Shown here: piece after piece, positions 1 to 64,000 of the stretch
Numbering within the stretch: the stretch's first letter is position 1
How the letters are laid out: each line of letters starts with the position of its first letter
DNA from: Candidatus Thorarchaeota archaeon
GTDB lineage: Archaea; Asgardarchaeota; Thorarchaeia; Thorarchaeales; Thorarchaeaceae
Direction of reading: 5' to 3'
Assembly (NCBI GenBank): GCA_011364985.1
Contig: RDOC01000004.1
Coordinates: 96,001-160,000 of the forward strand
DNA length: 64,000 bases
Notes under the pieces: model-generated
What the model was told of the DNA's origin: nothing
Database searches by the model: none
Seen by the model: the letters and a program-made list of their open reading frames with translations, nothing else
Made by a program: the position numbers and the translations under genes

Positions 1-651
1 TATGCGACTGCTGCAGATGTGATGCTAAAGGGGGGGAATGCTTGGACTAAGGAAGGTCATTATGATAGGCTTGAAATCGACTACCAAATTGCCGCGGAGG
101 CGTATATCCTTGCTGCTGAAAAAGAGAAAGACCCCAACTGCTTTGTGAAGGGTGCCTTTTGCGCCATAACAGGGGGTGACCTAGAACTTGCGAAGCAGCT
201 GGTCCACGCCGCAGCAGAAACCGCCCGGGGCCACTTCAAGGAACTGGTGATTCTTGCCTTGATGCTGACTGAATATCAATTCGGTGACGGCTACAAGTAC
301 ATTGAAGAGGTGTTGAGGGACGAAGTATCAGGGCAGACTGTGAATGAAGCCCAGAGATACTTCTACTTGATCTTCACAGGCTTTGTCAGAACGACTCTAG
401 AATCAGAGGCTGCAGTGACAATAAAGAGTCTTGTTGAGAGCACTGGTCTTGAGAAGACAAAGCTTGTGGAGCTTGTTGAAAAGGGAATTCAGGAGGGCCA
501 CATTCCAGCCCTTCACGACAGCGATTCAGGTGAGCTCGTTGTCGACACAGACCGATACGACATAGACACGTTGTCGCTACGGAAAGGGCCCATTCTAAGC
601 AGGGATCTTGAGGACCCAGGTGTATGGGATCTAGATTTGAATGACGAATGA
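1..651 (+). CDS. 5'-truncated helical-repeat protein with C-terminal PCI-like winged helix
   Basis: Frame open from base 1. Ala-rich TPR/SNAP-like helices are followed by TIKSLVESTGLEKTKLVELVEKGIQEGHIPALHDSDSGELVV, which resembles a PCI winged helix. Confidence 0.55.
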   Translation, partial: YATAADVMLKGGNAWTKEGHYDRLEIDYQIAAEAYILAAEKEKDPNCFVKGAFCAITGGDLELAKQLVHAAAETARGHFKELVILALMLTEYQFGDGYKYIEEVLRDEVSGQTVNEAQRYFYLIFTGFVRTTLESEAAVTIKSLVESTGLEKTKLVELVEKGIQEGHIPALHDSDSGELVVDTDRYDIDTLSLRKGPILSRDLEDPGVWDLDLNDE

Positions 652-820
652 CTCAGGACCTAAGTAGCGGCCATTGAGTCTATGCATGGAACATTGAAAA
701 CCATTAACGAGCTACTTCATAGCATAACCGACTAGCATAATAGACATTGCTCAGCGATAGTATTTTTAGTACGATTGCTGAAGCTGTGACTTGCCAGCGC
801 CAAGATAAAGGGTGATTCAG

Positions 821-1039
821 ATGGCTGAAGGGCTGAAATGGCTGCAATGCCCCGTCTGCAAGAAGACAATATTCTGGGAAGTTCCAAATGAGGCATTGAA
901 GAGAGCTAAACGCTTCCCAGTTGCGGTCGTTATTAGTCATCAGGACCATCACTTTATATGCTACATCGACAGTCATCATCAGCTTGCAGACACCGAAATT
1001 GCCATTGCATATCTTGAAGGTAAATCAAGAGAAGAGTGA
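821..1039 (+). CDS. small Zn-binding hypothetical protein
   Basis: CPVC plus HQDHH motif; ATG at 821 after GGTGA RBS-like sequence. Confidence 0.6.
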   Translation: MAEGLKWLQCPVCKKTIFWEVPNEALKRAKRFPVAVVISHQDHHFICYIDSHHQLADTEIAIAYLEGKSREE

Positions 1040-1059
1040 GTGCGGTTCCTACCGAGTTT

Positions 1060-1635
1060 TCAACAAGGTGATGAATCAAGACCTTGATCGATTGCCCACT
1101 CCAGTACTCGTGATGCTTGAGCGCTTGCCATATTCCAAGTTCGTAGCTTAGCAACAAGATTCCTGATTCCTGCAATCCAGTCATGCAACAACGGTCGAAT
1201 CCGGCCGCAGAGAGCCGGGTCCTCTGCATTGCGAAGATGTGGTAGCAGTTTGTCAACCAGTGTCTGAGAGAGAACCAGTATCGTTTCGAGTCTGGCAATC
1301 CACTCCTGTCGGGGAAGGCCAGTCAGAGTCTGTGCAACTGCGAGATGATAGTCATATTGCGTGGTGAAATACCTCAACCGCCAGCTGAGAACCTCTAGCA
1401 GGATTGTCTTGTATGCCTCGCTCGGAGAAGTCTTGATTAGAAGAGTCAGAAATCGCTGGCACATTTCGTCAGCTGATTGACTTGCATCATAGTACAATGC
1501 CATAGCCTTCTGGTGCTGCTCATTGTTCAGGCTATCCTCTGCATCACTTACCGCCTTAGAGAATCTCTCAAGGAGCATCTTTGTGAATCCGTCTCGACCG
1601 ACTTGTTCACTTTCTCTTTCTGTCACAAGCACCAC
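1060..1635 (-). CDS. hypothetical alpha-helical protein
   Basis: 191-aa ORF filling the gap; no recognised motif. Confidence 0.6.
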   Translation of the reverse strand: MVLVTERESEQVGRDGFTKMLLERFSKAVSDAEDSLNNEQHQKAMALYYDASQSADEMCQRFLTLLIKTSPSEAYKTILLEVLSWRLRYFTTQYDYHLAVAQTLTGLPRQEWIARLETILVLSQTLVDKLLPHLRNAEDPALCGRIRPLLHDWIAGIRNLVAKLRTWNMASAQASRVLEWAIDQGLDSSPC

Positions 1636-1830
1636 CGGTTTATAAAGGGCTGCAGGGAGCGTGCCTCAAGACTTCTTCAGCCTGATTATGGAGGCACCAA
1701 TCCGAGAGTCACGTTGTTCCCAGCCTCATGAGGTATCCTTTCAGATATCTATTATAGTAATACATCTGATTGTGGTTTAAACGCCCTAAAAGATGTCTGT
1801 GATGTAGTAATATCCATGGAAAGGTCAAAA

Positions 1831-2805
1831 TCAGAGGGGAGGAAGATGGTGTGCCTTGTACTCGTCAGTGGCCTTGGTCCAACCTACAAAAGCCTCACAA
1901 GGGGGTGACTTCCGATATAGCTCTTTTCGGTCTGCCTCCAAGCATTCATTCTCTAATCCTGCCACTTCCGCCATGGATAGTATACTGTGATTATGGTAAT
2001 GAGCAAAATCCAGTGCAGAAGCAATCCATTCTGAGCAATTTGATGATCGCATAAGATGATGGTCAACAATCAGCATAGGAATTCTCGAAGCTAAGGCATG
2101 AAGCGAGTGTAACGCAGCAGTCTTGTGATGATCTTCGAACTTGTTCAAGTAGATGGGAGGCCCTCCGATTATTGCTGCATCTGGAGAGAGAGACAGAATG
2201 TAGTCTAGTGATTCCTGTGCGACCGGGCCTTGAACGTCTGGGGCGAAAAGGACACGTTTACCATCATATTCTATCAGAGTTGTAAGGACAAAACCAAGCC
2301 TTGTGTCCTTTGGACCATGAGGAAGTGCAGGAGAATAAAGGAGATCGGTATTTCCAAAGGAATATCTTCTGCTGTCGCTCCAACGAATCTCCGTCACCAA
2401 GTCTTTGACATCTTTCTCGAAATAGAACCCCCTCCTTCTCTGGGAAGCGTTTATCTTGTCACGATAATCCTTTGCCAGTACTATTTTGCCCTGACAGAGC
2501 CTCTGCAGTTCCTCTCTTGAGGACAGAGTGTATCGATAGTCCGTAAAGCCTGGGCGTACATGGTCAAAATGGTAGTGCGAAATTGAGAGAACATCAGCAG
2601 TTCTTGCGGATACGAAGATTCTTTCAAGGACTTTCAGCAATCGACGATATTCCATTGGATGTGGTTCCAGCTGATATCGCATTGATAGGGATGCAGAAGG
2701 ATCCATGAGAATAGCTATATCAGGTGTCCGAATCAGCGTACATAGTGAACGCACACCCATGCTTTCTGCTGCAATGGGCTCAATGGAAATGCTCCCGATG
2801 TTCAT
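1831..2805 (-). CDS. UPF0282-type metallo-beta-lactamase-fold hydrolase
   Basis: AAESMGVRS, SHYHFDH, PHG, DVQGP, DHHLMR motifs. Confidence 0.85.
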   Translation of the reverse strand: MNIGSISIEPIAAESMGVRSLCTLIRTPDIAILMDPSASLSMRYQLEPHPMEYRRLLKVLERIFVSARTADVLSISHYHFDHVRPGFTDYRYTLSSREELQRLCQGKIVLAKDYRDKINASQRRRGFYFEKDVKDLVTEIRWSDSRRYSFGNTDLLYSPALPHGPKDTRLGFVLTTLIEYDGKRVLFAPDVQGPVAQESLDYILSLSPDAAIIGGPPIYLNKFEDHHKTAALHSLHALASRIPMLIVDHHLMRSSNCSEWIASALDFAHYHNHSILSMAEVAGLENECLEADRKELYRKSPPCEAFVGWTKATDEYKAHHLPPL

Positions 2806-3296
2806 TCTGAAACCGTCCTGTAGTAATTCAGTCTGTATTTGCTACCTGCCTGAACAAGCTCTGCTTCGTACAGCTTGGGGAACTCCACTAGGTTCATGAA
2901 GCCATTGAACATGAACAAGTCAGACGGGAGGAAATTGTCTCTTTTGACGCCCACTTCATCCAAGTCGAACAAGGCAAGATGGCCCTCTCGATGATCTGCT
3001 TGGAAGTTGGCTATTCTGGCATAGCTTACAAATATCAGGAAGTGAGAAAGCAGAGTTCCATTTTGCCCAACTAACCGTTCTGATACGAAGCCGCGGTAGG
3101 AATAATCTTCCACTGAATCACAGCCAGTTTCCTCAATGATTTCTCGGATGGTGGCATCACGAACGTGTTCTCCAAGACCTATTTTCCCTCCAATCAAGCT
3201 CCATAATCCTTCATAAGGAGCACTCCTCCTTCGTATGAACAGAAACTTGCCTCCGCACTGTAGAATAGCTATCGCTACTGGTACAAGACTAGGCAT
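2802..3296 (-). CDS. NUDIX hydrolase
   Basis: Nudix box GGKIGLGEHVRDATIREIIEETG; start taken at MPSLV. Confidence 0.85.
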   Translation of the reverse strand: MPSLVPVAIAILQCGGKFLFIRRRSAPYEGLWSLIGGKIGLGEHVRDATIREIIEETGCDSVEDYSYRGFVSERLVGQNGTLLSHFLIFVSYARIANFQADHREGHLALFDLDEVGVKRDNFLPSDLFMFNGFMNLVEFPKLYEAELVQAGSKYRLNYYRTVSE

Positions 3297-3444
3297 ATCG
3301 ATTCGCTCCTCCAGATAATCTAGTGTACAATCACCCTGTTTCTTCGTCTTCATTCCTTTAAAGCTAGAGGAAGGACAAGCTTATTCCATTTGAGAGACGA
3401 AGATTATTAGCAGACAGCAATGCAGTTTCAACAAGGTTGGCAAG

Positions 3445-4908
3445 TTGACGAGATTTCTTGATGAAGAGATAAGGAAGAGCATACTAGCGGAAATTCGCCC
3501 AACGGAAGAGGAAATCAAGAAACAGAAAAAGCAAGTGTCCAGAATTACTGAGAGTCTGAAGAAATTCGCGCATTCTGAATGGAAATACACACGCATTCAG
3601 GCGGAGGGTTCTACAGGCAAGAAACAGACACAGCTGAGAGGAGCGTCCGATCTTGATATCTTTGTGATATTGAATCCTGAAGACTATGGAGACGTACTCG
3701 CAAAGAACCCAAGAGCAAGAATGAATGCAGTTAATAGCATAATGGAAGCAGTTGTTGACGAATGGTTCATCCCAGCCTTGAGGAAGCTGAAACCAAGCAG
3801 CTGTCAAAAGACATACTCACAACACCCGTATCTCAGTGTCAAACTGAACGGTTTTGACGTTGATATCGTCGGATGCTTTGAAGTCTCTCCACAGGAACTT
3901 CTGGCTTCGGGACCAATTAGTGCGATGGACAGAACTATTCACCACTCTGAATATGTAAATCTTCATCTTTGTCAAGAGACCCGAGATGATGTTAGAATAC
4001 TGAAATCCTTTGCCAGAGCAAGCTATGCATACGCTGATACTTGTGCAGTAGGCAGGATGGGATTCACGGGGTATGCTTTGGAACTGCTAATCATTCGAGG
4101 CGGCGGTCTTGAACAAGCACTAAAGTACATTATTGATCTTGAAAGGACACCATTGGATCCTGAAGGTAGAAGCCTTGCCAAGCTCAAAGAAGACCCTTCC
4201 TTCAGAGATGATTTTGTATTCATTATTGATCCGATAGATCCAAATAGAAATGTCTCGTCGAGCTTTGATGAAAGAACAGTCAGGCTTCTTAGAATGCGAG
4301 CCGAAAAACTTCTTGAAGAGTTTGAAGAAGGAAATATTAACAGAATAATGAAGATGGTAATAGAGAAGCCAATTTCTCTAAGTCCCTTGCCATCGTGGAT
4401 AGTGCGGCATTCAATAGTATTCGAGTTCAAAGAGGAGAAATCATACCACTATTCTGTATTCAGAGATAAGCTATACAGTCTAGGAAAATTGGTCGCAGGG
4501 CAGCTTCAGCATGAGCAAACCGGAGAAATAAGATTTGGGGCTACACTCTTTGAAGTATATTTCGAAGCAGAATCATACAGCCTAGCGTTTCTAGTGGAGA
4601 ATATGATGATTTCGAACGTGTATTCCTACAAAGGACCTCCCCTGAATTTGTCTACTGCGGTTGAAGATTTCAGAAGAGTGCACGCAGACACCGTTGAGAA
4701 AGCAGGCTATATCTGGACGACCAAGGAGCGCGAGTTTACTTCGGCTAGGAGTCTTGCAGAAACACTCATTGACCACTATGGTATTAAGGGACTTAGCAGA
4801 AAGGAACCAGGAGAAACCTCAACCAAGCTTCTCAGAGTCATTCTGGACCACGTGCTTCCTGTTGAGCATGGCTTTCCCGTCGATAGTATTAGAAATAAAC
4901 CTAAATGA
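3445..4908 (+). CDS. cca: archaeal CCA-adding enzyme (tRNA nucleotidyltransferase)
   Basis: GS...T.LRG.SDLDIF, YSQHPY, SAMDRT..H, GFTGY..ELL, DPIDPNRNV. Confidence 0.9.
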   Translation: MTRFLDEEIRKSILAEIRPTEEEIKKQKKQVSRITESLKKFAHSEWKYTRIQAEGSTGKKQTQLRGASDLDIFVILNPEDYGDVLAKNPRARMNAVNSIMEAVVDEWFIPALRKLKPSSCQKTYSQHPYLSVKLNGFDVDIVGCFEVSPQELLASGPISAMDRTIHHSEYVNLHLCQETRDDVRILKSFARASYAYADTCAVGRMGFTGYALELLIIRGGGLEQALKYIIDLERTPLDPEGRSLAKLKEDPSFRDDFVFIIDPIDPNRNVSSSFDERTVRLLRMRAEKLLEEFEEGNINRIMKMVIEKPISLSPLPSWIVRHSIVFEFKEEKSYHYSVFRDKLYSLGKLVAGQLQHEQTGEIRFGATLFEVYFEAESYSLAFLVENMMISNVYSYKGPPLNLSTAVEDFRRVHADTVEKAGYIWTTKEREFTSARSLAETLIDHYGIKGLSRKEPGETSTKLLRVILDHVLPVEHGFPVDSIRNKPK

Positions 4909-4921
4909 GGGAGTAAGAGAA

Positions 4922-5998
4922 TTGCCAGAATACGAAATCGGATTCGTCACCACGGAACAAGATGTAAACCATTGTCAACCATTTCAAAAACCGAATCTGG
5001 AAGCCTTGGAAACACCTCTTAGGATTGAAATGGCACTGGATTATCTTGAGAAATCCGGAGCACTTACTGGACTGAAGAGCATCCGAAGCAAGGAAGCGAC
5101 CTTGGAAGACGTATTTGTGGTGCACTCACCATATCTAATTGACACCGTTCGCTTGATGTCAGACTTGGGATGCGGCTACCTTGCGGAGTCTGCGTATGCT
5201 AGTGCTGACCTTTTATTTTCCTCACTATGTGCTGTGGGAGGTGCGCTGGCTGCATCAAGAGAGATTCTTAGTGGAGGATCTAAACACGCATTCGCACTGA
5301 TTCGTCCGCCAGGGCATCATGCTTCCACCTCCAGTCCCGGGGGTCTGTGCTACTTTAACAATGTTGCAATTGCTGTAAAACATGCCATGCAAGACGAAAG
5401 CATCAAAAGAGTTTCAATCATTGACTTCGATAACCATTTCGGCAATGGAACAGCAGAGATATTCTATGCCGACCCCTCGGTACAATACATATCTCTTCAC
5501 GAATATGACTATACCAGTCTTGGAATCGGGCACTACGAAGAAGTGGGGTATGGAGAGGGCATAGGAACAAACATCAATATTCCACTCTTGGAATCGACCT
5601 CAGATTCTAGTTATTCCGCGGCACTTGATAAGATTGTCAAGAAAGCTGTCATGAGTTTTCGCCCAGATATCATAGCAGTCTCTGCGGGATACGATCCGCA
5701 CTATGCCGACCCTGTGGGCAATATGGACATCGACTCACGAACCTTTTGGAAGATTGGCTCAACGATAAGAAGCCTGGTTGATTCACTGAAATTGAAGGGA
5801 TCCTTTTGGGTTCTTGAGGGAGGGTATAATCTCTTCACGATCGGTCCTTCAATTCATGGTAGTCTTTCCGGATTGAAGGGAGAATCAATGCCTAGACTTC
5901 AAGACCAAATAGAAAGGGAAATCTGCGAGGCACTTGAAGAAGGTAATGAAGAAGTGATAGAAAGAGTTCTGGAAACAGTATCGCCGTTTCTTGAGTAG
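4922..5998 (+). CDS. histone deacetylase family / acetoin utilization deacetylase
   Basis: RPPGHHA, GLCYFNN, DFDNHFGNGT, SAGYD, LEGGY; likely TTG start at 4922 after GAGGGAG. Confidence 0.9.
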   Translation: MPEYEIGFVTTEQDVNHCQPFQKPNLEALETPLRIEMALDYLEKSGALTGLKSIRSKEATLEDVFVVHSPYLIDTVRLMSDLGCGYLAESAYASADLLFSSLCAVGGALAASREILSGGSKHAFALIRPPGHHASTSSPGGLCYFNNVAIAVKHAMQDESIKRVSIIDFDNHFGNGTAEIFYADPSVQYISLHEYDYTSLGIGHYEEVGYGEGIGTNINIPLLESTSDSSYSAALDKIVKKAVMSFRPDIIAVSAGYDPHYADPVGNMDIDSRTFWKIGSTIRSLVDSLKLKGSFWVLEGGYNLFTIGPSIHGSLSGLKGESMPRLQDQIEREICEALEEGNEEVIERVLETVSPFLE

Positions 5999-6068
5999 AC
6001 GAGATGCACAATGTTTTAAGTTAAGCCGAGCTGAGCGTTGTAAGAACCCTAAAGGATGGAAAACGGAC

Positions 6069-6341
6069 TTGGGTAAAAAGAGAAAATCAGGTGGCCGAAG
6101 TAAGGGCAAATCTGGAAAGACTGGAACAGTTCAATGCTCGAAGTGCGGCCGCTTGGTACCAGCAGACAAGGCCAAGAAATACACAAAGCGAATTTCGGCC
6201 GTTGACCCTCAGCTCGCTCGCGAACTTCGGCAGCAAGGCAGCTACATTCAAACTCGGAGAGTGACCCAGTACTACTGCATTAGTTGTGCAGTTCACTCAG
6301 GCAAAGTCCAGATTCGGCAAGCTACCGACCGCCGAGATTGA
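6069..6341 (+). CDS. rps26e: 30S ribosomal protein S26e
   Basis: KKRKSGGRSK, VQCSKCGRLVPADKAKK, YCISCAVH; TTG start at 6069. Confidence 0.95.
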   Translation: MGKKRKSGGRSKGKSGKTGTVQCSKCGRLVPADKAKKYTKRISAVDPQLARELRQQGSYIQTRRVTQYYCISCAVHSGKVQIRQATDRRD

Positions 6342-6428
6342 GACCATCGCCAATTCAAACACAAGATGTTTGTCAACACGCTCGGAATCCTGCTTGAGGC
6401 TGTTCTCTCAGAATAGACGGTAGTCCGC

Positions 6429-7019
6429 ATGACATGTCAACCAAGTCTACTTCGATTCGTTTTCCTGCTTCCCCGGTTATCTGTTAAGGGAGATTTCAAC
6501 CTGAAGGATCTTCCCGGTTCAGGGGAAAGAGTCGACATCTTGTGCAGGGCATTATCAGCTTGTTTTGGATGGGGGCCCTCAACATGGAATAAGGACAACC
6601 TAGAGCTTGCGGCAGTGATTGATGACAAAGTGACTCTTACATTTTCAAATCCAACCTGTGGTGTCCATGACGGGGAAACAGCGTGGGCGAAGGAAATCAG
6701 ACGTGCGCTACAGGGAAATCCACCTTCATTCATTCAGAGAAGAGAGATCGGACTGGAAACGTTAATTGAGGAGATGATTTCCTCATGCAATTCACAGACT
6801 TGGGCATTGGATGAAAACGGCACTGTTTTCGATGACATTCGCGCCCTGATTCCTGCACAGGAGAACTACATTATCATTGGGGACCATAAGGGATACGATA
6901 AAAAGGCAAAGAGAATTTTCGCAAAACATAGCATTTATCGCATTTCACTTGGTGAAATCAGCTATCTTGGAAGTCACTGCGTGGCCGCCATGATTTCTAT
7001 GTTTGAAAGGATGAAATAA
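6429..7019 (+). CDS. trmY: tRNA (pseudouridine54-N1)-methyltransferase TrmY-like (SPOUT)
   Basis: DFNLKDLPG.G.RVDILCR, IIGDHKG, ISLG..SYLGSHC. Confidence 0.8.
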   Translation: MTCQPSLLRFVFLLPRLSVKGDFNLKDLPGSGERVDILCRALSACFGWGPSTWNKDNLELAAVIDDKVTLTFSNPTCGVHDGETAWAKEIRRALQGNPPSFIQRREIGLETLIEEMISSCNSQTWALDENGTVFDDIRALIPAQENYIIIGDHKGYDKKAKRIFAKHSIYRISLGEISYLGSHCVAAMISMFERMK

Positions 7020-7021
7020 CA

Positions 7022-7381
7022 ATGTCCCAGAATCCAGAGCACAACCCACAAGGAGAACCACCAAAAGCGATGCTAAGGCTCCATAACAAGCTAACCAAGG
7101 AAATGCTTTGGATGTATATTCTTCGACTGCTGCAAGAGAGACCGCACTACGGTTACGAGATCAAAGAATTGGTAACAGAAAGATTCGGATTCTCACCGGC
7201 CACGGTTAGTGGATATGCAATCCTCTATCGGTTAACTAAGGATGGTCTAATTGCTGGGCAGAGAAAGGATGACTCTCCCCGAAAATACTACGAGATTACT
7301 GAGGAAGGACGAGATGCCATGAAGAGCGCAAAAGAGTTTCTCTCTGAAACACTCCACAGAGTGTTTGATCTCACAGAGTAG
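7022..7381 (+). CDS. PadR family transcriptional regulator
   Basis: IL.LL...P.YGYEI, LYRL..DGLI, RKYYEITEEG. Confidence 0.9.
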   Translation: MSQNPEHNPQGEPPKAMLRLHNKLTKEMLWMYILRLLQERPHYGYEIKELVTERFGFSPATVSGYAILYRLTKDGLIAGQRKDDSPRKYYEITEEGRDAMKSAKEFLSETLHRVFDLTE

Positions 7382-7442
7382 GTAGTGTTATTTGACCTGC
7401 ACTCTTGCGAACAACATGGGACATCTATCAAGCATAACGGAT

Positions 7443-8174
7443 TCATGTGCTTTGGCCTTCATTTGATCGAACTGCACCGATGATTTTTCGTGCATAGAGC
7501 AGGCGTTGAGCCACGGTGACGTGAGATAAGACACCAACGAGAAAGATGCAAACTGCGAGTATATTTGTCAGATTCAGCAATACAAAGAAATCCATCACAT
7601 CTGCTGGCATAATGGCTAGGAAGTCCAACCAGATATTCGTAGGAGGCAATGCCAGCAGCAAAATGCCAATCATAGTCAGAATCATCTTCTCTTGACGCTC
7701 AGCAATACCTACTGTGCAGCTTTCCATTCCGCCGACTGATTCTGCCTTGGCGCGAGTGAAGCTTGCCATAATCATACCAACGAGTGCGAAGAAGCCCCAG
7801 AACCAATGAACATAGCTATCACCGAGAGAGTAAGGCCACCAGAGAATAGGGATTATGCTTGTTGGGCCAAGCATAAGACCTAACATGAAGAAATACTCGG
7901 CATATCTGTCAAGGGTATGATCCAAGGTAGCGCCAAAAGGTGTCGCCAGACCTGCAGCTCTAGCCACGGCACCATCAAGCATATCCAGAACAACAGAAAG
8001 GATCATGAAAGCAAGTCCAAGCAGAAGGTCGCCAAGGAAAAAGATGTATGCGGTTATCATCGCAATAACCACTGTGAGTCCTGTAATCATGTTGGGTGTG
8101 ATTCCTGTCCTTGCCAGAATTTCTCCTACGGGTTTCATGGCCCTTTGGTAACGTTCTCTCAGTTTTCCAAGCAT
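7443..8174 (-). CDS. CDP-alcohol phosphatidyltransferase (archaetidylinositol-phosphate synthase-like)
   Basis: DMLDGAVARAAGLATPFGATLDHTLDR signature. Confidence 0.9.
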   Translation of the reverse strand: MLGKLRERYQRAMKPVGEILARTGITPNMITGLTVVIAMITAYIFFLGDLLLGLAFMILSVVLDMLDGAVARAAGLATPFGATLDHTLDRYAEYFFMLGLMLGPTSIIPILWWPYSLGDSYVHWFWGFFALVGMIMASFTRAKAESVGGMESCTVGIAERQEKMILTMIGILLLALPPTNIWLDFLAIMPADVMDFFVLLNLTNILAVCIFLVGVLSHVTVAQRLLYARKIIGAVRSNEGQST

Positions 8175-8247
8175 GAGCTTCACTTTTCCAAGACCCAGGG
8201 TCGGCTTCGCCCAAATTCAGTGCACTAATAAACGTGTTGTGAAGCAG

Positions 8248-9933
8248 TCACAGCACACTATTGATGCGTTTTAGTACCCACTCATTTCCTAGAAGATTTA
8301 GAAATCCGCCCAGTCTGGGACCTGACTTTCGAGAAATCAGAATACGGTATAACACAACAAAAGCTCTCTTGTCCTTCATTCCAACGGCGCGTGCCGTTTC
8401 AAAGACTTTGCTCTGTAATTCCTCATCATCAAGTGATTCTCCCTTTAGGACTTCACAAAATTTTGTGAGAAACTTGCGGTCGTTATCGGTAATAGTGTCC
8501 ATAATCTCTTCTCGCACAGAATCCGGAACCTCAACCTTGTCCCTATCAGATCCAAACTCCTGAGCCCAAGTCCTTGCTCTATTGAGCCTTATCGGAATAA
8601 GCTTCTTTGCTTCGGTGGAAATCTCATTAAGCCCAAATTGTTTCTTCAGAACCTGCTCGCATCGTTCAAGAATGGTCGTAAAGCCAAGAATGCCCTCCAT
8701 TTGAGAGGTTATGATTGCGAACTTGTACGGCAGTTTCGGAACGTATTTCTCCGAAACCTCGCCATTCAGACATAGAGGATACAGTAGTCGAATTAGGTCC
8801 ATCTTTTCCTCTGGAGCGTCCTCAAGACCGTAGAACGTTCTCTCAAACCTATCAAATTCATCTACCATGTCAGGTATTCGCTCTGGATGCAAATCAATAG
8901 CTCTCTCAAGAGGCGGTGTCAACATTAAGTACCGATATAGCTCTGGAGGCGCAATTGAAAGCCATACCTTTGGACTGAACACAATTCCCTCTGATGTTGA
9001 CATGTCTCGGCCCCCAATGCGGACCCATTCAAAGGGCACTTTCACTGGACCTTCCATTCCAAAGACACGTCGGGATATCTCTAGACCAGTGTCAAATGAA
9101 CCACCCTTTACTGAGTGGTCCTTTCCTGCTGGCTCGCATGTCACATTCAGGACGAACCACTTCGCAGGCCAATCAATACGCCAAGAGAGTTTCACTTGGA
9201 GTTCGTTAAGAGACACTTCATCACTGTGGCCACAGGAAGGGCATGAAAAGGAAACCTTGTCGGTGACAGGATCATAGCCTGTGATTCTATTAACAACAAT
9301 TTCGCCCTTTGCACCTGCCTGAATACGTCCGCAAGAAGGACAGAATACAGAGGCTGGAAACCAATTCTTCATAGATTCTAAATAGTCAGCTTTCTGCGCA
9401 TCATTGAAGTCTCGCGCTACATATTCGATGAGTATCTCACGAATGGTTTCTGTATTCCTCAGACAGATTCGGGTCGCTTCCTGCATCTTACCTGATTCGT
9501 ACAATTTGCTTTGCCAAACCACCTCAGGGCTGACACCAAATTCTGGAAATGTTTTGATGAACTCATTTGTGGCATGTGCTCCGAAACTTTCACAGCATCC
9601 AAACTCGTCTGGCACCTTAGAGTATGGGATTCCGAGCCACTCGTCGAGCGAGAGTGAAACACTGGAAGGAAATGAACGAACTGGATCGTAATCATCTGCA
9701 ACAAAAAGTGTGCGTGTCTTCTTGCCGGCTTCGAGGAGTTTTCGCTTAATTACATCGGCTATGATAAGCTCACGGTAGAAACTGATGGGAATACTGCCAC
9801 TTATGCTCTTACCCGTAGAAACGATATACTCATCAGCTTCACGTTCCAATACACGCTCAAGTAGGTCATTTATCCAGTGAATGCTATATTCGAACTCAGA
9901 GGCTTCATCTGACACGCAATGGTCACCGGTCAT
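8248..9933 (-). CDS. lysS: class I lysyl-tRNA synthetase (signature motifs atypical)
   Basis: KLSWRIDWPAKW, EPAGKDH...GGSFD, two CxxC motifs, SGPRLG C-terminus. Confidence 0.88.
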   Translation of the reverse strand: MTGDHCVSDEASEFEYSIHWINDLLERVLEREADEYIVSTGKSISGSIPISFYRELIIADVIKRKLLEAGKKTRTLFVADDYDPVRSFPSSVSLSLDEWLGIPYSKVPDEFGCCESFGAHATNEFIKTFPEFGVSPEVVWQSKLYESGKMQEATRICLRNTETIREILIEYVARDFNDAQKADYLESMKNWFPASVFCPSCGRIQAGAKGEIVVNRITGYDPVTDKVSFSCPSCGHSDEVSLNELQVKLSWRIDWPAKWFVLNVTCEPAGKDHSVKGGSFDTGLEISRRVFGMEGPVKVPFEWVRIGGRDMSTSEGIVFSPKVWLSIAPPELYRYLMLTPPLERAIDLHPERIPDMVDEFDRFERTFYGLEDAPEEKMDLIRLLYPLCLNGEVSEKYVPKLPYKFAIITSQMEGILGFTTILERCEQVLKKQFGLNEISTEAKKLIPIRLNRARTWAQEFGSDRDKVEVPDSVREEIMDTITDNDRKFLTKFCEVLKGESLDDEELQSKVFETARAVGMKDKRAFVVLYRILISRKSGPRLGGFLNLLGNEWVLKRINSVL

Positions 9934-9963
9934 CCTGTCGAATGGATGCTAAAGAAGATTGCT

Positions 9964-11814
9964 CTAAACAGAGAATTCGGATACGCGAAGGTCTGTCCTG
10001 CTGTTGAAAATGATATAGACTGGAATTGCAGCAAGAACCACCACAAGCAGTAGAGCGACAATGGTTATCATCATGGTGAAAGGAAGATACAGAAGTGATG
10101 GCACCGCGGCTTCAGGGACGAGGAAGTAAATACTGAAGATAGCCGCAAATACAACTCCGGGAAATCCTGCTTGAAGACCGATACTCACTCCTTCTGCTAT
10201 CATAGTTCTTGCTATGAAAGCGGGCTTTGCTCCGATGGAACGCATTATGACATAATCGCGGAATCTGCCAAAAACTGATACAAGCAAGTAGTTCATTAGC
10301 GATAGGAAAGCACCAAACAGGGCGATAAGAGGCAACGGCTGTAGCAGCGCCCAAAAGGAGCCAACAACTTGTAGGTTCTCCTCGATGACTGACTCTTGTT
10401 CGAAGATTCTCAGTCCATAGCTAGAAGCTAGTGATTCAATTGTACTGATAGAGGACCTATCATTCTGATAGAGCTGCAAGAGGAGCAGATTTGGTCCTGA
10501 GATAGGATACAGCTCCTGCATTTTCCCATAGCTGATAAAAGCCACATCTCCGCCGTTAATGACATCAAAAGCAATGGCCGTGATATCAAAAGCTGAGCCC
10601 TCAACTCCAATGCTCTGAATCAATGGATCAGTAAAAAGCCTTGAAGCCAATTCTCCACCAATCCAGGCATGATATGATGCATTTGCGCGATTGCCCTCAT
10701 AATACCAGTCGGATATTGTGTTCTGCCAATTAATGCCAACCACAAGAGCGCTTCCCGAACGTTCTTCACCGATCAATTCCCAATCACCAATTGTCGGATT
10801 CCATAGAATTCCGGCACCTTCCGTGACTGCTGAATATGTCACAATACGGGATTCTATTGCTTGGACATTCGACAGCTCCTCAAGATCTGCTATGAGAGAA
10901 GAGGGAATTCTATAAGAGTCATACGCGAAATCGAAACTATTGTTTAGCTTTGACCCGCTAAGTGAGTATGCGTTGTAATATTGCTTGAGGAGATCGCCAT
11001 TCCCAATGGCGATGACATCAGAACCCATAGAGCGGATAATGTATGCATCTGTGGTGGCTTCAACAACTCCACCACCAATCCAAAGCACTGACGCAAGAGA
11101 AATACTCAGAAAGAGTGAAAGAAGTGTGCGTCGTGCGCCTTTGATTCTCCGTCCAGAAGCCTTAGTGGCAATTCTAAAGGGCAGTCCAAATGAATCGAGG
11201 AAGCCAACTCTGCGTACCTTCGACCCAACTTCAGGATTAAGGGCATCAATAGGAGATTCGTGTACTGTGTCATAAATTGGCTTTTGCGCAGCGAAGAATC
11301 CGGTTATCAAAAAGATTGCCGCAAGGAACACAACCTGAAGAATTGGAAAATTAAAGGTGAATGCTATAGTAGGAACAACAGACGCCAACCAAACAAGGCC
11401 GGCCAAGTAAATCACAGTACCTATTCCGATTCCCAGAATAACGCTTGCTCCCAAGAGCATCACTGCTTGAGCCATAAAATGGTCAAACAGGGTGTCCATT
11501 AAGGTCCCTACAGCCTTCATCAATCCAATATCCTTGCGCCGAGCAACCATCTCCAAGGATATTGTACTTGAAACAACTACAGCTCCAAGAATTAGGACGA
11601 GGATTAAAGTTGCCCAGATGAAGGTTTCCAGGAAGACACCAAGAGAGGTGGTGGTTCCCGTTGACGTCACAAATGATGTAACATCAAGAAGTACATTTCC
11701 GAAAAGGAACAAGAAGGTTGTTGCTGCCACAACAGAAACCATTGAGAGGAGTATGAGGGTGCTCCTGAAAGGCCTCCGCTTTAAGTCCTTGGAAGCATAG
11801 TCTTGTTCAGACAT
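9964..11814 (-). CDS. FtsX/MacB-type ABC transporter permease
   Basis: Two FtsX-type repeats (RRKDIGLMKAVG; RFRDYVIMRSIGA) and multiple TM helices. Confidence 0.85.
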   Translation of the reverse strand: MSEQDYASKDLKRRPFRSTLILLSMVSVVAATTFLFLFGNVLLDVTSFVTSTGTTTSLGVFLETFIWATLILVLILGAVVVSSTISLEMVARRKDIGLMKAVGTLMDTLFDHFMAQAVMLLGASVILGIGIGTVIYLAGLVWLASVVPTIAFTFNFPILQVVFLAAIFLITGFFAAQKPIYDTVHESPIDALNPEVGSKVRRVGFLDSFGLPFRIATKASGRRIKGARRTLLSLFLSISLASVLWIGGGVVEATTDAYIIRSMGSDVIAIGNGDLLKQYYNAYSLSGSKLNNSFDFAYDSYRIPSSLIADLEELSNVQAIESRIVTYSAVTEGAGILWNPTIGDWELIGEERSGSALVVGINWQNTISDWYYEGNRANASYHAWIGGELASRLFTDPLIQSIGVEGSAFDITAIAFDVINGGDVAFISYGKMQELYPISGPNLLLLQLYQNDRSSISTIESLASSYGLRIFEQESVIEENLQVVGSFWALLQPLPLIALFGAFLSLMNYLLVSVFGRFRDYVIMRSIGAKPAFIARTMIAEGVSIGLQAGFPGVVFAAIFSIYFLVPEAAVPSLLYLPFTMMITIVALLLVVVLAAIPVYIIFNSRTDLRVSEFSV

Positions 11815-12556
11815 CTTGCGTTAGCACTCCATTCTCCATTCTGAACTGTTTGGCTCCCTTTGTGTTCACAATCTTCTCGTCATGAGTCATTGTTATGACT
11901 GCCTTACCATCTCGATGTGCTTTTCTTAGAATATCTCGGACCATCTCTGCACTCACAGCATCAAGATTGGCGGTCGGCTCATCGGCTAGTATTATAGGAG
12001 GGTCGTTTGCCAGGGCTCGTGCAATGGCTACCCGCTGCTGTTCGCCTGCAGACAGCTGCCAAGGTAAATGATCTGCCCGTTCATCCAGTTTCACAAGCTT
12101 AAGCAATGCAAGGGCATCTTCCTCAAGCTCCTTTATCGGACGGTCAGTCAGCTGCATTGGGAACATTACATTCTCCAAAGCAGTTAATGTGGAAACTAAA
12201 TTATAGTTTTGAAAGATGAAGCCGGTATTCGCAAGTCGGAAAGTGGCCCTGAAAGACTCATCATAGTCGCCAATGGTGACATCCATGACAAAGACGGTTC
12301 CAGATGTGACATAGTCAATTGCACCAATGACATTCAAAAGAGTGGTCTTGCCAGACCCTGAAGGCCCAGATACTGCAACAAATTCGCCAGGGCGGATTTC
12401 CAAATTCACGTTTCTTAGTGCAGAAATCTCCCTGTTGCCAATGGTATAATTCCTTGACACATCGACCAGCCGCACTGCAAAATTCACAGATTCGTCATCG
12501 TCGACTTCAACTTCGTCGTAGGGGATATCATCATCCCAAGAATCATCACCGGCCAT
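11807..12556 (-). CDS. ABC transporter ATP-binding protein (LolD/MacB type)
   Basis: [31 protein letters not shown]. Confidence 0.93.
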
Positions 12557-12654
12557 AGTCAGTATCAACTCAGCAAATCTGATTCTGTCCCTATTCAAGG
12601 AGGGCGCTGCTTTGGGCAGCGTTCACTAACAAGATAAGGATAGAGGTTAGGCAG

Positions 12655-13416
12655 TCATTGTACTAGTAATCCATTAACAGTAATAGCTGATTTTGCCCAA
12701 TCGGTCAATACAAGCGGCTTTTCTCTTCCAAAGACCTTGATGGTTCTTAGGACATCTTCCTCCAACAGACCACCGACATAGTATGACACAAGGCTCTTTT
12801 CAATCGAGAGCGTTCGGCTTAGTTCAGCCTGAGTGATTCTACCATTTGCCATGCATGCATCAAGAATCGATTTGATTGTAGGATTAGTGAACATTGATGC
12901 CAGTTTCAGAACTTGATCATCGGGGGAGTAGCCCCTGATAAAGAGATGGCGGGCATTTCCATTTCTAACTGATAGTACAGATCCATCTCGTTCAAGATTT
13001 CTTAGATGATACTGCAGTGCACCCATGGCACATCCAACCTGCCTATGAAGTTCCCTCAGATGGATTCCTGGATTCTGGGAGATTTCTTCTACAATACGGT
13101 CACGTAACTTCAGGACTTTTTCTTCACGACGTTCCAGAGAAATCGTGCCAAGAGCCAGAAAGATGGCACCTGCAGATAGTTTGATGTTATATTCCATAGG
13201 CAGAACAACCAGCGTTCCACCAATCACACTCATACCGGCACTTGTTGTTCCATTCAAGCTTATCTGGGATAGAAAGCTATCTGACCACGACAAATCCTGA
13301 ACAAGAAGCTGATCACTTCCTTGGCCGACGCCAGACATTGCAAGACTGGCCATACCTGAGAACAGAAACAGGAATGAGAGTGCAATTAGAGATTTTCGTA
13401 CTCTTGTAGATGGCAT
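12655..13416 (-). CDS. membrane-anchored double winged-helix transcriptional regulator
   Basis: N-terminal TM segments, then NPGIHLRELHR...LQYHL..LE and a second wHTH (ITQAELSRTL). Confidence 0.75.
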   Translation of the reverse strand: MPSTRVRKSLIALSFLFLFSGMASLAMSGVGQGSDQLLVQDLSWSDSFLSQISLNGTTSAGMSVIGGTLVVLPMEYNIKLSAGAIFLALGTISLERREEKVLKLRDRIVEEISQNPGIHLRELHRQVGCAMGALQYHLRNLERDGSVLSVRNGNARHLFIRGYSPDDQVLKLASMFTNPTIKSILDACMANGRITQAELSRTLSIEKSLVSYYVGGLLEEDVLRTIKVFGREKPLVLTDWAKSAITVNGLLVQ

Positions 13417-13494
13417 GGCCTTCTCTCCATTATGATACTCTTGTGGAGTACATAGTTAAGCAATATGTATGAAGAACAGTTGTACTAATGAATC

Positions 13495-14043
13495 CTATCC
13501 TCTGGGTGGATAGGACAAGGTGATCTTGAACCTGCAGGCATCAGCTTTGACAGACATGCATGTTTCTTCGGTAACCACTAGTTTCTCATATTGAATTCTA
13601 TTAAAGTCAGTTAGGTACTCCATAACTGCTTCAATGAAACCTCTCAAGAAATAGCAGGAGGGTTCTTCACTCTCATAACCAGATGCATACGGATTGTCCT
13701 TGATTCTAATAACAGCCTCTTCGTCAAGGAAGAGCTTGTACAAGTTCTCAATCTCCACATCCCCAAATGGAACGATTAGGGTTCCTAGAGCTGTCTTGAT
13801 GAACTCGACGATTCCCTTGAAGTCACCGGGCGGCTTCTGCTTACCAATCTTGAAGTACTCGCGTTGTGCTTCGAGACCCGCAAGACGACCGGCGCTGTAA
13901 TAGAGATCTTTCACACGGTCTGGAAACATAACTGCTATTCGCGAACCAATCTTGTTCCAAGTCTTGGAGAAAAACGCCGACATTAATTCACGTTCCTTAA
14001 GGCGACCTTGCCACCAAGGTATAATATCGTCCGGTTTAGACAT
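13495..14043 (-). CDS. V4R-domain (Bet3/TRAPP-related fold) protein
   Basis: C.FLRGFIEA...E.TC......C.F.I V4R pattern. Confidence 0.75.
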   Translation of the reverse strand: MSKPDDIIPWWQGRLKERELMSAFFSKTWNKIGSRIAVMFPDRVKDLYYSAGRLAGLEAQREYFKIGKQKPPGDFKGIVEFIKTALGTLIVPFGDVEIENLYKLFLDEEAVIRIKDNPYASGYESEEPSCYFLRGFIEAVMEYLTDFNRIQYEKLVVTEETCMSVKADACRFKITLSYPPRG

Positions 14044-14103
14044 CTAATCGACTCCGAAGAACGAAATACAGAGAGGAGTTAAGTGCTTTGTGTTGATTCC
14101 CCT

Positions 14104-14574
14104 CTATAAGCGAATATTCCATGTGCAGCTGCCCGCTCCTGTTGCTCTGCACGATTCCTGGAACACTTCTGCCTCCACCCCTTTGAAACGTAGAATAGCC
14201 TCAACTATCCCACTAAAGCCTTCACAATATCCAAATCCACGCATGCCTTCCAATGTGACATCTTGACACCATACGCACTCATCATCTGTTACACGAACAG
14301 ACCCTCGCGCAGTCTTCATGTCAATATCTGTTGGCTTCTTGTTGAAGAGCACCTTGTATATGGTTTCAACTAGCTTCGATACATCCTCGCGTGTCATGAC
14401 GGTATCTTTCGTTTTTTCTGCAATCTCAGTATTTAGATAAATGTGGGACCCCATTTCACGCCCCAGTTCCCGCAGTCGTTCATTTGCGTCCTCAATATTG
14501 TCTGTTTCTGCAAGAATTCCATCGACCCATTGCGCGTAGAGACTCAAGAGCAACGGATTTTCGATTTTCGCCAT
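14104..14574 (-). CDS. Bet3/TRAPP-like V4R protein
   Basis: L.ELG.EMG..I, C.WC, YC...SGIVEAIL...G, ESC.ATG...C.W; AGGAGG RBS. Confidence 0.75.
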   Translation of the reverse strand: MAKIENPLLLSLYAQWVDGILAETDNIEDANERLRELGREMGSHIYLNTEIAEKTKDTVMTREDVSKLVETIYKVLFNKKPTDIDMKTARGSVRVTDDECVWCQDVTLEGMRGFGYCEGFSGIVEAILRFKGVEAEVFQESCRATGAGSCTWNIRL

Positions 14575-14587
14575 TTCTAAGGACCTC

Positions 14588-15580
14588 CTAAACAGTCTTA
14601 CCAATCAACTTGATTCCATACTTCTTGTTTCTGGCTATCGCTTGAATGACCTTAGCATGAGGGATATTCATTGCTTCAGCAATCTCTTCTGTCGTTTTCG
14701 TGCCATCACAGTGACGAATAATGTCAGCGTCTGGTCCTCTGATTTTGCTGATATCGCCTTCGAACTCAGGGCATTTTACGAACTTGCCTATTTTGGAATC
14801 TGCAGTCTGGGAAACTTCGACAACTTCTGGAACTTCAACAATGCTTTGCCCAGCCGCCCACTTTAGAAGCTCGATTACACGTTCGTTTGGTTGAAACATA
14901 GTATCAGCAATCTGAGTGGCAGATTTTGTGCCGTCAACAAGCATCAATACATCAAATCCAAAGTTTCGGTACATGCTCTTCATCTCCTTGTAGAGGGGAG
15001 AGTCAAGAGACAAAGCCGTTGAGTAGGTAGATCCTCTTTTGGGTATCGTTGCAGGTAGAATGTTATAGTCGGCGGGGGTCTTGGCCTCGGCTGGTGTATC
15101 CGCAACCTCTGCAACAGGTTCATATGATGCGTTCTCTATCGAATTCGTTACATCCACAACCGGTTCAGTCGAAGCTGTCGATGCAGCTTCCAAAGCAATA
15201 CTCTCCAAGACCTGAAGGTTTGATTCCGCGGATTCTTCAAAATCATCTGGGGGTGGAGGCAGTTCGATTCCCTCTAATAACCTGAGAACATTCTTTGTTT
15301 TTGCAATAGCAAGCCCCAGCTGAAGCTCTGGGACATATAGCACTGTGAGAATCCAGTTTTCGTCAACCGGTGATAGAACCACAAGTCCTTTTTCGGTATC
15401 AATTGTCATCAGTCGCAAGTCGCTTTTGTAGAGGGTAATACTATCCTTGACTCTGGGAAAGAGGTCATCTGGAAAAGAAAAGCTGACAAAGGGACGACCA
15501 GTCTTTGTCATCAAGGAATAGCCTAGAACTTGATCATCAAATCGGAGCTTCGATAAAGCTCGTTCCAAATCGGTTGCCAT
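14588..15580 (-). CDS. roadblock/longin-like N-domain plus two C-terminal wHTH repeats (paralog of 17524-18474)
   Basis: N-terminus LERALSKLRFDDQVLGYSLMT..G.PFVSFS; acidic/Pro linker; two DGTK...IA repeats. Confidence 0.6.
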   Translation of the reverse strand: MATDLERALSKLRFDDQVLGYSLMTKTGRPFVSFSFPDDLFPRVKDSITLYKSDLRLMTIDTEKGLVVLSPVDENWILTVLYVPELQLGLAIAKTKNVLRLLEGIELPPPPDDFEESAESNLQVLESIALEAASTASTEPVVDVTNSIENASYEPVAEVADTPAEAKTPADYNILPATIPKRGSTYSTALSLDSPLYKEMKSMYRNFGFDVLMLVDGTKSATQIADTMFQPNERVIELLKWAAGQSIVEVPEVVEVSQTADSKIGKFVKCPEFEGDISKIRGPDADIIRHCDGTKTTEEIAEAMNIPHAKVIQAIARNKKYGIKLIGKTV

Positions 15581-15799
15581 ACTTGGGTACCTCACTGTCA
15601 CTGCGGATTGAGAAAGACCTGCTGGACATGTTATTCTTTCTTGGTGGTCTGAAAAGCATTTTGGTGGCATATGTTCCCACAGCAATGCCGTATTTGCAGT
15701 CTGGGTGCGTTTGCTACGTGAGGAATCCAAAATGGCAGAAAGCATTAAGAGAGGATTTGATAGCTCAACCATAGAGCGAGTTACTAGGAAGTTTGCACA

Positions 15800-16327
15800 A
15801 TGAGAAACATTGTCGGAGGAGCAGCTGCTGCCTTGATTGGGTCACTGATTCTAGGAGGAATTTTCATTGGCGCTGATATTCTGAGACGGACCTACCCTCT
15901 GATTCTTGAAACCGACTTTACGCTTCCCTTGGTACTTACATGGTTGCTTCTCGGATCTGTTTCAGGTCTGTTTTCCAATTCACCTTGGAACACTGTGCGT
16001 ACAGCCGTTTGGATAGGCACCTGTCTTGGTTTACTTTCAGTCATTAGCATTCTCTCTGTCACTCCAGAGTTCTGGACAAGTCCAGATAGAAACCTCGCAC
16101 TTCTACTAATCTTCATCAGTGCAATAGTGACATCCCTTCTGACAATCCCGACAGCCATTGCAATCATTCTGGTTAAGAGAAGACTCTTTAGGGACCAAGA
16201 AAAACCGCCTCCGGAGAAGATAGAATCGGTCTGCTCCGCGTGCGGTGCAGTCTTCAAGTCAGTACCCATTTTATGTTCGGAATGTGGTGCCTTGATGGAA
16301 AACGAACAACGGCCGCAGACGAAATAG
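15800..16327 (+). CDS. 4-TM membrane protein with C-terminal Zn ribbon
   Basis: Hydrophobic helices; CSACG...CSECG. Confidence 0.7.
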   Translation: MRNIVGGAAAALIGSLILGGIFIGADILRRTYPLILETDFTLPLVLTWLLLGSVSGLFSNSPWNTVRTAVWIGTCLGLLSVISILSVTPEFWTSPDRNLALLLIFISAIVTSLLTIPTAIAIILVKRRLFRDQEKPPPEKIESVCSACGAVFKSVPILCSECGALMENEQRPQTK

Positions 16328-16328
16328 A

Positions 16329-16895
16329 CTAGCGTTCTCTGGTTATGCCACCACCAAGAAGACCACCAATCACCGCAGCAATTCCAGGATAGAGCAGCCC
16401 TTCAAGTGCTGCTTGGAGGATGAGCATTGAGCCTCCACCGAACAAAAGCTCAATGTCACCAGACTGAATAAAGAAGAAGAGAAGCCAAGTCAGAAATGCA
16501 CCGATTATGACAGCAAACACAGCAGCAAGGATTCCTTGCAAGAAGTCTCTGGCTAGAAGACCAGCAATCAGTCCACCGGCCCCCCAAGCCAATGCCATAA
16601 GGACAGTAGCGCTTTGAGCACCATAGGTTAAGATCTGTCCAAGACTTGTGGATCCAAGAGTTGAGGGATAGAGAACAGTTCCGACCACCGCAAGTCTTGC
16701 CTCCAAATCCATATGCAGGTAGAAGTCGTCTACAATGGCGCTGGATATGAGATCTTCCGGCATGGAACCTCCAAAGGTCAGAATTACAAAAGCAATTGCA
16801 AATGCGGCAATCAATCCAGCAATAGTTCCTGCACCTTGACCCAAGGGATGACCTCCATCTGAACCGTATCTTCTAGTTTGTTTCCGATTGGGCAT
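16329..16895 (-). CDS. Gly-rich membrane protein
   Basis: Multiple Gly/Ala-rich TM helices. Confidence 0.7.
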   Translation of the reverse strand: MPNRKQTRRYGSDGGHPLGQGAGTIAGLIAAFAIAFVILTFGGSMPEDLISSAIVDDFYLHMDLEARLAVVGTVLYPSTLGSTSLGQILTYGAQSATVLMALAWGAGGLIAGLLARDFLQGILAAVFAVIIGAFLTWLLFFFIQSGDIELLFGGGSMLILQAALEGLLYPGIAAVIGGLLGGGITRER

Positions 16896-17001
16896 ATTTT
16901 AACATATGCACTACGGCTTCTTCCGATCTGGATCCTTGGCATACTCATTGTAAGCTTAGGCAACCAGTCATATTGGATATGTTTGAACTCTGGGTAGTTC
17001 A

Positions 17002-17508
17002 CTATCTCAATCGGAGAATCCATGTACAGACGGCATCGCCCAGTGCCTTGCAGGATTCTTGGTAGGCTTCGGCATTGAAGCCTCTCAGCTCCATTACGGC
17101 ATCGAAGACCCCACTGAGAATTGCGCAGTACTGAAGACCAGGCATATCAGTGATTTCGACTCCAGCACATATTGGGCAGTTGGCATCTGTGAATTTTATG
17201 ACACGTTGGTCATCACTTATCCAAATACTAGTAAATTCCTGACCTGAGTTGACCTTGTAGGCTAGCTGAAGTGTATTTGCAAATTCCACGAATTCACCAG
17301 CATGCTCACGTATCTTGTCGGCATAGTCCATCAGTAGTGTCTCGCCAACTTTGAAGCCAATGCTTTGCATAGCCCTATTAACTTCATCAACATTGCTGCT
17401 CTGAGTCATTAAGTTGTTCATTAGCTCACGATAGGTTGCTTGGAAAAGCGTCTTCGAAACCTTATCGATTTTGAGATGCCATCCCATCTTCCCCTTGATT
17501 CCCATCAT
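17002..17508 (-). CDS. Bet3/TRAPP-like V4R protein (paralog of 14104-14574)
   Basis: M.SIGFKVGE.L, CPIC, YCAILSGVFDAV...G, ESCKALG...CTWILRL. Confidence 0.75.
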   Translation of the reverse strand: MMGIKGKMGWHLKIDKVSKTLFQATYRELMNNLMTQSSNVDEVNRAMQSIGFKVGETLLMDYADKIREHAGEFVEFANTLQLAYKVNSGQEFTSIWISDDQRVIKFTDANCPICAGVEITDMPGLQYCAILSGVFDAVMELRGFNAEAYQESCKALGDAVCTWILRLR

Positions 17509-17523
17509 TCATTACCTCTTTTG

Positions 17524-18474
17524 TTATTCTTGAGACCTCTTACTTCGTTTAACAAAGCGAAGCGTCTTTCCGCGATAGGCTACTGTGCTCTGTAAGGCTT
17601 TGAAGTAGGAGATATTGAGTTCTTTCGCTATCTCCTGTAAACTACGCCCACCATTACACAACGCGAGCACAGGTCTATGTTCCTTTTTTGTCTTTTTGAT
17701 GTCGCCTTCAAAGAGTGGGAGTTCAACAATTTCAATGGAGCCTGCTTCTTGCTCTTCAGGGCACTCTGTATCCACGATTTCTTCTGCAAAGCACCATCTA
17801 ATAACCTCAAGGATTTGCTCCACGGACTTGTTCAAGACATCGGCAATCTTGTATACACTTCGCTTCTCATCAGCCATCAACAAGACATCAACTGCCAGAT
17901 TAGAGAACTTGGACTTCAGCTTCTTGTTCAATTCTGTTTCAAGACTCATTGCCTCAGAATAACGTTCACCACGAAGAACAAGACAGCCATGCCTGATCTC
18001 TACTGGTTTGGGCTCCTTTTCGGTCGGAGTTGTATCAGCCGCGCGTATGCCTTCAATCATAAAGGGTTCCATCTGTTCTTGACTGGACTCGTCTGCCTGA
18101 CCAATGGAGGATAACCCTGCTGCGGATGTTGTCGTTTCAGATGGTTTCGGAGGCGGCGGCAGAACGACTTCATCCATTAGATCAACAACGCTTTTTGTCT
18201 TTTGAAGCGCCTCTCCAAGTTGCAGGTCTGCAGAGAATAGAACAGCCAAAACCCAATTCTCATCAACTCTGGCGAGAACTACAATTCCTCTACCTGTCAT
18301 GACATTCATCAGCTTGAATGACGCCGCATGTATCTTCAATGTACCTTGAATCTGCGGTAGAACTTCATCTGGTAGAGAGAACGAGAGAAATGGATGACCG
18401 TCATTTGTAATGAGCGCATATCCACTAACAGCTTCATCGAATTTCAGCTTTGTAAGGACGCGCTCTAGTTCCAT
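17524..18474 (-). CDS. roadblock/longin-like N-domain plus two wHTH repeats (paralog of 14588-15580)
   Basis: LERVLTKLKFDEAVSGYALIT.DG.PFLSFS; C-terminal CNGGRSLQEIAKEL. Confidence 0.6.
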   Translation of the reverse strand: MELERVLTKLKFDEAVSGYALITNDGHPFLSFSLPDEVLPQIQGTLKIHAASFKLMNVMTGRGIVVLARVDENWVLAVLFSADLQLGEALQKTKSVVDLMDEVVLPPPPKPSETTTSAAGLSSIGQADESSQEQMEPFMIEGIRAADTTPTEKEPKPVEIRHGCLVLRGERYSEAMSLETELNKKLKSKFSNLAVDVLLMADEKRSVYKIADVLNKSVEQILEVIRWCFAEEIVDTECPEEQEAGSIEIVELPLFEGDIKKTKKEHRPVLALCNGGRSLQEIAKELNISYFKALQSTVAYRGKTLRFVKRSKRSQE

Positions 18475-18520
18475 AGCGGTTCCACACCCACTTTCCTGTT
18501 TGGAGTAGGTTTACAGGATA

Positions 18521-19645
18521 TCAGGCTCTAAGAAGTTTTTCGTCGATGTCCTTCAGTAAGGGTTTCCCTAAGAGAAAGCTGATTACTTCTGATATAGATG
18601 GGTGAATTGCCTTTGGCGAAGCGATATAGAAGGCTGCAACAGCATTGGAGAGAATTAGACGGTCTCTAGCACTCATCTCAGCGAGGGTACCATAGATACT
18701 TCCAGAATTCCACGCGTCGCCTGCTCCGCAGGAAATCTTGGGCTTGGCTTGAAAGGCGGGTTGCACAACCGAAATGTCCTCTACGATTGTTGCCGCAAAA
18801 TCTGGCGTATGAAGATCAACACGTATGCTGGTTTCTTTGGACAAGTATTTTGCAGCCTTTATCCAGCTGGATGGACGAGATGTGTTTGTTCTCCAGCTCA
18901 GGTCTCTTCCTGCTAGAGCCCAAGCCAACCAAAGAACTTCATTTTCGTTAACGCTAAGGATGTCAATCTTGTCGGCGGACAGAACTCTGCCAGCTATAGG
19001 TTCGACAATGCTGGGATTGCTGGATGGATCTCCCATATCTAAGAAGGTGGTTGCTTTTGACTCATCCTTTACATATTCAAACAACTCATCCGCCAAGGTC
19101 GCAGGATCCTTGTTGTGGTTCATATTCAGTAGCGCGACAAGACTGCTTTTGCGGATTGCCTGCAGGTCGGGTTCGGTGAGTTCGGAAAATGTGAAATCTG
19201 CAGCCGAACCACTATCACTCACCATTAGATTCACCTGTCGTCCCCCATACTCAAGCTCAATTGAAACAGTTGAGGATAATCTGCCATCAGTGTGGATATG
19301 GGAGAGATCAAAATCAGGATCTATCAACGCACGGAGGAGCGAAGCGCCGTATTCATCTGTTGTGGCAACAAGGCAGGAATCTATCCCCAGCGAGAACAGA
19401 GCCGCCGCCAGATTTGCAGCATTTCCTCCTCGGCGAATGAACTGTGTAGTGCCCAATAGGTTACCTCCACCCTGTTTGGCCAGATTCTCTAGTCCTTCGA
19501 CCATTCCTTCGAGAGTATCTGCCACAACAAAGTGGTCTATGAAAAAATCGGGAAGAATGACCGGCTTCCCTACTTCCAAAGGAGTTTGTAGGATCTCTAT
19601 GAGCCGGGGGTAATCCAGCTCCAACACCTCCCTTAGCTGATTCAT
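18521..19645 (-). CDS. PfkB family carbohydrate/nucleoside kinase
   Basis: GGNAAN.A..L, NENE, GAGDAWNSG. Confidence 0.88.
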   Translation of the reverse strand: MNQLREVLELDYPRLIEILQTPLEVGKPVILPDFFIDHFVVADTLEGMVEGLENLAKQGGGNLLGTTQFIRRGGNAANLAAALFSLGIDSCLVATTDEYGASLLRALIDPDFDLSHIHTDGRLSSTVSIELEYGGRQVNLMVSDSGSAADFTFSELTEPDLQAIRKSSLVALLNMNHNKDPATLADELFEYVKDESKATTFLDMGDPSSNPSIVEPIAGRVLSADKIDILSVNENEVLWLAWALAGRDLSWRTNTSRPSSWIKAAKYLSKETSIRVDLHTPDFAATIVEDISVVQPAFQAKPKISCGAGDAWNSGSIYGTLAEMSARDRLILSNAVAAFYIASPKAIHPSISEVISFLLGKPLLKDIDEKLLRA

Positions 19646-19646
19646 T

Positions 19647-20129
19647 CTAGATCTTTTTCAGTGCTGCCTTCACCATTAGAGTGATTCGATCTTCATCAAT
19701 ACCAGTCTTCTTGGCGGTCTTCTCTATGTCACAGTAGGCAAGCTCGGAGAGGGATTTGATACCTGCTTCAAGCAGTGCTTGAGCCTCTTCCTTCTTCACT
19801 GCTCGAATTGAAGACAGCTCTGCCATGGCGTCATCGGAGGACACTTCCTTTGCTGCAGGTTTTGCTGCTTCGGCTAAGACTTCGTCGGCAAACTGCTCCA
19901 AGTCTTTAACGTATTGTTTCAGGACCTCAGTATTCTCTGGATAGGCCGTCTTGCGTCTTCTGTCAACAATAACACCCATTCGACGCGCCTCTGTTGCGGC
20001 CAATCCTGCTTCCTTGGTTTCACCAAGACTGAATCCTCGCCCTCTACGAAGTCTTGAGCCCTTTGGAGATTTTACAACAGATTCAGGAACATAATCGAAG
20101 CTCATGTAACAGCTCACCTGTCCGGCCAC
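19647..20129 (-). CDS. rpl13e: 50S ribosomal protein L13e with C-terminal HhH-like extension
   Basis: R.GRGFSLGE.KEAGL....AR.MG..VD.RRKT. Confidence 0.85.
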   Translation of the reverse strand: MAGQVSCYMSFDYVPESVVKSPKGSRLRRGRGFSLGETKEAGLAATEARRMGVIVDRRRKTAYPENTEVLKQYVKDLEQFADEVLAEAAKPAAKEVSSDDAMAELSSIRAVKKEEAQALLEAGIKSLSELAYCDIEKTAKKTGIDEDRITLMVKAALKKI

Positions 20130-20272
20130 TTGAGCCTGAGTATCGCTTATTAGGCTTTCGAGATGCCATTTTTCTGCGCATTACTCAACAATAATGTGCC
20201 GCAAACTGGTTTCTATCTTCCGACAAAGTAGAAATTCATAAGAAGCTTGACCAACTCAGGATCGGTGAATAA

Positions 20273-20587
20273 ATGATGCAAGCCGACAACGTCAAGGTGG
20301 AATTAGAGCATATGGAGATCCACATGGGGGATTTCAAAGGGTCTAAGCTGAAACTGAAGGGCAATGCAACATACGAAGACCTGATGTTAGTTCTTGACGG
20401 AGGTAAGACAAAGGTTCGGCTACATGCTCGTAACATAGGAAACGTCCATCTTGAGAAAAAAGGAATACGTATCGCTGCTATGAATTTCGAAATCAACGAG
20501 GGTGGCAACATTAGCACTGCAACTGGGTCCATTAGGCTAGAACTGGGATACGATGCAGAGGCATGGTACAAGGAACTCTGGGGATAA
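20273..20587 (+). CDS. hypothetical beta-rich protein
   Basis: 104-aa ORF with GGTGA RBS. Confidence 0.65.
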   Translation: MMQADNVKVELEHMEIHMGDFKGSKLKLKGNATYEDLMLVLDGGKTKVRLHARNIGNVHLEKKGIRIAAMNFEINEGGNISTATGSIRLELGYDAEAWYKELWG

Positions 20588-20657
20588 AGCGACTCTGGAA
20601 CATTTTTAAAACGTAATGAATTGGAAAGAACCCCACCAAGGTCAGGGGCATAAAGTA

Positions 20658-21965
20658 ATGTCTGAGCAGATTGAGTACATCGAGCTTCGATTTTCGGACA
20701 TATTAGGGCGCCTAAAGGCGATGATAATTCCATGCAAGGGAGCAGATACAATTGAAGAATTACGAAAAGACCCTGCTCTGAAAAAGGGCACAAGTCTTGA
20801 CGGCAGTTCGGTCACTGGCCTTGCATCAGTTGAGCTCTCAGACCTAAGATTGGTGCCGGATCCAAATTTCCTGTTTGAACTTCCGTATGCCGCTCGCCGG
20901 ACGGCTGCGGTAATGTGCTTTCTAAAAAGAAAGGGAGATGACCCAGACAGCGGTTTCAAGTATCAGAGGGATACGAGAGGAATTCTACATACAGTTTGCG
21001 AAGAATACCTTCCTGGCAAGATGCAGCTGAAAGTGAAAATTGAACCCGAATTTCATTTCATAACCTCAGATAGGAACGTCTTTGACACCGCTGGCTATGC
21101 GGACACATATCCCAGGAATTATGGTGGAGATGTGCTTTTAGAAATCGCTAGCGCCGTCAGAGAGATAGGAATGCAACCACGAGTTATACATCATGAGGCA
21201 GGTGAAGCCCAGCAAGAGATCGAGATAGATTATGTAGATTCGATAAGGATGGCAGATTTCATACTTACCTTCAAGAACTTGGCACAAACACTAGCATTAA
21301 GTCAGGAGATGGATGTGACATTCATGCCAAAACCCTTTGAAGGGGCAGCTGGAAATGGCCTTCACTGTCATCTCCAATTATGGGATGGAAATGCGAATCT
21401 CTTCGGCAGGAACGATGGAAACAGGCTCTCCGATATTGGAAGGAAGTTCATCGCTGGCCTGCTAAAACACGCAAAGGCAATTACTGCTATTGCCAATCCG
21501 TCCGTCAATTCGTATAAACGTCTGGTACCTCATCATGAAGCTCCGGTGTACATTACATGGGGATTCATGAATCGGACAGTTCTGGTCAGGGTTCCGCTAT
21601 TTGAAAAACCAGAGAAAGCTGCGGTAGAGCTCAGGTCACCGGACTCGATGGCGAACCCCTATCTTCTCTTTGCCGCAATCATCGCAGCTGGTATGGACGG
21701 CATAGAAAACGACCTCAGTCCTCCAGACCCAAGAAGCGAGGATATCTTTGCCCTTTCGGATGAAGAACGCATGTCGCTTGCCATTGAGAGCCTCCCTGCA
21801 AACCTAGGTGAGGCTTTGGAGGAACTCAAGAAGGATGAAGTCATCCGAAAGGCGCTGGGCAAAGAGATGGTCGATACTTATGTCAGAATAAAGCGCGATG
21901 AGTGGAGAGAGTACACAAACAGCATTGTGACATTGTGGGAATGGAAGAAATATCACTCCCACTAG
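20658..21965 (+). CDS. glnA: glutamine synthetase family protein (type I)
   Basis: DGSS, EPEF, HHE...Q.EI, FMPKP, GNGLHCH, NSYKRL, EAP, ELRSPD. Confidence 0.88.
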   Translation: MSEQIEYIELRFSDILGRLKAMIIPCKGADTIEELRKDPALKKGTSLDGSSVTGLASVELSDLRLVPDPNFLFELPYAARRTAAVMCFLKRKGDDPDSGFKYQRDTRGILHTVCEEYLPGKMQLKVKIEPEFHFITSDRNVFDTAGYADTYPRNYGGDVLLEIASAVREIGMQPRVIHHEAGEAQQEIEIDYVDSIRMADFILTFKNLAQTLALSQEMDVTFMPKPFEGAAGNGLHCHLQLWDGNANLFGRNDGNRLSDIGRKFIAGLLKHAKAITAIANPSVNSYKRLVPHHEAPVYITWGFMNRTVLVRVPLFEKPEKAAVELRSPDSMANPYLLFAAIIAAGMDGIENDLSPPDPRSEDIFALSDEERMSLAIESLPANLGEALEELKKDEVIRKALGKEMVDTYVRIKRDEWREYTNSIVTLWEWKKYHSH

Positions 21966-23128
21966 CGGTTACGGAAGAATCGAGATAATCTATCAAATGC
22001 CTCATCTACAGCTTCTGGTGTCAATGGGCCAATAGATAATCGGATATAACCCTCACCAGCGTCACCGAATATGCTTCCAGGGAGCACGAGGGTCTTCACG
22101 GATTGAAGGATGTCAAGTGTAAGTGCTCGAGAATCACTGCAATTGGCAACCTTGGGAAATAAGTAGAAAGTCCCAGCAGTCCTAGTGACATCAAGAGACT
22201 CAATCTCACGGATTCGAAGGTAGGCTAGATCTCTAAGGAGGCGTAGACGCTCATACTCAGTTTCAATTGACTCCAAATAACGCTTCAGTATCTCGTAGAC
22301 CAGAATTTGACCTGGAGTTGAAGCACATATCGTGACGGTGTCTTGGACTTTCATGAACTCCCTCATGAAGTTGTCGGGACCAAGAATATAGCCAACTCGC
22401 CAGCCACTCATTCCAAAGGACTTGCTGAAACTGCCAAGCACTATTACATGATCAGCAGCATCGTTCCGGGAACGGGGACTATAATGACTGGCGTTGTCAA
22501 AGACCAGACTGGCATAGGTCTCATCAGAAACCAGTAGTAATTCTCTCTCTATGCAGAGCCCAAGAACAGCATCCATGAAGTTCTCATCATAAACCGCCCC
22601 AGTTGGATTGTTAGGAGTAGCTAAGTAGATAGCCTTGGTCTTGTCGTCAACTGCGGATTCGATTTGCTCAAACTCAGGCTGAAAGCCTTTGGCTACTGGG
22701 ACCTCTGTAATATTGCCACCTGCTAACCGAATGGCCATAGCAGCATTGAAGTAGTAAGGAGAAGGCATTACAACGTTTTCATCTGGATTCAAAATAGTGA
22801 AAATCATACCTGCAAATCCCTGATTTGCACCGGCAGTTATTGCAATCTCGTTCATCGGGTCTGCACGGATTTTCCAGTTGCGATATAAATACAGAGACAA
22901 TTCTTCACGAAGCTCAAGGTGGCCTTGGTCAGGAGTATATCGATGCACGGATGGGTGCGTGATTCGGTCGCTCAACGCCTTCAGCGCACCAGCAGGAGGA
23001 AGGTGGCCAGGGAGACCTTGGCCCAGATTCAGGAACTCGGATGAACCAATATACTTCTGAGCTGCTTCGGAAAGCTTGACAATGGGCGGGTACATTATGT
23101 CTTCTGTACGAAATCTCATTGAAATCAC
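21962..23128 (-). CDS. PLP-dependent aminotransferase class I/II
   Basis: PNNPTG, SDETY, SFSKSFGMSGWRVG. Confidence 0.92.
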   Translation of the reverse strand: MISMRFRTEDIMYPPIVKLSEAAQKYIGSSEFLNLGQGLPGHLPPAGALKALSDRITHPSVHRYTPDQGHLELREELSLYLYRNWKIRADPMNEIAITAGANQGFAGMIFTILNPDENVVMPSPYYFNAAMAIRLAGGNITEVPVAKGFQPEFEQIESAVDDKTKAIYLATPNNPTGAVYDENFMDAVLGLCIERELLLVSDETYASLVFDNASHYSPRSRNDAADHVIVLGSFSKSFGMSGWRVGYILGPDNFMREFMKVQDTVTICASTPGQILVYEILKRYLESIETEYERLRLLRDLAYLRIREIESLDVTRTAGTFYLFPKVANCSDSRALTLDILQSVKTLVLPGSIFGDAGEGYIRLSIGPLTPEAVDEAFDRLSRFFRNR

Positions 23129-23243
23129 CGTGAAGAGGGAACAGTATTTCTATTTCCATGTGGCAAGAACGAGTTAAAGCAATATTGGCATAGGTGACGA
23201 CTAATTCAACTCAAGCTTAATATCGTGTTCCAGCGTCCTAGAA

Positions 23244-24038
23244 ATGGGTACTATGACTATGAATGAAGAATGTGAAGCCAAAGTACTGGGGTCACCAGAA
23301 GCCCAGGTCGTGCAGACAAAGGAAATGAAGATGAAGAAACCACTTCTGGTATGCTGCTTTCCGTCTGCAGGAGTTGTTGGAACAATTGCAGCAAATACGC
23401 TCATAGATCAGTTCAAGATGGACGAAATAGCTCATGTAAGATCCAGATACATGCCCTCAGCGGCGGTTTTTCTGGACGGCAGGTTAAGACATCCATTCAG
23501 GATTTACGGGTACAAGGAACGGAATCTTCTTGTTGTGACAACAGAGTTGCCAGTTATGGAAGAGGGAATGTATGTTGTCAGCTCTGCTCTACTGGACTGG
23601 GCAGCAGGATTGGGAGTACAGGAAACCGTGGTTCTTGATGGGATTCCTGTTCAAGGCATTCCAGCTGACCGCAAGGTGCTCTACGCCGCTGAGGAGCAGA
23701 AGATTGCAGATCTTGAAGAGGATGAGGACATGGAGATACTGAAGAAAGGAATAATCACAGGAATCGCCGGGTCTATCCTCTCAGAAACGCTATGCAGGGA
23801 CATGGTAGGATTTGCTCTCTTGACTCCTGCTATTCCAATCATGCCCGACCCGGAAGGAGCAATACAGCTGCTTAATGCACTCAACCGTCTTTATGGTGTT
23901 GGTGTAGATGTCAATGAGCTGGAGAAAAGCGCAGAGGAGATACGTCAGAAGATGGAGGAGATGGCACATCAAGTTGAGGGTATTCGACGACAGCAGCCAA
24001 GTATTCCATCCAGGTCCTATGAAAGGATGTACGCATGA
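23244..24038 (+). CDS. PAC2 family proteasome assembly chaperone
   Basis: FPSAGVVGTIAA, P.RIY, ITGIAGSIL, PDPEGA, L...AEEI; exact start uncertain. Confidence 0.85.
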   Translation: MGTMTMNEECEAKVLGSPEAQVVQTKEMKMKKPLLVCCFPSAGVVGTIAANTLIDQFKMDEIAHVRSRYMPSAAVFLDGRLRHPFRIYGYKERNLLVVTTELPVMEEGMYVVSSALLDWAAGLGVQETVVLDGIPVQGIPADRKVLYAAEEQKIADLEEDEDMEILKKGIITGIAGSILSETLCRDMVGFALLTPAIPIMPDPEGAIQLLNALNRLYGVGVDVNELEKSAEEIRQKMEEMAHQVEGIRRQQPSIPSRSYERMYA

Positions 24039-24079
24039 AGCATGTGACGCTTGAAAATGAAGTCAGCCTATGCATAGGC

Positions 24080-24643
24080 CTACTTGCTGCAAACGCAGGT
24101 ATCATAGGCTTCCTTTGCACCTAGAGCATTTCTTTCTCCAGTAGCGCCGGACCACCTGCTTTGTATGACGTTCTGTACGGTTTCCAGTTTGACAAGACCA
24201 GTAGCCTTTGCAAAAGCGCCAAGCATTGTAGTGTTCACAACTGGCAGCCCTGCGACTAAGAGTTTGTGCTTTAGCGCAATACCAGTTCCATCATAGGTAC
24301 ATATCCGTCCTCGTGGGAGGTCAACTTCGGAGGGATTCTTGTCGATATTGATTATTACAATGCCGTTCTCCTTGAGACCCTCGGTCACATCAGTGAGTTC
24401 AATAATGCTAGGGTCAAGAACCGCAACGATGTCAGGTTCGTAGATCTGACTTCGAACATTTATCGGCTCATGTGACATTCTTGTAAAGGCTTTCACAGGA
24501 GCTCCGCGGCGCTCAGCCCCGAAGTATGGAAAAGCCTGTACGCCCTCGTATCCATCAATATACGCAGCCTTGGCGAGGAGCTCTGCTGAGGTCACTCCGC
24601 CCTGTCCGCCTCTTCCGTGCCAGCGAATTTCTATCATAGGCAT
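24080..24643 (-). CDS. porG: pyruvate/2-ketoisovalerate:ferredoxin oxidoreductase gamma subunit
   Basis: EIRWHGRGGQG, FP.FGAERRGAPV, NTTMLGA. Confidence 0.9.
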   Translation of the reverse strand: MPMIEIRWHGRGGQGGVTSAELLAKAAYIDGYEGVQAFPYFGAERRGAPVKAFTRMSHEPINVRSQIYEPDIVAVLDPSIIELTDVTEGLKENGIVIINIDKNPSEVDLPRGRICTYDGTGIALKHKLLVAGLPVVNTTMLGAFAKATGLVKLETVQNVIQSRWSGATGERNALGAKEAYDTCVCSK

Positions 24644-24765
24644 TGGTTCTTGACTCCTATTGGTGCATGCAGTCAAGTTGGGGCGAACATCGGGGAAATA
24701 AAGGACTTTCGCTAAGACTATATGTGCAATGCCATTCATGCCTGTTATCCAGAGGAGTTAGGCAC

Positions 24766-25575
24766 ATGGAGGAATTCGTGAAAGCCAACCGCGATATGTG
24801 GGAAGACCAACTTGACATTCACAAGGATAGTAAGTTCTATGATGTTGAGAGCTTTCTACGAGGAAAACAGACTCTAGACCCAATAGAGCTAGAAGAGGTT
24901 GGCAATGTCGCTGGAAAGTCACTATTGCACCTCCAATGCCACTTTGGATTGGATACGCTCTCGTGGGCAAGATTAGATGCAGAAGTGACCGGCGTAGACT
25001 TCTCAAAGAAGGCAATAGCATTAGCTGAAAAGCTTGCAGACCAGATAGGAGTCAAGGCACGTTTCATCACATCAGACATTTACAAGTTGGGAGATGTGCT
25101 AGAGGAGGAATTTGATATAGTCTTTACTTCAGGTGGAGTATTGACTTGGCTACCAGACCTTAAGACATGGGGAGAAATAGCGGCACGTTACGTAAAGAGA
25201 GGCGGGTTCTTTTACATTCGGGAGTTCCACCCCTTCTCTCTTGTCTTTGATGATGAGAGAGAAGATGACAGTCTTGTGCTTCGCTATCCATATTTCTGCA
25301 GAGGTGAACCGATGGTCTTTCAAAACGACTCGACCTATGTGGACACCTCAAGAAAGATACCCATCAGGACCTCATATGAATGGCCCTACAGCCTCTCAGG
25401 CGTAATTAACGCTCTCATAGGCGCAGGACTAAGAATCAATTTCTTCAATGAGTTCTCCGTAACGACGTGGAAGCAAATGCCATTCTTGATAGAACGTGAT
25501 GACGGAAGGTGGATACTACCTTCACATCAGGATAGCATGCCCTTGATGTTCTCAATAAAGGCAACCAAGGAGTAA
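24766..25575 (+). CDS. class I SAM-dependent methyltransferase
   Basis: LLHLQCHFGLDTLS, GVDFS, FDIVFTS.G. Confidence 0.88.
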   Translation: MEEFVKANRDMWEDQLDIHKDSKFYDVESFLRGKQTLDPIELEEVGNVAGKSLLHLQCHFGLDTLSWARLDAEVTGVDFSKKAIALAEKLADQIGVKARFITSDIYKLGDVLEEEFDIVFTSGGVLTWLPDLKTWGEIAARYVKRGGFFYIREFHPFSLVFDDEREDDSLVLRYPYFCRGEPMVFQNDSTYVDTSRKIPIRTSYEWPYSLSGVINALIGAGLRINFFNEFSVTTWKQMPFLIERDDGRWILPSHQDSMPLMFSIKATKE

Positions 25576-25582
25576 GACGATT

Positions 25583-26950
25583 TCATTTCGCAAATCCCAA
25601 CGCCTTCAGAACTCCCTCAGCTGAATTTGCCGCCTGTTGAAGCCCAACGCCAGCTCCCGCAGTATCAGTGCCCACTATATAGAGTCCCTTGATTGGAGTT
25701 TCTGGTCCAGGTCGGTCAAGGTCCGTTTGTCCGGGAATCAATGCTGCCCGCGTAGCATAGGAGGATTGAACGTGTTCCATCTCAGTGTGCTCTAATACCT
25801 CTGGGTAGTACTTCTTCAGCCCATTCGCCTTGATCTGTTCAACAATCTCCTGTGGAGTCCGACCTTCTGGAAGTATGGCCGCAATTCCAAGGAGTTCCTT
25901 TCCTTCCGGAGCGCAGGATGGGTCGAATGAAGACAAGGAAATCAGCCAAGTCTCAGGTCGTGGATGCACTATCACCCTTGACTTCCTATCGCCAATCACA
26001 ATCTTATCAAGGCCAAGCCAGAGCGTTACACCACGTGTGAACAGCATATGATCCCAGTTTTGAAAGAACCTGATCGCCTCCGGTTTGTCGGATGTGACTA
26101 TCTTTGACATTGACCAGAGCGGAATATCACTCACAATTGTGGAGTGAACCAGTTCAACTCCAGATGCAGTCAAATTATGAACAGATCCATTATGTTCAGT
26201 AATCTTCTCAACTTCAGCATTCAGAACATAATCACCACTGATGGTATCTACAACTCTGTCAACTAGATGCTGCATTCCACCGATAGCGATTCCTTCATCA
26301 TACTCATCCGAACCGAAAAGCAGTTTCTTGGCAGAATCTAGTTTGCTGCTTTCCTTATCCGTGTCTCTAAGAGTGCGAAGAGACTCATATGCCGAGGCAC
26401 GGTCAATGGGAACACCAGCTGCCATGTAAATCGCACTCTGCATGACATCCAGCATGACCTGATTGGTGGCACCACGGGCACGCATGAACTTGAGAAAGGT
26501 AATATCCTTGTATTTCTGCATCTCTTCAAGCTTCATGGTTTTGATTTTTGCTCCGATCTTTGCCAAGCCAAGGCGTCCACGGGTGCCTGTGAGGGGCCAA
26601 CGAAGAGTCCCTCCGATGCTTGTTGGTATTGTGCCAACCTTGTCATGCACTCGGAAGAACCACCCTTCGTGTAGAACGAACTCTGGTACGGGGTCTAAGT
26701 AGTTTCGTAAGAACCTCGCAAAAGCACCACGCTTTACACGTGTGATGACATGAAGACCTTGGTCGACCCTGTAACCATCAACCCAGTAGCCATGCCACAC
26801 ACCTCCAAGTCGATTTTGCTTCTCAAGAATGAGGACCTTCTTACCTTTGCTGGACAAGGCCAAGGCAGTTAGAAGACTGCCAGCGCCTCCACCTGCAATA
26901 ATGACATCATAATTATGGGGGTCGACTTGGTTAATAGTGATTTCTTGCAT
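25583..26950 (-). CDS. FAD-dependent oxidoreductase (phytoene desaturase-like)
   Basis: DVIIAGGGAG...LEK...GG, D.G.H, GGM..L, DP..APEGK, GLYIVG. Confidence 0.85.
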   Translation of the reverse strand: MQEITINQVDPHNYDVIIAGGGAGSLLTALALSSKGKKVLILEKQNRLGGVWHGYWVDGYRVDQGLHVITRVKRGAFARFLRNYLDPVPEFVLHEGWFFRVHDKVGTIPTSIGGTLRWPLTGTRGRLGLAKIGAKIKTMKLEEMQKYKDITFLKFMRARGATNQVMLDVMQSAIYMAAGVPIDRASAYESLRTLRDTDKESSKLDSAKKLLFGSDEYDEGIAIGGMQHLVDRVVDTISGDYVLNAEVEKITEHNGSVHNLTASGVELVHSTIVSDIPLWSMSKIVTSDKPEAIRFFQNWDHMLFTRGVTLWLGLDKIVIGDRKSRVIVHPRPETWLISLSSFDPSCAPEGKELLGIAAILPEGRTPQEIVEQIKANGLKKYYPEVLEHTEMEHVQSSYATRAALIPGQTDLDRPGPETPIKGLYIVGTDTAGAGVGLQQAANSAEGVLKALGFAK

Positions 26951-27040
26951 AGTCTGGCTCAAAATCATCTGAAAATCAAACCTACTTAAGGGTGTCCGCA
27001 TGGCATTCTGAAATGAATGTTCAAGAGGGGCAAAGGAGTT

Positions 27041-28144
27041 CTACAGGAGGTCTATAATGCGTTTCCTATTAGATGATGCATAGGCCGCATCAACAATCCT
27101 GTGTGCTTCAATCGCATCCAGAAAATTCGGGCTGGGCTGTTCATCATTTCTTATGGAGTTCAGCAGGGAATAGCTTAATGCAGAATAGCGCTCCATGCCC
27201 ACAGCCGTAAGGGCGTCATATGCTGCTGAACCGATGTTCTTAGCGTGTACTCCCAGTTCTTCTAGCAGAGAGAGATTGGCGGTTTCAGCATGAACCCTAA
27301 CTGGAACTTGATCCTCCAATTGATAGTCGAGCCATGTCTTTCCCGATTCTAGAGTTACTCCAATATACCCTCTCTCAAAGAAGAACTCGATTACGCGCTC
27401 ACTTGAGCGGTCTACATTGTGCCATATGGAATCAAGCGTGCTTACAGCCCCATTCTCATGAGTAATGATGAGAGAAGCATGGTCCTCAATCTCGCGGCTT
27501 GAATAAAAGCCGATTTTTGCAAACACGTTCTTGGCTTCGCCGAAAAACCACCTGAATATATCAATATCATGGATACTATGTTCAATTAGTGTGCCGCCAC
27601 CTGCAACAGATTTGTCACCACGCCACCGAGAATAGTAACCATGGTCTATGGGATAGTGTTGGTCATCACGAATGTGGGCGAGCTTGGGCGGCCCAAAATC
27701 ATGGATGCCAATTAGACGTTTGGCATGAATGAGAAATTGATTATACCGCATTACAAGTCCAACGCCGGCCTTGATACCAGCATCTGATGCTACTGCATAC
27801 ATATCCTGAGCCTGAACGCAACTATGAGCGAGGGGCTTTTCGCAGAATATATTCTTTCCAGCAGTTGTGGCAGCCTTGACCATATCGATGTGTTTACTTG
27901 TTGGCGCGCAGATATAGACTAAGTCAACCGACCCATCAGCAACAAGGTCATTAAAGTCCTCATAGGTTTGTGGTACACTGAATAAATCAGAGGCTTGCAG
28001 CAGTGATTGAGGATCAATATCACAGATGGCAGCAATTTCCGCGTTAATCAGCCTTGCATCCAAAAGAGCAGTCAGGCTAGTAAGATGTGTCCGGCCAATA
28101 TTGCCGGTACCAATCAGCCCCACGCCGATTCGTCCTTTGTTCAA
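27041..28144 (-). CDS. Gfo/Idh/MocA family oxidoreductase
   Basis: GLIGTGNIG, CEKP, GGG.LIEHSIHDID. Confidence 0.9.
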   Translation of the reverse strand: MNKGRIGVGLIGTGNIGRTHLTSLTALLDARLINAEIAAICDIDPQSLLQASDLFSVPQTYEDFNDLVADGSVDLVYICAPTSKHIDMVKAATTAGKNIFCEKPLAHSCVQAQDMYAVASDAGIKAGVGLVMRYNQFLIHAKRLIGIHDFGPPKLAHIRDDQHYPIDHGYYSRWRGDKSVAGGGTLIEHSIHDIDIFRWFFGEAKNVFAKIGFYSSREIEDHASLIITHENGAVSTLDSIWHNVDRSSERVIEFFFERGYIGVTLESGKTWLDYQLEDQVPVRVHAETANLSLLEELGVHAKNIGSAAYDALTAVGMERYSALSYSLLNSIRNDEQPSPNFLDAIEAHRIVDAAYASSNRKRIIDLL

Positions 28145-28274
28145 AGGAATTCAACTACCAAGTGTTTCTTCACAAGCACGTATTTTAGTCTTATGAGAAC
28201 GCCAACTGCATTTTAGAGCGTACAATGAGATTTAATAAGAATCAACAGCCGAAGAGCTGCAAGGAGCAAATGAT

Positions 28275-30119
28275 TTGACATCTGCAGAAGACCTAGTGAG
28301 AAATGCAAGGAGTGCACTTCAAGAGGGGAATAGAAATGAGGCAGCGGAACTGATGAATAGAGCTGCCTCAATCTACGCAGATGAAGGGGACTATGAAACT
28401 GCAACCATACTCTACGAAAGAGCTGCACAGTTCTTCTGTGACACATATCAAGCTGAGAAGTGCTTTGTGGCCTTTGAAAATGCCACGCTGATGTTGGTCA
28501 GACAACCGTCGTCCTCTCAAACTCATGATCAAATCGTGAGAATTAACGAAGAAGCAGCAGATATCGCGTGCCGTGCAACCGAATTTCGACGCGCCGCCAA
28601 TTTTCTGTTTCGAGCTGCAGATTTTGCGGTGGATGACGAGAAGAAACGGCACCTCCAGACAAGAGCTGGTGACTGTCTGGAGAACGTAGCTGATACTCAC
28701 GAGGAGAGAGGTAATCTGGAAGAAGCAGTGGCTGTACTGAAGAAGGTAGGAAGGTTATACTACACAGTTGGTGACATCGAACTTGGTGAAAGAATCAGTA
28801 ACCGAGCAGCCAAGATAGCACTTCGATGGGCAAAGGATGCAAAGGGCAACAAGAACTACTTCTCAGCAGGCAGCGCCATGGCTGAGGCTGCTCAAATAAC
28901 TCACTCACTAGGCGATGCTCCTGAAGCCACGAGAATGATGATGGAAGCTGGAGAGCTGTACGAGGAGGCAGGCCACTTCGAAAGGGCAGGCAATATCTAT
29001 GACGCCGCACAAGAGGCCTATTCACTCCAACGTCTTACAACGGCACGTCGACAGGCCATGGCGAAAGCTGCTGAGGCATATCTGAAGATGGAAGGAACTC
29101 CCGAGGCTATAGCCCCGCTTCTGGTGAAAGGTGGAAACATGTTTCTTGAACTTGGTCGGGACATGAAGGCCAAATGGGCGTTCAAGAGGGCTAGTGAGTT
29201 CTTTAGTGAGCTCGCTGCGAAAGCCTCAGCAGAGGATGATATTGAATCCAAGATGAGATACCTCAGGTTTCAGGCCATGTCCTTGCGAAAATGGGGAAGG
29301 TTTGAAGACGCAGAAGATGTCTACCGTGAGGCCATTGAATACTACATTCATCAGGCACAAATCCATGAAGAAGAAGGAGAGAAAGAGGAACAGGCGATAT
29401 CATTCGAAGCAGTAGCGGAGGTTCTAGAAGAATCAGGTGACAAAGCAGAAGCAGTCGTTCAGCTTGAACGGGCTCTTGCCCTGTATGTTGAACTAGCTAA
29501 CGATTTCTCCTCGACGAACCAAAACGATGAAAGCTCCAAATTCTATAGCAAAGCCGCAGAATGCGCCAAGCGTCTTGGGAACACAGAGCAGAGTCTATCT
29601 TATCATGAAATAGCAAGTGACAAGGCAGAACTTGCAGCCAAATACTATGAGGAAATGGGTGTCAAGGAACTATCAACAATTTGGAAGCGTACAGCAGGCT
29701 TGGAAGCATTGAGAACAGAGAATAATGAGCGCATTGGAAAAGGAATTGACCTTTTGCAGCAATCAGCTGCAGGCTTCAAGGAGATTGAAGAGATGATGGA
29801 TTCCTTTGACGATCTCTTTGCAATCTTTGAAGCCCTCTTCCTCAACTATCCTGACGACCGTGATTCTATTTCCAAAACACTGATGGAAATGGATGATACT
29901 TCTCGAAAGACAGACGATGTGAGAATGGCAGCAATAATGTCTGTGATACATGCTGTTGAGAGCGGAAATCCCACTGCTGCTCTACTAGCTTTGCAAGAGC
30001 GAGAAGAGGAACTTCTGGATTTAAATGACCGACTGAGAGCGCTTATATCGCAGTCAAAGGTTGTTAGAAAGCCAGAAGATGTCAAAACAAAAGACAGCAC
30101 TCATTGGGCATATAGATAG
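28275..30119 (+). CDS. alpha-SNAP/TPR-like helical repeat protein
   Basis: Many A..Y..AA..(Y/F) repeats over about 550 aa. Confidence 0.7.
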   Translation: MTSAEDLVRNARSALQEGNRNEAAELMNRAASIYADEGDYETATILYERAAQFFCDTYQAEKCFVAFENATLMLVRQPSSSQTHDQIVRINEEAADIACRATEFRRAANFLFRAADFAVDDEKKRHLQTRAGDCLENVADTHEERGNLEEAVAVLKKVGRLYYTVGDIELGERISNRAAKIALRWAKDAKGNKNYFSAGSAMAEAAQITHSLGDAPEATRMMMEAGELYEEAGHFERAGNIYDAAQEAYSLQRLTTARRQAMAKAAEAYLKMEGTPEAIAPLLVKGGNMFLELGRDMKAKWAFKRASEFFSELAAKASAEDDIESKMRYLRFQAMSLRKWGRFEDAEDVYREAIEYYIHQAQIHEEEGEKEEQAISFEAVAEVLEESGDKAEAVVQLERALALYVELANDFSSTNQNDESSKFYSKAAECAKRLGNTEQSLSYHEIASDKAELAAKYYEEMGVKELSTIWKRTAGLEALRTENNERIGKGIDLLQQSAAGFKEIEEMMDSFDDLFAIFEALFLNYPDDRDSISKTLMEMDDTSRKTDDVRMAAIMSVIHAVESGNPTAALLALQEREEELLDLNDRLRALISQSKVVRKPEDVKTKDSTHWAYR

Positions 30120-30197
30120 GTGCAGATTGTCTCTTGTACCCCACGAAGAAAGACGCAAAAGGGAAGTAATCCTGCCTCAGAGTTAGGGTGATTTCAT

Positions 30198-30617
30198 TTG
30201 GGAACTCATCATCAATCAATCAGCTTTCAGACAAGAGGCGACTGCGACATTATTGATATTACTGAAAGGGTGGAGGAAATTGTTGAGAAGAGCAAATTCA
30301 GAAATGGAATCTGCACAGTATTTGTGCCGGGTTCAACTGCATCAGTTACTACAATAGAGTACGAAGATGGCCTGCTAAAGGATTTTCCCGATGCAATGGA
30401 CAGACTAGTGCCGGAGGACATTGTATATGAGCATCATCTTAGATGGAGAGATGGAAATGGTCATTCGCATATCAGATCTAGTATTCTGGGCCCAAGCATA
30501 GCAATACCGTTTGTGGATGGCAGATTGACTTTGGGCACATGGCAGCAGATTGTGTTGTGTGACTTCGATAACAGACCGCGCAGCAGAAAGGTCGAAGTCA
30601 TGTTGCTTGGTGACTAG
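30198..30617 (+). CDS. YjbQ/UPF0047 family protein
   Basis: HH....NGHSHIRS, LGTWQQI...DFD..PR.R. Confidence 0.9.
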   Translation: MGTHHQSISFQTRGDCDIIDITERVEEIVEKSKFRNGICTVFVPGSTASVTTIEYEDGLLKDFPDAMDRLVPEDIVYEHHLRWRDGNGHSHIRSSILGPSIAIPFVDGRLTLGTWQQIVLCDFDNRPRSRKVEVMLLGD

Positions 30618-30620
30618 GCA

Positions 30621-30944
30621 TCACAAGTCAACAGGCTCTGGAAGATCCCACTCGAGGTCCTTTAGACCGGCGGGAAGAGGCTCCGAATCCCGAATTTTGT
30701 ATGCAAGATAGTGGATTCTAAGAGAACGACGAAGCCGATGAATCTGAAATGGAGTATTCCATGCAGGATCGGGCTTCCGGTAGCCCAGCGTATCAACGAG
30801 GCCGCGAATCGTATCAAGTTCTCGCCGCACTTGTGCCTTAACATCTTCAAGGTCACGGTCTATTGTAAGAGCAGAACTCCCAGTCATTTCTAGTACCTCA
30901 AGAGAGCCAGTTCCCAAATCCATTAAACTAGGAGTATGACCCAA
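30621..30944 (-). CDS. hypothetical protein
   Basis: ORF co-oriented and abutting nob1. Confidence 0.5.
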   Translation of the reverse strand: MGHTPSLMDLGTGSLEVLEMTGSSALTIDRDLEDVKAQVRRELDTIRGLVDTLGYRKPDPAWNTPFQIHRLRRSLRIHYLAYKIRDSEPLPAGLKDLEWDLPEPVDL

Positions 30945-30947
30945 GTA

Positions 30948-31469
30948 TTACTCACTTGAGTGGACAGGTTTTCGCTTCGCCGGGACTCTTATCATGACGG
31001 TGCCACAAATTGGGCACTCTTCAACTTGAGAGATTTTTCTCTCGGCATGACCACAGGCAGGACACTTTCTCATCCAGATTATTTTATTTTTCATCCTTTT
31101 GTGTGGATCTAAGAAAGCCAATCCCAATTCCTCAGCCGTGTTAAGAACAGCCAAATCAGAAGAAACTACGACAACAGTGTCTCCAGCTACTTCTCTTGTC
31201 AGTGCCAAGGCTAGGAGTTGTATGTCAGTGTCGGACATGATATTGAGGTCACCAGTTCTTCTTGCTGCTTCTTCGATTTGAGTTGTCAAATGTGAATCAG
31301 GGGATTCTTCCAATATTCTACCGGTTGAAAGAAGCATATCAGCTCTCTGTTTACTAGGTCTATTTCTAAGCTCGTCCAGTATAGTGGGAGTTGTGATCAA
31401 TTTCAATTCGGGATTCTGCTGCGCCCATGTTGAAAGAAGTGCACTGGTATCTAGAACGTGAACTTTCAG
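30948..31469 (-). CDS. nob1: NOB1-like PIN endonuclease (rRNA maturation), probable CTG start
   Basis: The PIN motif (L)KVHVLDTSALL lies upstream of the listed ORF start; S.TD, SSD..V.N; C-terminal CPAC/CPICG. Confidence 0.85.
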   Translation of the reverse strand: MKVHVLDTSALLSTWAQQNPELKLITTPTILDELRNRPSKQRADMLLSTGRILEESPDSHLTTQIEEAARRTGDLNIMSDTDIQLLALALTREVAGDTVVVVSSDLAVLNTAEELGLAFLDPHKRMKNKIIWMRKCPACGHAERKISQVEECPICGTVMIRVPAKRKPVHSSE

Positions 31470-31481
31470 CTACCGAACCAC

Positions 31482-32360
31482 CTAGAGCGTTCGCGGAACA
31501 AGTCTCGTGTTTATTCTATCCCAATAGTTGTCGTACAGTCTGATGAATCTAGTGATACCCTTAGACTTACGAACCCATACCTTCTCTTCAGGTTCTATGT
31601 CCCAGCGAGTTTGTCCGTCAATAACGGCAAGGCCAGGAGCCTCTGGTTTGATTAGCTCAAGTTCTATCGTAATATCATCGGGAATGACCACAGACTTGAG
31701 TTCAAATCGGGGAGGACATACTGGAACAAATATGAACCCATGAACATTCGGAGAGAGAATGGACCCACCTGCTGCAAGAGCATAGGCAGAAGATCCTACC
31801 GGCGTCGCAACCATTGCTCCATCGGCACGACCATAATCAATTCGAACGCCATCAAGAAGTATCTGAAAAGTCAGCAATCGTCCGGGGATTCTTGAAACAA
31901 CATAGACCTCATTGAGCGCATCCTCAAATCGCCTATCACCGACGCCAGACGCAATATTGACATTCTTCTCGATTACACATTCGTTTTGAAGAATCTTCTC
32001 CAAGAAGCCAATAGCCGTGGTTGTGCTGCTTTCTGTCATAAATCCGACATTTCCGCGATTAACACAGAACAAAGGCGTTTCACGGTCCGCAAGCTTTGAT
32101 AGAGTATAGAGAATCGTTCCATCTCCCCCAATTGTAATGACAAAATCGACATCCATATCTTCAATCAGAGTGGGGGTGGTACGTGGATGAGCCGCGTGAC
32201 ACGAACCTTTGTCAACCAGAACTTCCATCTTATTAGCAACGAGGAACTCCGCAATTCGGTCTGCATTGCGTTCAATTTCTGGTCGGCCCGGTTTGCAAAC
32301 TAAGCCAACAGCTCTACGGTCTGATAGAATTTGCGGATTTGTTTCTATCAACGCTTGCAC
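31482..32360 (-). CDS. ppnK: NAD(+) kinase
   Basis: GGDGTIL, G.VGF, ALNE, ADG...ATPVGSSAYALAAGG, DGQ. Confidence 0.93.
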   Translation of the reverse strand: MQALIETNPQILSDRRAVGLVCKPGRPEIERNADRIAEFLVANKMEVLVDKGSCHAAHPRTTPTLIEDMDVDFVITIGGDGTILYTLSKLADRETPLFCVNRGNVGFMTESSTTTAIGFLEKILQNECVIEKNVNIASGVGDRRFEDALNEVYVVSRIPGRLLTFQILLDGVRIDYGRADGAMVATPVGSSAYALAAGGSILSPNVHGFIFVPVCPPRFELKSVVIPDDITIELELIKPEAPGLAVIDGQTRWDIEPEEKVWVRKSKGITRFIRLYDNYWDRINTRLVPRTL

Positions 32361-32485
32361 ATCCGCTCACGTTCTCGCCAAATCCCCCTTTTACTCTTGT
32401 CATTCTGAGAATAGGGACTTCCCGTAAAGTATTTAGATAGAACAGAAGGTAACGGTGGATTGGCCTTTAATACGTGGTGATAGTC

Positions 32486-32884
32486 GTGAGCATTCAAAGG
32501 AAAGTTGTAAAGACCCTGAAACCTGGTAGCTACTTCATGATTGACGAGGAACCATGCCGAATCGTTTCCATCGAGAAGTCAAAGCCAGGAAAACACGGCG
32601 CTGCTAAGGCCAACATTGTGGCAATTGGGCTTTTCGACGATAGAAAACGAAATGTGATCTACCCTGCTGACAGACAGGTTGATGTTCCAGTGATTGACAA
32701 AAGGAGTGCAACCGTAATAGCTGATATGGGTGAATCCCTTAGCATGATGGATATCGAGTCCTATGAAACCTACGAAATCCCGCGTCCTACTGATGAAGAG
32801 ATTGCCTCCAAGATTCAACTCAATGTGGAGGTTGAGATCTGGGAGGTTATGGGCATCAAGAAAATCATGCGTGTAAAATCCTAG
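32486..32884 (+). CDS. eif5a: translation initiation factor aIF-5A
   Basis: Hypusine motif SKPGKHGAAK. Confidence 0.96.
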   Translation: MSIQRKVVKTLKPGSYFMIDEEPCRIVSIEKSKPGKHGAAKANIVAIGLFDDRKRNVIYPADRQVDVPVIDKRSATVIADMGESLSMMDIESYETYEIPRPTDEEIASKIQLNVEVEIWEVMGIKKIMRVKS

Positions 32885-32973
32885 TGCTTCTGGCGCCTTT
32901 ATGGTATGCTGCAAACAGGTATACCATCTATTTATCAACGGGATAGAAGATAAGTCCTCATGAGGCTGGCTTA

Positions 32974-33414
32974 ATGGCTCCTTCAGAGAAGATTGACAAG
33001 TATGACCGCAAAATCATCGAGCTTCTGTCGGAGGATGCACGCAGTTCGCTTAGAGACATAGGCAAGAAAGTGAAGCTGAGTGCGAGCTCCGTACGGAATC
33101 GAATGGCGCGCTTGGTGGAGATAGGTGTAATAAAATCATATACGCTCGATGTGGATTGGAGAAAAGTGGGGTATGACATACAGGTCTTGCTCTTAATCTC
33201 ATCATGGAGTAGCTCGGTAAAGGAGATTTACAATACGCTTATAGAACAGGATGAAATTCTGCAGGTATTCTGGACCTCAGGTCCTGCTAACCTTGTTTGC
33301 CTGCTTCGAGTGCGAGACATGAATGAGCTCTCACAATTCATCACCGAAAAGCTCGATCGGATTAGAGGTATACAAAAAGTGGAAACGATGTTCTTAATGC
33401 CAAGTCCACACTAG
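32974..33414 (+). CDS. Lrp/AsnC family regulator
   Basis: D..DRKII..L..DAR.S...IG..V.LS...V..R...L...GVI. Confidence 0.9.
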   Translation: MAPSEKIDKYDRKIIELLSEDARSSLRDIGKKVKLSASSVRNRMARLVEIGVIKSYTLDVDWRKVGYDIQVLLLISSWSSSVKEIYNTLIEQDEILQVFWTSGPANLVCLLRVRDMNELSQFITEKLDRIRGIQKVETMFLMPSPH

Positions 33415-33469
33415 ATTGTCCTCTAATTCTTGCAAAACGACTGCGATGTGAACTTGTCAAACCACACAC

Positions 33470-34489
33470 TCAACTCGTTCTCTTTCCCGTGTCCCGAGAC
33501 CAAACCATAAGAACTAACATTGACAAAAAGCCTCCAATCAAAGAACCGAGCAAGGCGAATCCCATAGCATTTTGGAGAAAGGATGGAGGGGCAGTGTTGT
33601 TTGTTAATGTAGACCCGTTATGCGTGGTGGTTGTAGAAGTTGTCTGGGTTGTAGTGGTTGTCCATGTGGATGGTCCAGGAGGATGATACTCATTCAATAC
33701 AATGACACAAAGAAACCCAGCAGTTATTGGATCGCAATAGAAATTGCTTAGAAAAGCAGAAGAATAGGGGGGAGCAATGCTCCACGCCGTCAAATATCCA
33801 GTATCGTCTTCAGTGATATTTCGTCCCTCATCTGGACCAAACCATATGCAGTAATACTCGACATTTCTGGCCTTTGGGACTGAAATTCGACAGTCCAGTC
33901 TTGTAGAGGCATTGATAATATTGTGTCGATTAAAACCGAATCCAATCTGGAATTGATCAGGATAGTCACAGGTAACTCGTATGTTGTCAACGAAGAATAC
34001 GTCTACGGCTGTTTCTCCCGGAAGCGTTAGGTTGATCAAAGCGTTGTGGTAGTCGGTACGATTACTTTCATAGGATGGAAAATTTGGCGGGAGATGGATG
34101 GGCTCTGTCAGATTGGTGAGATCAATCTGTTCAAAATGGACCATTTCCCCAACAATTCTGGATGAAAAATTGGATATCAATGAAGGCCAAAGCACTGAAT
34201 ACCAGTTTGGTGTGTAGAGTAATAATACATTCTGGCTATCGCCATCCATATTGGTTAGCTTCAAGGCGCCTTCCACTTCTACTGTAAGCAGAACGTTTCC
34301 TATCGTTTCAATGGTCATATTGATTTCAACATCGGTCATCTTAGCTCCGGAATTTAATGTGATTATGCTTGGATAGCACGGTATAAAGCTAGGCGGAGCC
34401 ACAACTTCAACGACCGGAGTATTGGCAAATATGAGAAAGACCAACAGAAGAATTCCTATCATCTTTTGTATTCTCATGATACTTGCCAA
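33470..34489 (-). CDS. secreted/cell-surface protein with Thr-rich linker and C-terminal membrane anchor
   Basis: Signal-like N-terminus, many N-x-S/T sequons, poly-Thr tract, C-terminal TM plus basic tail. Confidence 0.7.
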   Translation of the reverse strand: MASIMRIQKMIGILLLVFLIFANTPVVEVVAPPSFIPCYPSIITLNSGAKMTDVEINMTIETIGNVLLTVEVEGALKLTNMDGDSQNVLLLYTPNWYSVLWPSLISNFSSRIVGEMVHFEQIDLTNLTEPIHLPPNFPSYESNRTDYHNALINLTLPGETAVDVFFVDNIRVTCDYPDQFQIGFGFNRHNIINASTRLDCRISVPKARNVEYYCIWFGPDEGRNITEDDTGYLTAWSIAPPYSSAFLSNFYCDPITAGFLCVIVLNEYHPPGPSTWTTTTTQTTSTTTTHNGSTLTNNTAPPSFLQNAMGFALLGSLIGGFLSMLVLMVWSRDTGKRTS

Positions 34490-34549
34490 GATACTCTATG
34501 CATCATTTTCGTAATATTCTAATTCTTGAACACAGGAAAAGTAGGGAAA

Positions 34550-34667
34550 TGGTGCGGAGGGCGAGATTTGAACTCGCGATTCGGACGCCGAGTGGCAATC
34601 GCTCAGCGAACTCCTACGAGATAGGGATCTGAACCCTACGCCTTTGACCAGGCTTGGCAACCTCCGC
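34550..34667 (-). tRNA. tRNA-Leu(CAG) with 30-nt non-canonical intron (about 34580-34609) and encoded CCA
   Basis: Acceptor GCGGAGG/CCTCCGC, anticodon arm TAGGG-TTCAGAT-CCCTA, variable arm CTC-GTAG-GAG, T arm GCGAG-TTCAAAT-CTCGC; 88 nt after removing 30 nt. Confidence 0.92.
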
Positions 34668-34739
34668 TTTGCTAGAGCCCAGTGAGTCACAGTTGTGATA
34701 TAATGCTTTTCCTGCCGCCGGTGTGACTAATGTTATTAC

Positions 34740-35513
34740 CTATGTTGGATACCCTATATTACGCACCCTGTTTCGCGATTCGATCATATCCTGCTTGAGG
34801 TGTTCCCAATTGCCAATCTGGTTCAAGACATCTTCTCTAGCGAGAGCTTCATTCACAGAGCCATCGTAAAGAACACTGCCGTTTCTAAGGACGAGCACCG
34901 AATCTGCCCAGTTCTCTAGAAAGAATCTGTTGTGGGTGGTATACAATACACTCATGTCTTCATTTCGGGGATCTTCGATAATCTTAACCAGGCGGCGAAC
35001 CATTGGAAAATCAATACCAGTAAAGGGCTCATCGAGGAATAGAATCCGTGGCCGCATAGCAACAACTCCGGCAAGAGCTACACGCTTAGCCTGACCGTGA
35101 CTCATCTGATTGACTGGCCGGTCTCTAAAATCAGACATCTGGACAATTCCCAACTCCGTTCTGATCCTTTCCTCGACCTCGTCTTCTGAGAGGCCTTGGT
35201 TCCGTGGTCCAAAAGCAACGTCTTCCCATACAGTTAGAGCAAAGAGCTGGTCATCTAGATTCTGAAACAGGAATCCTATTTCCTGTCGGACCTGCCATAG
35301 ATTTTTACGGGTACGAGCTCTATCAAATACATATATCTCACCTGCCTCAGGTTCAAGCAAACCAAGAATCAGTTTGAAGAGCGTTGTCTTTCCAGAGCCA
35401 TTCAACCCGACCAAGGCTTTCTACTCGCCTTGATGTAGCTGGAAACTCACGTCCTCGATAGAGAAGTCATCATAACTGAAGTACAGTCTGGTAATATCAA
35501 GTGCGCACGTCAA
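34740..35513 (-). pseudogene. cbiO: ECF/CbiO-type ATPase interrupted by in-frame TAG
   Basis: TTG at 35513 reads ..DVSFQLHQGE*KALVGLNGSGKTT (TAG 35421-35423); the rest has Q-loop, MSHGQAKRVALAG, FLDEP. Confidence 0.75.
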
Positions 35514-35950
35514 GCAAATAGCACCTCCAATGAAAATGGGATGAGCACGAAGATGACCCACAATAGGCCAAGAAGCAACAAGACAAGAAGCGTGTCAGCT
35601 CGTCTAAAGCCTGAGTCAGGCAACACCATTTGTCCATCAAAACCACGAATCTTCATTGACTCGTAGATAGCAATGCTCTAATCAAATGCACGATCTATAT
35701 TGGAGCCTATAAGAAACCCCAGCGATTTAATATGCTCCGTTCTGGTACCCCTCTCAAATCCACGGAGGCTTTGTGCATCTTGCATTCGCTGTCGTTCCTC
35801 AATGAACAAGGGAATGTATCTGAGCATGATTAAGAGCGAGCCCAAGATGGATCATGGAATTCGAAGGGTTCTCAATGCTCCCATGAACCCAGACAGAGTC
35901 ATATGAGATAGGACACTAATGAAGAGAAGCGGTGACGATGCAAGAGTATT
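35510..35950 (-). pseudogene. cbiQ: CbiQ/EcfT transmembrane component, 5'-truncated with two in-frame stops
   Basis: ALRTLRIP*SILGSLLIMLRYIPLF..E..RM..AQ.LRG...RAFD*S..IYESMKIRGFDG (TGA 35852-54, TAG 35678-80). Confidence 0.8.
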
Positions 35951-36002
35951 AATATGTGCCACTTCTTGCGAAATCGTGTTACTATAGGATGTGATTCGTG
36001 TC

Positions 36003-36431
36003 ATGGTTTTGAAGAGATTCGGTGTCTCAGTACCAGAAGATATATTGAAGCGCTTTGACGAGCTTGTTGCGAAGAAGGGGTACATGGGTAGGTCTGAGGC
36101 ACTTCGAGATGCCATGCGCCTATTCCTATCACAACATGAGCTTGAAGAAAGTGATGTGGGGAATGTCGCAAGTCTTAGCATTGTTTACAAACACAACCCG
36201 CGCATTATGGCGGGTCTCATCAAAATGCAACACGATTCTATTGCAGATGTCATTTCCACATTACACGTCCATCTAACACCGTCGTATTGTCTTGAAGTCA
36301 CAACGCTCAAAGGATCGCGCGAAAGCATTCAGAGAATGGCTGACCAGATTGAAGGGCTATCTGGTGTTGAATATACTCGCCTCTTCACCTTTCCCTTGCC
36401 TGACGAGTCTACCGATCCCCATGAACATTGA
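36003..36431 (+). CDS. nikR: nickel-responsive regulator NikR
   Basis: RFGVSVP..L..FD......GY..RSEALRDA, QH, TLHVHL....CLEV. Confidence 0.9.
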   Translation: MVLKRFGVSVPEDILKRFDELVAKKGYMGRSEALRDAMRLFLSQHELEESDVGNVASLSIVYKHNPRIMAGLIKMQHDSIADVISTLHVHLTPSYCLEVTTLKGSRESIQRMADQIEGLSGVEYTRLFTFPLPDESTDPHEH

Positions 36432-36510
36432 TAAACAGCGGACTTCAAAAGGGTCTTGCGCTGAAAGTCCCGTTCTTATTGCTTCGGTGGGCTTCATGAA
36501 TTGAATTGCT

Positions 36511-36756
36511 ATGTCCATTGATGATGAAGGCATCGGTCCTCCAAGTCTCTATACAAAACGGACCATTCTTTGGATGCTGATGACCTTTGTCCTTACTCCT
36601 TTCACTGCAGGACTGCTTGCCCAAATGGAATATATTCCCTTCACAGTCGAGATGGCGATGCTGAATGGCCTTATTGTTGCCTTTGTCTACGTCGGATTCA
36701 GAGTATGGAAAGTTAAATCTGCTACTAATCAAATCAGAACAGCAACAAGTGTTTGA
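36511..36756 (+). CDS. small 2-TM membrane protein
   Basis: Two hydrophobic helices. Confidence 0.5.
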   Translation: MSIDDEGIGPPSLYTKRTILWMLMTFVLTPFTAGLLAQMEYIPFTVEMAMLNGLIVAFVYVGFRVWKVKSATNQIRTATSV

Positions 36757-36854
36757 ACACTTCACAGGAAAGGGGATTCTGGATGATGGAACAGAACTGG
36801 CTGTAAATCGGTTTCTTGGCTCTGCAGAGGATGTTTACAATAGGTGGTGAGAAA

Positions 36855-36876
36855 TGGGGCCCGAAGGGGGAATCGA
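36855..36876 (-). pseudogene. 3' fragment of the disrupted tRNA-His (T-loop to CCA)
   Basis: TCGATTCCCCCTTCGGGCCCCA; 19/22 identical to the 3' end of the intact tRNA-His; TTCGGGC pairs with GCCCGAG of the 5' fragment. Confidence 0.8.
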
Positions 36877-36963
36877 GAATCAGACTCCCATTAGCTTGAG
36901 TTAGATTCTCCTTGTAAACAAACTTATCATCATATTTACATGTACTAAAATGATGATAAGAAA

Positions 36964-37194
36964 ATGGAGGCGGAATTGAAGGACATCTTGGAAAACGGAA
37001 AGGATTGGGAAAAAGCAAAAACGACTACCCCAGGACTATGGATTTGCAAAATGCCCGGAAAAGGCGACAACCCTCCGAGCCTTGTCATCATCATTAATCC
37101 AATTGAGAATATTAACCCGCCTACATCAAAGAAATTAGATAGAAGTAGATTCTTTGAAGTAACAATGTCAGTATATCGTTTCAACGATTCTTAA
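36964..37194 (+). CDS. small hypothetical protein, probably truncated
   Basis: Protein-like N-terminal 57 aa (LENGKDWEK..T.PG..I.KMP); C-terminus looks degenerate. Confidence 0.4.
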   Translation: MEAELKDILENGKDWEKAKTTTPGLWICKMPGKGDNPPSLVIIINPIENINPPTSKKLDRSRFFEVTMSVYRFNDS

Positions 37195-37251
37195 TGAGTA
37201 GTTTCGGCAATTTCGATACCACAGAGAAAAGAACTGACAGGTGGATAAGAT

Positions 37252-37266
37252 GGATAAGCTAATAAG
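37252..37266 (+). promoter_or_regulatory. putative promoter box of the intact tRNA-His
   Basis: GGATAAGCTAATAAG, 14/15 identical to GGATAACCTAATAAG (45598-45584, minus strand) upstream of the disrupted copy. Confidence 0.5.
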
Positions 37267-37304
37267 CCGCTGGCGAAAATCAGCTTCTTCGTTTGAGAAG
37301 CAAT

Positions 37305-37379
37305 GGCCCGAGTGGTGTACTGGCAGCATAAGAGATTGTGGCTCTCTTGAAACGGGTTCGATTCCCGTCTCGGGCCCCA
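37305..37379 (+). tRNA. tRNA-His(GTG), intact, with encoded G-1 and CCA
   Basis: G-GCCCGAG/CTCGGGC-C-CCA, anticodon arm AGAGA-TTGTGGC-TCTCT, T arm ACGGG-TTCGATT-CCCGT. Confidence 0.95.
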
Positions 37380-37454
37380 TATTCCATCTCATCACGAGGC
37401 GTAGCAGTTTTTTGAGATAATGTCTTTTGTTATCCAGATGACATTAATAATCCA

Positions 37455-37540
37455 ACGATAGCAAAGGAGCCACAGCCGTTCATTTTCAATTGGACCTGAT
37501 TTTGCATCAGGCTGTCCCTCCAGGAACGGCACTGGATACT
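37455..37540 (-). ncRNA. 3' part of a putative TnpB omegaRNA (pseudoknot scaffold plus guide matching tRNA-His)
   Basis: Hairpin TCCAG-TGCCGTTC-CTGGA whose loop pairs with GAACGGC (37481-37475); hairpin CCTGAT-GCAAA-ATCAGG; then TGTGGCTCCTTTG. 5' extent unknown. Confidence 0.6.
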
Positions 37541-39672
37541 CTGTCTTGAACATGAATGATGTTTCGGGCTGCATTCACATCAGCATGGAAATGTTCGTCA
37601 CACAATGAACAATAGAAGTATTCTCCACCCCTTCTCTCGACGGTGGACTGCTCATCTGCAACACGAACACCACGCTCACCACATACATGGCAGGTCTGAG
37701 AAGTGAACCTTGGGTTCACTGTCCACACACTGTATGGTGAGTGTCCAAGTGACACTCGCATATATCTCACTGTGTCTATAATCTTCCCCCATAGATTCGA
37801 ACTTAGGTTGTACGACAGGTCCTTTGACCCACCATGAGCCTGAAAGCTCCTGAGATCCTCGAAGAAAATCTTCTTGACTCGATGCTCCTCACAGAACCAG
37901 ACGGTCTTTGATGCAATGATTCGGGCGATCTCACGGTCAAGACGACGGATCTTTCTCCATAGGGCTTTGATATGCCTGTCCTTCTTGAGGATGTGTTTTG
38001 GATATGACAGTCCTGATCGTTTGCGTCCCCAATTGTTCCTCTTCCTGTCTGTAACTGATTGCAGATCATAGGCCTGCTTTCTCAAGAACTCTCTCTTCTT
38101 CACAAGCTGGTCCACTCTCAACAGGAGTTCCCTGTATTCCTTCCCCTTCATCACCGAGAGCACCACGGGAACTCTAATTCCTCTGTCAACACCAGCCCTT
38201 GCTTCATACTCTCTTTCTCCAAGAACCTGCTGTATCAAGAAATCATCAGGAGCCAAGAAAGGAATCTGCAATGAAATTCTATTCCCCCTCAGAAGAAGTC
38301 GGGGAGGAGCGCTCCTCCTTGAACTCCTGAGTTCTGTGATCTTACTCTGAAGTTTGGTAGTTTCTTCTCCATCCTTACCCTTCTTCTGTTTCACTTTGTA
38401 GAGTCTGTGTGTCAGATGCTGTATCTCAATGGTGTTCATGAGCTGTTGATGCATATCTTCGAACATCGCCGCTCGAAACCTCAACCGCTGGGCACGATGA
38501 CAATCTCCATTGTCCTCTGCGTTCTGAGCCTTGGCTCCGTCTTTGATCGTGGCACTGGACATCCAATCCAGAAATCGAAAAGCCAAGGTCTTTCCCTTGT
38601 ACGGAGAACTCTCATGATGAGTGCCATTAATTCCTGGAGGGAGCTTGATGTGAAAGAGAATCTCATTCTTTCTCTCTGGGTCGACACTAAACCAGTACCC
38701 CTGTCCAGGCGAGTTCTCTGTACTTGCACTGAAATCCAGACTATGACTCCGAAGGCATGGAACAGAGAATAGGTATCCATTCTCTTTCCAAACCTCAAGT
38801 TTCCTTGCAGTAAGAAAGAGGATGCGTTCTTTCTCAGAAACAGAATCCTGAAGCAAGGATGCTACATACTTGCGTTGTCTTCCCCTCCATTGTATCTTGA
38901 CTCCTTGTTCCTCAAGAATGTGGTCATCCAGAGCTAGCCTGAGCTGTCTTAGGACTCCAAGGGAGTGATGAAAACCAGCCCCATCGTTCTTTGCTGAATC
39001 GCATGCATCTCTCACTCTGCGGATAAGATTGGAGGGAATATGCTTTCTTCTCAGAAGTTGAAGTGCATCAGCAGCAGACTCGCTTAGCACCTTGATCGCT
39101 GCATTGAAGAGCTGCCTTCGTGTCCAGTCTGCCAGAAGTGTACGTCCAGCGTGCTCAAGGGCATTGCGATAGAGTCGCTCAAAGCATAATGCCTGAATTT
39201 CCTCGTTCTGCTGGTAATTCAAATCCCTCATCTTCCTGAGAAGGGTATAAGCTCGCCCCCTGTATTCGGATAGTTGCTGACCAAGTGACTGCACACGGTC
39301 ATTATCCTTGTATATTCTTGCAAGCATGAGATTCACTACTTGGACATAGTTGTCAAAGAGAGAACCAAGAAGCTGCAAGTCAACCTCGTCCGCTTTCTTC
39401 CCAGAGCGCTTGGGTATCAGCGTAAATATCTCTTGATTTGGTTTTCTTGATGAAGAAAAGAAGGGGTCAGGTCTTCGATTTCTCCTCCTCTTTGCAATAA
39501 CTCTGTCAACAGAGTTCAGAACAAACGACTCGACAAGATAGGATTTCGATGGGGGTATTATAAAGTTGCCATCAATTTTCTCTTGCTTCTTCTGAGTTTG
39601 AGTGACAGAACCAGATTTCTGCTTCCAGTGATGGCGCTGGATTTCTTGCTTCATCATATGTTCCTGAGTCAT
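37507..39672 (-). CDS. tnpB: large TnpB/Cas12-like RNA-guided RuvC nuclease (721 aa)
   Basis: RuvC-I GVDRG, RuvC-II FFEDL, VNPRFTSQTCHVCG...CSLC Zn finger, RuvC-III HADVNAARNI; D-E-D triad intact. Confidence 0.9.
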   Translation of the reverse strand: MTQEHMMKQEIQRHHWKQKSGSVTQTQKKQEKIDGNFIIPPSKSYLVESFVLNSVDRVIAKRRRNRRPDPFFSSSRKPNQEIFTLIPKRSGKKADEVDLQLLGSLFDNYVQVVNLMLARIYKDNDRVQSLGQQLSEYRGRAYTLLRKMRDLNYQQNEEIQALCFERLYRNALEHAGRTLLADWTRRQLFNAAIKVLSESAADALQLLRRKHIPSNLIRRVRDACDSAKNDGAGFHHSLGVLRQLRLALDDHILEEQGVKIQWRGRQRKYVASLLQDSVSEKERILFLTARKLEVWKENGYLFSVPCLRSHSLDFSASTENSPGQGYWFSVDPERKNEILFHIKLPPGINGTHHESSPYKGKTLAFRFLDWMSSATIKDGAKAQNAEDNGDCHRAQRLRFRAAMFEDMHQQLMNTIEIQHLTHRLYKVKQKKGKDGEETTKLQSKITELRSSRRSAPPRLLLRGNRISLQIPFLAPDDFLIQQVLGEREYEARAGVDRGIRVPVVLSVMKGKEYRELLLRVDQLVKKREFLRKQAYDLQSVTDRKRNNWGRKRSGLSYPKHILKKDRHIKALWRKIRRLDREIARIIASKTVWFCEEHRVKKIFFEDLRSFQAHGGSKDLSYNLSSNLWGKIIDTVRYMRVSLGHSPYSVWTVNPRFTSQTCHVCGERGVRVADEQSTVERRGGEYFYCSLCDEHFHADVNAARNIIHVQDRVSSAVPGGTA

Positions 39673-39848
39673 TGTTCTTCATCAGCAATATTAACTCAGA
39701 GTATTATAAAGTTATCAAGATTACTAATTTATTGTCTCTTATTTTTTCTAAAAAAGGGATATAAAGGCTTATAATTGAATTATATGTTATTTTGTTTACT
39801 AACGAAATTTAATTACATGTATGTCGTAGTGTTTTCTAAGGTATCCCC
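39673..39848. promoter_or_regulatory. AT-rich divergent promoter region for tnpB and the 1774-aa gene
   Basis: Markedly AT-rich spacer with TTATAA/TTTATAA-like boxes between divergent ORFs. Confidence 0.5.
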
Positions 39849-42800
39849 ATGAGAGGTAGAAAGGGAAGAATAAACAGCCCAAGTGGCATCCTGAGTACTG
39901 CAATCTACATGGGTCTGGTCGCCCTGTGTCGAATCTCTAGAAACAGAGCAAGTAAGAAGACTAGAAAGTTCCACCGAAGTATCGAGAAGATGTGGGCATC
40001 AGCCCGAGAAGACTACAAGGTCCAAAAGGGCCTAAGACAGAATGACTTCTCGCCTATCAAAAATGCGGAACCAAACATGCGAGGACAATTTCTAAAATTT
40101 GTCTGGACAAGCACAAAACGATATGGAAACAAGGAGTTCAAGCGCGTCTATAGCTGGTTGGAAGGAACGGTTGGACCTCTCAATGCACTTCTGAACTATG
40201 CTGGAGCTTGCCTTCGAGACCTTGCTATGGTTCTATATCCTTTTCCACAGCCTCAGAGGTTCCAAATTCGTGAATGGCCGAACGGGACTAGAAGGATTCT
40301 CACTGAATCAGAAGCTAGTGAGATTACAAAGGATGGTACAGTAAAAGTCCACTGGCGGAGTGGGTATGAGAGGAATGGCAAGAATCCTCGAGTGTTACTC
40401 TCGCATCCAACCTTGCCTAGTCTGGATTTTGTAGACATGATACGGACACATTGCGTCGAGCTCTGTCGACAATGTTTTATCTATCACGTCCCTAGGACTG
40501 AGGCACATCGATACATACGCCTCCTTATTCATCGACTCAAGCCCTTCCTTGACTGGATCTACACAAATGGACAAGAGGGCCGTTCTGGGTTCAATCCTCA
40601 TGCTGACCATGAACTTAGGAAGATGGTCCTTGAGATAAGGTCACTCTATAGAAAAAGTGCTAAGACTAGTAGACGTATCTCGGGGCAGCATAACGAGAAA
40701 CCCATTGACCTCTCTCTTGAGAAAATCCGCCAGAAGGGCATCAAACAATTGGAAGAATCCACTGATGCAAAGGAAAGAAAGCTGTTACAGAAATTCCTAA
40801 ACTATATCGATACTGCATCAGGAGTCGTAGCACGACGTGATATCGAGAAACTAATAGGTCAGATATTGGCTCTTAGTTCACGAGAGGGTACTACTTGGCA
40901 CAGGGTCCTGCTCTCAGACCTCCACCATCCGAAGTCCCTTCGTCAGGTCATTTTTTCTGGGGATCAGCTGCTTACTTCATTCTCATCAATCCTAATAGTT
41001 GCGGAACTCCCTGTTGCAGGACATTCCGGACGAGTGGACCTGACCATTTTCATCAGAAGAGAGATTGCAGGAGAGGTCTTGTGGACTCCGGTGATGATCC
41101 TTGAGATTAAGACAAAGGCAACCTTTGATTTCAACCTCTACGGATTTGAACTCAAGCGAAAAAGAAAGCATGCTGTCACCCCTGCTTTCTACGCATGGAA
41201 ACGCACTATGACTGGGAATGAGTGGCAGAGCATTGTCAATGCAAGTCCCGACCCAGATGCCCTTAATCAACTTCGAGCCTATGAACAGGAGCTTATTGCA
41301 GAGTATAGACAGTTAGCCGCTCATGACCCAGCTCCGCCCTCCTCGCTTTGGAAAGGAGTCATTGTCTTGGATGCTGAAGCGAGTCCGGAGGACATATTTC
41401 CAGCCGTCCAGTTTCTTCTTGAAGATCTGAAGACTGGGCTCCTACAGCAGCTGATTGATCGAGATTCCTTCATTGCTGTTACACCAAAATCCCTAGCTTT
41501 AGAAGGGGACGATCCCAGGGTTTCTCTACTAGTTTCTCCAGCCAGGGGACCTACTGGATTACTCGGCGAGATGGAGCCTCCCACAAGTCTACCCATTGAC
41601 GATCCCTTTGCTGACCGAGAGAGCGACGACCGACTTCTAACACTCTATGTTTCCATTCCTTCTCCAACCTCCTCGGGAGTGACTGCAGCAAGACTCTCTC
41701 GAAACTGGCATCTCCTTCATCATATTCAGGAGTGTATTGAAACAATCTCCTCCATAGAAGATGTGGTGTGGCTAGACCTTATGGGGGATTACAAGAGCGA
41801 TGAGCTTGTCAAGAAACGATTCGGCTTGCATTCCTTGAGACAGGAGAAGATGATATCCAAGAAGTCCTTTCGGGAACTCACCTCAATCCTTCAATCCATC
41901 AGGTTTCTCGACCTGAGTCCATTCATGAACGGGATTCTTACCGAAGGCGCACAGGCATTTAGCAGCCTACTAAACCATATTGCAGCTACAATCCCAGCTG
42001 AGAATGGAGAACAGATCATCATCCTTGATGGATGGACAGACCTGCAAGATATGATTCCAAGACATCAACAGCACCTACTTCGTATCCTTGAGCGAAAACT
42101 GCTTCATGCGCTCCCTCAATCAAATGTTAACATCATCTGGATTGATGACGGTGTGCCCCATACTAAGATGAACCCAGACTACCAGCGTCAGTGCATCAGT
42201 CCTCTTAGGTATGACTCCCTCCGCAAGACTCATGTTGATGAGTTCATCTACAATATGCCAATACCCTCTCCTAGGTTCTGGTGGACAAATCCACAACATG
42301 ATGATATTCGAATCATTGTGCAAGACACCCCGACCAGAGAAAACCCCTGGAAGACGGCAATCTACGTTCCACAACTTTCGGGACTTGCAGAGAAGTTTAG
42401 AGGTCTTGCCAAGCGGGACAGAGTCATTGCTCCTAAGGAAATAGCACAGGATTTGGAAGGGAAGAAACCTATGTATGGACGAGATGTGACCCTGTGTCGC
42501 ATTCATCCATCTTCAGGTATTCTCTCAGAGGATGAACTCTCTGACCTTCTAGAAGATGCGCTCACTCTTGTGCCCAGTACCCTGAGAGAGAGGATGCCCC
42601 GACTAGAAGAAGAGTGTGAAGAAATCCAGATTTCTGAAGATGCTATCTGGCAATCTGTTATCCAGACGACTAGCTCTGCAAGCGGTTCTACGATGGAAGA
42701 AAGGATGAGAATTGATGTAACAAGACCACCCCCACGACCAGGGGGAACTGACCGATACATCGATGTTCTCATCAATGCTAAAAGAGAGCGGATTACAAGA

Positions 42801-45173
42801 TCTTGGTCCTATGACCAGACCCCCAAGCAATTTCCTGATGATGCAGATGAGTCTTATCTGTGTACATTCCCTCCAGAGTTGACGATCTCTGATGCAGTAG
42901 AGATCGACTCCATTGAAACCCGTGAACGAGAGCTTGGACGGCTCAAATCAGCAACCAGATACCTGAAGCAACAGACCTTCCTCTCACAGAAACTAAGGAA
43001 AATGTGCAGGAGGATTGAGAGGCATTGCAATCAGCAATTTGCTCTCATTAAAGACAACCCCTCACTGAAGACCAGTAACTTCTTCTTTAAAGCACTCAAA
43101 CAGGTCGAAACAATTATCCTAGAGGACACGCTAGGAGCAACTATCTGGGAAACACTCCGTTCATCTCGACAAGAACTACTTGATGTTCTGAACTCAGACA
43201 ACAGACAATTCTTAGAGGAGGTCATGAAGGAAACACCTGATGCTCTCCTGCTCTATGGCAATAATCTTGTCCTAGCAATTGTTTCTGTTCTCAAGGACAG
43301 CAACTTGTCTTTAGCAAAGCCTCTCTGGGAGTCTGTTGCTAGGTGGACATTATATCAGATAGGAATGAACAGTGACAATGATATCACAAAGACAGTCTAT
43401 AGCTTTCGAGCAATTCTCTCCAACCTGAGAGCGCGCATCAATACTCTTTCGCATCTCAATCTCCCTGAGATGATTCTGGAACAAGAGCAGGTTGGTGCGA
43501 TCATTTGGATGGAGTCTGAGGCCAGGTATGATGCACTTCTTCTAATATCTCATGATAATACTGGCTTTCTAATTGGCATTATTGAGGGACTAAACAATAG
43601 ATGGATTCCAGCAAAATGGCACTCCTGTAAGACAACTCCCCAGCAGTTAAAACACCATGTGCAGAACGCTCTCACATCCACAGATAGGACACCTGTTATC
43701 ACGACCACGGTTAGAGATTTGAGTGTCCTCCTGATACCTGCGTTGACCGAGGATGATGAACTCGTCTGGAGCTGCTTCTCTCTGAAGCATGGTAGACCCA
43801 GCGGACGACGAAACAGTATTCCATGGATAAAGCTAGAACCTGCTGAATCTCTGGCAGCGCCCAGCCACGTACCTGAGATCCCAGACGAAATTGACGAAAC
43901 TCTCCGGAAGATAATTCGGGTCAAGCACAGCATCACTCCTGTAAAGCTCCTCGTTGGTATAGATGAGGAGCTTGAGGTCTACGAAGTTCAGTTAACGGGC
44001 GAAGGCATTGAAGAACGACGTAAGTTCAGACGAACCAGAGAAGCGGTTCGATTTCTCAGAACTCCAATCAGAGAGGGAGTGGGGTATCGGTGGCAGGGAC
44101 AGACTCTCACTTGGGACCATCGCAAAGATATCGATTATGGCGATTCACTCTCTTTTCTCAGACCTCTTATTCATCGGAGCAAGTTCTACCCCGATATCTA
44201 TCATTATCCAAAGACATGCAAGGACCTCCTTACCGCAAGCAAAGGACATGAGATAATCATGGTCATCAGTCAAGAGGGACCGACATACCGGGTCAAGTTT
44301 CAGGATCTCCCAGACCAATCTGCTCTGAGAGAACTGGAGATAGCGGAACTGGACATCCATGCACTGGGCCTACTTGCAGAGTGCAAGGAACTCTTTGACC
44401 TCGGAAGCAGGACTTGGCACCCATTAGTGCTAGATGTCAACGCTATCATGGACCTCTGGTTCCCCAAGCTTCATGAATACCCCCGGCTAATTGAGGCGAT
44501 TCAGGCCGCTGATGTTAACGAGTTCAACTGGTCAAGAGAAACATGGTTCATAGAGATTAGGCTTTGGAGAAATGAACTGAGATGGTGCATCATGTCGAAG
44601 ACAACAGGACTGCCTTGGATGAACAGGGAATTCACATATATCCTTACTCTTGGAAGAGAGCCTGATAAGGAGTTGGAGGCTTTCAAGGAGGTGGTCACGG
44701 CCATTGTTCAGCCAGAGCATCTCTGCAATCTGGATGACGAGCTTGAAACGTACAAGGTGACACTCAAGGAGAGGTATAGTGAATACCTTCGGACTGTCAG
44801 TGTGGAAGACGCGGATGAGAGAAAAGCTGAAGATGAGCTGGAGAAAGCTGCTGCTATAGGCGCTCCATGGGAGAGAATAGCGTTCAGGTATAGCGGAATG
44901 AAACTCAGGAGAATAAAAAGAAACACCGTGGTTGTTGTTTCCTTGGTGTCCGGCGAAGAAGAAGCAGAGGTGTACGTGGTGAGGGATGTCCAAAGGTATG
45001 TGAATGAATCTCGGTCAGCAGGTGCAATCCACTCAGAACCTGTTGATGATGAGGTGAAGGAGAGTCTTGCAGACTATGAGTTTGAGAAGGGCGAGCTTGA
45101 AAGAATCAAGGCGGCTGTCAGGAAAGTGTTGGAGGAGGAAGGAGTCAGGTTTTCTAATGAACAGGCCTTTTAG
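39849..45173 (+). CDS. 1774-aa protein with PD-(D/E)xK nuclease domain and possible degenerate P-loop domain
   Basis: AELPV...GRVDL...ILEIKTK...QLRAY (E..D..ExK plus QxxxY); later SPTSSGVT and IIILDG. Confidence 0.7.
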   Translation: MRGRKGRINSPSGILSTAIYMGLVALCRISRNRASKKTRKFHRSIEKMWASAREDYKVQKGLRQNDFSPIKNAEPNMRGQFLKFVWTSTKRYGNKEFKRVYSWLEGTVGPLNALLNYAGACLRDLAMVLYPFPQPQRFQIREWPNGTRRILTESEASEITKDGTVKVHWRSGYERNGKNPRVLLSHPTLPSLDFVDMIRTHCVELCRQCFIYHVPRTEAHRYIRLLIHRLKPFLDWIYTNGQEGRSGFNPHADHELRKMVLEIRSLYRKSAKTSRRISGQHNEKPIDLSLEKIRQKGIKQLEESTDAKERKLLQKFLNYIDTASGVVARRDIEKLIGQILALSSREGTTWHRVLLSDLHHPKSLRQVIFSGDQLLTSFSSILIVAELPVAGHSGRVDLTIFIRREIAGEVLWTPVMILEIKTKATFDFNLYGFELKRKRKHAVTPAFYAWKRTMTGNEWQSIVNASPDPDALNQLRAYEQELIAEYRQLAAHDPAPPSSLWKGVIVLDAEASPEDIFPAVQFLLEDLKTGLLQQLIDRDSFIAVTPKSLALEGDDPRVSLLVSPARGPTGLLGEMEPPTSLPIDDPFADRESDDRLLTLYVSIPSPTSSGVTAARLSRNWHLLHHIQECIETISSIEDVVWLDLMGDYKSDELVKKRFGLHSLRQEKMISKKSFRELTSILQSIRFLDLSPFMNGILTEGAQAFSSLLNHIAATIPAENGEQIIILDGWTDLQDMIPRHQQHLLRILERKLLHALPQSNVNIIWIDDGVPHTKMNPDYQRQCISPLRYDSLRKTHVDEFIYNMPIPSPRFWWTNPQHDDIRIIVQDTPTRENPWKTAIYVPQLSGLAEKFRGLAKRDRVIAPKEIAQDLEGKKPMYGRDVTLCRIHPSSGILSEDELSDLLEDALTLVPSTLRERMPRLEEECEEIQISEDAIWQSVIQTTSSASGSTMEERMRIDVTRPPPRPGGTDRYIDVLINAKRERITRSWSYDQTPKQFPDDADESYLCTFPPELTISDAVEIDSIETRERELGRLKSATRYLKQQTFLSQKLRKMCRRIERHCNQQFALIKDNPSLKTSNFFFKALKQVETIILEDTLGATIWETLRSSRQELLDVLNSDNRQFLEEVMKETPDALLLYGNNLVLAIVSVLKDSNLSLAKPLWESVARWTLYQIGMNSDNDITKTVYSFRAILSNLRARINTLSHLNLPEMILEQEQVGAIIWMESEARYDALLLISHDNTGFLIGIIEGLNNRWIPAKWHSCKTTPQQLKHHVQNALTSTDRTPVITTTVRDLSVLLIPALTEDDELVWSCFSLKHGRPSGRRNSIPWIKLEPAESLAAPSHVPEIPDEIDETLRKIIRVKHSITPVKLLVGIDEELEVYEVQLTGEGIEERRKFRRTREAVRFLRTPIREGVGYRWQGQTLTWDHRKDIDYGDSLSFLRPLIHRSKFYPDIYHYPKTCKDLLTASKGHEIIMVISQEGPTYRVKFQDLPDQSALRELEIAELDIHALGLLAECKELFDLGSRTWHPLVLDVNAIMDLWFPKLHEYPRLIEAIQAADVNEFNWSRETWFIEIRLWRNELRWCIMSKTTGLPWMNREFTYILTLGREPDKELEAFKEVVTAIVQPEHLCNLDDELETYKVTLKERYSEYLRTVSVEDADERKAEDELEKAAAIGAPWERIAFRYSGMKLRRIKRNTVVVVSLVSGEEEAEVYVVRDVQRYVNESRSAGAIHSEPVDDEVKESLADYEFEKGELERIKAAVRKVLEEEGVRFSNEQAF

Positions 45174-45174
45174 A

Positions 45175-45320
45175 CTAATGAGCACACAACTCGTAGACCC
45201 TTCATGAGAAGAAGGCGATGAGAGATATCATGTCAGAAACCAGCTCCTTCTGTGGACTCTGCTGTTCTGGTATATAGAGAATCTCAACACCCACTCCATA
45301 GTCCTTGAGGATCCCTAGAA
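45175..45320 (-). pseudogene. tnpA: C-terminal remnant of IS607-family TnpA serine recombinase
   Basis: ILKDYGVGVEILYIPEQQSPQKELVSDMISLIAFFS*RVYELCAH*, resembling the IS607 GV.I.V...S.EEELVEDL.SI..SFSGRLYG.R pattern; TGA at 45202-04. Confidence 0.75.
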
Positions 45321-45500
45321 GAATGCTGGTGACCTTGACATCCTACTCGGTGTTTAGGACTGACCTAGTCTTTAAAGCAGTCATCTTACCCTTTGTCAAG
45401 AAAAAAAGCAGTGTTTTTTTCTCAAGGATTTTCAGTGGGAAGCTAATATTGAACATACGGAAACACGAGCGAAGAACGAGGTGAGATACATGCAGAGATT

Positions 45501-45539
45501 AGCCACAATCCTTTATGTTACCATTACACCACTCGGGCC
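45501..45539 (-). pseudogene. 5' half of the disrupted tRNA-His(GTG)
   Basis: GGCCCGAGTGGTGTAATGGTAACATAAAGGATTGTGGCT; 34/39 identical to the intact copy; ends just past the anticodon loop. Confidence 0.88.
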
Positions 45540-45687
45540 ATTGTTTACTAAGAAGCCAGCGATGACCAGCTCGTTTGTTTTTTCTTATTAGGTTATCCGT
45601 TTAGCAACTCCACAAGCATCCCAAACAAAAGCATGGCATGATTCAAAAACATCTTCCATCAATCGGAAGCGAGGAGATTGTAATAGG

Positions 45688-46248
45688 GTGAGTGAAGTGG
45701 AGAAACTAACAAATGCATTGGATAAGCATGCAACATTACGGAATTTGGCACTAGCGATAGTTGTCTGCATTGTTGTTATTGCGATCATGGGTTATGCTAC
45801 CGAGACCCTCGTTTACACCGTCTTTGGCGACACGACAATGCCCGATACTAGGCTATGGTACAGCTATGGAGAGATACTCAGCGCTTTCATCATCTTGGGT
45901 CCAGAGGGACTCCAGATTTGGTCGCAAGTCCATCTGCTTGACCTACTACTTCCGCTAGCCTATTCCTTTTCATTGGTGTTTGGAATATTGATGGAACTCA
46001 GAGTTGTTCTTCCTGATAGACGAAATCTGCGGCAGCTTGGCCTTCTTCCGCTCTTGGCTGCAATTGCAGACTACCTTGAAAATACACTAATCGCATCTCA
46101 AATAGCAGCATATCCTAATCTCTCCGAGCCTGTCATCGAAGTGGCAAGCGTTGTGACCACCACAAAATGGGTTCTGTTAGGGACTTCCTTTGCCATTGTC
46201 TTCTTCCTTCTAATGCTTCTGATATACAACAGAGCGGCAAAGAAATAG
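45688..46248 (+). CDS. 4-TM membrane protein
   Basis: PD.R..YS, D...P..Y, D..EN motifs and TM helices. Confidence 0.75.
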   Translation: MSEVEKLTNALDKHATLRNLALAIVVCIVVIAIMGYATETLVYTVFGDTTMPDTRLWYSYGEILSAFIILGPEGLQIWSQVHLLDLLLPLAYSFSLVFGILMELRVVLPDRRNLRQLGLLPLLAAIADYLENTLIASQIAAYPNLSEPVIEVASVVTTTKWVLLGTSFAIVFFLLMLLIYNRAAKK

Positions 46249-46585
46249 AGTGTTAGGTGAAGATCCGCTCCTCCGCAGGTCTTCAAGATATGAGAGATCT
46301 ATCTGTCGAATCGGGTTAGAGGAGGAGCTCTTACATCCTCCCCAACTAGAGGATAATAAGAGGAGGAGGAGAGGCAAGCTACATGATCTGAGGAGGTCTT
46401 CCTATTGCGAATTATCTGAATCGTCATTTTTCTTCATCTGTAAACAATCGTACCTTGACCGAATATTACTTGCTGGCCAATTGCAGCTGAAGAAACAGGC
46501 ATATTTCGAGAGAATTTCTTTCAGGAATCGCAAGCAGGATTGCGGAGGCGATACGACCAGAAACTCAGAAGAATGATGCCATTTG

Positions 46586-47503
46586 CTATATCCCTGCCTT
46601 TTCCAACATCTGTCTGAGCTTAATCTCGCCCAGATACGGGTACTTCAAGCTTGAGTACGAAACCAAGGTTGCGGTTGACCGTACATGGTCCAGTCCTCTG
46701 ATTTTCTTTGCAATTGCCTCTGCCTCATACAAAGTATCAACCACAAACTCTGCAAACAGAATGGAATCTGTTGCCGATACCCAAGGACTCCAAAACTCAA
46801 CTGGATACTCATTATGAAGCCATTCGATCATATCATTCATGGAGACCTTCTTCTCGTCTAAGTCAATTCTGATATTGATGTTTACAAGACCGCCTGCCGC
46901 AAGATCAGGTCTAGCTGCAAACCAAGCGGCCTCCTCTTCAGCAATTTCATCAAGGGCACGGCGTACGGTTTTTGAGGACAACCCAGACTCCCTTGCAATA
47001 TCGGCAATGAGTCTTCGAGGGGCATCAATTAGAGCTTTGAGAACCTTGAGATGCACTTTCTTGAACCTAAACTTCAAGCCTCTGTCATTAGTCAAAAGTG
47101 GATGCATCTCAACCTTCAGCGTTTCATTCAAACCTCTTAGGAAGGCTCCAATCTCATGAAGCATCTCTGTACCAATGTATTGTCCCCAGACCAAGTAAGC
47201 ACCACCGCCCACAGTTGCAAGGAGACTGATATGACCAATCATCGAATTTCTACCCATGATATCAACAAACTCATCAATGTTCTCAGTACCATCGGTGACA
47301 ACAATTGCCTGAAAGTCGTTAGCTCCTATTACCTCCCTATCTAGAGCAACGAAGAATTTGGCCACAACACCTGTATCAATCAGACCTGCAACTCTATTCT
47401 TAACTGCATTTGGACTTAGACCTGTTTCTCTTGCAAGGCTTTCATAACTCACTCGGCAATTCGTGCAGAGATTGGAGAGGATCTTCTTGTCAATTCTGTC
47501 CAA
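46586..47503 (-). CDS. tandem Lrp/AsnC-type HTH regulator
   Basis: Two HTH units (D.IDKKIL..L..NCR.SY..LA; LKALIDAPR..IADIA..SGLS.KTVRR.L). Confidence 0.85.
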   Translation of the reverse strand: MDRIDKKILSNLCTNCRVSYESLARETGLSPNAVKNRVAGLIDTGVVAKFFVALDREVIGANDFQAIVVTDGTENIDEFVDIMGRNSMIGHISLLATVGGGAYLVWGQYIGTEMLHEIGAFLRGLNETLKVEMHPLLTNDRGLKFRFKKVHLKVLKALIDAPRRLIADIARESGLSSKTVRRALDEIAEEEAAWFAARPDLAAGGLVNINIRIDLDEKKVSMNDMIEWLHNEYPVEFWSPWVSATDSILFAEFVVDTLYEAEAIAKKIRGLDHVRSTATLVSYSSLKYPYLGEIKLRQMLEKAGI

Positions 47504-47565
47504 TGGTAGACCTCCGTGGAAATATCCGACAAGGGAATCCTAATATTGCTAGATTGATATCTGCA

Positions 47566-47922
47566 TTACGAAGGGCCACTCAATACGCCCTTCAAGTTGT
47601 CTATTTCCTCTTCCAAATCATCAACCTTTTCAGAGAGTGCGATAACGGAATTTAGTAGCATGGAAATGATATAACCATGATTCACTGAGTATCCCTGTTC
47701 TCGCTCTATCAATTCAGCCTCTTCTAGCCTCCGAGCAGCATTAGTCACAGACTGCTTGGACAACTTCCTCTCCTTGATTGGTCGGTTTACCGTTTCTCGG
47801 ACTTTGGTGGGAGAAATCACCGGACCTTTCAAGGGAGCCAGCAGACTATGAAGCAGCAGCAGTCCTGCACTCATACGTGGATTCCTGATCTTCTCAAATG
47901 CCAATTCCAGTTGATCCTTCAA
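47566..47922 (-). CDS. winged-helix protein with C-terminal coiled coil
   Basis: LSKQSVTNAARRLEEAELIER; LSEKVDDLEEEIDNLK. Confidence 0.65.
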   Translation of the reverse strand: MKDQLELAFEKIRNPRMSAGLLLLHSLLAPLKGPVISPTKVRETVNRPIKERKLSKQSVTNAARRLEEAELIEREQGYSVNHGYIISMLLNSVIALSEKVDDLEEEIDNLKGVLSGPS

Positions 47923-48155
47923 TGTTTTGCGCCCCCGATGATTTCATGATTACGTGGAGCAGTAAACGCATAGTCCATGAAAAAGCTTCTTGTTATTAGA
48001 AACCGACCAGAAATGATACACTGCGGAATTCTGAGTAGAGCAACGTTTACTGACTCAGAGGTAACCTCGAAAGATGAATTGCTATTTCAAATCGTATCTG
48101 ATAGGTCATGTCAAAACAATGAAAAGACAGTTACTCTGAAATGCTTTGACTTCAA

Positions 48156-48842
48156 TTGCAGACAGACATCAACCGAATAGTGTTCATCCCGGTAATCCAC
48201 ACGGACAAAGAGAGTGTGGATAGGGTGATTCAGACAGTGAATTCAGTGAAACCCGACGTGGTAGCCGTTGAACTAGATAGAGAACGGTACTATCAGTTGA
48301 CAGAGGCAAAAGCCGGCAAGAATGCGACACCGCAAAAAATGGCAGAAGACGCTGTACAAGGCCTTATGCAAAACCTAGCGATACTGGAACAAAGACTGGG
48401 GGAGACAACTGGGTCAAGTGTGGGAGAGGAAATGATCGCCGCGATTGAGGAAGGAAGAAGAATTGGGGCCAAGATCGCTCTTGTGGACAGACCACTTCAT
48501 CTCACAGTGCAGGCCCTGATGTCTGTGCCTTTAGATGAGATCTACAGGTTAACGGGTCTTGTCCCAGAAGCAAATGAAGAGATCGTTCAAGGGGATTCCA
48601 AGGACATTTTTGGGATATTAAAGGAAGAAGGAGCAATTGCAGACTTGATGAAGGACTTTGAAAACGAGTTTCCTTTGACCGCAGAAGCACTTATTCATCA
48701 GCGAGACCGCTATGTGGCAAATGCTCTTGTGACGATCTTAGATGACGTTGAGGGGAGAATTGTCGTCGTATTAGGAGCTGGGCATATCAACGGCGTTCAG
48801 AAAGTACTCAAGGAGCTTTTAGAAAAACAAAGCGCATCCTAG
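48156..48842 (+). CDS. TraB/PrgY family protein
   Basis: H...S, PD.VAVELD..R, G.EM..A, LVDR, RD..., VV.LGAGH..G. Confidence 0.88.
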   Translation: MQTDINRIVFIPVIHTDKESVDRVIQTVNSVKPDVVAVELDRERYYQLTEAKAGKNATPQKMAEDAVQGLMQNLAILEQRLGETTGSSVGEEMIAAIEEGRRIGAKIALVDRPLHLTVQALMSVPLDEIYRLTGLVPEANEEIVQGDSKDIFGILKEEGAIADLMKDFENEFPLTAEALIHQRDRYVANALVTILDDVEGRIVVVLGAGHINGVQKVLKELLEKQSAS

Positions 48843-49489
48843 AGTCCGAGTCCCTCGATCAGTCTGTCGATGCCAGTGTCACTCTTGGCGCTTACACTAT
48901 ACACGGGAATTCTTGCATCAACCTCTCGTACATCATTGACCAAGGAATCAACATCAACTCCGATTGCCTCTGCAAGATCTATTTTGTTTATGACAACCAT
49001 ATCCGACCTCTTTATTGTTAGAGGATGCTTTCTAACCATGTAAGGACCCTCTGTGACGCTTACTACGACAACTTTCTTGTCAACACCAAGAGAATAACCT
49101 GCAGGACAGATTAGATTGCCAACATTTTCAATAAATACGAGATCGTAGAGCGATAGGTCGACATCATTTAGTGCAACACGAACCATTCGGGCATCTAAAT
49201 GGCAGGCAGTTCGTGTATTAATCTGAACTGTATCCACTCCGTGAGATGATACACGGTCAGCATCAATAGTAGTAGCAAGGTCACCCGCAATCATAAGAAT
49301 TCGATACATGCCCTTAAGGCGGTCACAAAGAGCTTCGATGATTTGGGTCTTTCCTGTACCAACAGAGCCCATGATGTCGATTGCTGTGATTCCATGATCC
49401 TTGAATGTAGCTGCATTCATGGCTGCAGCTTCTTCATTCGCACCAAAGAGGTCCTTCCTAATATCGATTTCAACGGTTCGTTCTGGCAT
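48839..49489 (-). CDS. hypB: hydrogenase nickel incorporation GTPase HypB
   Basis: GSVGTGKT, GDLAT..DA, CHLDA, IENVGNLICPA, SVTEG, NKIDL. Confidence 0.93.
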   Translation of the reverse strand: MPERTVEIDIRKDLFGANEEAAAMNAATFKDHGITAIDIMGSVGTGKTQIIEALCDRLKGMYRILMIAGDLATTIDADRVSSHGVDTVQINTRTACHLDARMVRVALNDVDLSLYDLVFIENVGNLICPAGYSLGVDKKVVVVSVTEGPYMVRKHPLTIKRSDMVVINKIDLAEAIGVDVDSLVNDVREVDARIPVYSVSAKSDTGIDRLIEGLGL

Positions 49490-49495
49490 TGTTAA

Positions 49496-50074
49496 TCAGC
49501 TCTCAAGTTCCTCAAGTTGAAGGGAAACCATTTCAGGATATAGGTAGTTGCCAAGGATTGGTCGGACGATGGTCCTTTCAATGGCTAGTGCGAGAGCTGC
49601 CCAACCGAATGCCTGTACCATATCCACAACTGCCCCTAGGAGAATCAGTTCCGTAGGCAAGAGGAATATCGACAGGATGACTAGGTCAGCCAAGAAACCG
49701 CCAATAATTCCACCACCAAGGATTGCCATTGCAGTGTATTTCATGCTATCACGCTCTCTGGTCATATGAACGGCATAGCCAGTCCCGACACCCAATGCCA
49801 TATTTCCGATGAAGGGCACAAGTGGATAGGTAGTTCCGGAAATGATACCACCAAGGCCTACAATAAACCCAACGAAAATCCCTCCGGGAACGCCACCCAC
49901 AACTCCACCCAAAAGGGAGAAAGTGAACGCAGGGGTCAGCTCAGCAACATCAGGAACAAGCATGAACCAAAGAGTGGACCTAACAACAATGCCTACTGCT
50001 GCAATCATAGCAAGAGTGGTTATTGTCACAGTATTCAATCGAATTGGCACCGCCACCATCGCAAAAGGCTCCAC
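49496..50074 (-). CDS. ECF transporter S-component-like membrane protein
   Basis: Multiple TM helices, G..GG..G..VG pattern. Confidence 0.6.
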   Translation of the reverse strand: MEPFAMVAVPIRLNTVTITTLAMIAAVGIVVRSTLWFMLVPDVAELTPAFTFSLLGGVVGGVPGGIFVGFIVGLGGIISGTTYPLVPFIGNMALGVGTGYAVHMTRERDSMKYTAMAILGGGIIGGFLADLVILSIFLLPTELILLGAVVDMVQAFGWAALALAIERTIVRPILGNYLYPEMVSLQLEELES

Positions 50075-50080
50075 TTGAGT

Positions 50081-50458
50081 TTACTCTGAGTTGTCCGGCC
50101 AGCTCTCCAACAAGAACTTTCTGGTTTGATTGTACCACTCCTCAAGCTGAGCGAGTACTTGATCTCTGACCTCTGTGGAAGACACAGCGCTATACACGTA
50201 GTAATAGCCGCCACGGTCGAATGTCCTTTCCTCCTGTTCGACAAGGCCTTTCTGGCACAGCTTTTTCAGCACACGTTGAACAGTACTTCTATCTCGGCCG
50301 ACCTTTGATGCAATCTCTTTCACCGTCAGCGGCCCAGACATAAGCGAAAAGAGAGCATCAATCTCAGTACTCCTAAGACCAAAAGCACAGCAAAGGAGAT
50401 CCGATGGTTTATCAAACCCTTTCTCAAACAAGCCCACCAAGGCACTTCTAGTTGTCAT
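50081..50458 (-). CDS. TrmB-like HTH transcriptional regulator
   Basis: C.FGL, LTVKEIA..VGRDRSTVQR.L..L...GLV, GGY.YVY. Confidence 0.85.
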   Translation of the reverse strand: MTTRSALVGLFEKGFDKPSDLLCCAFGLRSTEIDALFSLMSGPLTVKEIASKVGRDRSTVQRVLKKLCQKGLVEQEERTFDRGGYYYVYSAVSSTEVRDQVLAQLEEWYNQTRKFLLESWPDNSE

Positions 50459-50579
50459 TCCAAATATAAAGCCAGAAGATTCGCCAGATAAGGGTTGTGC
50501 AATGGCTTGCACACTCGAATGGGCATAATACTGGCCTTCAAAAGATATGAAGTCAATAGCTGGATGGGTGCAAATCTAA

Positions 50580-51029
50580 ATGGACTTCAGCGCTCTAAGA
50601 GACGAGATGACTAGAAATCCTTGGGAAAGAACAGAAAGCGAAGAAAGACCATTGCAACCGGTCAATCTGGCTCCATTGAAAGGGGTTATTGAGACTGACG
50701 CAGTCAGATCCAAGGTTCTCAGAGTCCTAATCGAAGATGGTACTTGGGTCACCACTGCGGATCTTCTAAAAGAGGCACGAAAGGAGAGACCAATTCTAGG
50801 TGCAGTTTCTATTGGGACGATTCTCAACGGTTTAAACAACTTGGTGGCCTCGCGACTGATTCTTAGCAGAACCTCTTCAGCCGCAGGTACAGACTGGGCA
50901 GAGTGGAGGATAAATCCAGATTTGCTTAAACCAACAAGGAAGCTGCTGCAAATGCTGACCAGACCTAAATTCGAAAAGATGCTCCTTAGCAAGAATCAAT
51001 CAGAGGAAATTGGTGAGGTCAGGGAATAA
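50580..51029 (+). CDS. winged-helix DNA-binding-like protein
   Basis: VRSKVLRVL...W.T..DL...L..L....LI...WRIN. Confidence 0.55.
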   Translation: MDFSALRDEMTRNPWERTESEERPLQPVNLAPLKGVIETDAVRSKVLRVLIEDGTWVTTADLLKEARKERPILGAVSIGTILNGLNNLVASRLILSRTSSAAGTDWAEWRINPDLLKPTRKLLQMLTRPKFEKMLLSKNQSEEIGEVRE

Positions 51030-51066
51030 TAACGATGTATACTCAATATTGAGTAGCTAGAATTAG

Positions 51067-51822
51067 ATGAGTAGACTTATTAGGATGTGTTTGGGCGGAA
51101 GACCCATGCAGCATCAGAATAAGAACGAGGTGTCCCCCTCTACGGTTCGTGAGGGGAATGATGAAAATGAAATGGAAATGGAGATGCTTGGCATATCCAA
51201 GAGCAGCGAGAAAGTGAAAAAGGTGGCTGTAGCAGCCATTATGGCATCTCTTTCTGTGGCGGTAACGCCAATCGCCGCAGGCATCCCCAGAATCCCAGGA
51301 TTTGGAATTGCTATATTCGACCCAATCTCGCTCTTCTGGATGATTGCCTTTCTGATTGGAGGATTTTGGGTGGGACTTGTCAGCATGATAACGGGAGCAA
51401 TTATGTTGAACTTCTTCGACCCAACGCCCATTTTTGGGCCACTTCTGAAGTTCCTTGCAACGTTTCCGATGGTAGTACTACCATGGCTTGCAGTTCGCAA
51501 GACTGGAGATAAAAGGCATAGTCGACTTCTATCCGTTGCTGCGAAGGTTGCTCAACGAAAGGAGCCCTCCCATCAAGGGGGAATCATTCTATCTGGGGAA
51601 CGTGTTTTTGGTGCTTTGATGATGGTCTCCTATTTGATCAGAATCTCAATGATGGTTCCAGTAAATCTTGTCGTTGTTCCCTTCATATGGGGTGTGACTG
51701 ATGCGGGTTTCATCATCACCTATACTCTCATTCTAAACACCCTTCAGAGCTTCTGGGATGCTTTGATTCCATTCATCGTGGTTCATCGAACCCCAGTATT
51801 CAGGAATTATGGTATGTGGTAG
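51067..51822 (+). CDS. ECF transporter S-component-like membrane protein
   Basis: A..A.LS, P.IP.F....FDP, GP..KF.AT; true start probably downstream. Confidence 0.65.
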   Translation: MSRLIRMCLGGRPMQHQNKNEVSPSTVREGNDENEMEMEMLGISKSSEKVKKVAVAAIMASLSVAVTPIAAGIPRIPGFGIAIFDPISLFWMIAFLIGGFWVGLVSMITGAIMLNFFDPTPIFGPLLKFLATFPMVVLPWLAVRKTGDKRHSRLLSVAAKVAQRKEPSHQGGIILSGERVFGALMMVSYLIRISMMVPVNLVVVPFIWGVTDAGFIITYTLILNTLQSFWDALIPFIVVHRTPVFRNYGMW

Positions 51823-51914
51823 ATCTCCAGCAGAAGTACTCGCGGAGAAGAGGGAATCCTAGAAACCGCTATATGCGTCACACCGTATGGTGACCCAATC
51901 TGGAATGAGAAACA

Positions 51915-52733
51915 ATGCGAAGATGCGAATATTGTGACAGTCCAGTTCCCGCAGATGCAACTGTCTGTCCAGTTTGCAAGGAGAAAATTGCTCAGGAGGC
52001 CCTAGAACGCATTCTTCCGCTCTTGAAAAGGCCTGATGCGCCAGATGTTCGAGAAATGGGTATCCTTGAACGTACATGGAATGTGATTAGAAGACCTGGG
52101 GCGGCCTTTCGTGACATCGGGCAGCGGCCAGATGCAGCAGGACCGCTTTTGGTAGTACTTGCTAATGCACTAATTGTTGCAGGGTTGTTTCTCGCGCTAT
52201 CATCGAAGTTTTACAGCCGGGTCCTTGTAAATGCTACCACAGGCACATATGCAGACATCAGCATCATCTTCCTTGACGGTGGCTCTTCGGTATTAATAGC
52301 AGCTCTCGTATCGATTCTTCCAAACATAATGCTAGGTATGCTCTATCTCTTTGTTGGCAGTGCTTTTGCTCATTTGGCCTTCAGAATAACAGGGGGAACA
52401 GGGAGCAAGATGAAAACGCTTTCTGTTGTTGGTTATAGCATGATTCCCGTGGTTCTATTTCGGCTTATTGCCTTGGCTCTTGTATTCGTTGCAACTCTAC
52501 CCATTCAGGTATCAGGTATTGGAGACCCTAACATCCCAGAAATCATCGCCTCATTGTATTCTTCTAGTACTTGGATGATGATTGATTACATAACGGTAGC
52601 GGCCTTCTTCTGGACAGGATTCCTTTTGATATTTGGAATCAGAGAAGCGCATGATACATCAACGTCCTGGGCGTTCTTGGTTGCACTAGGATGTATGATT
52701 GTCCTCATCTGGACCTTTTGGCAGGTTCATTAG
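51915..52733 (+). CDS. Zn-ribbon plus Yip1-domain membrane protein
   Basis: CEYC...CPVC; W.VI..P..AF..I, AHL..RI.GG.G, VGYS..P, W...L...GI. Confidence 0.75.
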   Translation: MRRCEYCDSPVPADATVCPVCKEKIAQEALERILPLLKRPDAPDVREMGILERTWNVIRRPGAAFRDIGQRPDAAGPLLVVLANALIVAGLFLALSSKFYSRVLVNATTGTYADISIIFLDGGSSVLIAALVSILPNIMLGMLYLFVGSAFAHLAFRITGGTGSKMKTLSVVGYSMIPVVLFRLIALALVFVATLPIQVSGIGDPNIPEIIASLYSSSTWMMIDYITVAAFFWTGFLLIFGIREAHDTSTSWAFLVALGCMIVLIWTFWQVH

Positions 52734-53701
52734 ATTGCGAGGATTATGTCAAACAAAGGAATCGCAACAAATGCAACTAGACCGATAAGAGCACCAATCT
52801 TGTCAAGTGTACTGCCGATGAGAAGTCGCTTTGCGTCTGTGGGTCCTGTCAAGGGGGCGATACCAGCCCCTGTGACAACGACACAACCTGATATTAGTAG
52901 GGGCCAAAGAACCCAGTTGGCAAATCCAAGCAACCACACAGAAGCAAAGCAAATCACGCCTACGGCATTTAGGAGAGCCGCAATAAAAGCAGCTGTTTCG
53001 TGACCATAAACCCGAGCGATTGTTCTCACATCACGAATAGCATCACCCTTCACATCCTCTGCACCCTTGATTGTCTCTCTGGCTTGAAGAATCATGAAAG
53101 CTGTCAGAAAGAACAGCCATACTGGCAAAGGAATTACAAATGCTCGGGTAATGCCTCCGGCAACTTCTCCATATACTACGGAGCCATAGACTATCCCGAA
53201 GGCAAAAGAAAAAGCAACCATGATATTGCCTGCAAGTCCAAGTGATTTTACTTTTGCAGCATAAGCGTAAGCAATAGCTACAAACACTATCACTACAAAC
53301 AGGCTAACATATCTTCCTTGCGTCAGATTGACTGCAATACCAAGCCACGAGAAGAATACACCAATAATGACCCAGAATGTAACATAATACCAAGCCTGCT
53401 TAATCGTCATTCTTCCGCTTGGTAAGGCACGATGGGGTCTGTTTATTCTGTCAATCTCTATGTCATAAATATCATTCACAATATTGCCGCCAGCAGCAAC
53501 TGCGAAATATGTGATATAGGAGTATATGAAGAGATCAAGAAAATCCCATAGGCTTGTGGTTAGAGGGAATAGCTTGAATCCCATCGCGATTCCAGCTATT
53601 ACTGTAAGACCACCGATGAAGCAGTTTTGCGGTCGGATAATTGTCAGGAACGCCTTTGCATCAAAACGGGGTTCCTCAGGCTGTATCCTTGGCTCAGTCA
53701 T
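52730..53701 (-). CDS. digeranylgeranylglyceryl phosphate synthase (UbiA family)
   Basis: RP.NC, NDIYDIEIDRINRP.R.LPSG, RE..K..EDV.GD. Confidence 0.9.
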   Translation of the reverse strand: MTEPRIQPEEPRFDAKAFLTIIRPQNCFIGGLTVIAGIAMGFKLFPLTTSLWDFLDLFIYSYITYFAVAAGGNIVNDIYDIEIDRINRPHRALPSGRMTIKQAWYYVTFWVIIGVFFSWLGIAVNLTQGRYVSLFVVIVFVAIAYAYAAKVKSLGLAGNIMVAFSFAFGIVYGSVVYGEVAGGITRAFVIPLPVWLFFLTAFMILQARETIKGAEDVKGDAIRDVRTIARVYGHETAAFIAALLNAVGVICFASVWLLGFANWVLWPLLISGCVVVTGAGIAPLTGPTDAKRLLIGSTLDKIGALIGLVAFVAIPLFDIILAI

Positions 53702-53821
53702 CGCAGAACATTCCTCCACTATGTTCCCACGCTCAGCTGCGATTAAAGACTTCCGTTAAACATTGGAATAACCCAATGACTCTTATCTCAGTCAATTCTC
53801 GACCATATCATGTGAGCTGCA

Positions 53822-54328
53822 ATGTTCGAAGACTTACCACGTGAAACTCTTTTGAAATTGATTGATGCCTACGCCAAGGCCTGGCAGGCAATGGATGGGG
53901 CATACTTCCTTGCCCTTGAGAAGAAGTATGGGATAAATGTAGCAATAGAGATGGATGAAGAAGCCTGGCGTATCTTCTCTCCTATTGAGGCAAAGAGAAT
54001 CATGAGAGAGTTCGGAATCCCGGAGAATGGAGGACTCGAGGCATTAGAGAAAGCATTGAACTTCAGAGTTTATGCTGCACTTAACACTCAGTCAGCAGAA
54101 TATGTAGATGAGAACAAGCTCATCTTCAAGATGCATGAGTGCAGAGTGCAGGTGGCGAGGAACAGGAAGGGTCTTCCCGATTTCCCATGCAAGTCAGTGG
54201 GCCTGATCGAATATGAGGAGTTTGCGAAGACCTTAGATCCCCGCATTAGGACACGATGCATTAGCTGCCCTCCAGATCCTCACCCCCCAGACTATTATTG
54301 TGCATGGGAGTTCACGTTGGAGAAGTGA
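53822..54328 (+). CDS. DUF6125-like protein
   Basis: W.A.DG.YF..LE..YG...A...D, CRVQ.AR.RKGL..FPCK, C..CPPD.HP....C.WEF. Confidence 0.7.
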   Translation: MFEDLPRETLLKLIDAYAKAWQAMDGAYFLALEKKYGINVAIEMDEEAWRIFSPIEAKRIMREFGIPENGGLEALEKALNFRVYAALNTQSAEYVDENKLIFKMHECRVQVARNRKGLPDFPCKSVGLIEYEEFAKTLDPRIRTRCISCPPDPHPPDYYCAWEFTLEK

Positions 54329-54333
54329 AATAA

Positions 54334-55176
54334 CTGGACTCTATTAGGTTTGGACCAGCTGGGTATCCGGAAGAAGCAAAAGGGAATGTAAAACGTGTAT
54401 TTGAAATTCTAAAAGAAGCCGAATTGAACGCCTTGGAATATGCTGCAGTGTATGGCCTCAGAGTGAGTGAAAAAAAAGCCCACGAGATTGGGAGACTTGC
54501 AAGAAAGTATGGGATTGCAATGAGTATGCATGCAGCATATTATATCAGTCTAGTTTCAAAAGACCTAGCTGTAAGGAAACGTTCAAGAGAGAGGCTTGTG
54601 AAGGCGCTCAGATTTGCTCCCTTAATGGAAGTCAAGAGAATTGTTTTCCATTCTGGAGGCTATAGCGGACATAGTCCGCAGGAAGCATATGCAGCTGTAA
54701 GAGATGCCTTAATCGATGTCTGGGAAACTGCCGGACGAGAATCAGGAGATGCAATCCTCATGCCAGAAATTGCTGGAAAAATCAGGGCCTTTGGGTCTGT
54801 GGAAGAACTGATCAGTCTGTCTCAAGAGGTAGACCACGTGCTCCCTACCATAGATTGGGCTCATCTCTATGCAAGATCCCAAGGTAAAATATGTGATAGA
54901 CCACAGTTCCTTCAAGTTCTGGAAGCCTTCGAGAAGGCTCTCGGAAAAGAGTTTACAGACAATATGCATTTCCATGTGAGTGGGATTACGTTCACAGAGA
55001 GAGGAGAGAAGGAACATAGACCATTAGGTGGAAGATGGGGACCCGATATCTTGCCACTAATGGACATCGTTAGAGAAATTGGCTACAAGCCCACGTTCAT
55101 ATCTGAAACACCACCTCCGCTAACCGGTGCTCTTTATGCCAAGTTCCTGCTTCACGAGCTGGAGAGAATCAAATGA
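54334..55176 (+). CDS. nfo: endonuclease IV-like TIM-barrel AP endonuclease, probable CTG start
   Basis: (L)DSIRFGPAG N-terminus upstream of the listed start; HAAYYI, FH.G, E..GK, DWAH..AR, HFH.SG. Confidence 0.85.
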   Translation: MDSIRFGPAGYPEEAKGNVKRVFEILKEAELNALEYAAVYGLRVSEKKAHEIGRLARKYGIAMSMHAAYYISLVSKDLAVRKRSRERLVKALRFAPLMEVKRIVFHSGGYSGHSPQEAYAAVRDALIDVWETAGRESGDAILMPEIAGKIRAFGSVEELISLSQEVDHVLPTIDWAHLYARSQGKICDRPQFLQVLEAFEKALGKEFTDNMHFHVSGITFTERGEKEHRPLGGRWGPDILPLMDIVREIGYKPTFISETPPPLTGALYAKFLLHELERIK

Positions 55177-56516
55177 CGAGATACGTGTTTGTTCTGGGAA
55201 AGAATTGGATGCTTGGAATTGCAGAACTGATAGTCTACCTTCGAGATAGGAATCTTGCCAAGGAAGTCCTTGACTACACTAGAACCACGGCCATTGTTGA
55301 TATTCAAGAAGACCTGAAGGATGTGGAATTGATAGACGTCCTTGGTGCGTTGGGAGGATCATTCAAGATTGCCAGAGTTGTCTCTGTCTATGACAGAATA
55401 CTACTGGAGGAAGCATTTCCAGCGAAGGGCAAGGTTCAGAAGCAGGCACGGGCACTACTTCAGCAAGTTCCGTGGGCAAAGAAGACTTGGAAAAATGTAA
55501 AGAACAAGAAGGTCAAATTTGCAGTAAGTACATATTCAACATATGCCAAACAAACCACTATAGACCTTCGCAAACTCACGATGGGATTCAATGAGTGGAC
55601 AAAACAGCAGCTAATCAGAATGGGAGCAAGAAAGGTGATTTACTATGTTTATGAAGGTCCTGACAAGAGAGGAGCAAAGAGACCTAATGTAGCGCTATGG
55701 CCAAAATCTATTGCCAGACATGGCCTCCTAAGTCCTCCAAATGCTGAAATAATCATGGCTATTGCGGAGTCTTCCGTCTATGTGGCAAAAACGATTGGGG
55801 TTTATGATGCCCAGCTTCAGAGATACAGAGATGAATCACGACCGTATATTTCAGAAGAGGTTAGTACCAGTCCCAAACTCTGCAGAGCTCTGCTGAATTT
55901 CGCGGGAACACGAACGGGAGACACTATTCTTGACCCGTTCTGCGGTTCCGGAACGCTACTGATGGAAGCAGCACTCCTAGGAATGAAGTGCGTGGGCGTT
56001 GACATTGATGCCAATGCCGCCAATGGAGCCAAGCAGAATCTGAGATGGCTCAGTAGAGACCTAGGAGAAAGAATGAGCTTCAAGATCGTTAAGGGTGACT
56101 CTCAACAGATTGACGAACTCATCACCGAGAAGATCGATGCTGTTGCTTCTGAACCAGAATTAGGACCAGTGCATAAAGATAGACCGACGAAAGAAGAAGC
56201 AGTACGCCATATTTCGGAGCTGACTCAGCTCTACAGAACGGTTCTGTTGAAGATAGGTAAGATACTGCGATCTGAGGGCAGAATAGGAATGACTATTCCA
56301 GTTATTAATTCAAAAGACGGACAACTCTCCATAGACCTTGAAGAAATGACCGCCGGAACGGAGTTTCACGTTCTCATGATGCTTCCCAAGGAGGCATTTG
56401 AGTCATCCATACCCAAGAGCAAGCAACTGAAGATTACACCTGATAGGCCCGTACTTCCAGAGAGAAAGAGAGGGCAAGTAGTGGAGCGAGGGGTAGTGAT
56501 GCTTGGAAGATACTAG
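55173..56516 (+). CDS. Trm11/TrmG10-like tRNA methyltransferase
   Basis: RD..RP, TSPKL.R.LLN, LDPFCGSGT.L.EA. Confidence 0.8.
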   Translation: MTRYVFVLGKNWMLGIAELIVYLRDRNLAKEVLDYTRTTAIVDIQEDLKDVELIDVLGALGGSFKIARVVSVYDRILLEEAFPAKGKVQKQARALLQQVPWAKKTWKNVKNKKVKFAVSTYSTYAKQTTIDLRKLTMGFNEWTKQQLIRMGARKVIYYVYEGPDKRGAKRPNVALWPKSIARHGLLSPPNAEIIMAIAESSVYVAKTIGVYDAQLQRYRDESRPYISEEVSTSPKLCRALLNFAGTRTGDTILDPFCGSGTLLMEAALLGMKCVGVDIDANAANGAKQNLRWLSRDLGERMSFKIVKGDSQQIDELITEKIDAVASEPELGPVHKDRPTKEEAVRHISELTQLYRTVLLKIGKILRSEGRIGMTIPVINSKDGQLSIDLEEMTAGTEFHVLMMLPKEAFESSIPKSKQLKITPDRPVLPERKRGQVVERGVVMLGRY

Positions 56517-57346
56517 AACAGATGGCGTATCACATCATCAATGATTGCGTAAGTCTGAAGCCGCTGGAGGTCTGACTTGACATAAGGCATTGCTTCACCA
56601 AATATCATATCCTTGTATGCCTTCTCAGGCACGGTTTCTCGAGCAGCTTTTGTCAATACTTGCAGAATCTCTTCAAGACACACCTTCAAAGCTCTATACG
56701 GGACCGCATAGACATCAATCCCAAGTACTTCAATTCCAGCCTCATCCACAGGGACATCTACGAGGAATTCATATTCCTTTTTAAGAGGTTCCATGAGTTT
56801 CTTAACACGTCCAACCAGTGTTCGTCGAGTGGACTTGGGGACTTGCACCCGCATAATCGCTCTGTACAAATGACTGAAAACTGAGAGAGCATCCATTGAT
56901 TTTCCAGCCATTAGACTATCATCAGTTTCCTCATATTGGCTGACAATTTCATCCACAAATTCGCCGAAGTCCTTGAACGTATCTGGTTCTCCATTCCAGT
57001 GCTCAAGGACATTTGCTAGAAACTGACCCTCAGGAACCTTTTGTTTCGAGAACTCATTCAATGCGTATCGGAGAAGAAAACGCATGTGGCTTATTCTAGC
57101 ACCCTTTGAAACCACCATGACAAATAGAAGGTCGTCATTTGCTTCCCAAATGTAACGATTCGTTTCAGTGTCAACCGTTGTAAGATTCTCATTAGATGCC
57201 TTATCAATAAAGGTATGAGTTGCGCTCAGAAATGGTGCAATTAGATCCATGTCGATCTCGATGCCAGAGTAGGCACGAGCCACGAGATTCCTTCCGCTAC
57301 CTCGCTCAATAAGCCAGACTCCGTGAATACATCGTCGATCAGACAT
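56513..57346 (-). CDS. longin-like domain protein
   Basis: N-terminus IHGVWLI..GSG..L..R.Y...D.DLI..FLSA...F, typical of longin/sigma-type folds. Confidence 0.55.
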   Translation of the reverse strand: MSDRRCIHGVWLIERGSGRNLVARAYSGIEIDMDLIAPFLSATHTFIDKASNENLTTVDTETNRYIWEANDDLLFVMVVSKGARISHMRFLLRYALNEFSKQKVPEGQFLANVLEHWNGEPDTFKDFGEFVDEIVSQYEETDDSLMAGKSMDALSVFSHLYRAIMRVQVPKSTRRTLVGRVKKLMEPLKKEYEFLVDVPVDEAGIEVLGIDVYAVPYRALKVCLEEILQVLTKAARETVPEKAYKDMIFGEAMPYVKSDLQRLQTYAIIDDVIRHLF

Positions 57347-57488
57347 TGCAATACATTACTCCTAGACATGAATCTGATACTCTGAAAAATAAGCGTTTGT
57401 CGGATGTTAGAGGGATATATTCCAATATTACTCGGAGAGAGAAAGTGATGGAGCAAGAGGACTGGATTGCCCACTCCCCTTGCTCGGT

Positions 57489-58454
57489 CTATGTTGTTGT
57501 TATGCCAAGTCGTTCAACCATTTCCTTGTAGCGGTTCCTCACGGTCACTTCCGTCACTCGAGCAGTTCGGGCAATTTCTAGCTGAGTGCGTCGCTGACCG
57601 GTGAGAATACTCGCCACATAGATCGCAGCTGCTGCCATTCCTTTGGGGTCCTTGCCTATTGTTAGCCTCTCCTCCCTAGCTTTCTCCAAGATGTCAATCG
57701 CTGCCTTCTTAGCATCTCCTGGTAGTCCCAGTTCTGTGCCAAAGCGATGGACAAACTCGACCGGGTTGCTGTGGGGAATTTTGAGATTCAGATATCGAAG
57801 AATGAGTCTTACACATAGACTCAATTCCTTACGAGTGATGTGTATCTGATCGCACACTTCTTCCAACGGTCTCGGAACCTGATGGACTCTACAGGCGAGG
57901 TACAATGAGGCAGCAATCATCCCGAGAATTGTGCGTCCACGAGTAAGACGCTTTCGAAGAGCCTTACGATAGATCACCGCCGAGGTTTCTCGAATAGAGT
58001 ACGGAATACTCAATTGCGAACTGATTCGGTGGAGCTCTGTCATTGCAACTGCAAGATTACGCTTGTCAGAGGAATGAACCTTGGTACGTATTTGCCATTT
58101 ACGTAGTCGGTGTATCTGAGCTCGTCTAGTAGACGTAAGCTTTCGTCCTGAGGCATCAACATTCTGACGACCAATGATTGTTGTAAGGCCTTGATCGAAC
58201 TTACTCCAATCAGTGGGACCACCCACTCGTTGCCTTGCGTTCTGCTCATCTGCAGTGAAGGCACGCCACTCTGGGCCCATGTCGATGGAATGATCAGAAA
58301 GAACAAGTCCACAGTTGGAGCAGATCACCTCACCACGGGTCACATCGATATAGACTTCATCAGAACTACACGTAGAACAAACGTATCGAGCTGCACCAAG
58401 CTTTGCATCCCTGGTTTTTCTAGTCTGGGCATGTTTACTGACCAGTGCGATCAT
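57489..58454 (-). CDS. tfb: transcription initiation factor IIB
   Basis: Zn ribbon C..C...GEVIC..CGLV, GPEWRAF, two cyclin repeats, GKDP.G.AAA, VTEVTVRNRYKE; start uncertain. Confidence 0.95.
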   Translation of the reverse strand: MIALVSKHAQTRKTRDAKLGAARYVCSTCSSDEVYIDVTRGEVICSNCGLVLSDHSIDMGPEWRAFTADEQNARQRVGGPTDWSKFDQGLTTIIGRQNVDASGRKLTSTRRAQIHRLRKWQIRTKVHSSDKRNLAVAMTELHRISSQLSIPYSIRETSAVIYRKALRKRLTRGRTILGMIAASLYLACRVHQVPRPLEEVCDQIHITRKELSLCVRLILRYLNLKIPHSNPVEFVHRFGTELGLPGDAKKAAIDILEKAREERLTIGKDPKGMAAAAIYVASILTGQRRTQLEIARTARVTEVTVRNRYKEMVERLGITTT

Positions 58455-58849
58455 CTCCCTGCAAGCCCCATCCTTTAGGGGTTTTGCAAGAGTAGTTACG
58501 GAATTAGTGCAGTACGTCCCTCCATGGCGCATGAAGAGACAAGCTACTTTCGGCGGATGCTGAGGGCAGTTCTTCTGAAAGAAGAACACATCTGCGCACA
58601 AGGAAAAGCATTATAAACTCTTTGCAAATTCTTGCAATTTATTTGTGCAAATGGGCAATGAAAAGTAATTTCGGCTCGGAAGAACAACAGAAAACGACGT
58701 GGATACCAGGGAGCATAGAATATATGATTTGTCAAGCACCAAAGTGGCCGTAGCTCCGGATAGTATTATAACAGCACATGTAGACCTTCTTTGTACGTCA
58801 TTCAAGGGCTCATGTCAGAAGTCCGCAACATGATTCAAGGTGAATAACG

Positions 58850-60760
58850 ATGAGCAATGCAAAATCCAGAATCGACAATCCTTGGCAATTTGCAAGGAGC
58901 AAGGTTGTAGACATTTTGGAGAAGGTGACACAGCTTGATCGTGAAAGTATTGCAGACAATCTTGAAACTCCACCTGATTCGTCTCTTGGTGATTTTGCTA
59001 CGACTCTCGCCTTTGGACTTGCTAAGGAGAAGAAGAAGAACCCAGCAAAGATAGCGGAGGATATTGCAAAGGAGATTTCAGAGCTAAGCAAGACCGAAGC
59101 CTTACTGACTGCGGTGAAGCAGAAGGGGCCGTATATCAATTTCTATCTCTCACGCGGGGAGCTCGCAGATTTGACAGTGAAATCTGTACTGACCATGGAA
59201 ACAGCATACGGCAATTCGGATGAGTACAAGGGACTCCGGGCACTAATTGAATCACCTGCTGTGAATCCGTCAAAGCCTTGGCACATTGGTCATGCAAGGA
59301 ACGCAGTAATTGGAGATACATTGGCAAACATGTTGGAGGCAGTTGGATATGCTGTGCTACGAATGGATTACATCAATGACTTGGGCCTTCAGATTGCTCA
59401 GCTTGTATGGAAGTTGAAGGATGCGGAAGGACCAGAATCCAATGAGAAATATGACCATTACTTGGGTCGACTCTACGTGGGTGTCAATGAGACATTTGAG
59501 TCAAACGAACGAGTTGAGGAGCAAGTTAGAGAAGTCAGCCGCAGATTAGAGGATCTCAAGTCGAAAGAGGCCAAAAGAAGCGACAAGATGGTTTCAGATT
59601 GTGTGGAGGCACAAAGTCAAACAGCATACCGATTGAACATCTATCATGATTACCATATATGGGAGAGCATGATTGCTTACAGCGGACTGCTCGAACAGGC
59701 TAAAGAGATGATGCTCAAATGTGACAACATTTTCATTCCGGATGAAGGCGATAAGAAAGATTGTGTAATAGCAGACCTGACTGCTATTGACGAGTTTAAG
59801 GACATGAAAGAACCCAACAAGGTTCTATTTAGGTCGGACGGGACACGGACCTATACGGGAGCTGACGTTGCCTTCCAGATGTGGAAGTTCGGAATAATAG
59901 AGGATCCATTCACATACAGCCTTTTTGAAGAACAGCCGAATGACAAACCAGTTTATCGTACAAAGTTTGGGGGCAAGAAACACGACCTTGGAAAGGTCAA
60001 TCTTGTTTTCAACGTAATAGGGTCTGGCCAGGCACATCCTCAAAGACTGGTATATTCCATAATGGATCTGTTGGGATACCATGAACAAGCTAAGAATTCA
60101 CACCATGTTGCCTACGAGTTTGTTGGTCTTGAAGAGGCTGATTTCTCAGGGCGAAAGGGAACATGGAGAGGATATTCCTGTGACGATGTACTAGACAAGG
60201 CAAGAGAGCTTGCCAAGAAAGAAGTGAGCAAGAGGAATCCAGATGAGAGTGATGCCTTCAAGAACCATGTTGCAGAACAGATCGGCACGGGAGCAGTCAG
60301 ATATCGCCTTCTGAATGCTTCGCCTGACAGAAGAATAACATTCAGATGGGAGGATGCCCTTGATTTCAATGGAGATGCAGCCCCCTATTTGCAGTACTCC
60401 TGTGCGAGAGCCTCAAGAATACTCGAACGCGCTGTTGAGGATGAATCAGCTGACCTATCGCTCTTGAATACCAACGAGGAATTTGCTCTAGTCAAAGCCA
60501 TAGCACGATTTCCTGAAGAAGTCCTTGGTGTGATCCAGGGCATGACAAAGCAGGTTTGGGGAACAAGTTTCAGCACCAACAGAATGACAGCATATTGCTA
60601 TAATCTAGCAACTTTGTTCAGTCGATTCTATGATTCATGCCCCGTGTTAAAGTCCGAACCAGATTTCAGAGCCGCACGGCTTCAGCTTGTACAAGCTTTC
60701 AGAATAACCATGAGCAACTGCCTACGTCTTCTGGGAATTCCAGTGGTAGAAAGAATGTGA
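58850..60760 (+). CDS. argS: arginyl-tRNA synthetase
   Basis: NPSKPWHIGHARNA.IGD, RSDGT.TY, FSGRKG, PYLQYS.ARA..IL, C-terminal ERM. Confidence 0.95.
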   Translation: MSNAKSRIDNPWQFARSKVVDILEKVTQLDRESIADNLETPPDSSLGDFATTLAFGLAKEKKKNPAKIAEDIAKEISELSKTEALLTAVKQKGPYINFYLSRGELADLTVKSVLTMETAYGNSDEYKGLRALIESPAVNPSKPWHIGHARNAVIGDTLANMLEAVGYAVLRMDYINDLGLQIAQLVWKLKDAEGPESNEKYDHYLGRLYVGVNETFESNERVEEQVREVSRRLEDLKSKEAKRSDKMVSDCVEAQSQTAYRLNIYHDYHIWESMIAYSGLLEQAKEMMLKCDNIFIPDEGDKKDCVIADLTAIDEFKDMKEPNKVLFRSDGTRTYTGADVAFQMWKFGIIEDPFTYSLFEEQPNDKPVYRTKFGGKKHDLGKVNLVFNVIGSGQAHPQRLVYSIMDLLGYHEQAKNSHHVAYEFVGLEEADFSGRKGTWRGYSCDDVLDKARELAKKEVSKRNPDESDAFKNHVAEQIGTGAVRYRLLNASPDRRITFRWEDALDFNGDAAPYLQYSCARASRILERAVEDESADLSLLNTNEEFALVKAIARFPEEVLGVIQGMTKQVWGTSFSTNRMTAYCYNLATLFSRFYDSCPVLKSEPDFRAARLQLVQAFRITMSNCLRLLGIPVVERM

Positions 60761-62110
60761 TTAACCAGACGTGATCTTGGCGCTCTCAATGACAATGGAC
60801 GGGGCAATCACACTGCCAATTGATCGTGTGTCCCCACCGATTCTTGTTGCACGCAAAAGGACGTCGCGCATGTTGATGCCAATTAGCGTGTTCTTCAGAG
60901 AATGCTGAATCTCGCCATTCTCAAAATAGAGCCCCTCCATCACCATAGCACTTAGGTCTCCAGTAGTCATATTCGGACGGTCACCTGTGTTTCGGCAGAT
61001 AATGCCCCTCTCTGTTTCTTCAACCAAATCGTCAAGGCTTCCTTTTCCTTCAGATATTACAAAGTTGGAGGAGGAGATTGAGGGTGTGCCTGCATATGAG
61101 GGTCTACTAGCATTGGCCGTATTTTCTACATGCTCTTTGTTTGCAGTATACGAGTTGTGAAGAAGTCCCTTTAGAACTCCTTCAACAAGAACTTCAGTTC
61201 TTTGTGATGACACACCCTCGCAGTCGAAGGCGCGTGTCCCTAGGCCACCGGGAAGGAGACCATCATCCACGATTTCCAACTTGTCCGATGCGATCTCTTC
61301 GCCAATTGCATCGGCGATATATGACCGGCCATATTGAACCTCTTCAGCATTCACTGCTCCGGCAAATCCCTGACCAATGATGGTGCCGACAGCAAGCGGA
61401 GCAAGAATCACAGGCAAGTCATCACTCTTGATGATTTTTCCGCCAAGATTTCCGATCGCGTTGTGTGCAGAAGTGTATCCTATCCATTCAGGATCGATTT
61501 CAGAAAGATTTCTGGTCAGCTGGAATTCGTAGCTCGAAGTCTGATCTGTGCCTTCCTTTACAGTCGGATAGGTGTAGAGCCAAAGGGTAGTACCTCTTGC
61601 AGATCCTGCTATCCCAAGTGAGTTTACAATTGCTCTAAAATCTGATGAGGCAATAAGACGTGCTTCAATCGCCATCTTCATTTCCGAAAGCTCATTCTTT
61701 GTAGCATCAACTGCACGAAGAATAAGGGATGCTGCTTCCTCAGAAGAGAGCTGGTTGATCTTTTCATCAAAGAGCCCAGACACAGTAGGGTATCTCCCTC
61801 CAGATCTTGGCAGGCTTTCAAAGTCAGGGTCCTCTATTGAGGAGCGAGCTAGACGGACTGACTTCTCTGCTGCTTCAGATATATCCTCATCTTGAAGTGT
61901 TGTGACGTAGGCAAATCCAATTCCTTTTCCGATTACAGAGCGGATTCCACAACCTGCATCCCTCTTGTTTCGTGCCGACTTAATTGCGTTGTTTTGGACA
62001 TCGATGGAGAATGACTTCGAAGAGCCAATATAGACCTCTGCTTGCTCAGCACCAAGAGCCTCTGCCTTCTTGATGGCACTTTCAGCCAAGTCAAGTAATT
62101 GGGATTCCAT
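60761..62110 (-). CDS. pmbA: TldE/PmbA family protein
   Basis: FDCEGV, G.L...LHNSYTA, T.NA.R, TGD.S. Confidence 0.88.
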   Translation of the reverse strand: MESQLLDLAESAIKKAEALGAEQAEVYIGSSKSFSIDVQNNAIKSARNKRDAGCGIRSVIGKGIGFAYVTTLQDEDISEAAEKSVRLARSSIEDPDFESLPRSGGRYPTVSGLFDEKINQLSSEEAASLILRAVDATKNELSEMKMAIEARLIASSDFRAIVNSLGIAGSARGTTLWLYTYPTVKEGTDQTSSYEFQLTRNLSEIDPEWIGYTSAHNAIGNLGGKIIKSDDLPVILAPLAVGTIIGQGFAGAVNAEEVQYGRSYIADAIGEEIASDKLEIVDDGLLPGGLGTRAFDCEGVSSQRTEVLVEGVLKGLLHNSYTANKEHVENTANASRPSYAGTPSISSSNFVISEGKGSLDDLVEETERGIICRNTGDRPNMTTGDLSAMVMEGLYFENGEIQHSLKNTLIGINMRDVLLRATRIGGDTRSIGSVIAPSIVIESAKITSG

Positions 62111-63496
62111 TTACATACCCCCAACTGGTACTTGACGGATTCTTGCATGTGGACCACCACTATTGTCCGGTACCATCTGACCATCCTTTCTACATGTGCC
62201 GGCTTCCATTTCAAAATCCTTTGCTACTGCATCGATCTTCGGCAAAATGTCCAAAATCTGCCCAGCCAGAGAAACATCCCGAACCATTTGTCCAATCTCG
62301 CCGTTCTCAATTAGATAGCCATGACTCGCCTGAAACATAAACTGGCCCTTGGAAGGTTCTGTATAACCATAGTTGAAATTGCATAGCAACATACCAGTTC
62401 CCATGTCCTGCATAAGTTCATCAACATCCCAATCGCCTGGTTCCATCATCGTGTTTGACATCCTTGGGAGGGGCTCGAACATAAACGACTGGGCTCTTCC
62501 AGCACCATTGGGCTCCATGCCCAAGCGTGATGCGGTTTCAAGTGTATGTAGTAATTCTCTAAGAATTCCGCCCTTGACAAGTAAACGTTTCTTAGTCTTT
62601 GTTCCCTCCCAGTCGAACTCATAAGTGCCTCTCTGTCCCTCCATTGTGGGATCATCGCTGAGGTTCAGATGTCCGGGACCGACCATTTTCCCGAGTTTGT
62701 CTTCTAAAACAGTGGTGTGTGCAGGCCAATTATCGGCTTCACATGCATGCCCAAACGCTTCATGAACCATAACTCCATTGAGAACTGGGTCCACTATGAC
62801 ATCATATGTCCCACCTTTTGCGGCAACAGAAGAAAGTAGGTCAATGGCGTTCCTTGCTGATTCTTCCCCTAGATTCTGAGGCCGCTCAAGGCTGTAGACT
62901 TCAAAACCACCACGAATCCCGAAGGACTTGAATGATCTTTGACGACTGCTACCGTCCTTGGCAGTTGATACTGATATCACTCTTGGAAGTGAGTTCTCCA
63001 TCCAAACACTTGTCCCAAATGAGTTTGCTGTATATCTCTCAGTCCATAAGTCTCCATAGACTGTTCGCGTGTTCACAATCCTTTTGTCAAAGCTTCGTGC
63101 TTGGTCATTAATCATCTTAACATAAGCCATCTTCTCTTCAAATGTGACATCCGCAAAGGGCACCTTGACCTTGAATCGAACCCTGTCTTTGAAGACTGGA
63201 CCTTCCATCTCAAACTTCTCAGCAACCTTGGTCTTTGTTGCAAGGGCCAATTTGCCAACAGATTCTCCCGTTTCTCTCATACCACCAGTAGTTAGATCGG
63301 TGGTCTGTGCAAAAGCCCATGCGCCATCAATGAAAGCGCGGATTCCAGCTCCTTTCAGCCTTGACGCAAGAGAATCCTTCGAAACGCCATCAGTGATTTC
63401 GATGATTGTTGTCACTGTATTCTCGATTCGTACATCAGCGAAGGTTGCTCCAACATCAAGAGCAGCATCAATGGCAGCTTGAGCAAGGTCTTCCAT
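62111..63496 (-). CDS. tldD: TldD family metalloprotease
   Basis: HEAFGHACEAD, D.EG, PRMSNT, C.KDGQ.VP...GGPH. Confidence 0.92.
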   Translation of the reverse strand: MEDLAQAAIDAALDVGATFADVRIENTVTTIIEITDGVSKDSLASRLKGAGIRAFIDGAWAFAQTTDLTTGGMRETGESVGKLALATKTKVAEKFEMEGPVFKDRVRFKVKVPFADVTFEEKMAYVKMINDQARSFDKRIVNTRTVYGDLWTERYTANSFGTSVWMENSLPRVISVSTAKDGSSRQRSFKSFGIRGGFEVYSLERPQNLGEESARNAIDLLSSVAAKGGTYDVIVDPVLNGVMVHEAFGHACEADNWPAHTTVLEDKLGKMVGPGHLNLSDDPTMEGQRGTYEFDWEGTKTKKRLLVKGGILRELLHTLETASRLGMEPNGAGRAQSFMFEPLPRMSNTMMEPGDWDVDELMQDMGTGMLLCNFNYGYTEPSKGQFMFQASHGYLIENGEIGQMVRDVSLAGQILDILPKIDAVAKDFEMEAGTCRKDGQMVPDNSGGPHARIRQVPVGGM

Positions 63497-63677
63497 GGAA
63501 AAATCCCCTCTGAAGTTGAACAATGCGGCTTTCTATTCGATTATAACTTATGCGGACAGGGAAATTTTGCCAGCAGCATGTCTGAAAGAATTCTGAAAGG
63601 CATAAAGGTACTAATACCGAGGTTATACACACGTTATTCTGTGATATGTCAGTCATCATTACAATGGAGGAAGCTAC

Positions 63678-64000
63678 GTGAGCCTAGATTCTGCACATCT
63701 GTGTTGTCAAAAATGCAATCAGAACAGAGCCAGTCATCTCTGTGAAGATTGCGGGAGCATTTTTTGCAACACCTGCATAGAAAGCAGAAACAACGATTAC
63801 ATGATGTGCAAGGACTGTCACTACCCAATTGATAACTCTTCTCAAGGAGAAGAGATTCTAGAGTGCCCCGAGTGTGGTTCCAAAAATCTAACTAAAGCGC
63901 GAAGAACCGAGGATATCTGCCCTCAATGCCATTCTGGTAAAATCACATTAGTGGAGGAAAAGAGGCGTTCACTTGCACAAGAAATGCGCCATGCTGTGAT
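63678..64000 (+). CDS. 3'-truncated multi-zinc-finger (B-box-like) protein
   Basis: GTG after GGAGG; CQKC..CEDC...CNTC..CKDC..CPEC..CPQC; not in the ORF track because it runs off the window. Confidence 0.7.
   Translation, partial: MSLDSAHLCCQKCNQNRASHLCEDCGSIFCNTCIESRNNDYMMCKDCHYPIDNSSQGEEILECPECGSKNLTKARRTEDICPQCHSGKITLVEEKRRSLAQEMRHAV

Follow-up and report, generated by a model that had tools for sequence, protein, structure and literature searches.

A Thorarchaeota tRNA-His gene broken by an insert with TnpB, a matching guide and a foreign complete tRNA-His

In a 64-kb stretch of Thorarchaeota DNA (the window), the resident tRNA-His gene is broken by a single insert encoding a TnpB with a guide matching that gene, a giant protein with a predicted Cas1 fold and a complete tRNA-His of foreign allele type. 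The layout resembles that of a natural selfish element, one that would cut an essential gene and supply a resistant spare. Guide-directed, allele-specific takeover of the tRNA gene is our best reading and a probable one, the element being, on this reading, derived from the Thorarchaeota aCas1-TnpB element and specialised for tRNA.

Results

The insert lies within a gene whose 5' remnant is syntenic with the intact tRNA-His of relatives (Table 1). The initial annotation of this DNA had described three collinear tRNA-His pieces (45539-45501, 37474-37462 and 36876-36855), and all were found at these positions. They do not add up to one gene cut cleanly in three, since seven bases of the guide match are duplicated in the 5' piece. 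The predicted empty site exists as well: in the same sample, a contig at depth 13 (runs X1 and X2) joins 36876 to 45501 through 14 other letters, forming an intact allele that bridges both flanks. This allele, with one mismatch to the guide, is apparently that of a sister lineage and hence not exactly the one that stood here before insertion. One contig covers 39687-45542 at flank depth, and the assembly graph forks exactly at 36876. The 14 bp lost at the insertion site correspond to TAM+8 to +21; neither terminal inverted repeats (repeat search and comparison of ends) nor a target-site duplication (comparison of ends) were found at the insert ends. A separate island leaving the 3' piece as its T-loop att remnant was ruled out, the empty site linking this piece directly to the 5' one. 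The IS607 tnpA remnant noted initially is present, as 53 residues containing stops; the tnpA on contig C21 of the same genome is intact.

Table 1. Features of the insert and of the broken tRNA-His gene (window coordinates)
Feature	Coordinates	Strand	Details
Resident tRNA-His, 3' remnant	36855..36876	-	nt 54-75 with CCA; starts 22 nt past TAM
Whole insert	36877..45500		8,624 bp in place of 14 bp (nt 40-53) of resident tRNA-His
Small cargo ORF, 76 aa	36964..37194	+	probably frameshifted; homologue at same place beside 3' remnant in G017
Conserved motif upstream of replacement tRNA-His	37253..37266	+	probable promoter; same upstream of His genes across family
Complete inverted tRNA-His(GTG)	37305..37379	+	foreign allele type; ARAGORN; Rfam 55.7 bits
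Guide	37461..37474	-	14 nt matching tRNA-His nt 33-46, A28-U42 allele
OmegaRNA scaffold 3' part / right end	37475..37535	-	hairpin and long-range helix closing at 37475
Large TnpB, 721 aa	37507..39672	-	Pfam Cas12f1-like_TNB; RuvC D496/E605/D698 intact
aCas1 giant protein, 1774 aa	39849..45173	+	divergent from tnpB across 176 bp
IS607 serine transposase tnpA, C-terminal remnant	45166..45324	-	pseudogene; tblastn 70% to residues 147-199 of C21 tnpA
Possible decayed IS607 left-end repeat	45391..45400	-	~100 nt inside insert; lacks GGGT core; resembles other left ends; tentative
Resident tRNA-His, 5' remnant	45501..45539	-	nt 1-39; putative TAM AGGAT and first 7 protospacer bases; allele A28
Conserved motif upstream of resident tRNA-His	45584..45597	-	probable promoter; 1 mismatch to family motif

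The 721-aa TnpB possesses the RuvC D-E-D triad and zinc finger of TnpB (OMEGA) nucleases. It looks catalytically active, as had been proposed, judging from the triad residues, which are invariant across 19 homologues; its match to the NCBIfam model guided_TnpB (E 4e-19) falls below the cut-off. The omegaRNA scaffold overlaps the end of tnpB, its structure is conserved and a variable guide follows directly. In an alignment of 32 loci, 98% of cells are paired and five pairs have changes on both sides, and none of 500 shuffles was as high on paired cells. Single-sequence folding was no better than shuffles (z 0.01), and covariation was needed to support the structure. The TnpA-binding repeats of the right end are degenerate.

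The guide match comprises 13 nt (37474-37462), or 14 nt, to 37461, if the empty allele supplies the variable loop. In the window the 13-mer is found once (in 0 of 100 shuffles), and in the genome exactly once. Since it starts at the first base past the covariation-supported, compensated helix, it is a TnpB guide and not a leftover third of the tRNA: of its two initial interpretations, that of guide stands, and the supposed middle remnant of a split gene is better read as a guide brought in with the element. An alternative start one base earlier, out of register with the tRNA, was dropped once the final base of the right end turned out to be paired. We regard scaffold end, guide register and guide identity as shown. 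The TAM motif of the family is GGGY, and NGGGT is found at 13 of 14 IS607 left ends; the target at this site reads GGAT, one base off.

Besides the copy at 37305-37379, no complete tRNA-His was found in this 74%-complete genome, a point that the initial annotation had proposed to check. Nucleotides 8-58 of this copy are identical to those of an intron-bearing tRNA-His in another genus (G090). It differs from the guide at positions 9, 10 and 14, with GAGAT at the TAM position. To call it recoded, as was done initially, is an overstatement: by its sequence the spare is foreign but not provably recoded, and a foreign allele taken at random would lie equally far from the guide.

The initial annotation had described the 1774-aa product as nuclease-like; the gene and a Cas4-like nuclease motif are indeed there, but the main identity, aCas1, had been missed. 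In Pfam, NCBIfam and PDB no significant match to the sequence of the giant protein was found, and an Atlas feature search gave only nuclease-NTPase leads below 0.9; the Cas1 identity was visible by folding only. In the AlphaFold2 model (pLDDT 85.7), residues 1-254 are predicted to adopt a Cas1 catalytic-domain fold with E74, H186 and D196, matching Cas1 8flj with Z 13.1 (rmsd 3.8, 177 aligned; VIA) and casposase 6opm with Z 10.9 (VIA). The motifs are conserved across 44 homologues, all of which keep the three Cas1 residues. A RecB/Cas4-type PD-(D/E)XK motif follows (D397, E419, K421, Q474, Y478), then a degenerate RecA/KaiC-like fold (residues 592-844, Foldseek) and a weak second Cas1-like helical bundle (about 1010-1190); the C-terminal half had no fold match above Z 6.5. 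On the modelled fold the protein is an Asgard aCas1, from an already catalogued aCas1-TnpB class, and most likely processes or joins ends. The aCas1-TnpB loci were found in 17 of 26 genomes of the family, versus 1 of the 124 other genomes of the phylum searched (named relatives being Ca. Thorarchaeota).

Had homologous elements shown no association with tRNAs, the initial proposal would have been refuted; the association recurs, these elements having guides to tRNAs and, alongside, a complete but mismatched tRNA of the kind that the guide matches. At eighteen Thorarchaeota loci, from two TnpB families, the guide is of His, Lys or Arg type and a complete tRNA of that kind lies convergently next to it: 13 in the family of the window (His 3, Lys 9, Arg 1) and 5, all His, in a second family of 537-aa TnpB. 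The layout was seen in other assemblies from four genera. In all 13 scored pairs the carried tRNA has 2-5 guide mismatches or an intron inside the matched stretch (introns in G014 and G071), and in 12 of them another allele elsewhere fits the guide with 0-1 mismatches. In the other 12 pairs, unlike here, mismatches fall within the first four guide positions. In distance from the guide the adjacent alleles do not exceed random foreign ones, and the chance that all 13 have at least two mismatches is about 0.09 (hand calculation from allele pools).

Among 74 guides of the family, 8 match a tRNA at 13-14 of 14 positions, where 100 shuffles reach at most 11, and 6 of these 8 have GGGC at the TAM position of their targets, in agreement with the NGGGT of the IS607 left ends. 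About 63 of the 74 members have guides without a tRNA match, and members with intact tnpA behave as ordinary IS607 elements. Intact tnpA is found at seven aCas1 loci with ordinary flanks and was seen at none of the tRNA-guided loci; right-end repeats are shortened or degenerate in eight tRNA-guided copies.

Break positions are tied to the guide. In six broken tRNAs the break lies 6-10 nt beyond the TAM, a range recognised post hoc, the TAM-side remnants keeping 7, 6, 10, 10, 8 and 10 protospacer bases (five target sites, both strands); two of the six are congeners, and in G066 guide and remnant are on separate contigs. Short 3' tRNA ends near the tRNA-Lys of G001 could come from other tRNAs and were therefore left out of the Lys remnants. 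The G014 guide is antisense to the broken allele there and has mismatches to it, in G071 (L153) one and the same short repeat precedes each of two His guides, and at L248 the guide is followed by a collinear tRNA-Leu 3' end. Another layout seen is complete tRNA, element, 3' remnant.

Discussion

How could such an arrangement arise? An IS607-type ancestor may have inserted at GGGY inside a tRNA gene, whose sequence would thus become the guide. The element would then have lost TnpA mobility, keeping the scaffold and a 13-19 nt guide, and persisted beside a poorly fitting tRNA allele. When DNA with aCas1, tnpB, guide and tRNA entered a relative, TnpB would open or cut the better-matching allele, the segment would be joined in at the break with the loss of 7-14 bp and no defined ends, and only recipients gaining the complete tRNA would survive. 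We propose that an inverted spare would be kept because recombination between the 5' remnant and a copy in direct repeat would yield the layout of complete tRNA, element and 3' remnant. The TAM+8 to +21 loss overlaps the 15-21 bp cut zone of ISDra2 TnpB (PMC8612924). Against this takeover, the TAM-side junction, at +6 to +10, falls short of the +15 position known for the non-target-strand cut, and the TAM of the window target is GGAT, not GGGY. The mismatches of the spare at guide positions 9, 10 and 14, outside the first four, and the similar distance of random foreign alleles from the guides also count against it. Comparison to a toxin-antidote or cleave-and-rescue drive, made initially, fits as a pattern, the target allele being matched and the carried one mismatched; ongoing action is not supported, because no perfect target remains in the genome.

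RNA-guided integration would be a special case of this takeover, a CAST-like system on Cas1. TnpB would then mainly mark the site, and aCas1 would join the displaced strand, 6-10 nt beyond the TAM, to the end of the element. We consider this version possible but not likely. It draws on the invariant Cas1 triad in 44 homologues, the casposase among the fold matches, the narrow range of junctions, the missing TnpA in tRNA-guided copies and the homing of CASTs to tRNAs with a dedicated guide (PMC8730458). However, the junctions share no terminal motif or inverted repeat, target bases are deleted and not duplicated, unlike in casposase products (PMC5137440), aCas1 also resides in IS607 copies with intact TnpA and GGT cores, and TnpB appears to be an active nuclease. 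Similarly speculative is the full scenario, in which the guide would pick the tRNA allele, aCas1 would insert the cassette at 6-10 nt from the TAM and the host would be rescued by the carried tRNA; the resulting arms race between alleles would diversify tRNA genes and favour introns in Asgard archaea. Two separate events are unlikely: IS607 would have entered the anticodon loop, its flank becoming the guide, and a later 585-bp insert would have brought the foreign tRNA and shortened the flank. Collinear tRNA pieces on one strand, the tnpA remnant, the collinear tRNA-Leu end at L248 and the pairing of guide U42 with remnant A28, a rarer allele that suits a local origin, would agree with it. Yet IS607 recombines at a short core (10.1101/2023.11.20.567912) and here seven bases are duplicated; moreover, the left junction, at GGAT, has neither left end nor GGGT core, the unit of guide and convergent tRNA recurs at 18 loci, and the antisense guides of G014 and G017 cannot be collinear flanks of a broken gene.

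Cas1 and a Cas4-type nuclease constitute an adaptation pair, which this protein matches by combining both. An aCas1-Cas4 guide-acquisition module (proto-CRISPR), writing tRNA-derived spacers behind the scaffold while TnpB and host repair account for the breakage, would also suit the two repeat-preceded guides of G071 and the retention of aCas1 in copies already having TnpA; we consider it improbable, as that two-guide case is single, no regular arrays were seen and most guides of the family read as plain insertion flanks. Remains of an ordinary integrase island, with anticodon loop and T-loop as att sites and the short piece as att duplicate, are very improbable and already largely refuted. 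Although tRNA-His is a hotspot, relatives have short 3' repeats and the 7-base overlap falls in the anticodon loop, no insert ORF matched an integrase family, bases were lost rather than duplicated, and an att duplicate should best match the adjacent complete tRNA, from which it differs by 2-5 mismatches in 13 of 13 pairs. Least probable of all is misassembly or a chimera of two strains. The genome is metagenome-assembled, with a sister allele in the sample, and 36877-39655 is uncovered among the contigs listed (a gap that counts neither way), but the contig at flank depth, the exact graph fork and the same layout in assemblies from four genera speak against it.

With a concrete target, guide, TAM and insertion footprint, the function of the untested aCas1-TnpB class becomes directly testable. 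Guide-directed takeover, if true, would be a natural RNA-guided selfish element seizing an essential gene by allele replacement, and would suggest a testable explanation of rapid allele turnover and of intron gain in archaeal tRNA genes, because in G014 and G071 introns occur within the stretch that the guide matches. Should aCas1 do the joining, TnpB would be linked to a Cas1 integrase where no CRISPR array is present, a link relevant to type V origin and to programmable DNA insertion.

We found no literature on Thorarchaeota with TnpB, or on TnpB targeting tRNA in archaea, in a search of mostly open-access papers. Altae-Tran et al. 2023 (PMC10691335) catalogued the TnpB loci that Asgard archaea have together with aCas1 (Cas1H-Asgard-1 and -2); the main text proposes aCas1 as a transposase and has no mention of tRNA. 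A Cas1-like giant protein with TnpB, an Asgard host and two TnpB groups are shared; the diverged Cas1 domain next to TnpB and the Asgard host that define Cas1H-Asgard are both found here. That main text places a possible guide upstream of a GTTCACTCA motif and leaves unspecified which of its two groups carries it. Downstream of tnpB, we found GTTCACTCA in the 537-aa family and not in the 721-aa family of the window. Compared with the loci as published there, the tRNA-matching stretch of the second family lies about 20 nt downstream of GTTCACTCA, whereas in the window family it follows the base-paired right end directly, and a spare tRNA is carried.

IS607/IS605 TnpB elements likewise have a serine tnpA, a G-rich TAM, a right-flank guide and cutting of empty alleles (PMC8612924; 10.1101/2023.11.20.567912), and the C21 copy of this genome is an ordinary one of IS607 type. 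Here, by contrast, tnpA is not intact and the left end is decayed, the insert extends beyond both ends (right end 598 bp inside, no left end at the junction, hence no shared-core ends) and the spare tRNA separates guide from host flank. Casposons also use a Cas1-family enzyme, resembled here in fold and residues only, and the A. boonei target overlaps a tRNA gene (PMC5137440, PMC6614799); our insert differs in having no terminal inverted repeats, no target-site duplication (14 bp lost) and no PolB, neither of its two long ORFs being a family B polymerase, and in its RNA guide and a tRNA broken and replaced. No ORFs for the Tn7-like TnsB, TnsC or TniQ were found in the insert, and the effector RuvC is intact, not inactive.

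CASTs home their transposon near a tRNA gene using Tn7-like proteins. Those of types V-K and I-F share a dedicated, delocalised short guide aimed at a tRNA gene (PMC8730458), whereas here the nuclease is seemingly active, and the insert destroys the tRNA while bringing a second allele. The carried tRNA also sets this element apart from drives of another kind. Homing endonucleases (introns, inteins) and synthetic cleave-and-rescue drives cut the empty essential allele while carriers keep function; here the rescue would come from a whole foreign tRNA gene and not from splicing, and targeting would be RNA-guided. Close in outcome is the tRNA-Thr disruption of Caldiarchaeum subterraneum, which likewise combines a mobile insert with a 5' fragment of the tRNA and, nearby, a complete allele that has an extra intron (PMC3293823).

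The tRNA-His locus and its empty site

The coordinates given in the initial annotation are correct for all three pieces of tRNA-His, for the complete tRNA-His in inverted orientation, for the remnant of tnpA and for the open reading frames of 721 and 1,774 aa. The 13-nt middle piece occurs once in the window (0 of 100 shuffles match) and, as an exact match, a single time in the whole genome. In the assembly, which is 74% complete, no complete tRNA-His other than the inverted gene was found. The named relatives are Ca. Thorarchaeota.

An intact allele lacking the insert, as the annotation had anticipated, was also recovered. In one contig of depth 13, 14 other letters stand between 36876 and 45501, restoring an uninterrupted tRNA-His; the empty-site contigs were drawn from the probable source sample, and contig data and assembly are not independent. 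By this comparison the insert measures 8,624 bp and takes the place of tRNA-His nt 40–53. The contig differs from the 5′ part of the window at a single position, which we infer from a graph fork to be nt 28, so that the intact allele would carry G28–C42, in contrast to A28 in the window remnant and U42 in the guide. Depth is ∼21 in the flanking contigs and in the insert alike, against 13 for the intact-allele contig, so a sister lineage in the same sample is the probable carrier of the intact allele.

Guide register and target-adjacent motif

TnpBs of the window's 721-aa family are present in 41 of 86 family genomes, and their right end is conserved, then gives way to variable sequence. In a 32-locus alignment, three helices have 98% of cells paired, with five pairs altered on both sides, while slid controls give 48% or less; the six bases that close the right end are paired with sequence farther upstream. 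Because these terminal bases are paired, the scaffold ends at 37475 and the guide begins at 37474, from where it matches tRNA-His nt 33–46. The middle piece, starting right after the paired scaffold end, is thus the TnpB guide that had been proposed.

Among 74 guides, eight match a tRNA at 13–14 of 14 positions (shuffles reach at most 11) and ∼63 have no tRNA match. GGGC stands ahead of the target for six of the eight, and NGGGT is found at 13 of 14 IS607-type left ends. The window target is preceded by GGAT, one base off, and this is the main local weakness of the guide-directed reading.

Recurrence with a spare tRNA

Homologous elements recur with a tRNA guide and a complete tRNA at His, Lys and Arg loci. 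At tRNA-His the order is a 5′ remnant or the native upstream genes, a reversed gene for aCas1 (the 1,774-aa protein) where present, tnpB, a His-derived guide and a convergent complete tRNA-His. This order is found with 721-aa-family TnpBs in G000 (the window's own genome), G021 and G102, and with a second, 537-aa TnpB family in the related genomes G014, G017, G032, G066 and G071. These genomes span four genera; several congeners have a single tRNA-His in native orientation. The 721-aa family also occupies nine Lys loci, two of them near-identical, and one Arg locus, with the convergent tRNA 45–180 nt past the right end.

Scoring of 13 pairs gave 2–5 mismatches between the adjacent tRNA and the first 14 guide bases (twice via an intron), whereas an allele of another genome has 0–1 in 12 of the 13. 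These mismatches exclude the guide as a plain duplicate of its neighbour. The earlier notion of a recoded replacement goes too far: the spare tRNA matches the guide poorly, which need not reflect special recoding, because a random foreign allele is often equally distant. No intact tnpA was seen at tRNA-guided copies in the DNA available, and their right-end repeats are mostly shortened.

Other copies and tRNA-His variation

At L083 and L088 (G015), L131 (G083), L132 (G090) and L144 (G011), a complete tRNA-His comes after 5′ remnants of the gene, or after decayed copies, and points the same way, with no TnpB in view at these loci; two consecutive remnants in G090 suggest repeated rounds. Among tRNA-His loci L127–L166, introns lie at several positions (37/38, 52/53 and about 55–58) and differ between close relatives, and allelic variation consists mostly of compensated stem changes. 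In the 537-aa TnpB family, of which L081 holds a member, glycine occupies the usual RuvC-II position and glutamate stands ahead of the zinc finger, an arrangement presumably like that of the rearranged site in Fanzor-like TnpBs.

Coordinates of features in the window, in other contigs of its genome (C) and in loci of related genomes (L)
Location	Coordinates	Feature
Window	45539-45501	tRNA-His 5′ remnant (nt 1-39)
Window	37474-37462	13-nt middle piece
Window	36876-36855	tRNA-His 3′ remnant (nt 54-75)
Window	36875-36911	Inverted repeat crossing right junction; last two bases are the tRNA remnant's
Window	36964-37194	Small unnamed protein family
L128	15402-15716	Same small family
C3	8213-8503	Same small family
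G017		Small-protein homologue, same position, adjoining tRNA-His 3′ remnant
Window	42880-43420	aCas1 aa about 1010-1190: second weak structural match to Cas1; possibly an inactive domain forming an internal pseudo-dimer
C21	about 46740-54860	Outside window: complete IS607-type copy with intact tnpA, aCas1 and 721-aa-family TnpB, inserted at GGGT inside apparent host gene; no tRNA nearby
C15	184471-189284	Broken aCas1 and 537-aa TnpB between tRNA-Asp and tRNA-Lys; guide antisense to tRNA-Asp nt 1-14, its start common to G020, G094 and G077 (L207, L208, L211)
C16	48803-58700	aCas1 and 537-aa TnpB convergent on tRNA-Gly; Gly 3′ remnants past aCas1 (direct-orientation layout)
C17	204546-205570	537-aa TnpB remnant; right end passes directly into antisense tRNA-Arg 5′ half
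L153 (G071)	870-960	Two-spacer mini-array, guides for different tRNA-His alleles, identical short right-end repeat before each
L081 (G014)	7672-9285	537-aa-family TnpB
L032 (G014)	2687-2700	Close TnpB homologue upstream of apparent ribosomal protein S6e gene, no tRNA nearby; guide matches antisense His anticodon arm at 12/14, perhaps by chance

Break footprint

Where both the guide and the broken gene are known (five target sites, both strands), the TAM-side remnant keeps 7, 6, 10, 10, 8 and 10 protospacer bases, a range of 6–10 noticed post hoc. The far remnant restarts at +22 (G000) or +19 (G014); ISDra2 TnpB cuts 15–21 bp from the TAM (PMC8612924). No common motif was found among the junction sequences, and bases there are lost, not duplicated. 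This pattern agrees better with the element having been joined into a guide-defined break than with casposase or IS607 chemistry.

The giant protein

Comparison of aCas1 with profiles and PDB sequences gave no match. A confident structure model of aa 1–900 predicts a Cas1 catalytic fold at residues 1–254 (Z 13.1 over 177 aligned residues, rmsd 3.8; Z 10.9 to casposase) and a RecA/KaiC fold at 592–844. For the C-terminal half, a weak second Cas1-like bundle (Z 5–6) is predicted. The 44 homologues show little or no variation at E74, H186 and D196 or in a RecB/Cas4-type motif (D-E-K plus QxxxY), and no conserved lysine was found in Walker A.

Mechanism and alternatives

We consider it fairly probable that the tRNA guide was gained through IS607 insertion and TnpA then lost; the element would now spread together with a tRNA allele that its guide fits poorly, by breaking alleles of relatives that the guide fits better, and recipient survival would depend on the tRNA it carries. 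Cutting, resistance, the route of transfer and the part played by aCas1 are all putative here. Insertion in one or the other orientation should give two layouts, and both are present: an inverted spare in the window and at Lys in G018, and a native-orientation tRNA with the element behind it at Lys in G102 and at Gly on C16, with 3′ remnants.

Two alternatives overlap with this reading. That aCas1, with its predicted Cas1 fold, is a guided integrase is a tentative possibility; that aCas1–Cas4 writes the guide is distinctly less likely. Equally doubtful are two local events, IS607 insertion and separate capture of a foreign tRNA-His, set beside an arrangement that recurs at several tRNAs. We give very little credence to the pieces being att-site remains, and still less to misassembly; one contig spans the left junction, and the contig records compared with the window do not include 36877–39655.

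Relation to known systems

The literature searched yielded no earlier description of guides directed at tRNAs, of a spare tRNA that travels with the element, of the TAM or of the footprint of the break. The window gene pair is the aCas1–TnpB pairing noted in PMC10691335, the main text of which makes no mention of tRNA, and belongs to a class described on computational grounds. To this class the window contributes an empty site, a guide register fixed by structure and a footprint expressed in numbers.

Follow-up and report, generated by a model that had tools for sequence, protein, structure and literature searches.

Why should an archaeal chromosome carry an intact tRNA-His gene inside an element that splits another tRNA-His gene in two? 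The locus lies in a stretch of 64,000 nucleotides (the window) from a member of the Thorarchaeota, Asgard archaea (the named relatives are all Thorarchaeota), and between the split halves of the resident gene lie, in order, a tnpA relic, a 1774-aa ORF, TnpB, a 14-nt guide, an inverted intact tRNA-His and a 76-aa ORF (Table 1). The intact copy has the hallmarks of an archaeal tRNA-His (cloverleaf, GUG, G-1:C73, encoded CCA and a promoter, from which it is presumably expressed), and it is the only complete His gene in the assembly, which is 74% complete. A split resident gene, a guide that matches it, an inverted intact copy with a promoter and an empty site are all directly visible. The resident gene is split by an aCas1-TnpB element of Thorarchaeota, and we read the intact tRNA-His as the rescue copy that this element carries.

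Table 1. Features of the split tRNA-His locus (window coordinates)
Feature	Coordinates	Strand	Remarks
Resident tRNA-His 3' remnant	36855..36876	-	T loop to CCA
Cargo ORF, 76 aa, probably truncated	36964..37194	+	Similar over its N-terminal 40 aa to a gene of 96 aa on contig C3
tRNA-His promoter box, family-wide type	37252..37266	+	Upstream of intact copy
Intact carried (rescue) tRNA-His	37305..37379	+	Inverted relative to resident gene; A29-T41 stem pair, A49-T65 T-stem pair
Predicted guide	37461..37474	-	14 nt, equal to old allele from nt 33
omegaRNA scaffold 3' part / IS607-type right end	37475..37540	-	Ends AACG-R-Y; pseudoknot partner in last tnpB codons; 5' limit unmapped
TnpB, 721 aa	37507..39672	-	RuvC D-E-D motifs present
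aCas1-type giant protein, 1774 aa	39849..45173	+	Cas1 fold 6-243, PD-(D/E)xK motif, RecA-like fold 592-876
Decayed IS607 tnpA remnant	45176..45500	-	Homology clear at about 45166-45324; ends abruptly at left junction
Resident tRNA-His 5' half	45501..45539	-	nt -1 to 39; retains TAM and 7 protospacer nt
Resident gene's promoter box	45584..45598	-	

The element and its empty site

In a model of residues 1-900 of the giant protein (pLDDT 80), residues 2-257 align with Cas1 8flj (Z 13.2, rmsd 3.8, 176 aligned) and with casposase 6opm (Z 11.1, rmsd 4.2, 189 aligned), and the invariant E, H and D residues of this fold are kept. RecA-like folds match a more distal part, and a PD-(D/E)xK motif lies between the two. 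Pfam, PDB-sequence and Atlas searches gave no firm match for this protein, and Foldseek recovered its RecA-like part only. The Cas1 and RecA-like folds together with the PD-(D/E)xK motif group the element with the aCas1-TnpB loci of Asgard archaea, known as Cas1H-Asgard-1 and -2 (Altae-Tran et al. 2023, PMC10691335). The RuvC D, E and D motifs of TnpB lie at about residues 496, 605 and 698, and the nuclease may be active. The element's tnpA is a truncated remnant with stops, and in the tRNA-targeted Lys loci (below) no tnpA was found.

The same genome holds relatives of this element. On contig C21 (L076:3700-11900) a complete tnpA-aCas1-tnpB, its tnpA intact, sits in an ordinary ORF with GGT common to both ends, and it is likely the ancestral IS607 form carrying aCas1. 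On C15 (L073:4470-8850) aCas1 and a TnpB of the 558-aa class adjoin an intron-containing tRNA-Asp, and the guide is antisense to the first 14 nt of that tRNA. Copies or relics lie by tRNA-Gly (with a diverged 3' remnant) and tRNA-Ser on C16 and C22 (L074 and L075). Within the window Rfam also places a second tRNA at 34553-34667 (minus strand), which ARAGORN run without introns missed; like its syntenic counterparts in relatives, it is probably a tRNA-Leu(CAG) with an intron.

The empty site was found in a contig of depth 13 from the probable source run, in which 36876 is joined to 45501 by 14 letters. These match the allele of the congeners G013 and G008, with stem AGGGA/TCCCT (G28 of this contig was deduced from unitig breakpoints, not read directly), and the contig's host may be a related strain or species. 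By this comparison, the 14 nt missing after insertion are protospacer +8 to +21, a span that we take to include the TnpB cut region. The empty allele, from the same sample, has one guide mismatch (position 10), yet it persists. The old copy is therefore the vertically inherited allele with a single altered pair (A28-T42): its 5' half differs from G013 at 1 nt.

The original prediction assigned the stem AGAGA/TCTCT to the intact copy and AAGGA/TCCTT to the old one. The first is present at 37331-37335 and 37343-37347. The 5' strand of the second, AAGGA, is read at 45513-45509 (minus strand), and its partner TCCTT is absent from the remnants of the old gene; it is known from the guide alone (37474-37461), where it is complementary to the observed AAGGA. 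The D-arm and T-stem also differ between the two copies, as had been stated.

Guide register, TAM and the predicted escape of the intact copy

The element has an IS607-type (C)GG right end with a pseudoknot, and the guide follows immediately. The scaffold terminus is AACG-R-Y in 91 distinct homologous ends (found with a search pattern that already assumed part of this motif), and the base that follows is unbiased, so the guide begins at 37474, which is tRNA nt 33. The terminal Y can pair with the nexus loop in 91/91 of these ends. Exactly at the conserved end there begins a 14-nt match to the reconstructed old allele, which includes the lineage's variable-loop C; judged on these letters, the match is not due to chance. 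A second register, starting after the loop GG, was considered and rejected, since the ends are conserved through AACG-R-Y and it would give just 9 matching nt. Rewriting of the guide by a secondary insert is likewise not favored, since six other His elements also keep a tRNA match of just 11-17 nt.

The left junctions beside IS607 tnpA genes read D-G-G-G-T, with G at -4 in 11/11, and the best targets of the four 721-class His guides are preceded by AGGAT, GGGAT or GGGGC. From these insertion sites and guide targets we infer the TAM D-G-G-R-Y, the His targets having A at -2 where the junction consensus has G. The IS607 nuclease CboTnpB uses the TAM TGGG, and the G farthest from the protospacer is the strictest, for self-discrimination (10.1101/2023.11.20.567912). 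The guide template of our element, the sole near match in the genome, has C at -4, in parallel with that self-discriminating G of CboTnpB.

The TAM site of the intact copy is GAGAT, in which A replaces the invariant G at -4 (G29>A). The copy also mismatches the guide at positions 9, 10 and 14 (tRNA nt 41, 42 and 46). The two adjacent mismatches that had been predicted thus exist, at guide positions 9-10 and hence not next to the TAM. The specificity zone of ISDra2 TnpB is 12 nt long, and double mismatches in nt 1-12 abolish cutting (PMC10097598); the 9-10 pair falls inside such a zone. Escape of the intact copy from the element's own nuclease is therefore doubly predicted, by analogy with these nucleases, through the change at TAM position -4 and through the double mismatch. 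Of the earlier proposal that it escapes in either register, the predicted escape is supported and the second register is not.

Where the predicted resistant allele came from

Alleles were compared by distance alone, over 75 nt. The outer three pairs of the anticodon stem are hypervariable among 59 tRNA-His copies of the family, where GGGGA/TCCCC occurs 11 times, GAGGA/TCCTC eight times, AAGGA five times and AGAGA three times, besides others. The stems of the old and intact copies are each one base pair from the commonest, AGGGA/TCCCT (16/59), and do not form the compensatory swap between two copies that had been proposed; AGAGA/TCTCT, as far as such comparison can tell, is standing variation. 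Nor does the implied recoding against the present guide hold, as the AGAGA stem occurs in G022, G023, G066 and G090. It is the sole His stem found in G022 and G023, where the gene is inverted, and in G066 it belongs to the broken resident gene; orientation in G066 is ambiguous because of a rearranged marker gene.

Acquisition from a related lineage, also part of the original prediction, fares better. We looked for AGAGA/TCTCT as the native allele at the syntenic place in the genus, and there was none; the natives have GGGGA, AGGGA, GAGGA or GAGGG. Apart from the intact copy itself, its types of D-loop and variable loop are confined to genera g5 and g7. With G090 alone, a member of another genus, it shares the exact D-loop and the A49-T65 T-stem, and nt 8-58 of a carried copy there are identical to ours. 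The G090 copy stands after a relict scaffold end whose guide is directed at the 3' end of His, and it is downstream of two broken His copies. The leader behind our copy's promoter box has its best match in the carried copy of G014. Lateral origin is thus supported, and, because of its absence from the genus natives, the identity with G090, the G014 leader and the AGAGA stems of G022, G023 and G066, the intact allele is, on present comparisons, foreign and mosaic, circulating among elements and not recoded locally.

The promoter boxes had been offered as a marker of origin. They are 14/15 identical, as claimed, and this is uninformative on origin because the box is the family-wide tRNA-His promoter: among 37 tRNA-His copies the intact copy's version is found in 29 and the old copy's in five. 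We therefore rejected it as a marker.

Two further observations concern displaced His genes. The three successive tRNA-His copies of G090 (L241:2950-6200), two of them broken in the anticodon loop, are separated by paralogous genes of 401-402 aa, a serial replacement. In L080, L091, L253 and L267 the His genes are inverted relative to syntenic markers and the examined DNA contains no TnpB; they may be spares whose element has been lost, or the result of local rearrangement.

The same layout recurs in other elements. Six further His elements have a guide and an inverted carried copy (L180, G014, G021, G066, G071 and G102), and the seven together represent two TnpB classes and four target registers. 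His and Lys elements have a common order (5' piece, giant gene, tnpB, guide, inverted copy, cargo and 3' T-loop remnant), and the orientation of the element to the tRNA is constant whichever strand is targeted. Many of the family's TnpB copies lie within ordinary genes.

The carried copies have at least two mismatches within guide nt 1-12 in 7/7 His and 11/11 Lys cases (18/18); in two of these 18 the mismatches result from an intron that interrupts the target. The 11 Lys guide/copy pairs have 2-5 mismatches each, and six of the Lys guides lie 0-1 from the commonest native allele. A random family allele would have at least two mismatches to the present guide 62% of the time, and the joint chance for the seven His cases under random draw of family alleles is about 0.03, a rough figure, as the cases share ancestry. 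The intron cases are the stronger evidence. The L180 guide targets the commonest allele of its genus, with nine perfect matches among 52 others, and the sister L180 itself carries the target's own sequence, split by an intron of 30 nt that follows guide base 5. The G014 carried copy has an intron at the TAM-seed border, and that of G071, an element with two tandem guides, has two mismatches and an intron at nt 12-13. The guide of the Lys element L277 is two mismatches from the allele that L277 broke, and so mismatch tolerance may exceed what we assume.

Several of these loci have features of their own. In G071 (L248:700-1120) the 558-class TnpB is followed by two tandem units of scaffold end and guide, both His-like, that is, a mini guide array; L094 also has a repeated scaffold end. 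Several tRNA 3' T-loop remnants stand in a row beyond the carried tRNA-Lys in L176:14432-17130 and L132:16703-17660, which suggests stacked cargo insertions. L147:10492-10700, L208:751-950 and L104 have tRNA-Gly(CCC)- and tRNA-Thr-like guides that mismatch the adjoining carried copies (carried copies alone were compared). Past the His copy of L180 (2945-11963) the cargo appears by eye to be of restriction-modification or defense type, with methylase-like and DUF262-like starts.

How the element may act, and comparison with known systems

We think it probable that TnpB cuts empty His genes, that the cassette is copied in or selected, and that the resistant spare restores His decoding. The aCas1-TnpB element would occupy and destroy the single-copy resident tRNA-His, and its TnpB-omegaRNA would cut uninterrupted His genes that bear a D-G-G-R-Y TAM and a matching anticodon arm. 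Repair of the break would use the chromosome that bears the element as template, with the 5' half that was kept and the 3' remnant as homology arms (home-and-rescue), or else the element-free cells would die. Two features would let the spare survive: its TAM is broken by G29>A, and it mismatches the guide at nt 41, 42 and 46. Its allele would have evolved elsewhere, taken from standing variation in related genera and passed among elements. Weighing against this reading are the persistence of the empty allele, the wider tolerance that the L277 guide suggests, the high variability of family alleles and the many TnpB copies in ordinary genes.

A different role for aCas1 seems to us unlikely, though it is the best of the alternatives: TnpB would pick, and perhaps cut, the tRNA site, and aCas1 as integrase would insert the element, the resistant spare preventing lethality and self-insertion, with homologous recombination unneeded. 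The Cas1/casposase fold with its invariant residues fits this, as does the decay of tnpA here and its apparent absence from the Lys loci. The guides of L170, L277 and G066 differ from the allele broken in each, which implies that they were inherited and not copied from the flank, and the left junction and guide of our element share a 7-nt stretch. However, 14 nt are lost and there is no target-site duplication between the true junctions, and the right junction is at the T loop even for Lys, distant from the protospacer.

It is more doubtful still that there is no drive, only a passive filter, in which the tRNA was hit by an IS607/aCas1 element whose flank then served as guide, survival was limited to cells that had acquired a second tRNA resistant to cleavage, and the unit did not spread as a cassette. 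Under the standard IS607 rule the guide is indeed taken from the flank, the intact C21 relative occupies an ordinary ORF, and high allele diversity would ease escape; a transposase junction, however, would not be expected to leave 7 protospacer nt at the left, and this account must also accommodate the recurrence of one layout in different genera and at different tRNAs, the presence of this rare allele and leader in other elements, the tandem guides of G071 and the three successive His copies of G090. Under either of these two accounts the intact copy remains an escape allele. It is very improbable that the locus is an assembly chimera or that the intact copy is a neutral duplicate with no link to the nuclease: the displayed contigs of run X1 omit the intact tRNA and most of tnpB (76% of the run, filtered), but one 5.9-kb contig spans the left junction, the run holds 99% of sampled words, and independent assemblies show the same layout.

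If the cut-and-rescue reading is extended, Thorarchaeota could host a natural RNA-guided home-and-rescue drive in which a single-copy tRNA is cut, resistant spares come from a circulating allele pool, and the resulting chase between guides and alleles helps explain hypervariable stems and scattered tRNA introns; we put this broader view forward tentatively. Such an element would be nature's version of the engineered toxin-antidote drives. It would let core tRNA genes be replaced laterally and would offer selection as a reason for the gain of tRNA introns, an open question in archaea. In any case the catalogued Asgard aCas1-TnpB loci gain a defined target, a guide register and a TAM prediction, and a natural pair of substrates, one predicted sensitive and one predicted resistant, is at hand.

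The aCas1-TnpB pair is already published; the combination of tRNA targeting by TnpB with a carried, resistant spare did not turn up in a search of the literature outside subscription papers. Like the Cas1H-Asgard loci, our element has a giant Cas1-fold protein in divergent orientation to TnpB, and the 558-aa sister class of TnpB carries the GTTCACTCA motif of that paper (PMC10691335), while the 721-aa class ends in AACG-R-Y. The paper names two Cas1H-Asgard groups without saying which has GTTCACTCA, its main text makes no mention of tRNA, and it places a possible guide upstream of GTTCACTCA, whereas in our element the guide, which matches the tRNA, comes after the scaffold end, and there is a carried spare that is predicted to be resistant.

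The serine-recombinase tnpA relic, CGG right end and G-rich TAM are shared with IS607 and the IStrons (CboIStron; Zedaveinyte et al., 10.1101/2023.11.20.567912), as are self-discrimination at one G and, here as a prediction, retention of the element through cutting of the empty site. Unlike in IS607, the left junction is not exactly at the TAM (7 protospacer nt are kept and 14 target nt lost), and the junctions are not transposase junctions. IStrons splice themselves out of RNA and so restore the gene; in our case the gene is destroyed, and a second copy, predicted to be resistant, takes its place.

Integrase islands and casposons at tRNA genes rebuild the target gene with a direct repeat. Our element resembles them in its tRNA target and in the 3' remnant from the T loop that flanks the cargo, and differs in that its replacement is a complete inverted gene of foreign allele that comes with a promoter. 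In type V-K CASTs, Cas12k is not known to cut, and Tn7 inserts beside the gene, which stays intact. Those with tRNA-targeting homing spacers (PMC11406308) likewise use a short dedicated guide against a host tRNA gene, but our element splits the gene, lacks Tn7 machinery and has a RuvC that looks intact.

In its working the element is like synthetic home-and-rescue and Cleave-and-Rescue drives (PMC7968924, PMC10592828), which join an RNA-guided cut of an essential gene to a linked resistant copy. Here, too, the gene that is disrupted is essential and single-copy and is matched by the guide, and the linked copy mismatches the guide. Unlike the synthetic drives, our element is natural, archaeal and TnpB-based, and its predicted resistance comes from paired stem changes or introns and not from synonymous codons.

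Follow-up and report, generated by a model that had tools for sequence, protein, structure and literature searches.

The window analysed here, a stretch of 64,000 nucleotides from a Candidatus Thorarchaeota archaeon, contains an open reading frame (ORF) of 5.3 kb next to a tnpB gene, which raises the question of what the encoded giant protein is and what part it plays beside TnpB. The initial annotation described an intact ORF lying opposite to tnpB and beside a tnpA remnant, with a 176-bp AT-rich spacer shared with tnpB, and all of these features were confirmed (Table 1). The giant frame is free of stops across its 1774 codons and is flanked by a divergently transcribed intact tnpB and the remnant of an IS607 tnpA gene. 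The GC content of the giant/tnpB spacer is 25%, compared with ~46% for the whole window. TnpB matches the Pfam family Cas12f1-like_TNB (E 7e-13), and its three RuvC residues are all present. The tnpA remnant shares 70% identity with residues 147-199 of the intact TnpA found at the second giant copy of this genome, which contains Resolvase and MerR HTH domains. Besides these three genes the insertion carries only a tRNA gene and a 75-aa ORF; weak relatives of the latter were detected on contig C3 and in locus L041.

Table 1. Positions of the predicted features within the window
Feature	Position	Strand	Remarks
3′ end of the interrupted ancestral tRNA-His (right junction)	36855..36876	-	
75-aa ORF inside the insertion	36964..37194	+	
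Intact tRNA-His inside the insertion	37306..37379	+	inverted relative to the broken one
Presumed TnpB guide	37461..37474	-	role inferred from position
Conserved right end of long-type elements	37476..37506	-	finishes in AATGAACGG; GG core, IS607-like
Long-type TnpB	37507..39672	-	721 aa; canonical RuvC D496/E605/D698
AT-rich divergent spacer, giant/tnpB	39673..39848	.	176 bp, 25% GC
aCas1-like multidomain protein (giant ORF)	39849..45173	+	1774 aa
Predicted Cas1 catalytic (helical) domain, aa 5-265	39861..40643	+	fold match and conservation
Putative Cas1 triad	E74 (40068), H186 (40404), D196 (40434)	+	
PD-(D/E)xK nuclease domain, aa 355-535	40911..41453	+	E386, D397, E419-x-K421, Q474-x3-Y478
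RecA/Rad51/KaiC-like fold, aa ~590-900	41616..42548	+	Foldseek, VIA
C-terminal 850 aa, several small domains	42624..45170	+	pLDDT 87.8
C-terminal remnant of IS607 TnpA serine recombinase	45166..45324	-	adjoins the stop of the giant ORF
5′ half of the interrupted ancestral tRNA-His (left junction)	45501..45539	-	

Sequence searches with the whole protein and with its single domains against Pfam and PDB gave no significant match. Domain parsing with AlphaFold, recommended in the initial annotation, was informative: the protein was modelled with AlphaFold2 as two halves, both models were confident (pLDDT 88.5 and 87.8), and Cas1 and RecA-like folds were recognized. The giant represents a strongly divergent form of Cas1-type integrase to which a nuclease and a RecA-like domain are joined, and its parts follow one another in the order Cas1 catalytic domain, PD-(D/E)xK nuclease, RecA-like fold and a tail of ~850 aa. 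Judged from sequence comparison, purifying selection acts on all four regions (dN/dS 0.05-0.33, non-saturated pairs only).

Residues 5-265 are predicted to form the catalytic domain of Cas1; the earlier domain account had included the nuclease correctly but overlooked this part. In an exhaustive structure search of 48,161 chains, Cas1 chains ranked top for residues 5-254 (Z 12.9, 12.8 and 12.2). The VIA structure search aligned the N-terminus with Cas1 8flj_A over 177 residues (Z 12.9, rmsd 3.7), and casposase 6opm_A matched the N-terminal domain with Z 11.0. The putative triad is conserved in ungapped homologue rows (E74 as E/D in 137/137, H186 in 139/139 and D196 in 139/139), and E74, N112, H186, D193, D196 and R199 show almost no variation or none among giant homologues. 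When aligned as a profile to 30 canonical Cas1 proteins, the triad falls in register with the Cas1 motifs; this alignment is weak (score 28 vs ≤21.7 for shuffles, after manual removal of a 45-residue insertion), and the domain scores below the Pfam Cas1 cut-off. The Cas1 assignment is based on fold and residue conservation, since sequence searches gave nothing significant. Ordinary Cas1 and casposase dimerise through an N-terminal beta domain (PMC6977970). This domain is missing from the model of the giant, which is helical from residue 11; alignment to solved Cas1 chains starts at their residue ~85-115, and the structure match comprises the helical catalytic domain only. A second Cas1-like helical domain at aa ~1010-1190 (Z 6.5), considered as part of an internal pseudo-dimer, was unsupported by profile comparison.

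The PD-(D/E)xK motifs had been placed near aa 385-480, and these positions proved to be right. Among 146 homologues, E386 is present in 143, and D397, E/D419, K421, Q474 and Y478 are each found in 146/146. Language-model neighbours of aa 355-535 in Atlas all belonged to one nuclease clan, PD-(D/E)xK, at scores <0.9 that make them a lead only. There was no nuclease among the structure matches listed for the giant, these being occupied by its other domains. The region that follows resembles RAD51D/XRCC2 (E ~1e-4 in Foldseek; Z 11-12 in VIA). As reported earlier, it has a Walker-A-like loop devoid of Lys and a Walker-B-like motif: within the loop (residues 604-612) Val611 replaces the Lys, which is retained in 25 and missing from 121 of the 146 homologues, while Asp727 of the Walker-B-like motif is present in 111. 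The giant thus has a RecA fold, but the Walker A GK[ST] of active RecA-family ATPases is absent from it.

The remainder of the protein had been given as about 1000 unassigned aa. It still has no clear match, but it measures ~850 aa, because the RecA-like fold spans residues ~590-900. No clear match to the C-terminal half was obtained in Foldseek, VIA or Atlas, which is no proof of a new fold, since this half was folded whole. The last 200-300 aa vary across the family, and TPR matches or labels were noted in some long homologues. Stand-alone proteins of 504 aa (L041:16091-17605 and L085:7772-9286) match residues 1214-1552 of the giant only.

The initial annotation regarded the protein as a partner of TnpB, possibly an integration/homing factor, and named homologues found mostly without TnpB as the sign of incidental cargo. 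Such homologues are the exception. Among the giant homologues with an N-terminus and enough upstream DNA, a divergent TnpB is encoded at 53 of 54 loci (these loci are related, so they do not amount to 54 independent events), which argues against incidental cargo. The spacer measures 70-362 bp in 51 of these 53, and a divergent TnpB accompanies the giant at 4/4 distant loci, three of them labelled Heimdallarchaeota. Together with the Cas1-type integrase domain, these counts speak for the proposed partnership. In a sample collected by starting from TnpB, which leaves out loci already found via the giant, 32 of the 59 loci have a giant and 27 do not. The link is one-sided: the giant needs TnpB, and the reverse does not hold.

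Two types of TnpB could be distinguished, a long one of ~720 aa with a canonical RuvC and a short one of ~560 aa in which the RuvC-II glutamate is shifted. Of the TnpBs paired with giants, 15 belong to the long canonical type and 34 to the short rearranged one. In a quickly built maximum-likelihood tree comprising 77 giants, the TnpB type changes 11 times, at least 10 of these changes being forced by well-supported branches, and both types occur among the nearest relatives of the giant described here. Such repeated changes suggest that the genetic partnership is modular and does not depend on a tightly co-evolved interface. Some loci depart from the usual layout. At L125:1031-10279, a long-type tnpB is preceded by an IS607 tnpA, an aCas1 homologue of the same orientation, a RadA/Rad51-like gene and an ORF of 218 aa; the giant is co-directional with tnpA and tnpB, with the RadA-like gene between. 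A RadA-like ORF similar to that of L125 was found at L103, ~2 kb upstream of a solo tnpB. L087 is a deletion derivative in which the N-terminus of a giant is fused in frame to the C-terminus of TnpB, while in the deletion derivatives L108 and L120 the 5′ half of tnpA is joined straight to tnpB.

A search with the giant protein revealed 107 relatives; the named ones are almost all from Thorarchaeota, with one labelled Lokiarchaeota and one Promethearchaeia. A profile search of 1.84 billion representatives recovered 205 proteins, the distant members of which come from Heimdallarchaeota. Within the host's family, 23 of 36 genomes contain the giant, frequently more than once, and no match to it was found in 24 more distant genomes (single query). 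Four copies are carried by the source genome (on contigs C17, C21 and C16, and a broken one on C15). Copies sit in unrelated neighbourhoods, with many per genome in relatives, and the near-identical pairs L066/L111 and L104/L107 have different flanks and a sharp right end. Apart from TnpA, no recurring neighbour gene, and no recurring antitoxin or defence gene, was found beside the giants at homologue loci. In the same phylum there are also open frames of 1325-1367 aa with weak Cas1 matches (G104:C5, G104:C4 and G119:C9), possibly representing a different large aCas1 group.

Long-type elements terminate at a sharp right end with a conserved motif that finishes in GG, and the short repeats preceding this motif recur inverted upstream of tnpA. 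The right end of this locus and the ends of its TnpA-bearing relatives fit the IS607 GG core and repeated end motifs; here the left end has been lost and 14 bp of the target are missing. It had been suggested that the giant replaces TnpA. This agrees with the 55 of 64 loci at which no other transposase stands beside the giant, but only in part with the long-type loci, since 9/25 of them carry an IS607 TnpA, intact or as a remnant (vs 0/39 for the short type). The ends of long-type elements are of IS607 style, and some of these elements, among them the C21 copy of the source genome, retain an intact TnpA, which could suffice to move them. On the giant's side no aCas1 end sequence was identified, because a scan of ~40 loci detected neither terminal inverted repeats nor a target-site duplication bounding giant and tnpB, and in close pairs the similarity stops at the giant's stop codon.

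Downstream of tnpB, short-type loci contain the motif T...GTTCACTCA, as exact GTTCACT in 18/33 and as variants in most others, including the C15 and C16 copies of the source genome; it was found in 0/15 long-type loci, this locus included. At the short-type loci L133, L135, L139, L152 and others, a motif just upstream of tnpB contains the reverse complement of GTTCACTC, together with a direct copy of the sequence following the GTTCACTC motif downstream. As the upstream motif copies downstream sequences, these repeats flank tnpB alone, and they may delimit a unit consisting of tnpB only or represent a self-targeting guide.

The insertion lies between the two parts of a tRNA-His gene, and the tRNA-His within it is the only intact one found in the assembly. 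One assembled contig, from a run possibly of the source sample, joins position 36876 to 45501 with 14 other bases between, and the joined sequence was called as a complete tRNA-His. Sequencing depth is 28-30 on both flank contigs vs 21 inside the insertion. This points to an empty tRNA-His allele in a co-occurring population, represented by a contig from a single data set with 85% likeness and 30 bases on its short side, which could be a related organism's. If this is right, a unit of 8,624 bp replaced 14 bp of tRNA-His, without duplication, at a guide-matched site. The presumed guide, the 14 nt after the right end, lies ~570 bp from the 3′ end of the broken tRNA and agrees with the anticodon arm of the old tRNA-His at 13/14 positions in the empty allele and at 11/14 in the intact spare. 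Neither terminal inverted repeats nor a 14-15 bp duplication was found at 36877/45500. The two junction sides overlap by 7 bp; a target duplication was weighed as the explanation and discarded, as such an overlap is not general among long-type loci. An empty-site search in genus relatives yielded a single partial locus that has no tRNA. No RNA contig fell on this stretch, a result that has no bearing on expression. Folding of the presumed guide-RNA region does not surpass that of shuffled sequences (z 0.25), no CRISPR or other tandem array is present within positions 33000-50000, and a canonical cas1 was not found in the source genome (74% complete).

The tRNA context proposed earlier is real but confined to a minority of loci. 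A tRNA gene lies within 700 bp of tnpB at 24/77 giant loci and, similarly, at 6/25 solo TnpB loci, compared with 1.2% of random windows; this proximity is strongly enriched yet not specific to the giant. Layouts with a tRNA fragment plus an inverted copy were likewise seen at L068 (His), L076 (Lys), and L042 and L089 (both Asp).

aCas1 was reportedly described by Makarova et al. 2020 (CRISPR J 3:156). The main text of Altae-Tran et al. 2023 (PMC10691335) describes TnpBs that have variants of an Asgard Cas1, the groups Cas1H-Asgard-1 and -2, in place of their transposase, proposes aCas1 as the transposase and offers a computational catalogue of the aCas1-TnpB pairing. Judged by the published description, the giant very probably belongs to this family. 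Like the loci described there, it is Asgard-restricted (in the searches made here), and it combines a diverged Cas1 beside TnpB with a proposed transposase role. Likeness to that description extends to the two TnpB groups (720 aa, canonical; 560 aa, with the shifted RuvC-II Glu). The description also places a CRISPR-repeat-like motif, T...GTTCACTCA, downstream of aCas1-associated tnpB, the carrier group not being stated; its presence behind the short type in relatives may be a further point of agreement. This locus, unlike short-type aCas1-TnpB, is of the long type and without the GTTCACTCA motif. The main text of PMC10691335 does not contain the domain architecture, IS607 TnpA inside the elements, the repeated swapping of TnpB types, tRNA targeting or the spare tRNA. 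No experimental work on the pairing was found in the literature searched.

The element also resembles IS607 (PMC6188088): the remnant of a MerR-HTH/resolvase TnpA precedes tnpB on its strand, and the ends carry short repeated motifs with GG at the right end. It differs from IS607 by the 5.3-kb reverse-oriented gene between tnpA and tnpB and the 721-aa size of TnpB; here, moreover, decay has affected both tnpA and the left end, and the junctions do not correspond to a clean insertion at a GG core. Casposases, which are Cas1 integrases, use tRNA genes as targets (PMC5137440), and a stand-alone Cas1-type integrase on a mobile element with a frequent tRNA neighbourhood is common to casposons (PMC5137440, PMC6977970) and the element described here. 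Unlike casposase, the giant has no N-terminal beta domain, includes nuclease and RecA-like domains in the same chain and is paired with TnpB. The element is not a casposon, because no family B polymerase, terminal inverted repeats or 14-15 bp duplication were found. Tn7-like CRISPR-associated transposons (CASTs) unite an integrase, a PD-(D/E)xK nuclease, an NTPase fold and an RNA-guided effector. The giant and TnpB offer the same set by analogy only: the integrase is Cas1 instead of DDE, the NTPase is degenerate RecA-like instead of AAA+, the catalytic residues of TnpB are intact, and there is no CRISPR array. An Aloposon-type giant gene was considered as well, and the idea was dropped after the link to Cas1 and TnpB emerged.

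We hypothesize that the giant serves the element as integrase and as the enzyme that processes its ends, and that TnpB retains or spreads the element by cutting empty sites, a reading to which we assign an even chance. Sites free of the element, at this locus the anticodon arm of tRNA-His, would be cut by TnpB with its guide RNA; the nuclease domain would trim or release DNA ends, which the Cas1 domain would join to target DNA, and the RecA-like domain, mostly unfit for canonical ATP binding, may serve as a scaffold or DNA-binding platform. The element at this locus would be derived from an IS607 with a decayed recombinase, and the 8.6-kb unit would bring a variant tRNA-His, keeping the host alive. 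We infer these catalytic steps; architecture, conservation and linkage are observed. The integrase reading is supported by the Cas1 fold, the conserved triad, the invariant nuclease motif, purifying selection and the linkage to TnpB, as well as by the scattered multi-copy occurrence and the general lack of another transposase beside the giant. That about half of the loci in the TnpB-first sample have no giant fits non-autonomous derivatives. The integrase reading also draws on the near-identical pairs with different flanks and a sharp right end, on the casposases as tRNA-targeting Cas1 integrases, and on PMC10691335, where the same role is proposed. Its main weakness is that no DNA end is found on the giant's side while long-type elements own a recombinase; the missing beta domain and the weak sequence similarity to Cas1 count against it too. 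The same absence of the giant from 27/59 loci (those found via the giant excluded) would be expected of a selfish or neutral passenger of IS607/TnpB elements with no part in their cycle, as would the tnpA-tnpB derivatives L108 and L120, and IS607 ends plus TnpA suffice in principle for movement (PMC6188088). A passenger is nevertheless distinctly unlikely: orientation and spacing have persisted across Thorarchaeota and Heimdallarchaeota and through at least 10 changes of TnpB type, both active sites are conserved, and the protein is under purifying selection.

A module made up of Cas1 and a PD-(D/E)xK nuclease is typical of CRISPR adaptation, and the giant might instead be such a module in one chain (Cas1 plus a Cas4-like nuclease) that writes guides by adding new DNA to the TnpB RNA locus at its 3′ end, thereby reprogramming TnpB, with mobility supplied by TnpA or homing. 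This would account for a giant that needs TnpB when TnpB does not need it, and for a guide that is not simply host flank at this locus; the CRISPR-repeat-like motif behind aCas1-associated TnpBs, as described in PMC10691335, points the same way. We nevertheless find guide writing rather unlikely, as no tandem array lies near the locus, ordinary host flank follows the right end at most long-type loci, and the "hypervariable" stretch of the short type is only ~10 nt long and similar between loci. Genuinely RNA-guided integration is also unlikely: TnpB would cut the site specified by its guide and the single-chain Cas1-nuclease-RecA protein would join the cassette into the break. The insertion would leave behind a short deletion and no duplication, and the system, unrelated to Tn7-type CASTs, would act as a cut-and-rescue drive when directed at an essential tRNA and equipped with a guide-resistant spare. 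The toxin or defence effector also offered in the initial annotation, with a nuclease, a dead NTPase and a sensor tail serving addiction or anti-virus defence, would suit the invariant nuclease motif and the variable C-terminus with its TPR matches or labels in some long homologues. It is disfavoured, and we hold it to be very unlikely, given an intact Cas1 triad for which such a role does not call, an NTPase fold that is RecA-like and not STAND, the strict link to TnpB and the absence of a recurring antitoxin or defence neighbour at the homologue loci.

Type V CRISPR immunity has two halves, whose ancestors are Cas1 integrases and TnpB nucleases. The pairing will not surprise specialists, because it has already been published; a natural two-gene Cas1 and TnpB unit without an array is a direct test bed for the first meeting of adaptation and interference, and allows one to ask whether an RNA-guided cut can steer a Cas1. 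For such work this locus offers catalytic residues, a right end, a predicted guide and a candidate empty target.

Sequences bordering some of the other elements have features of their own. A conserved non-coding stretch of 100-150 nt that looks structured is located just past the giant's stop codon at L049, L054 and L056, and a match to the 3′ end of 16S rRNA (anti-Shine-Dalgarno) follows the right end at L054 and L056. At L046, the 3′ tail of the TnpB RNA region occurs a second time, as a 57-bp copy in direct orientation ~200 bp past the stop codon of the giant.
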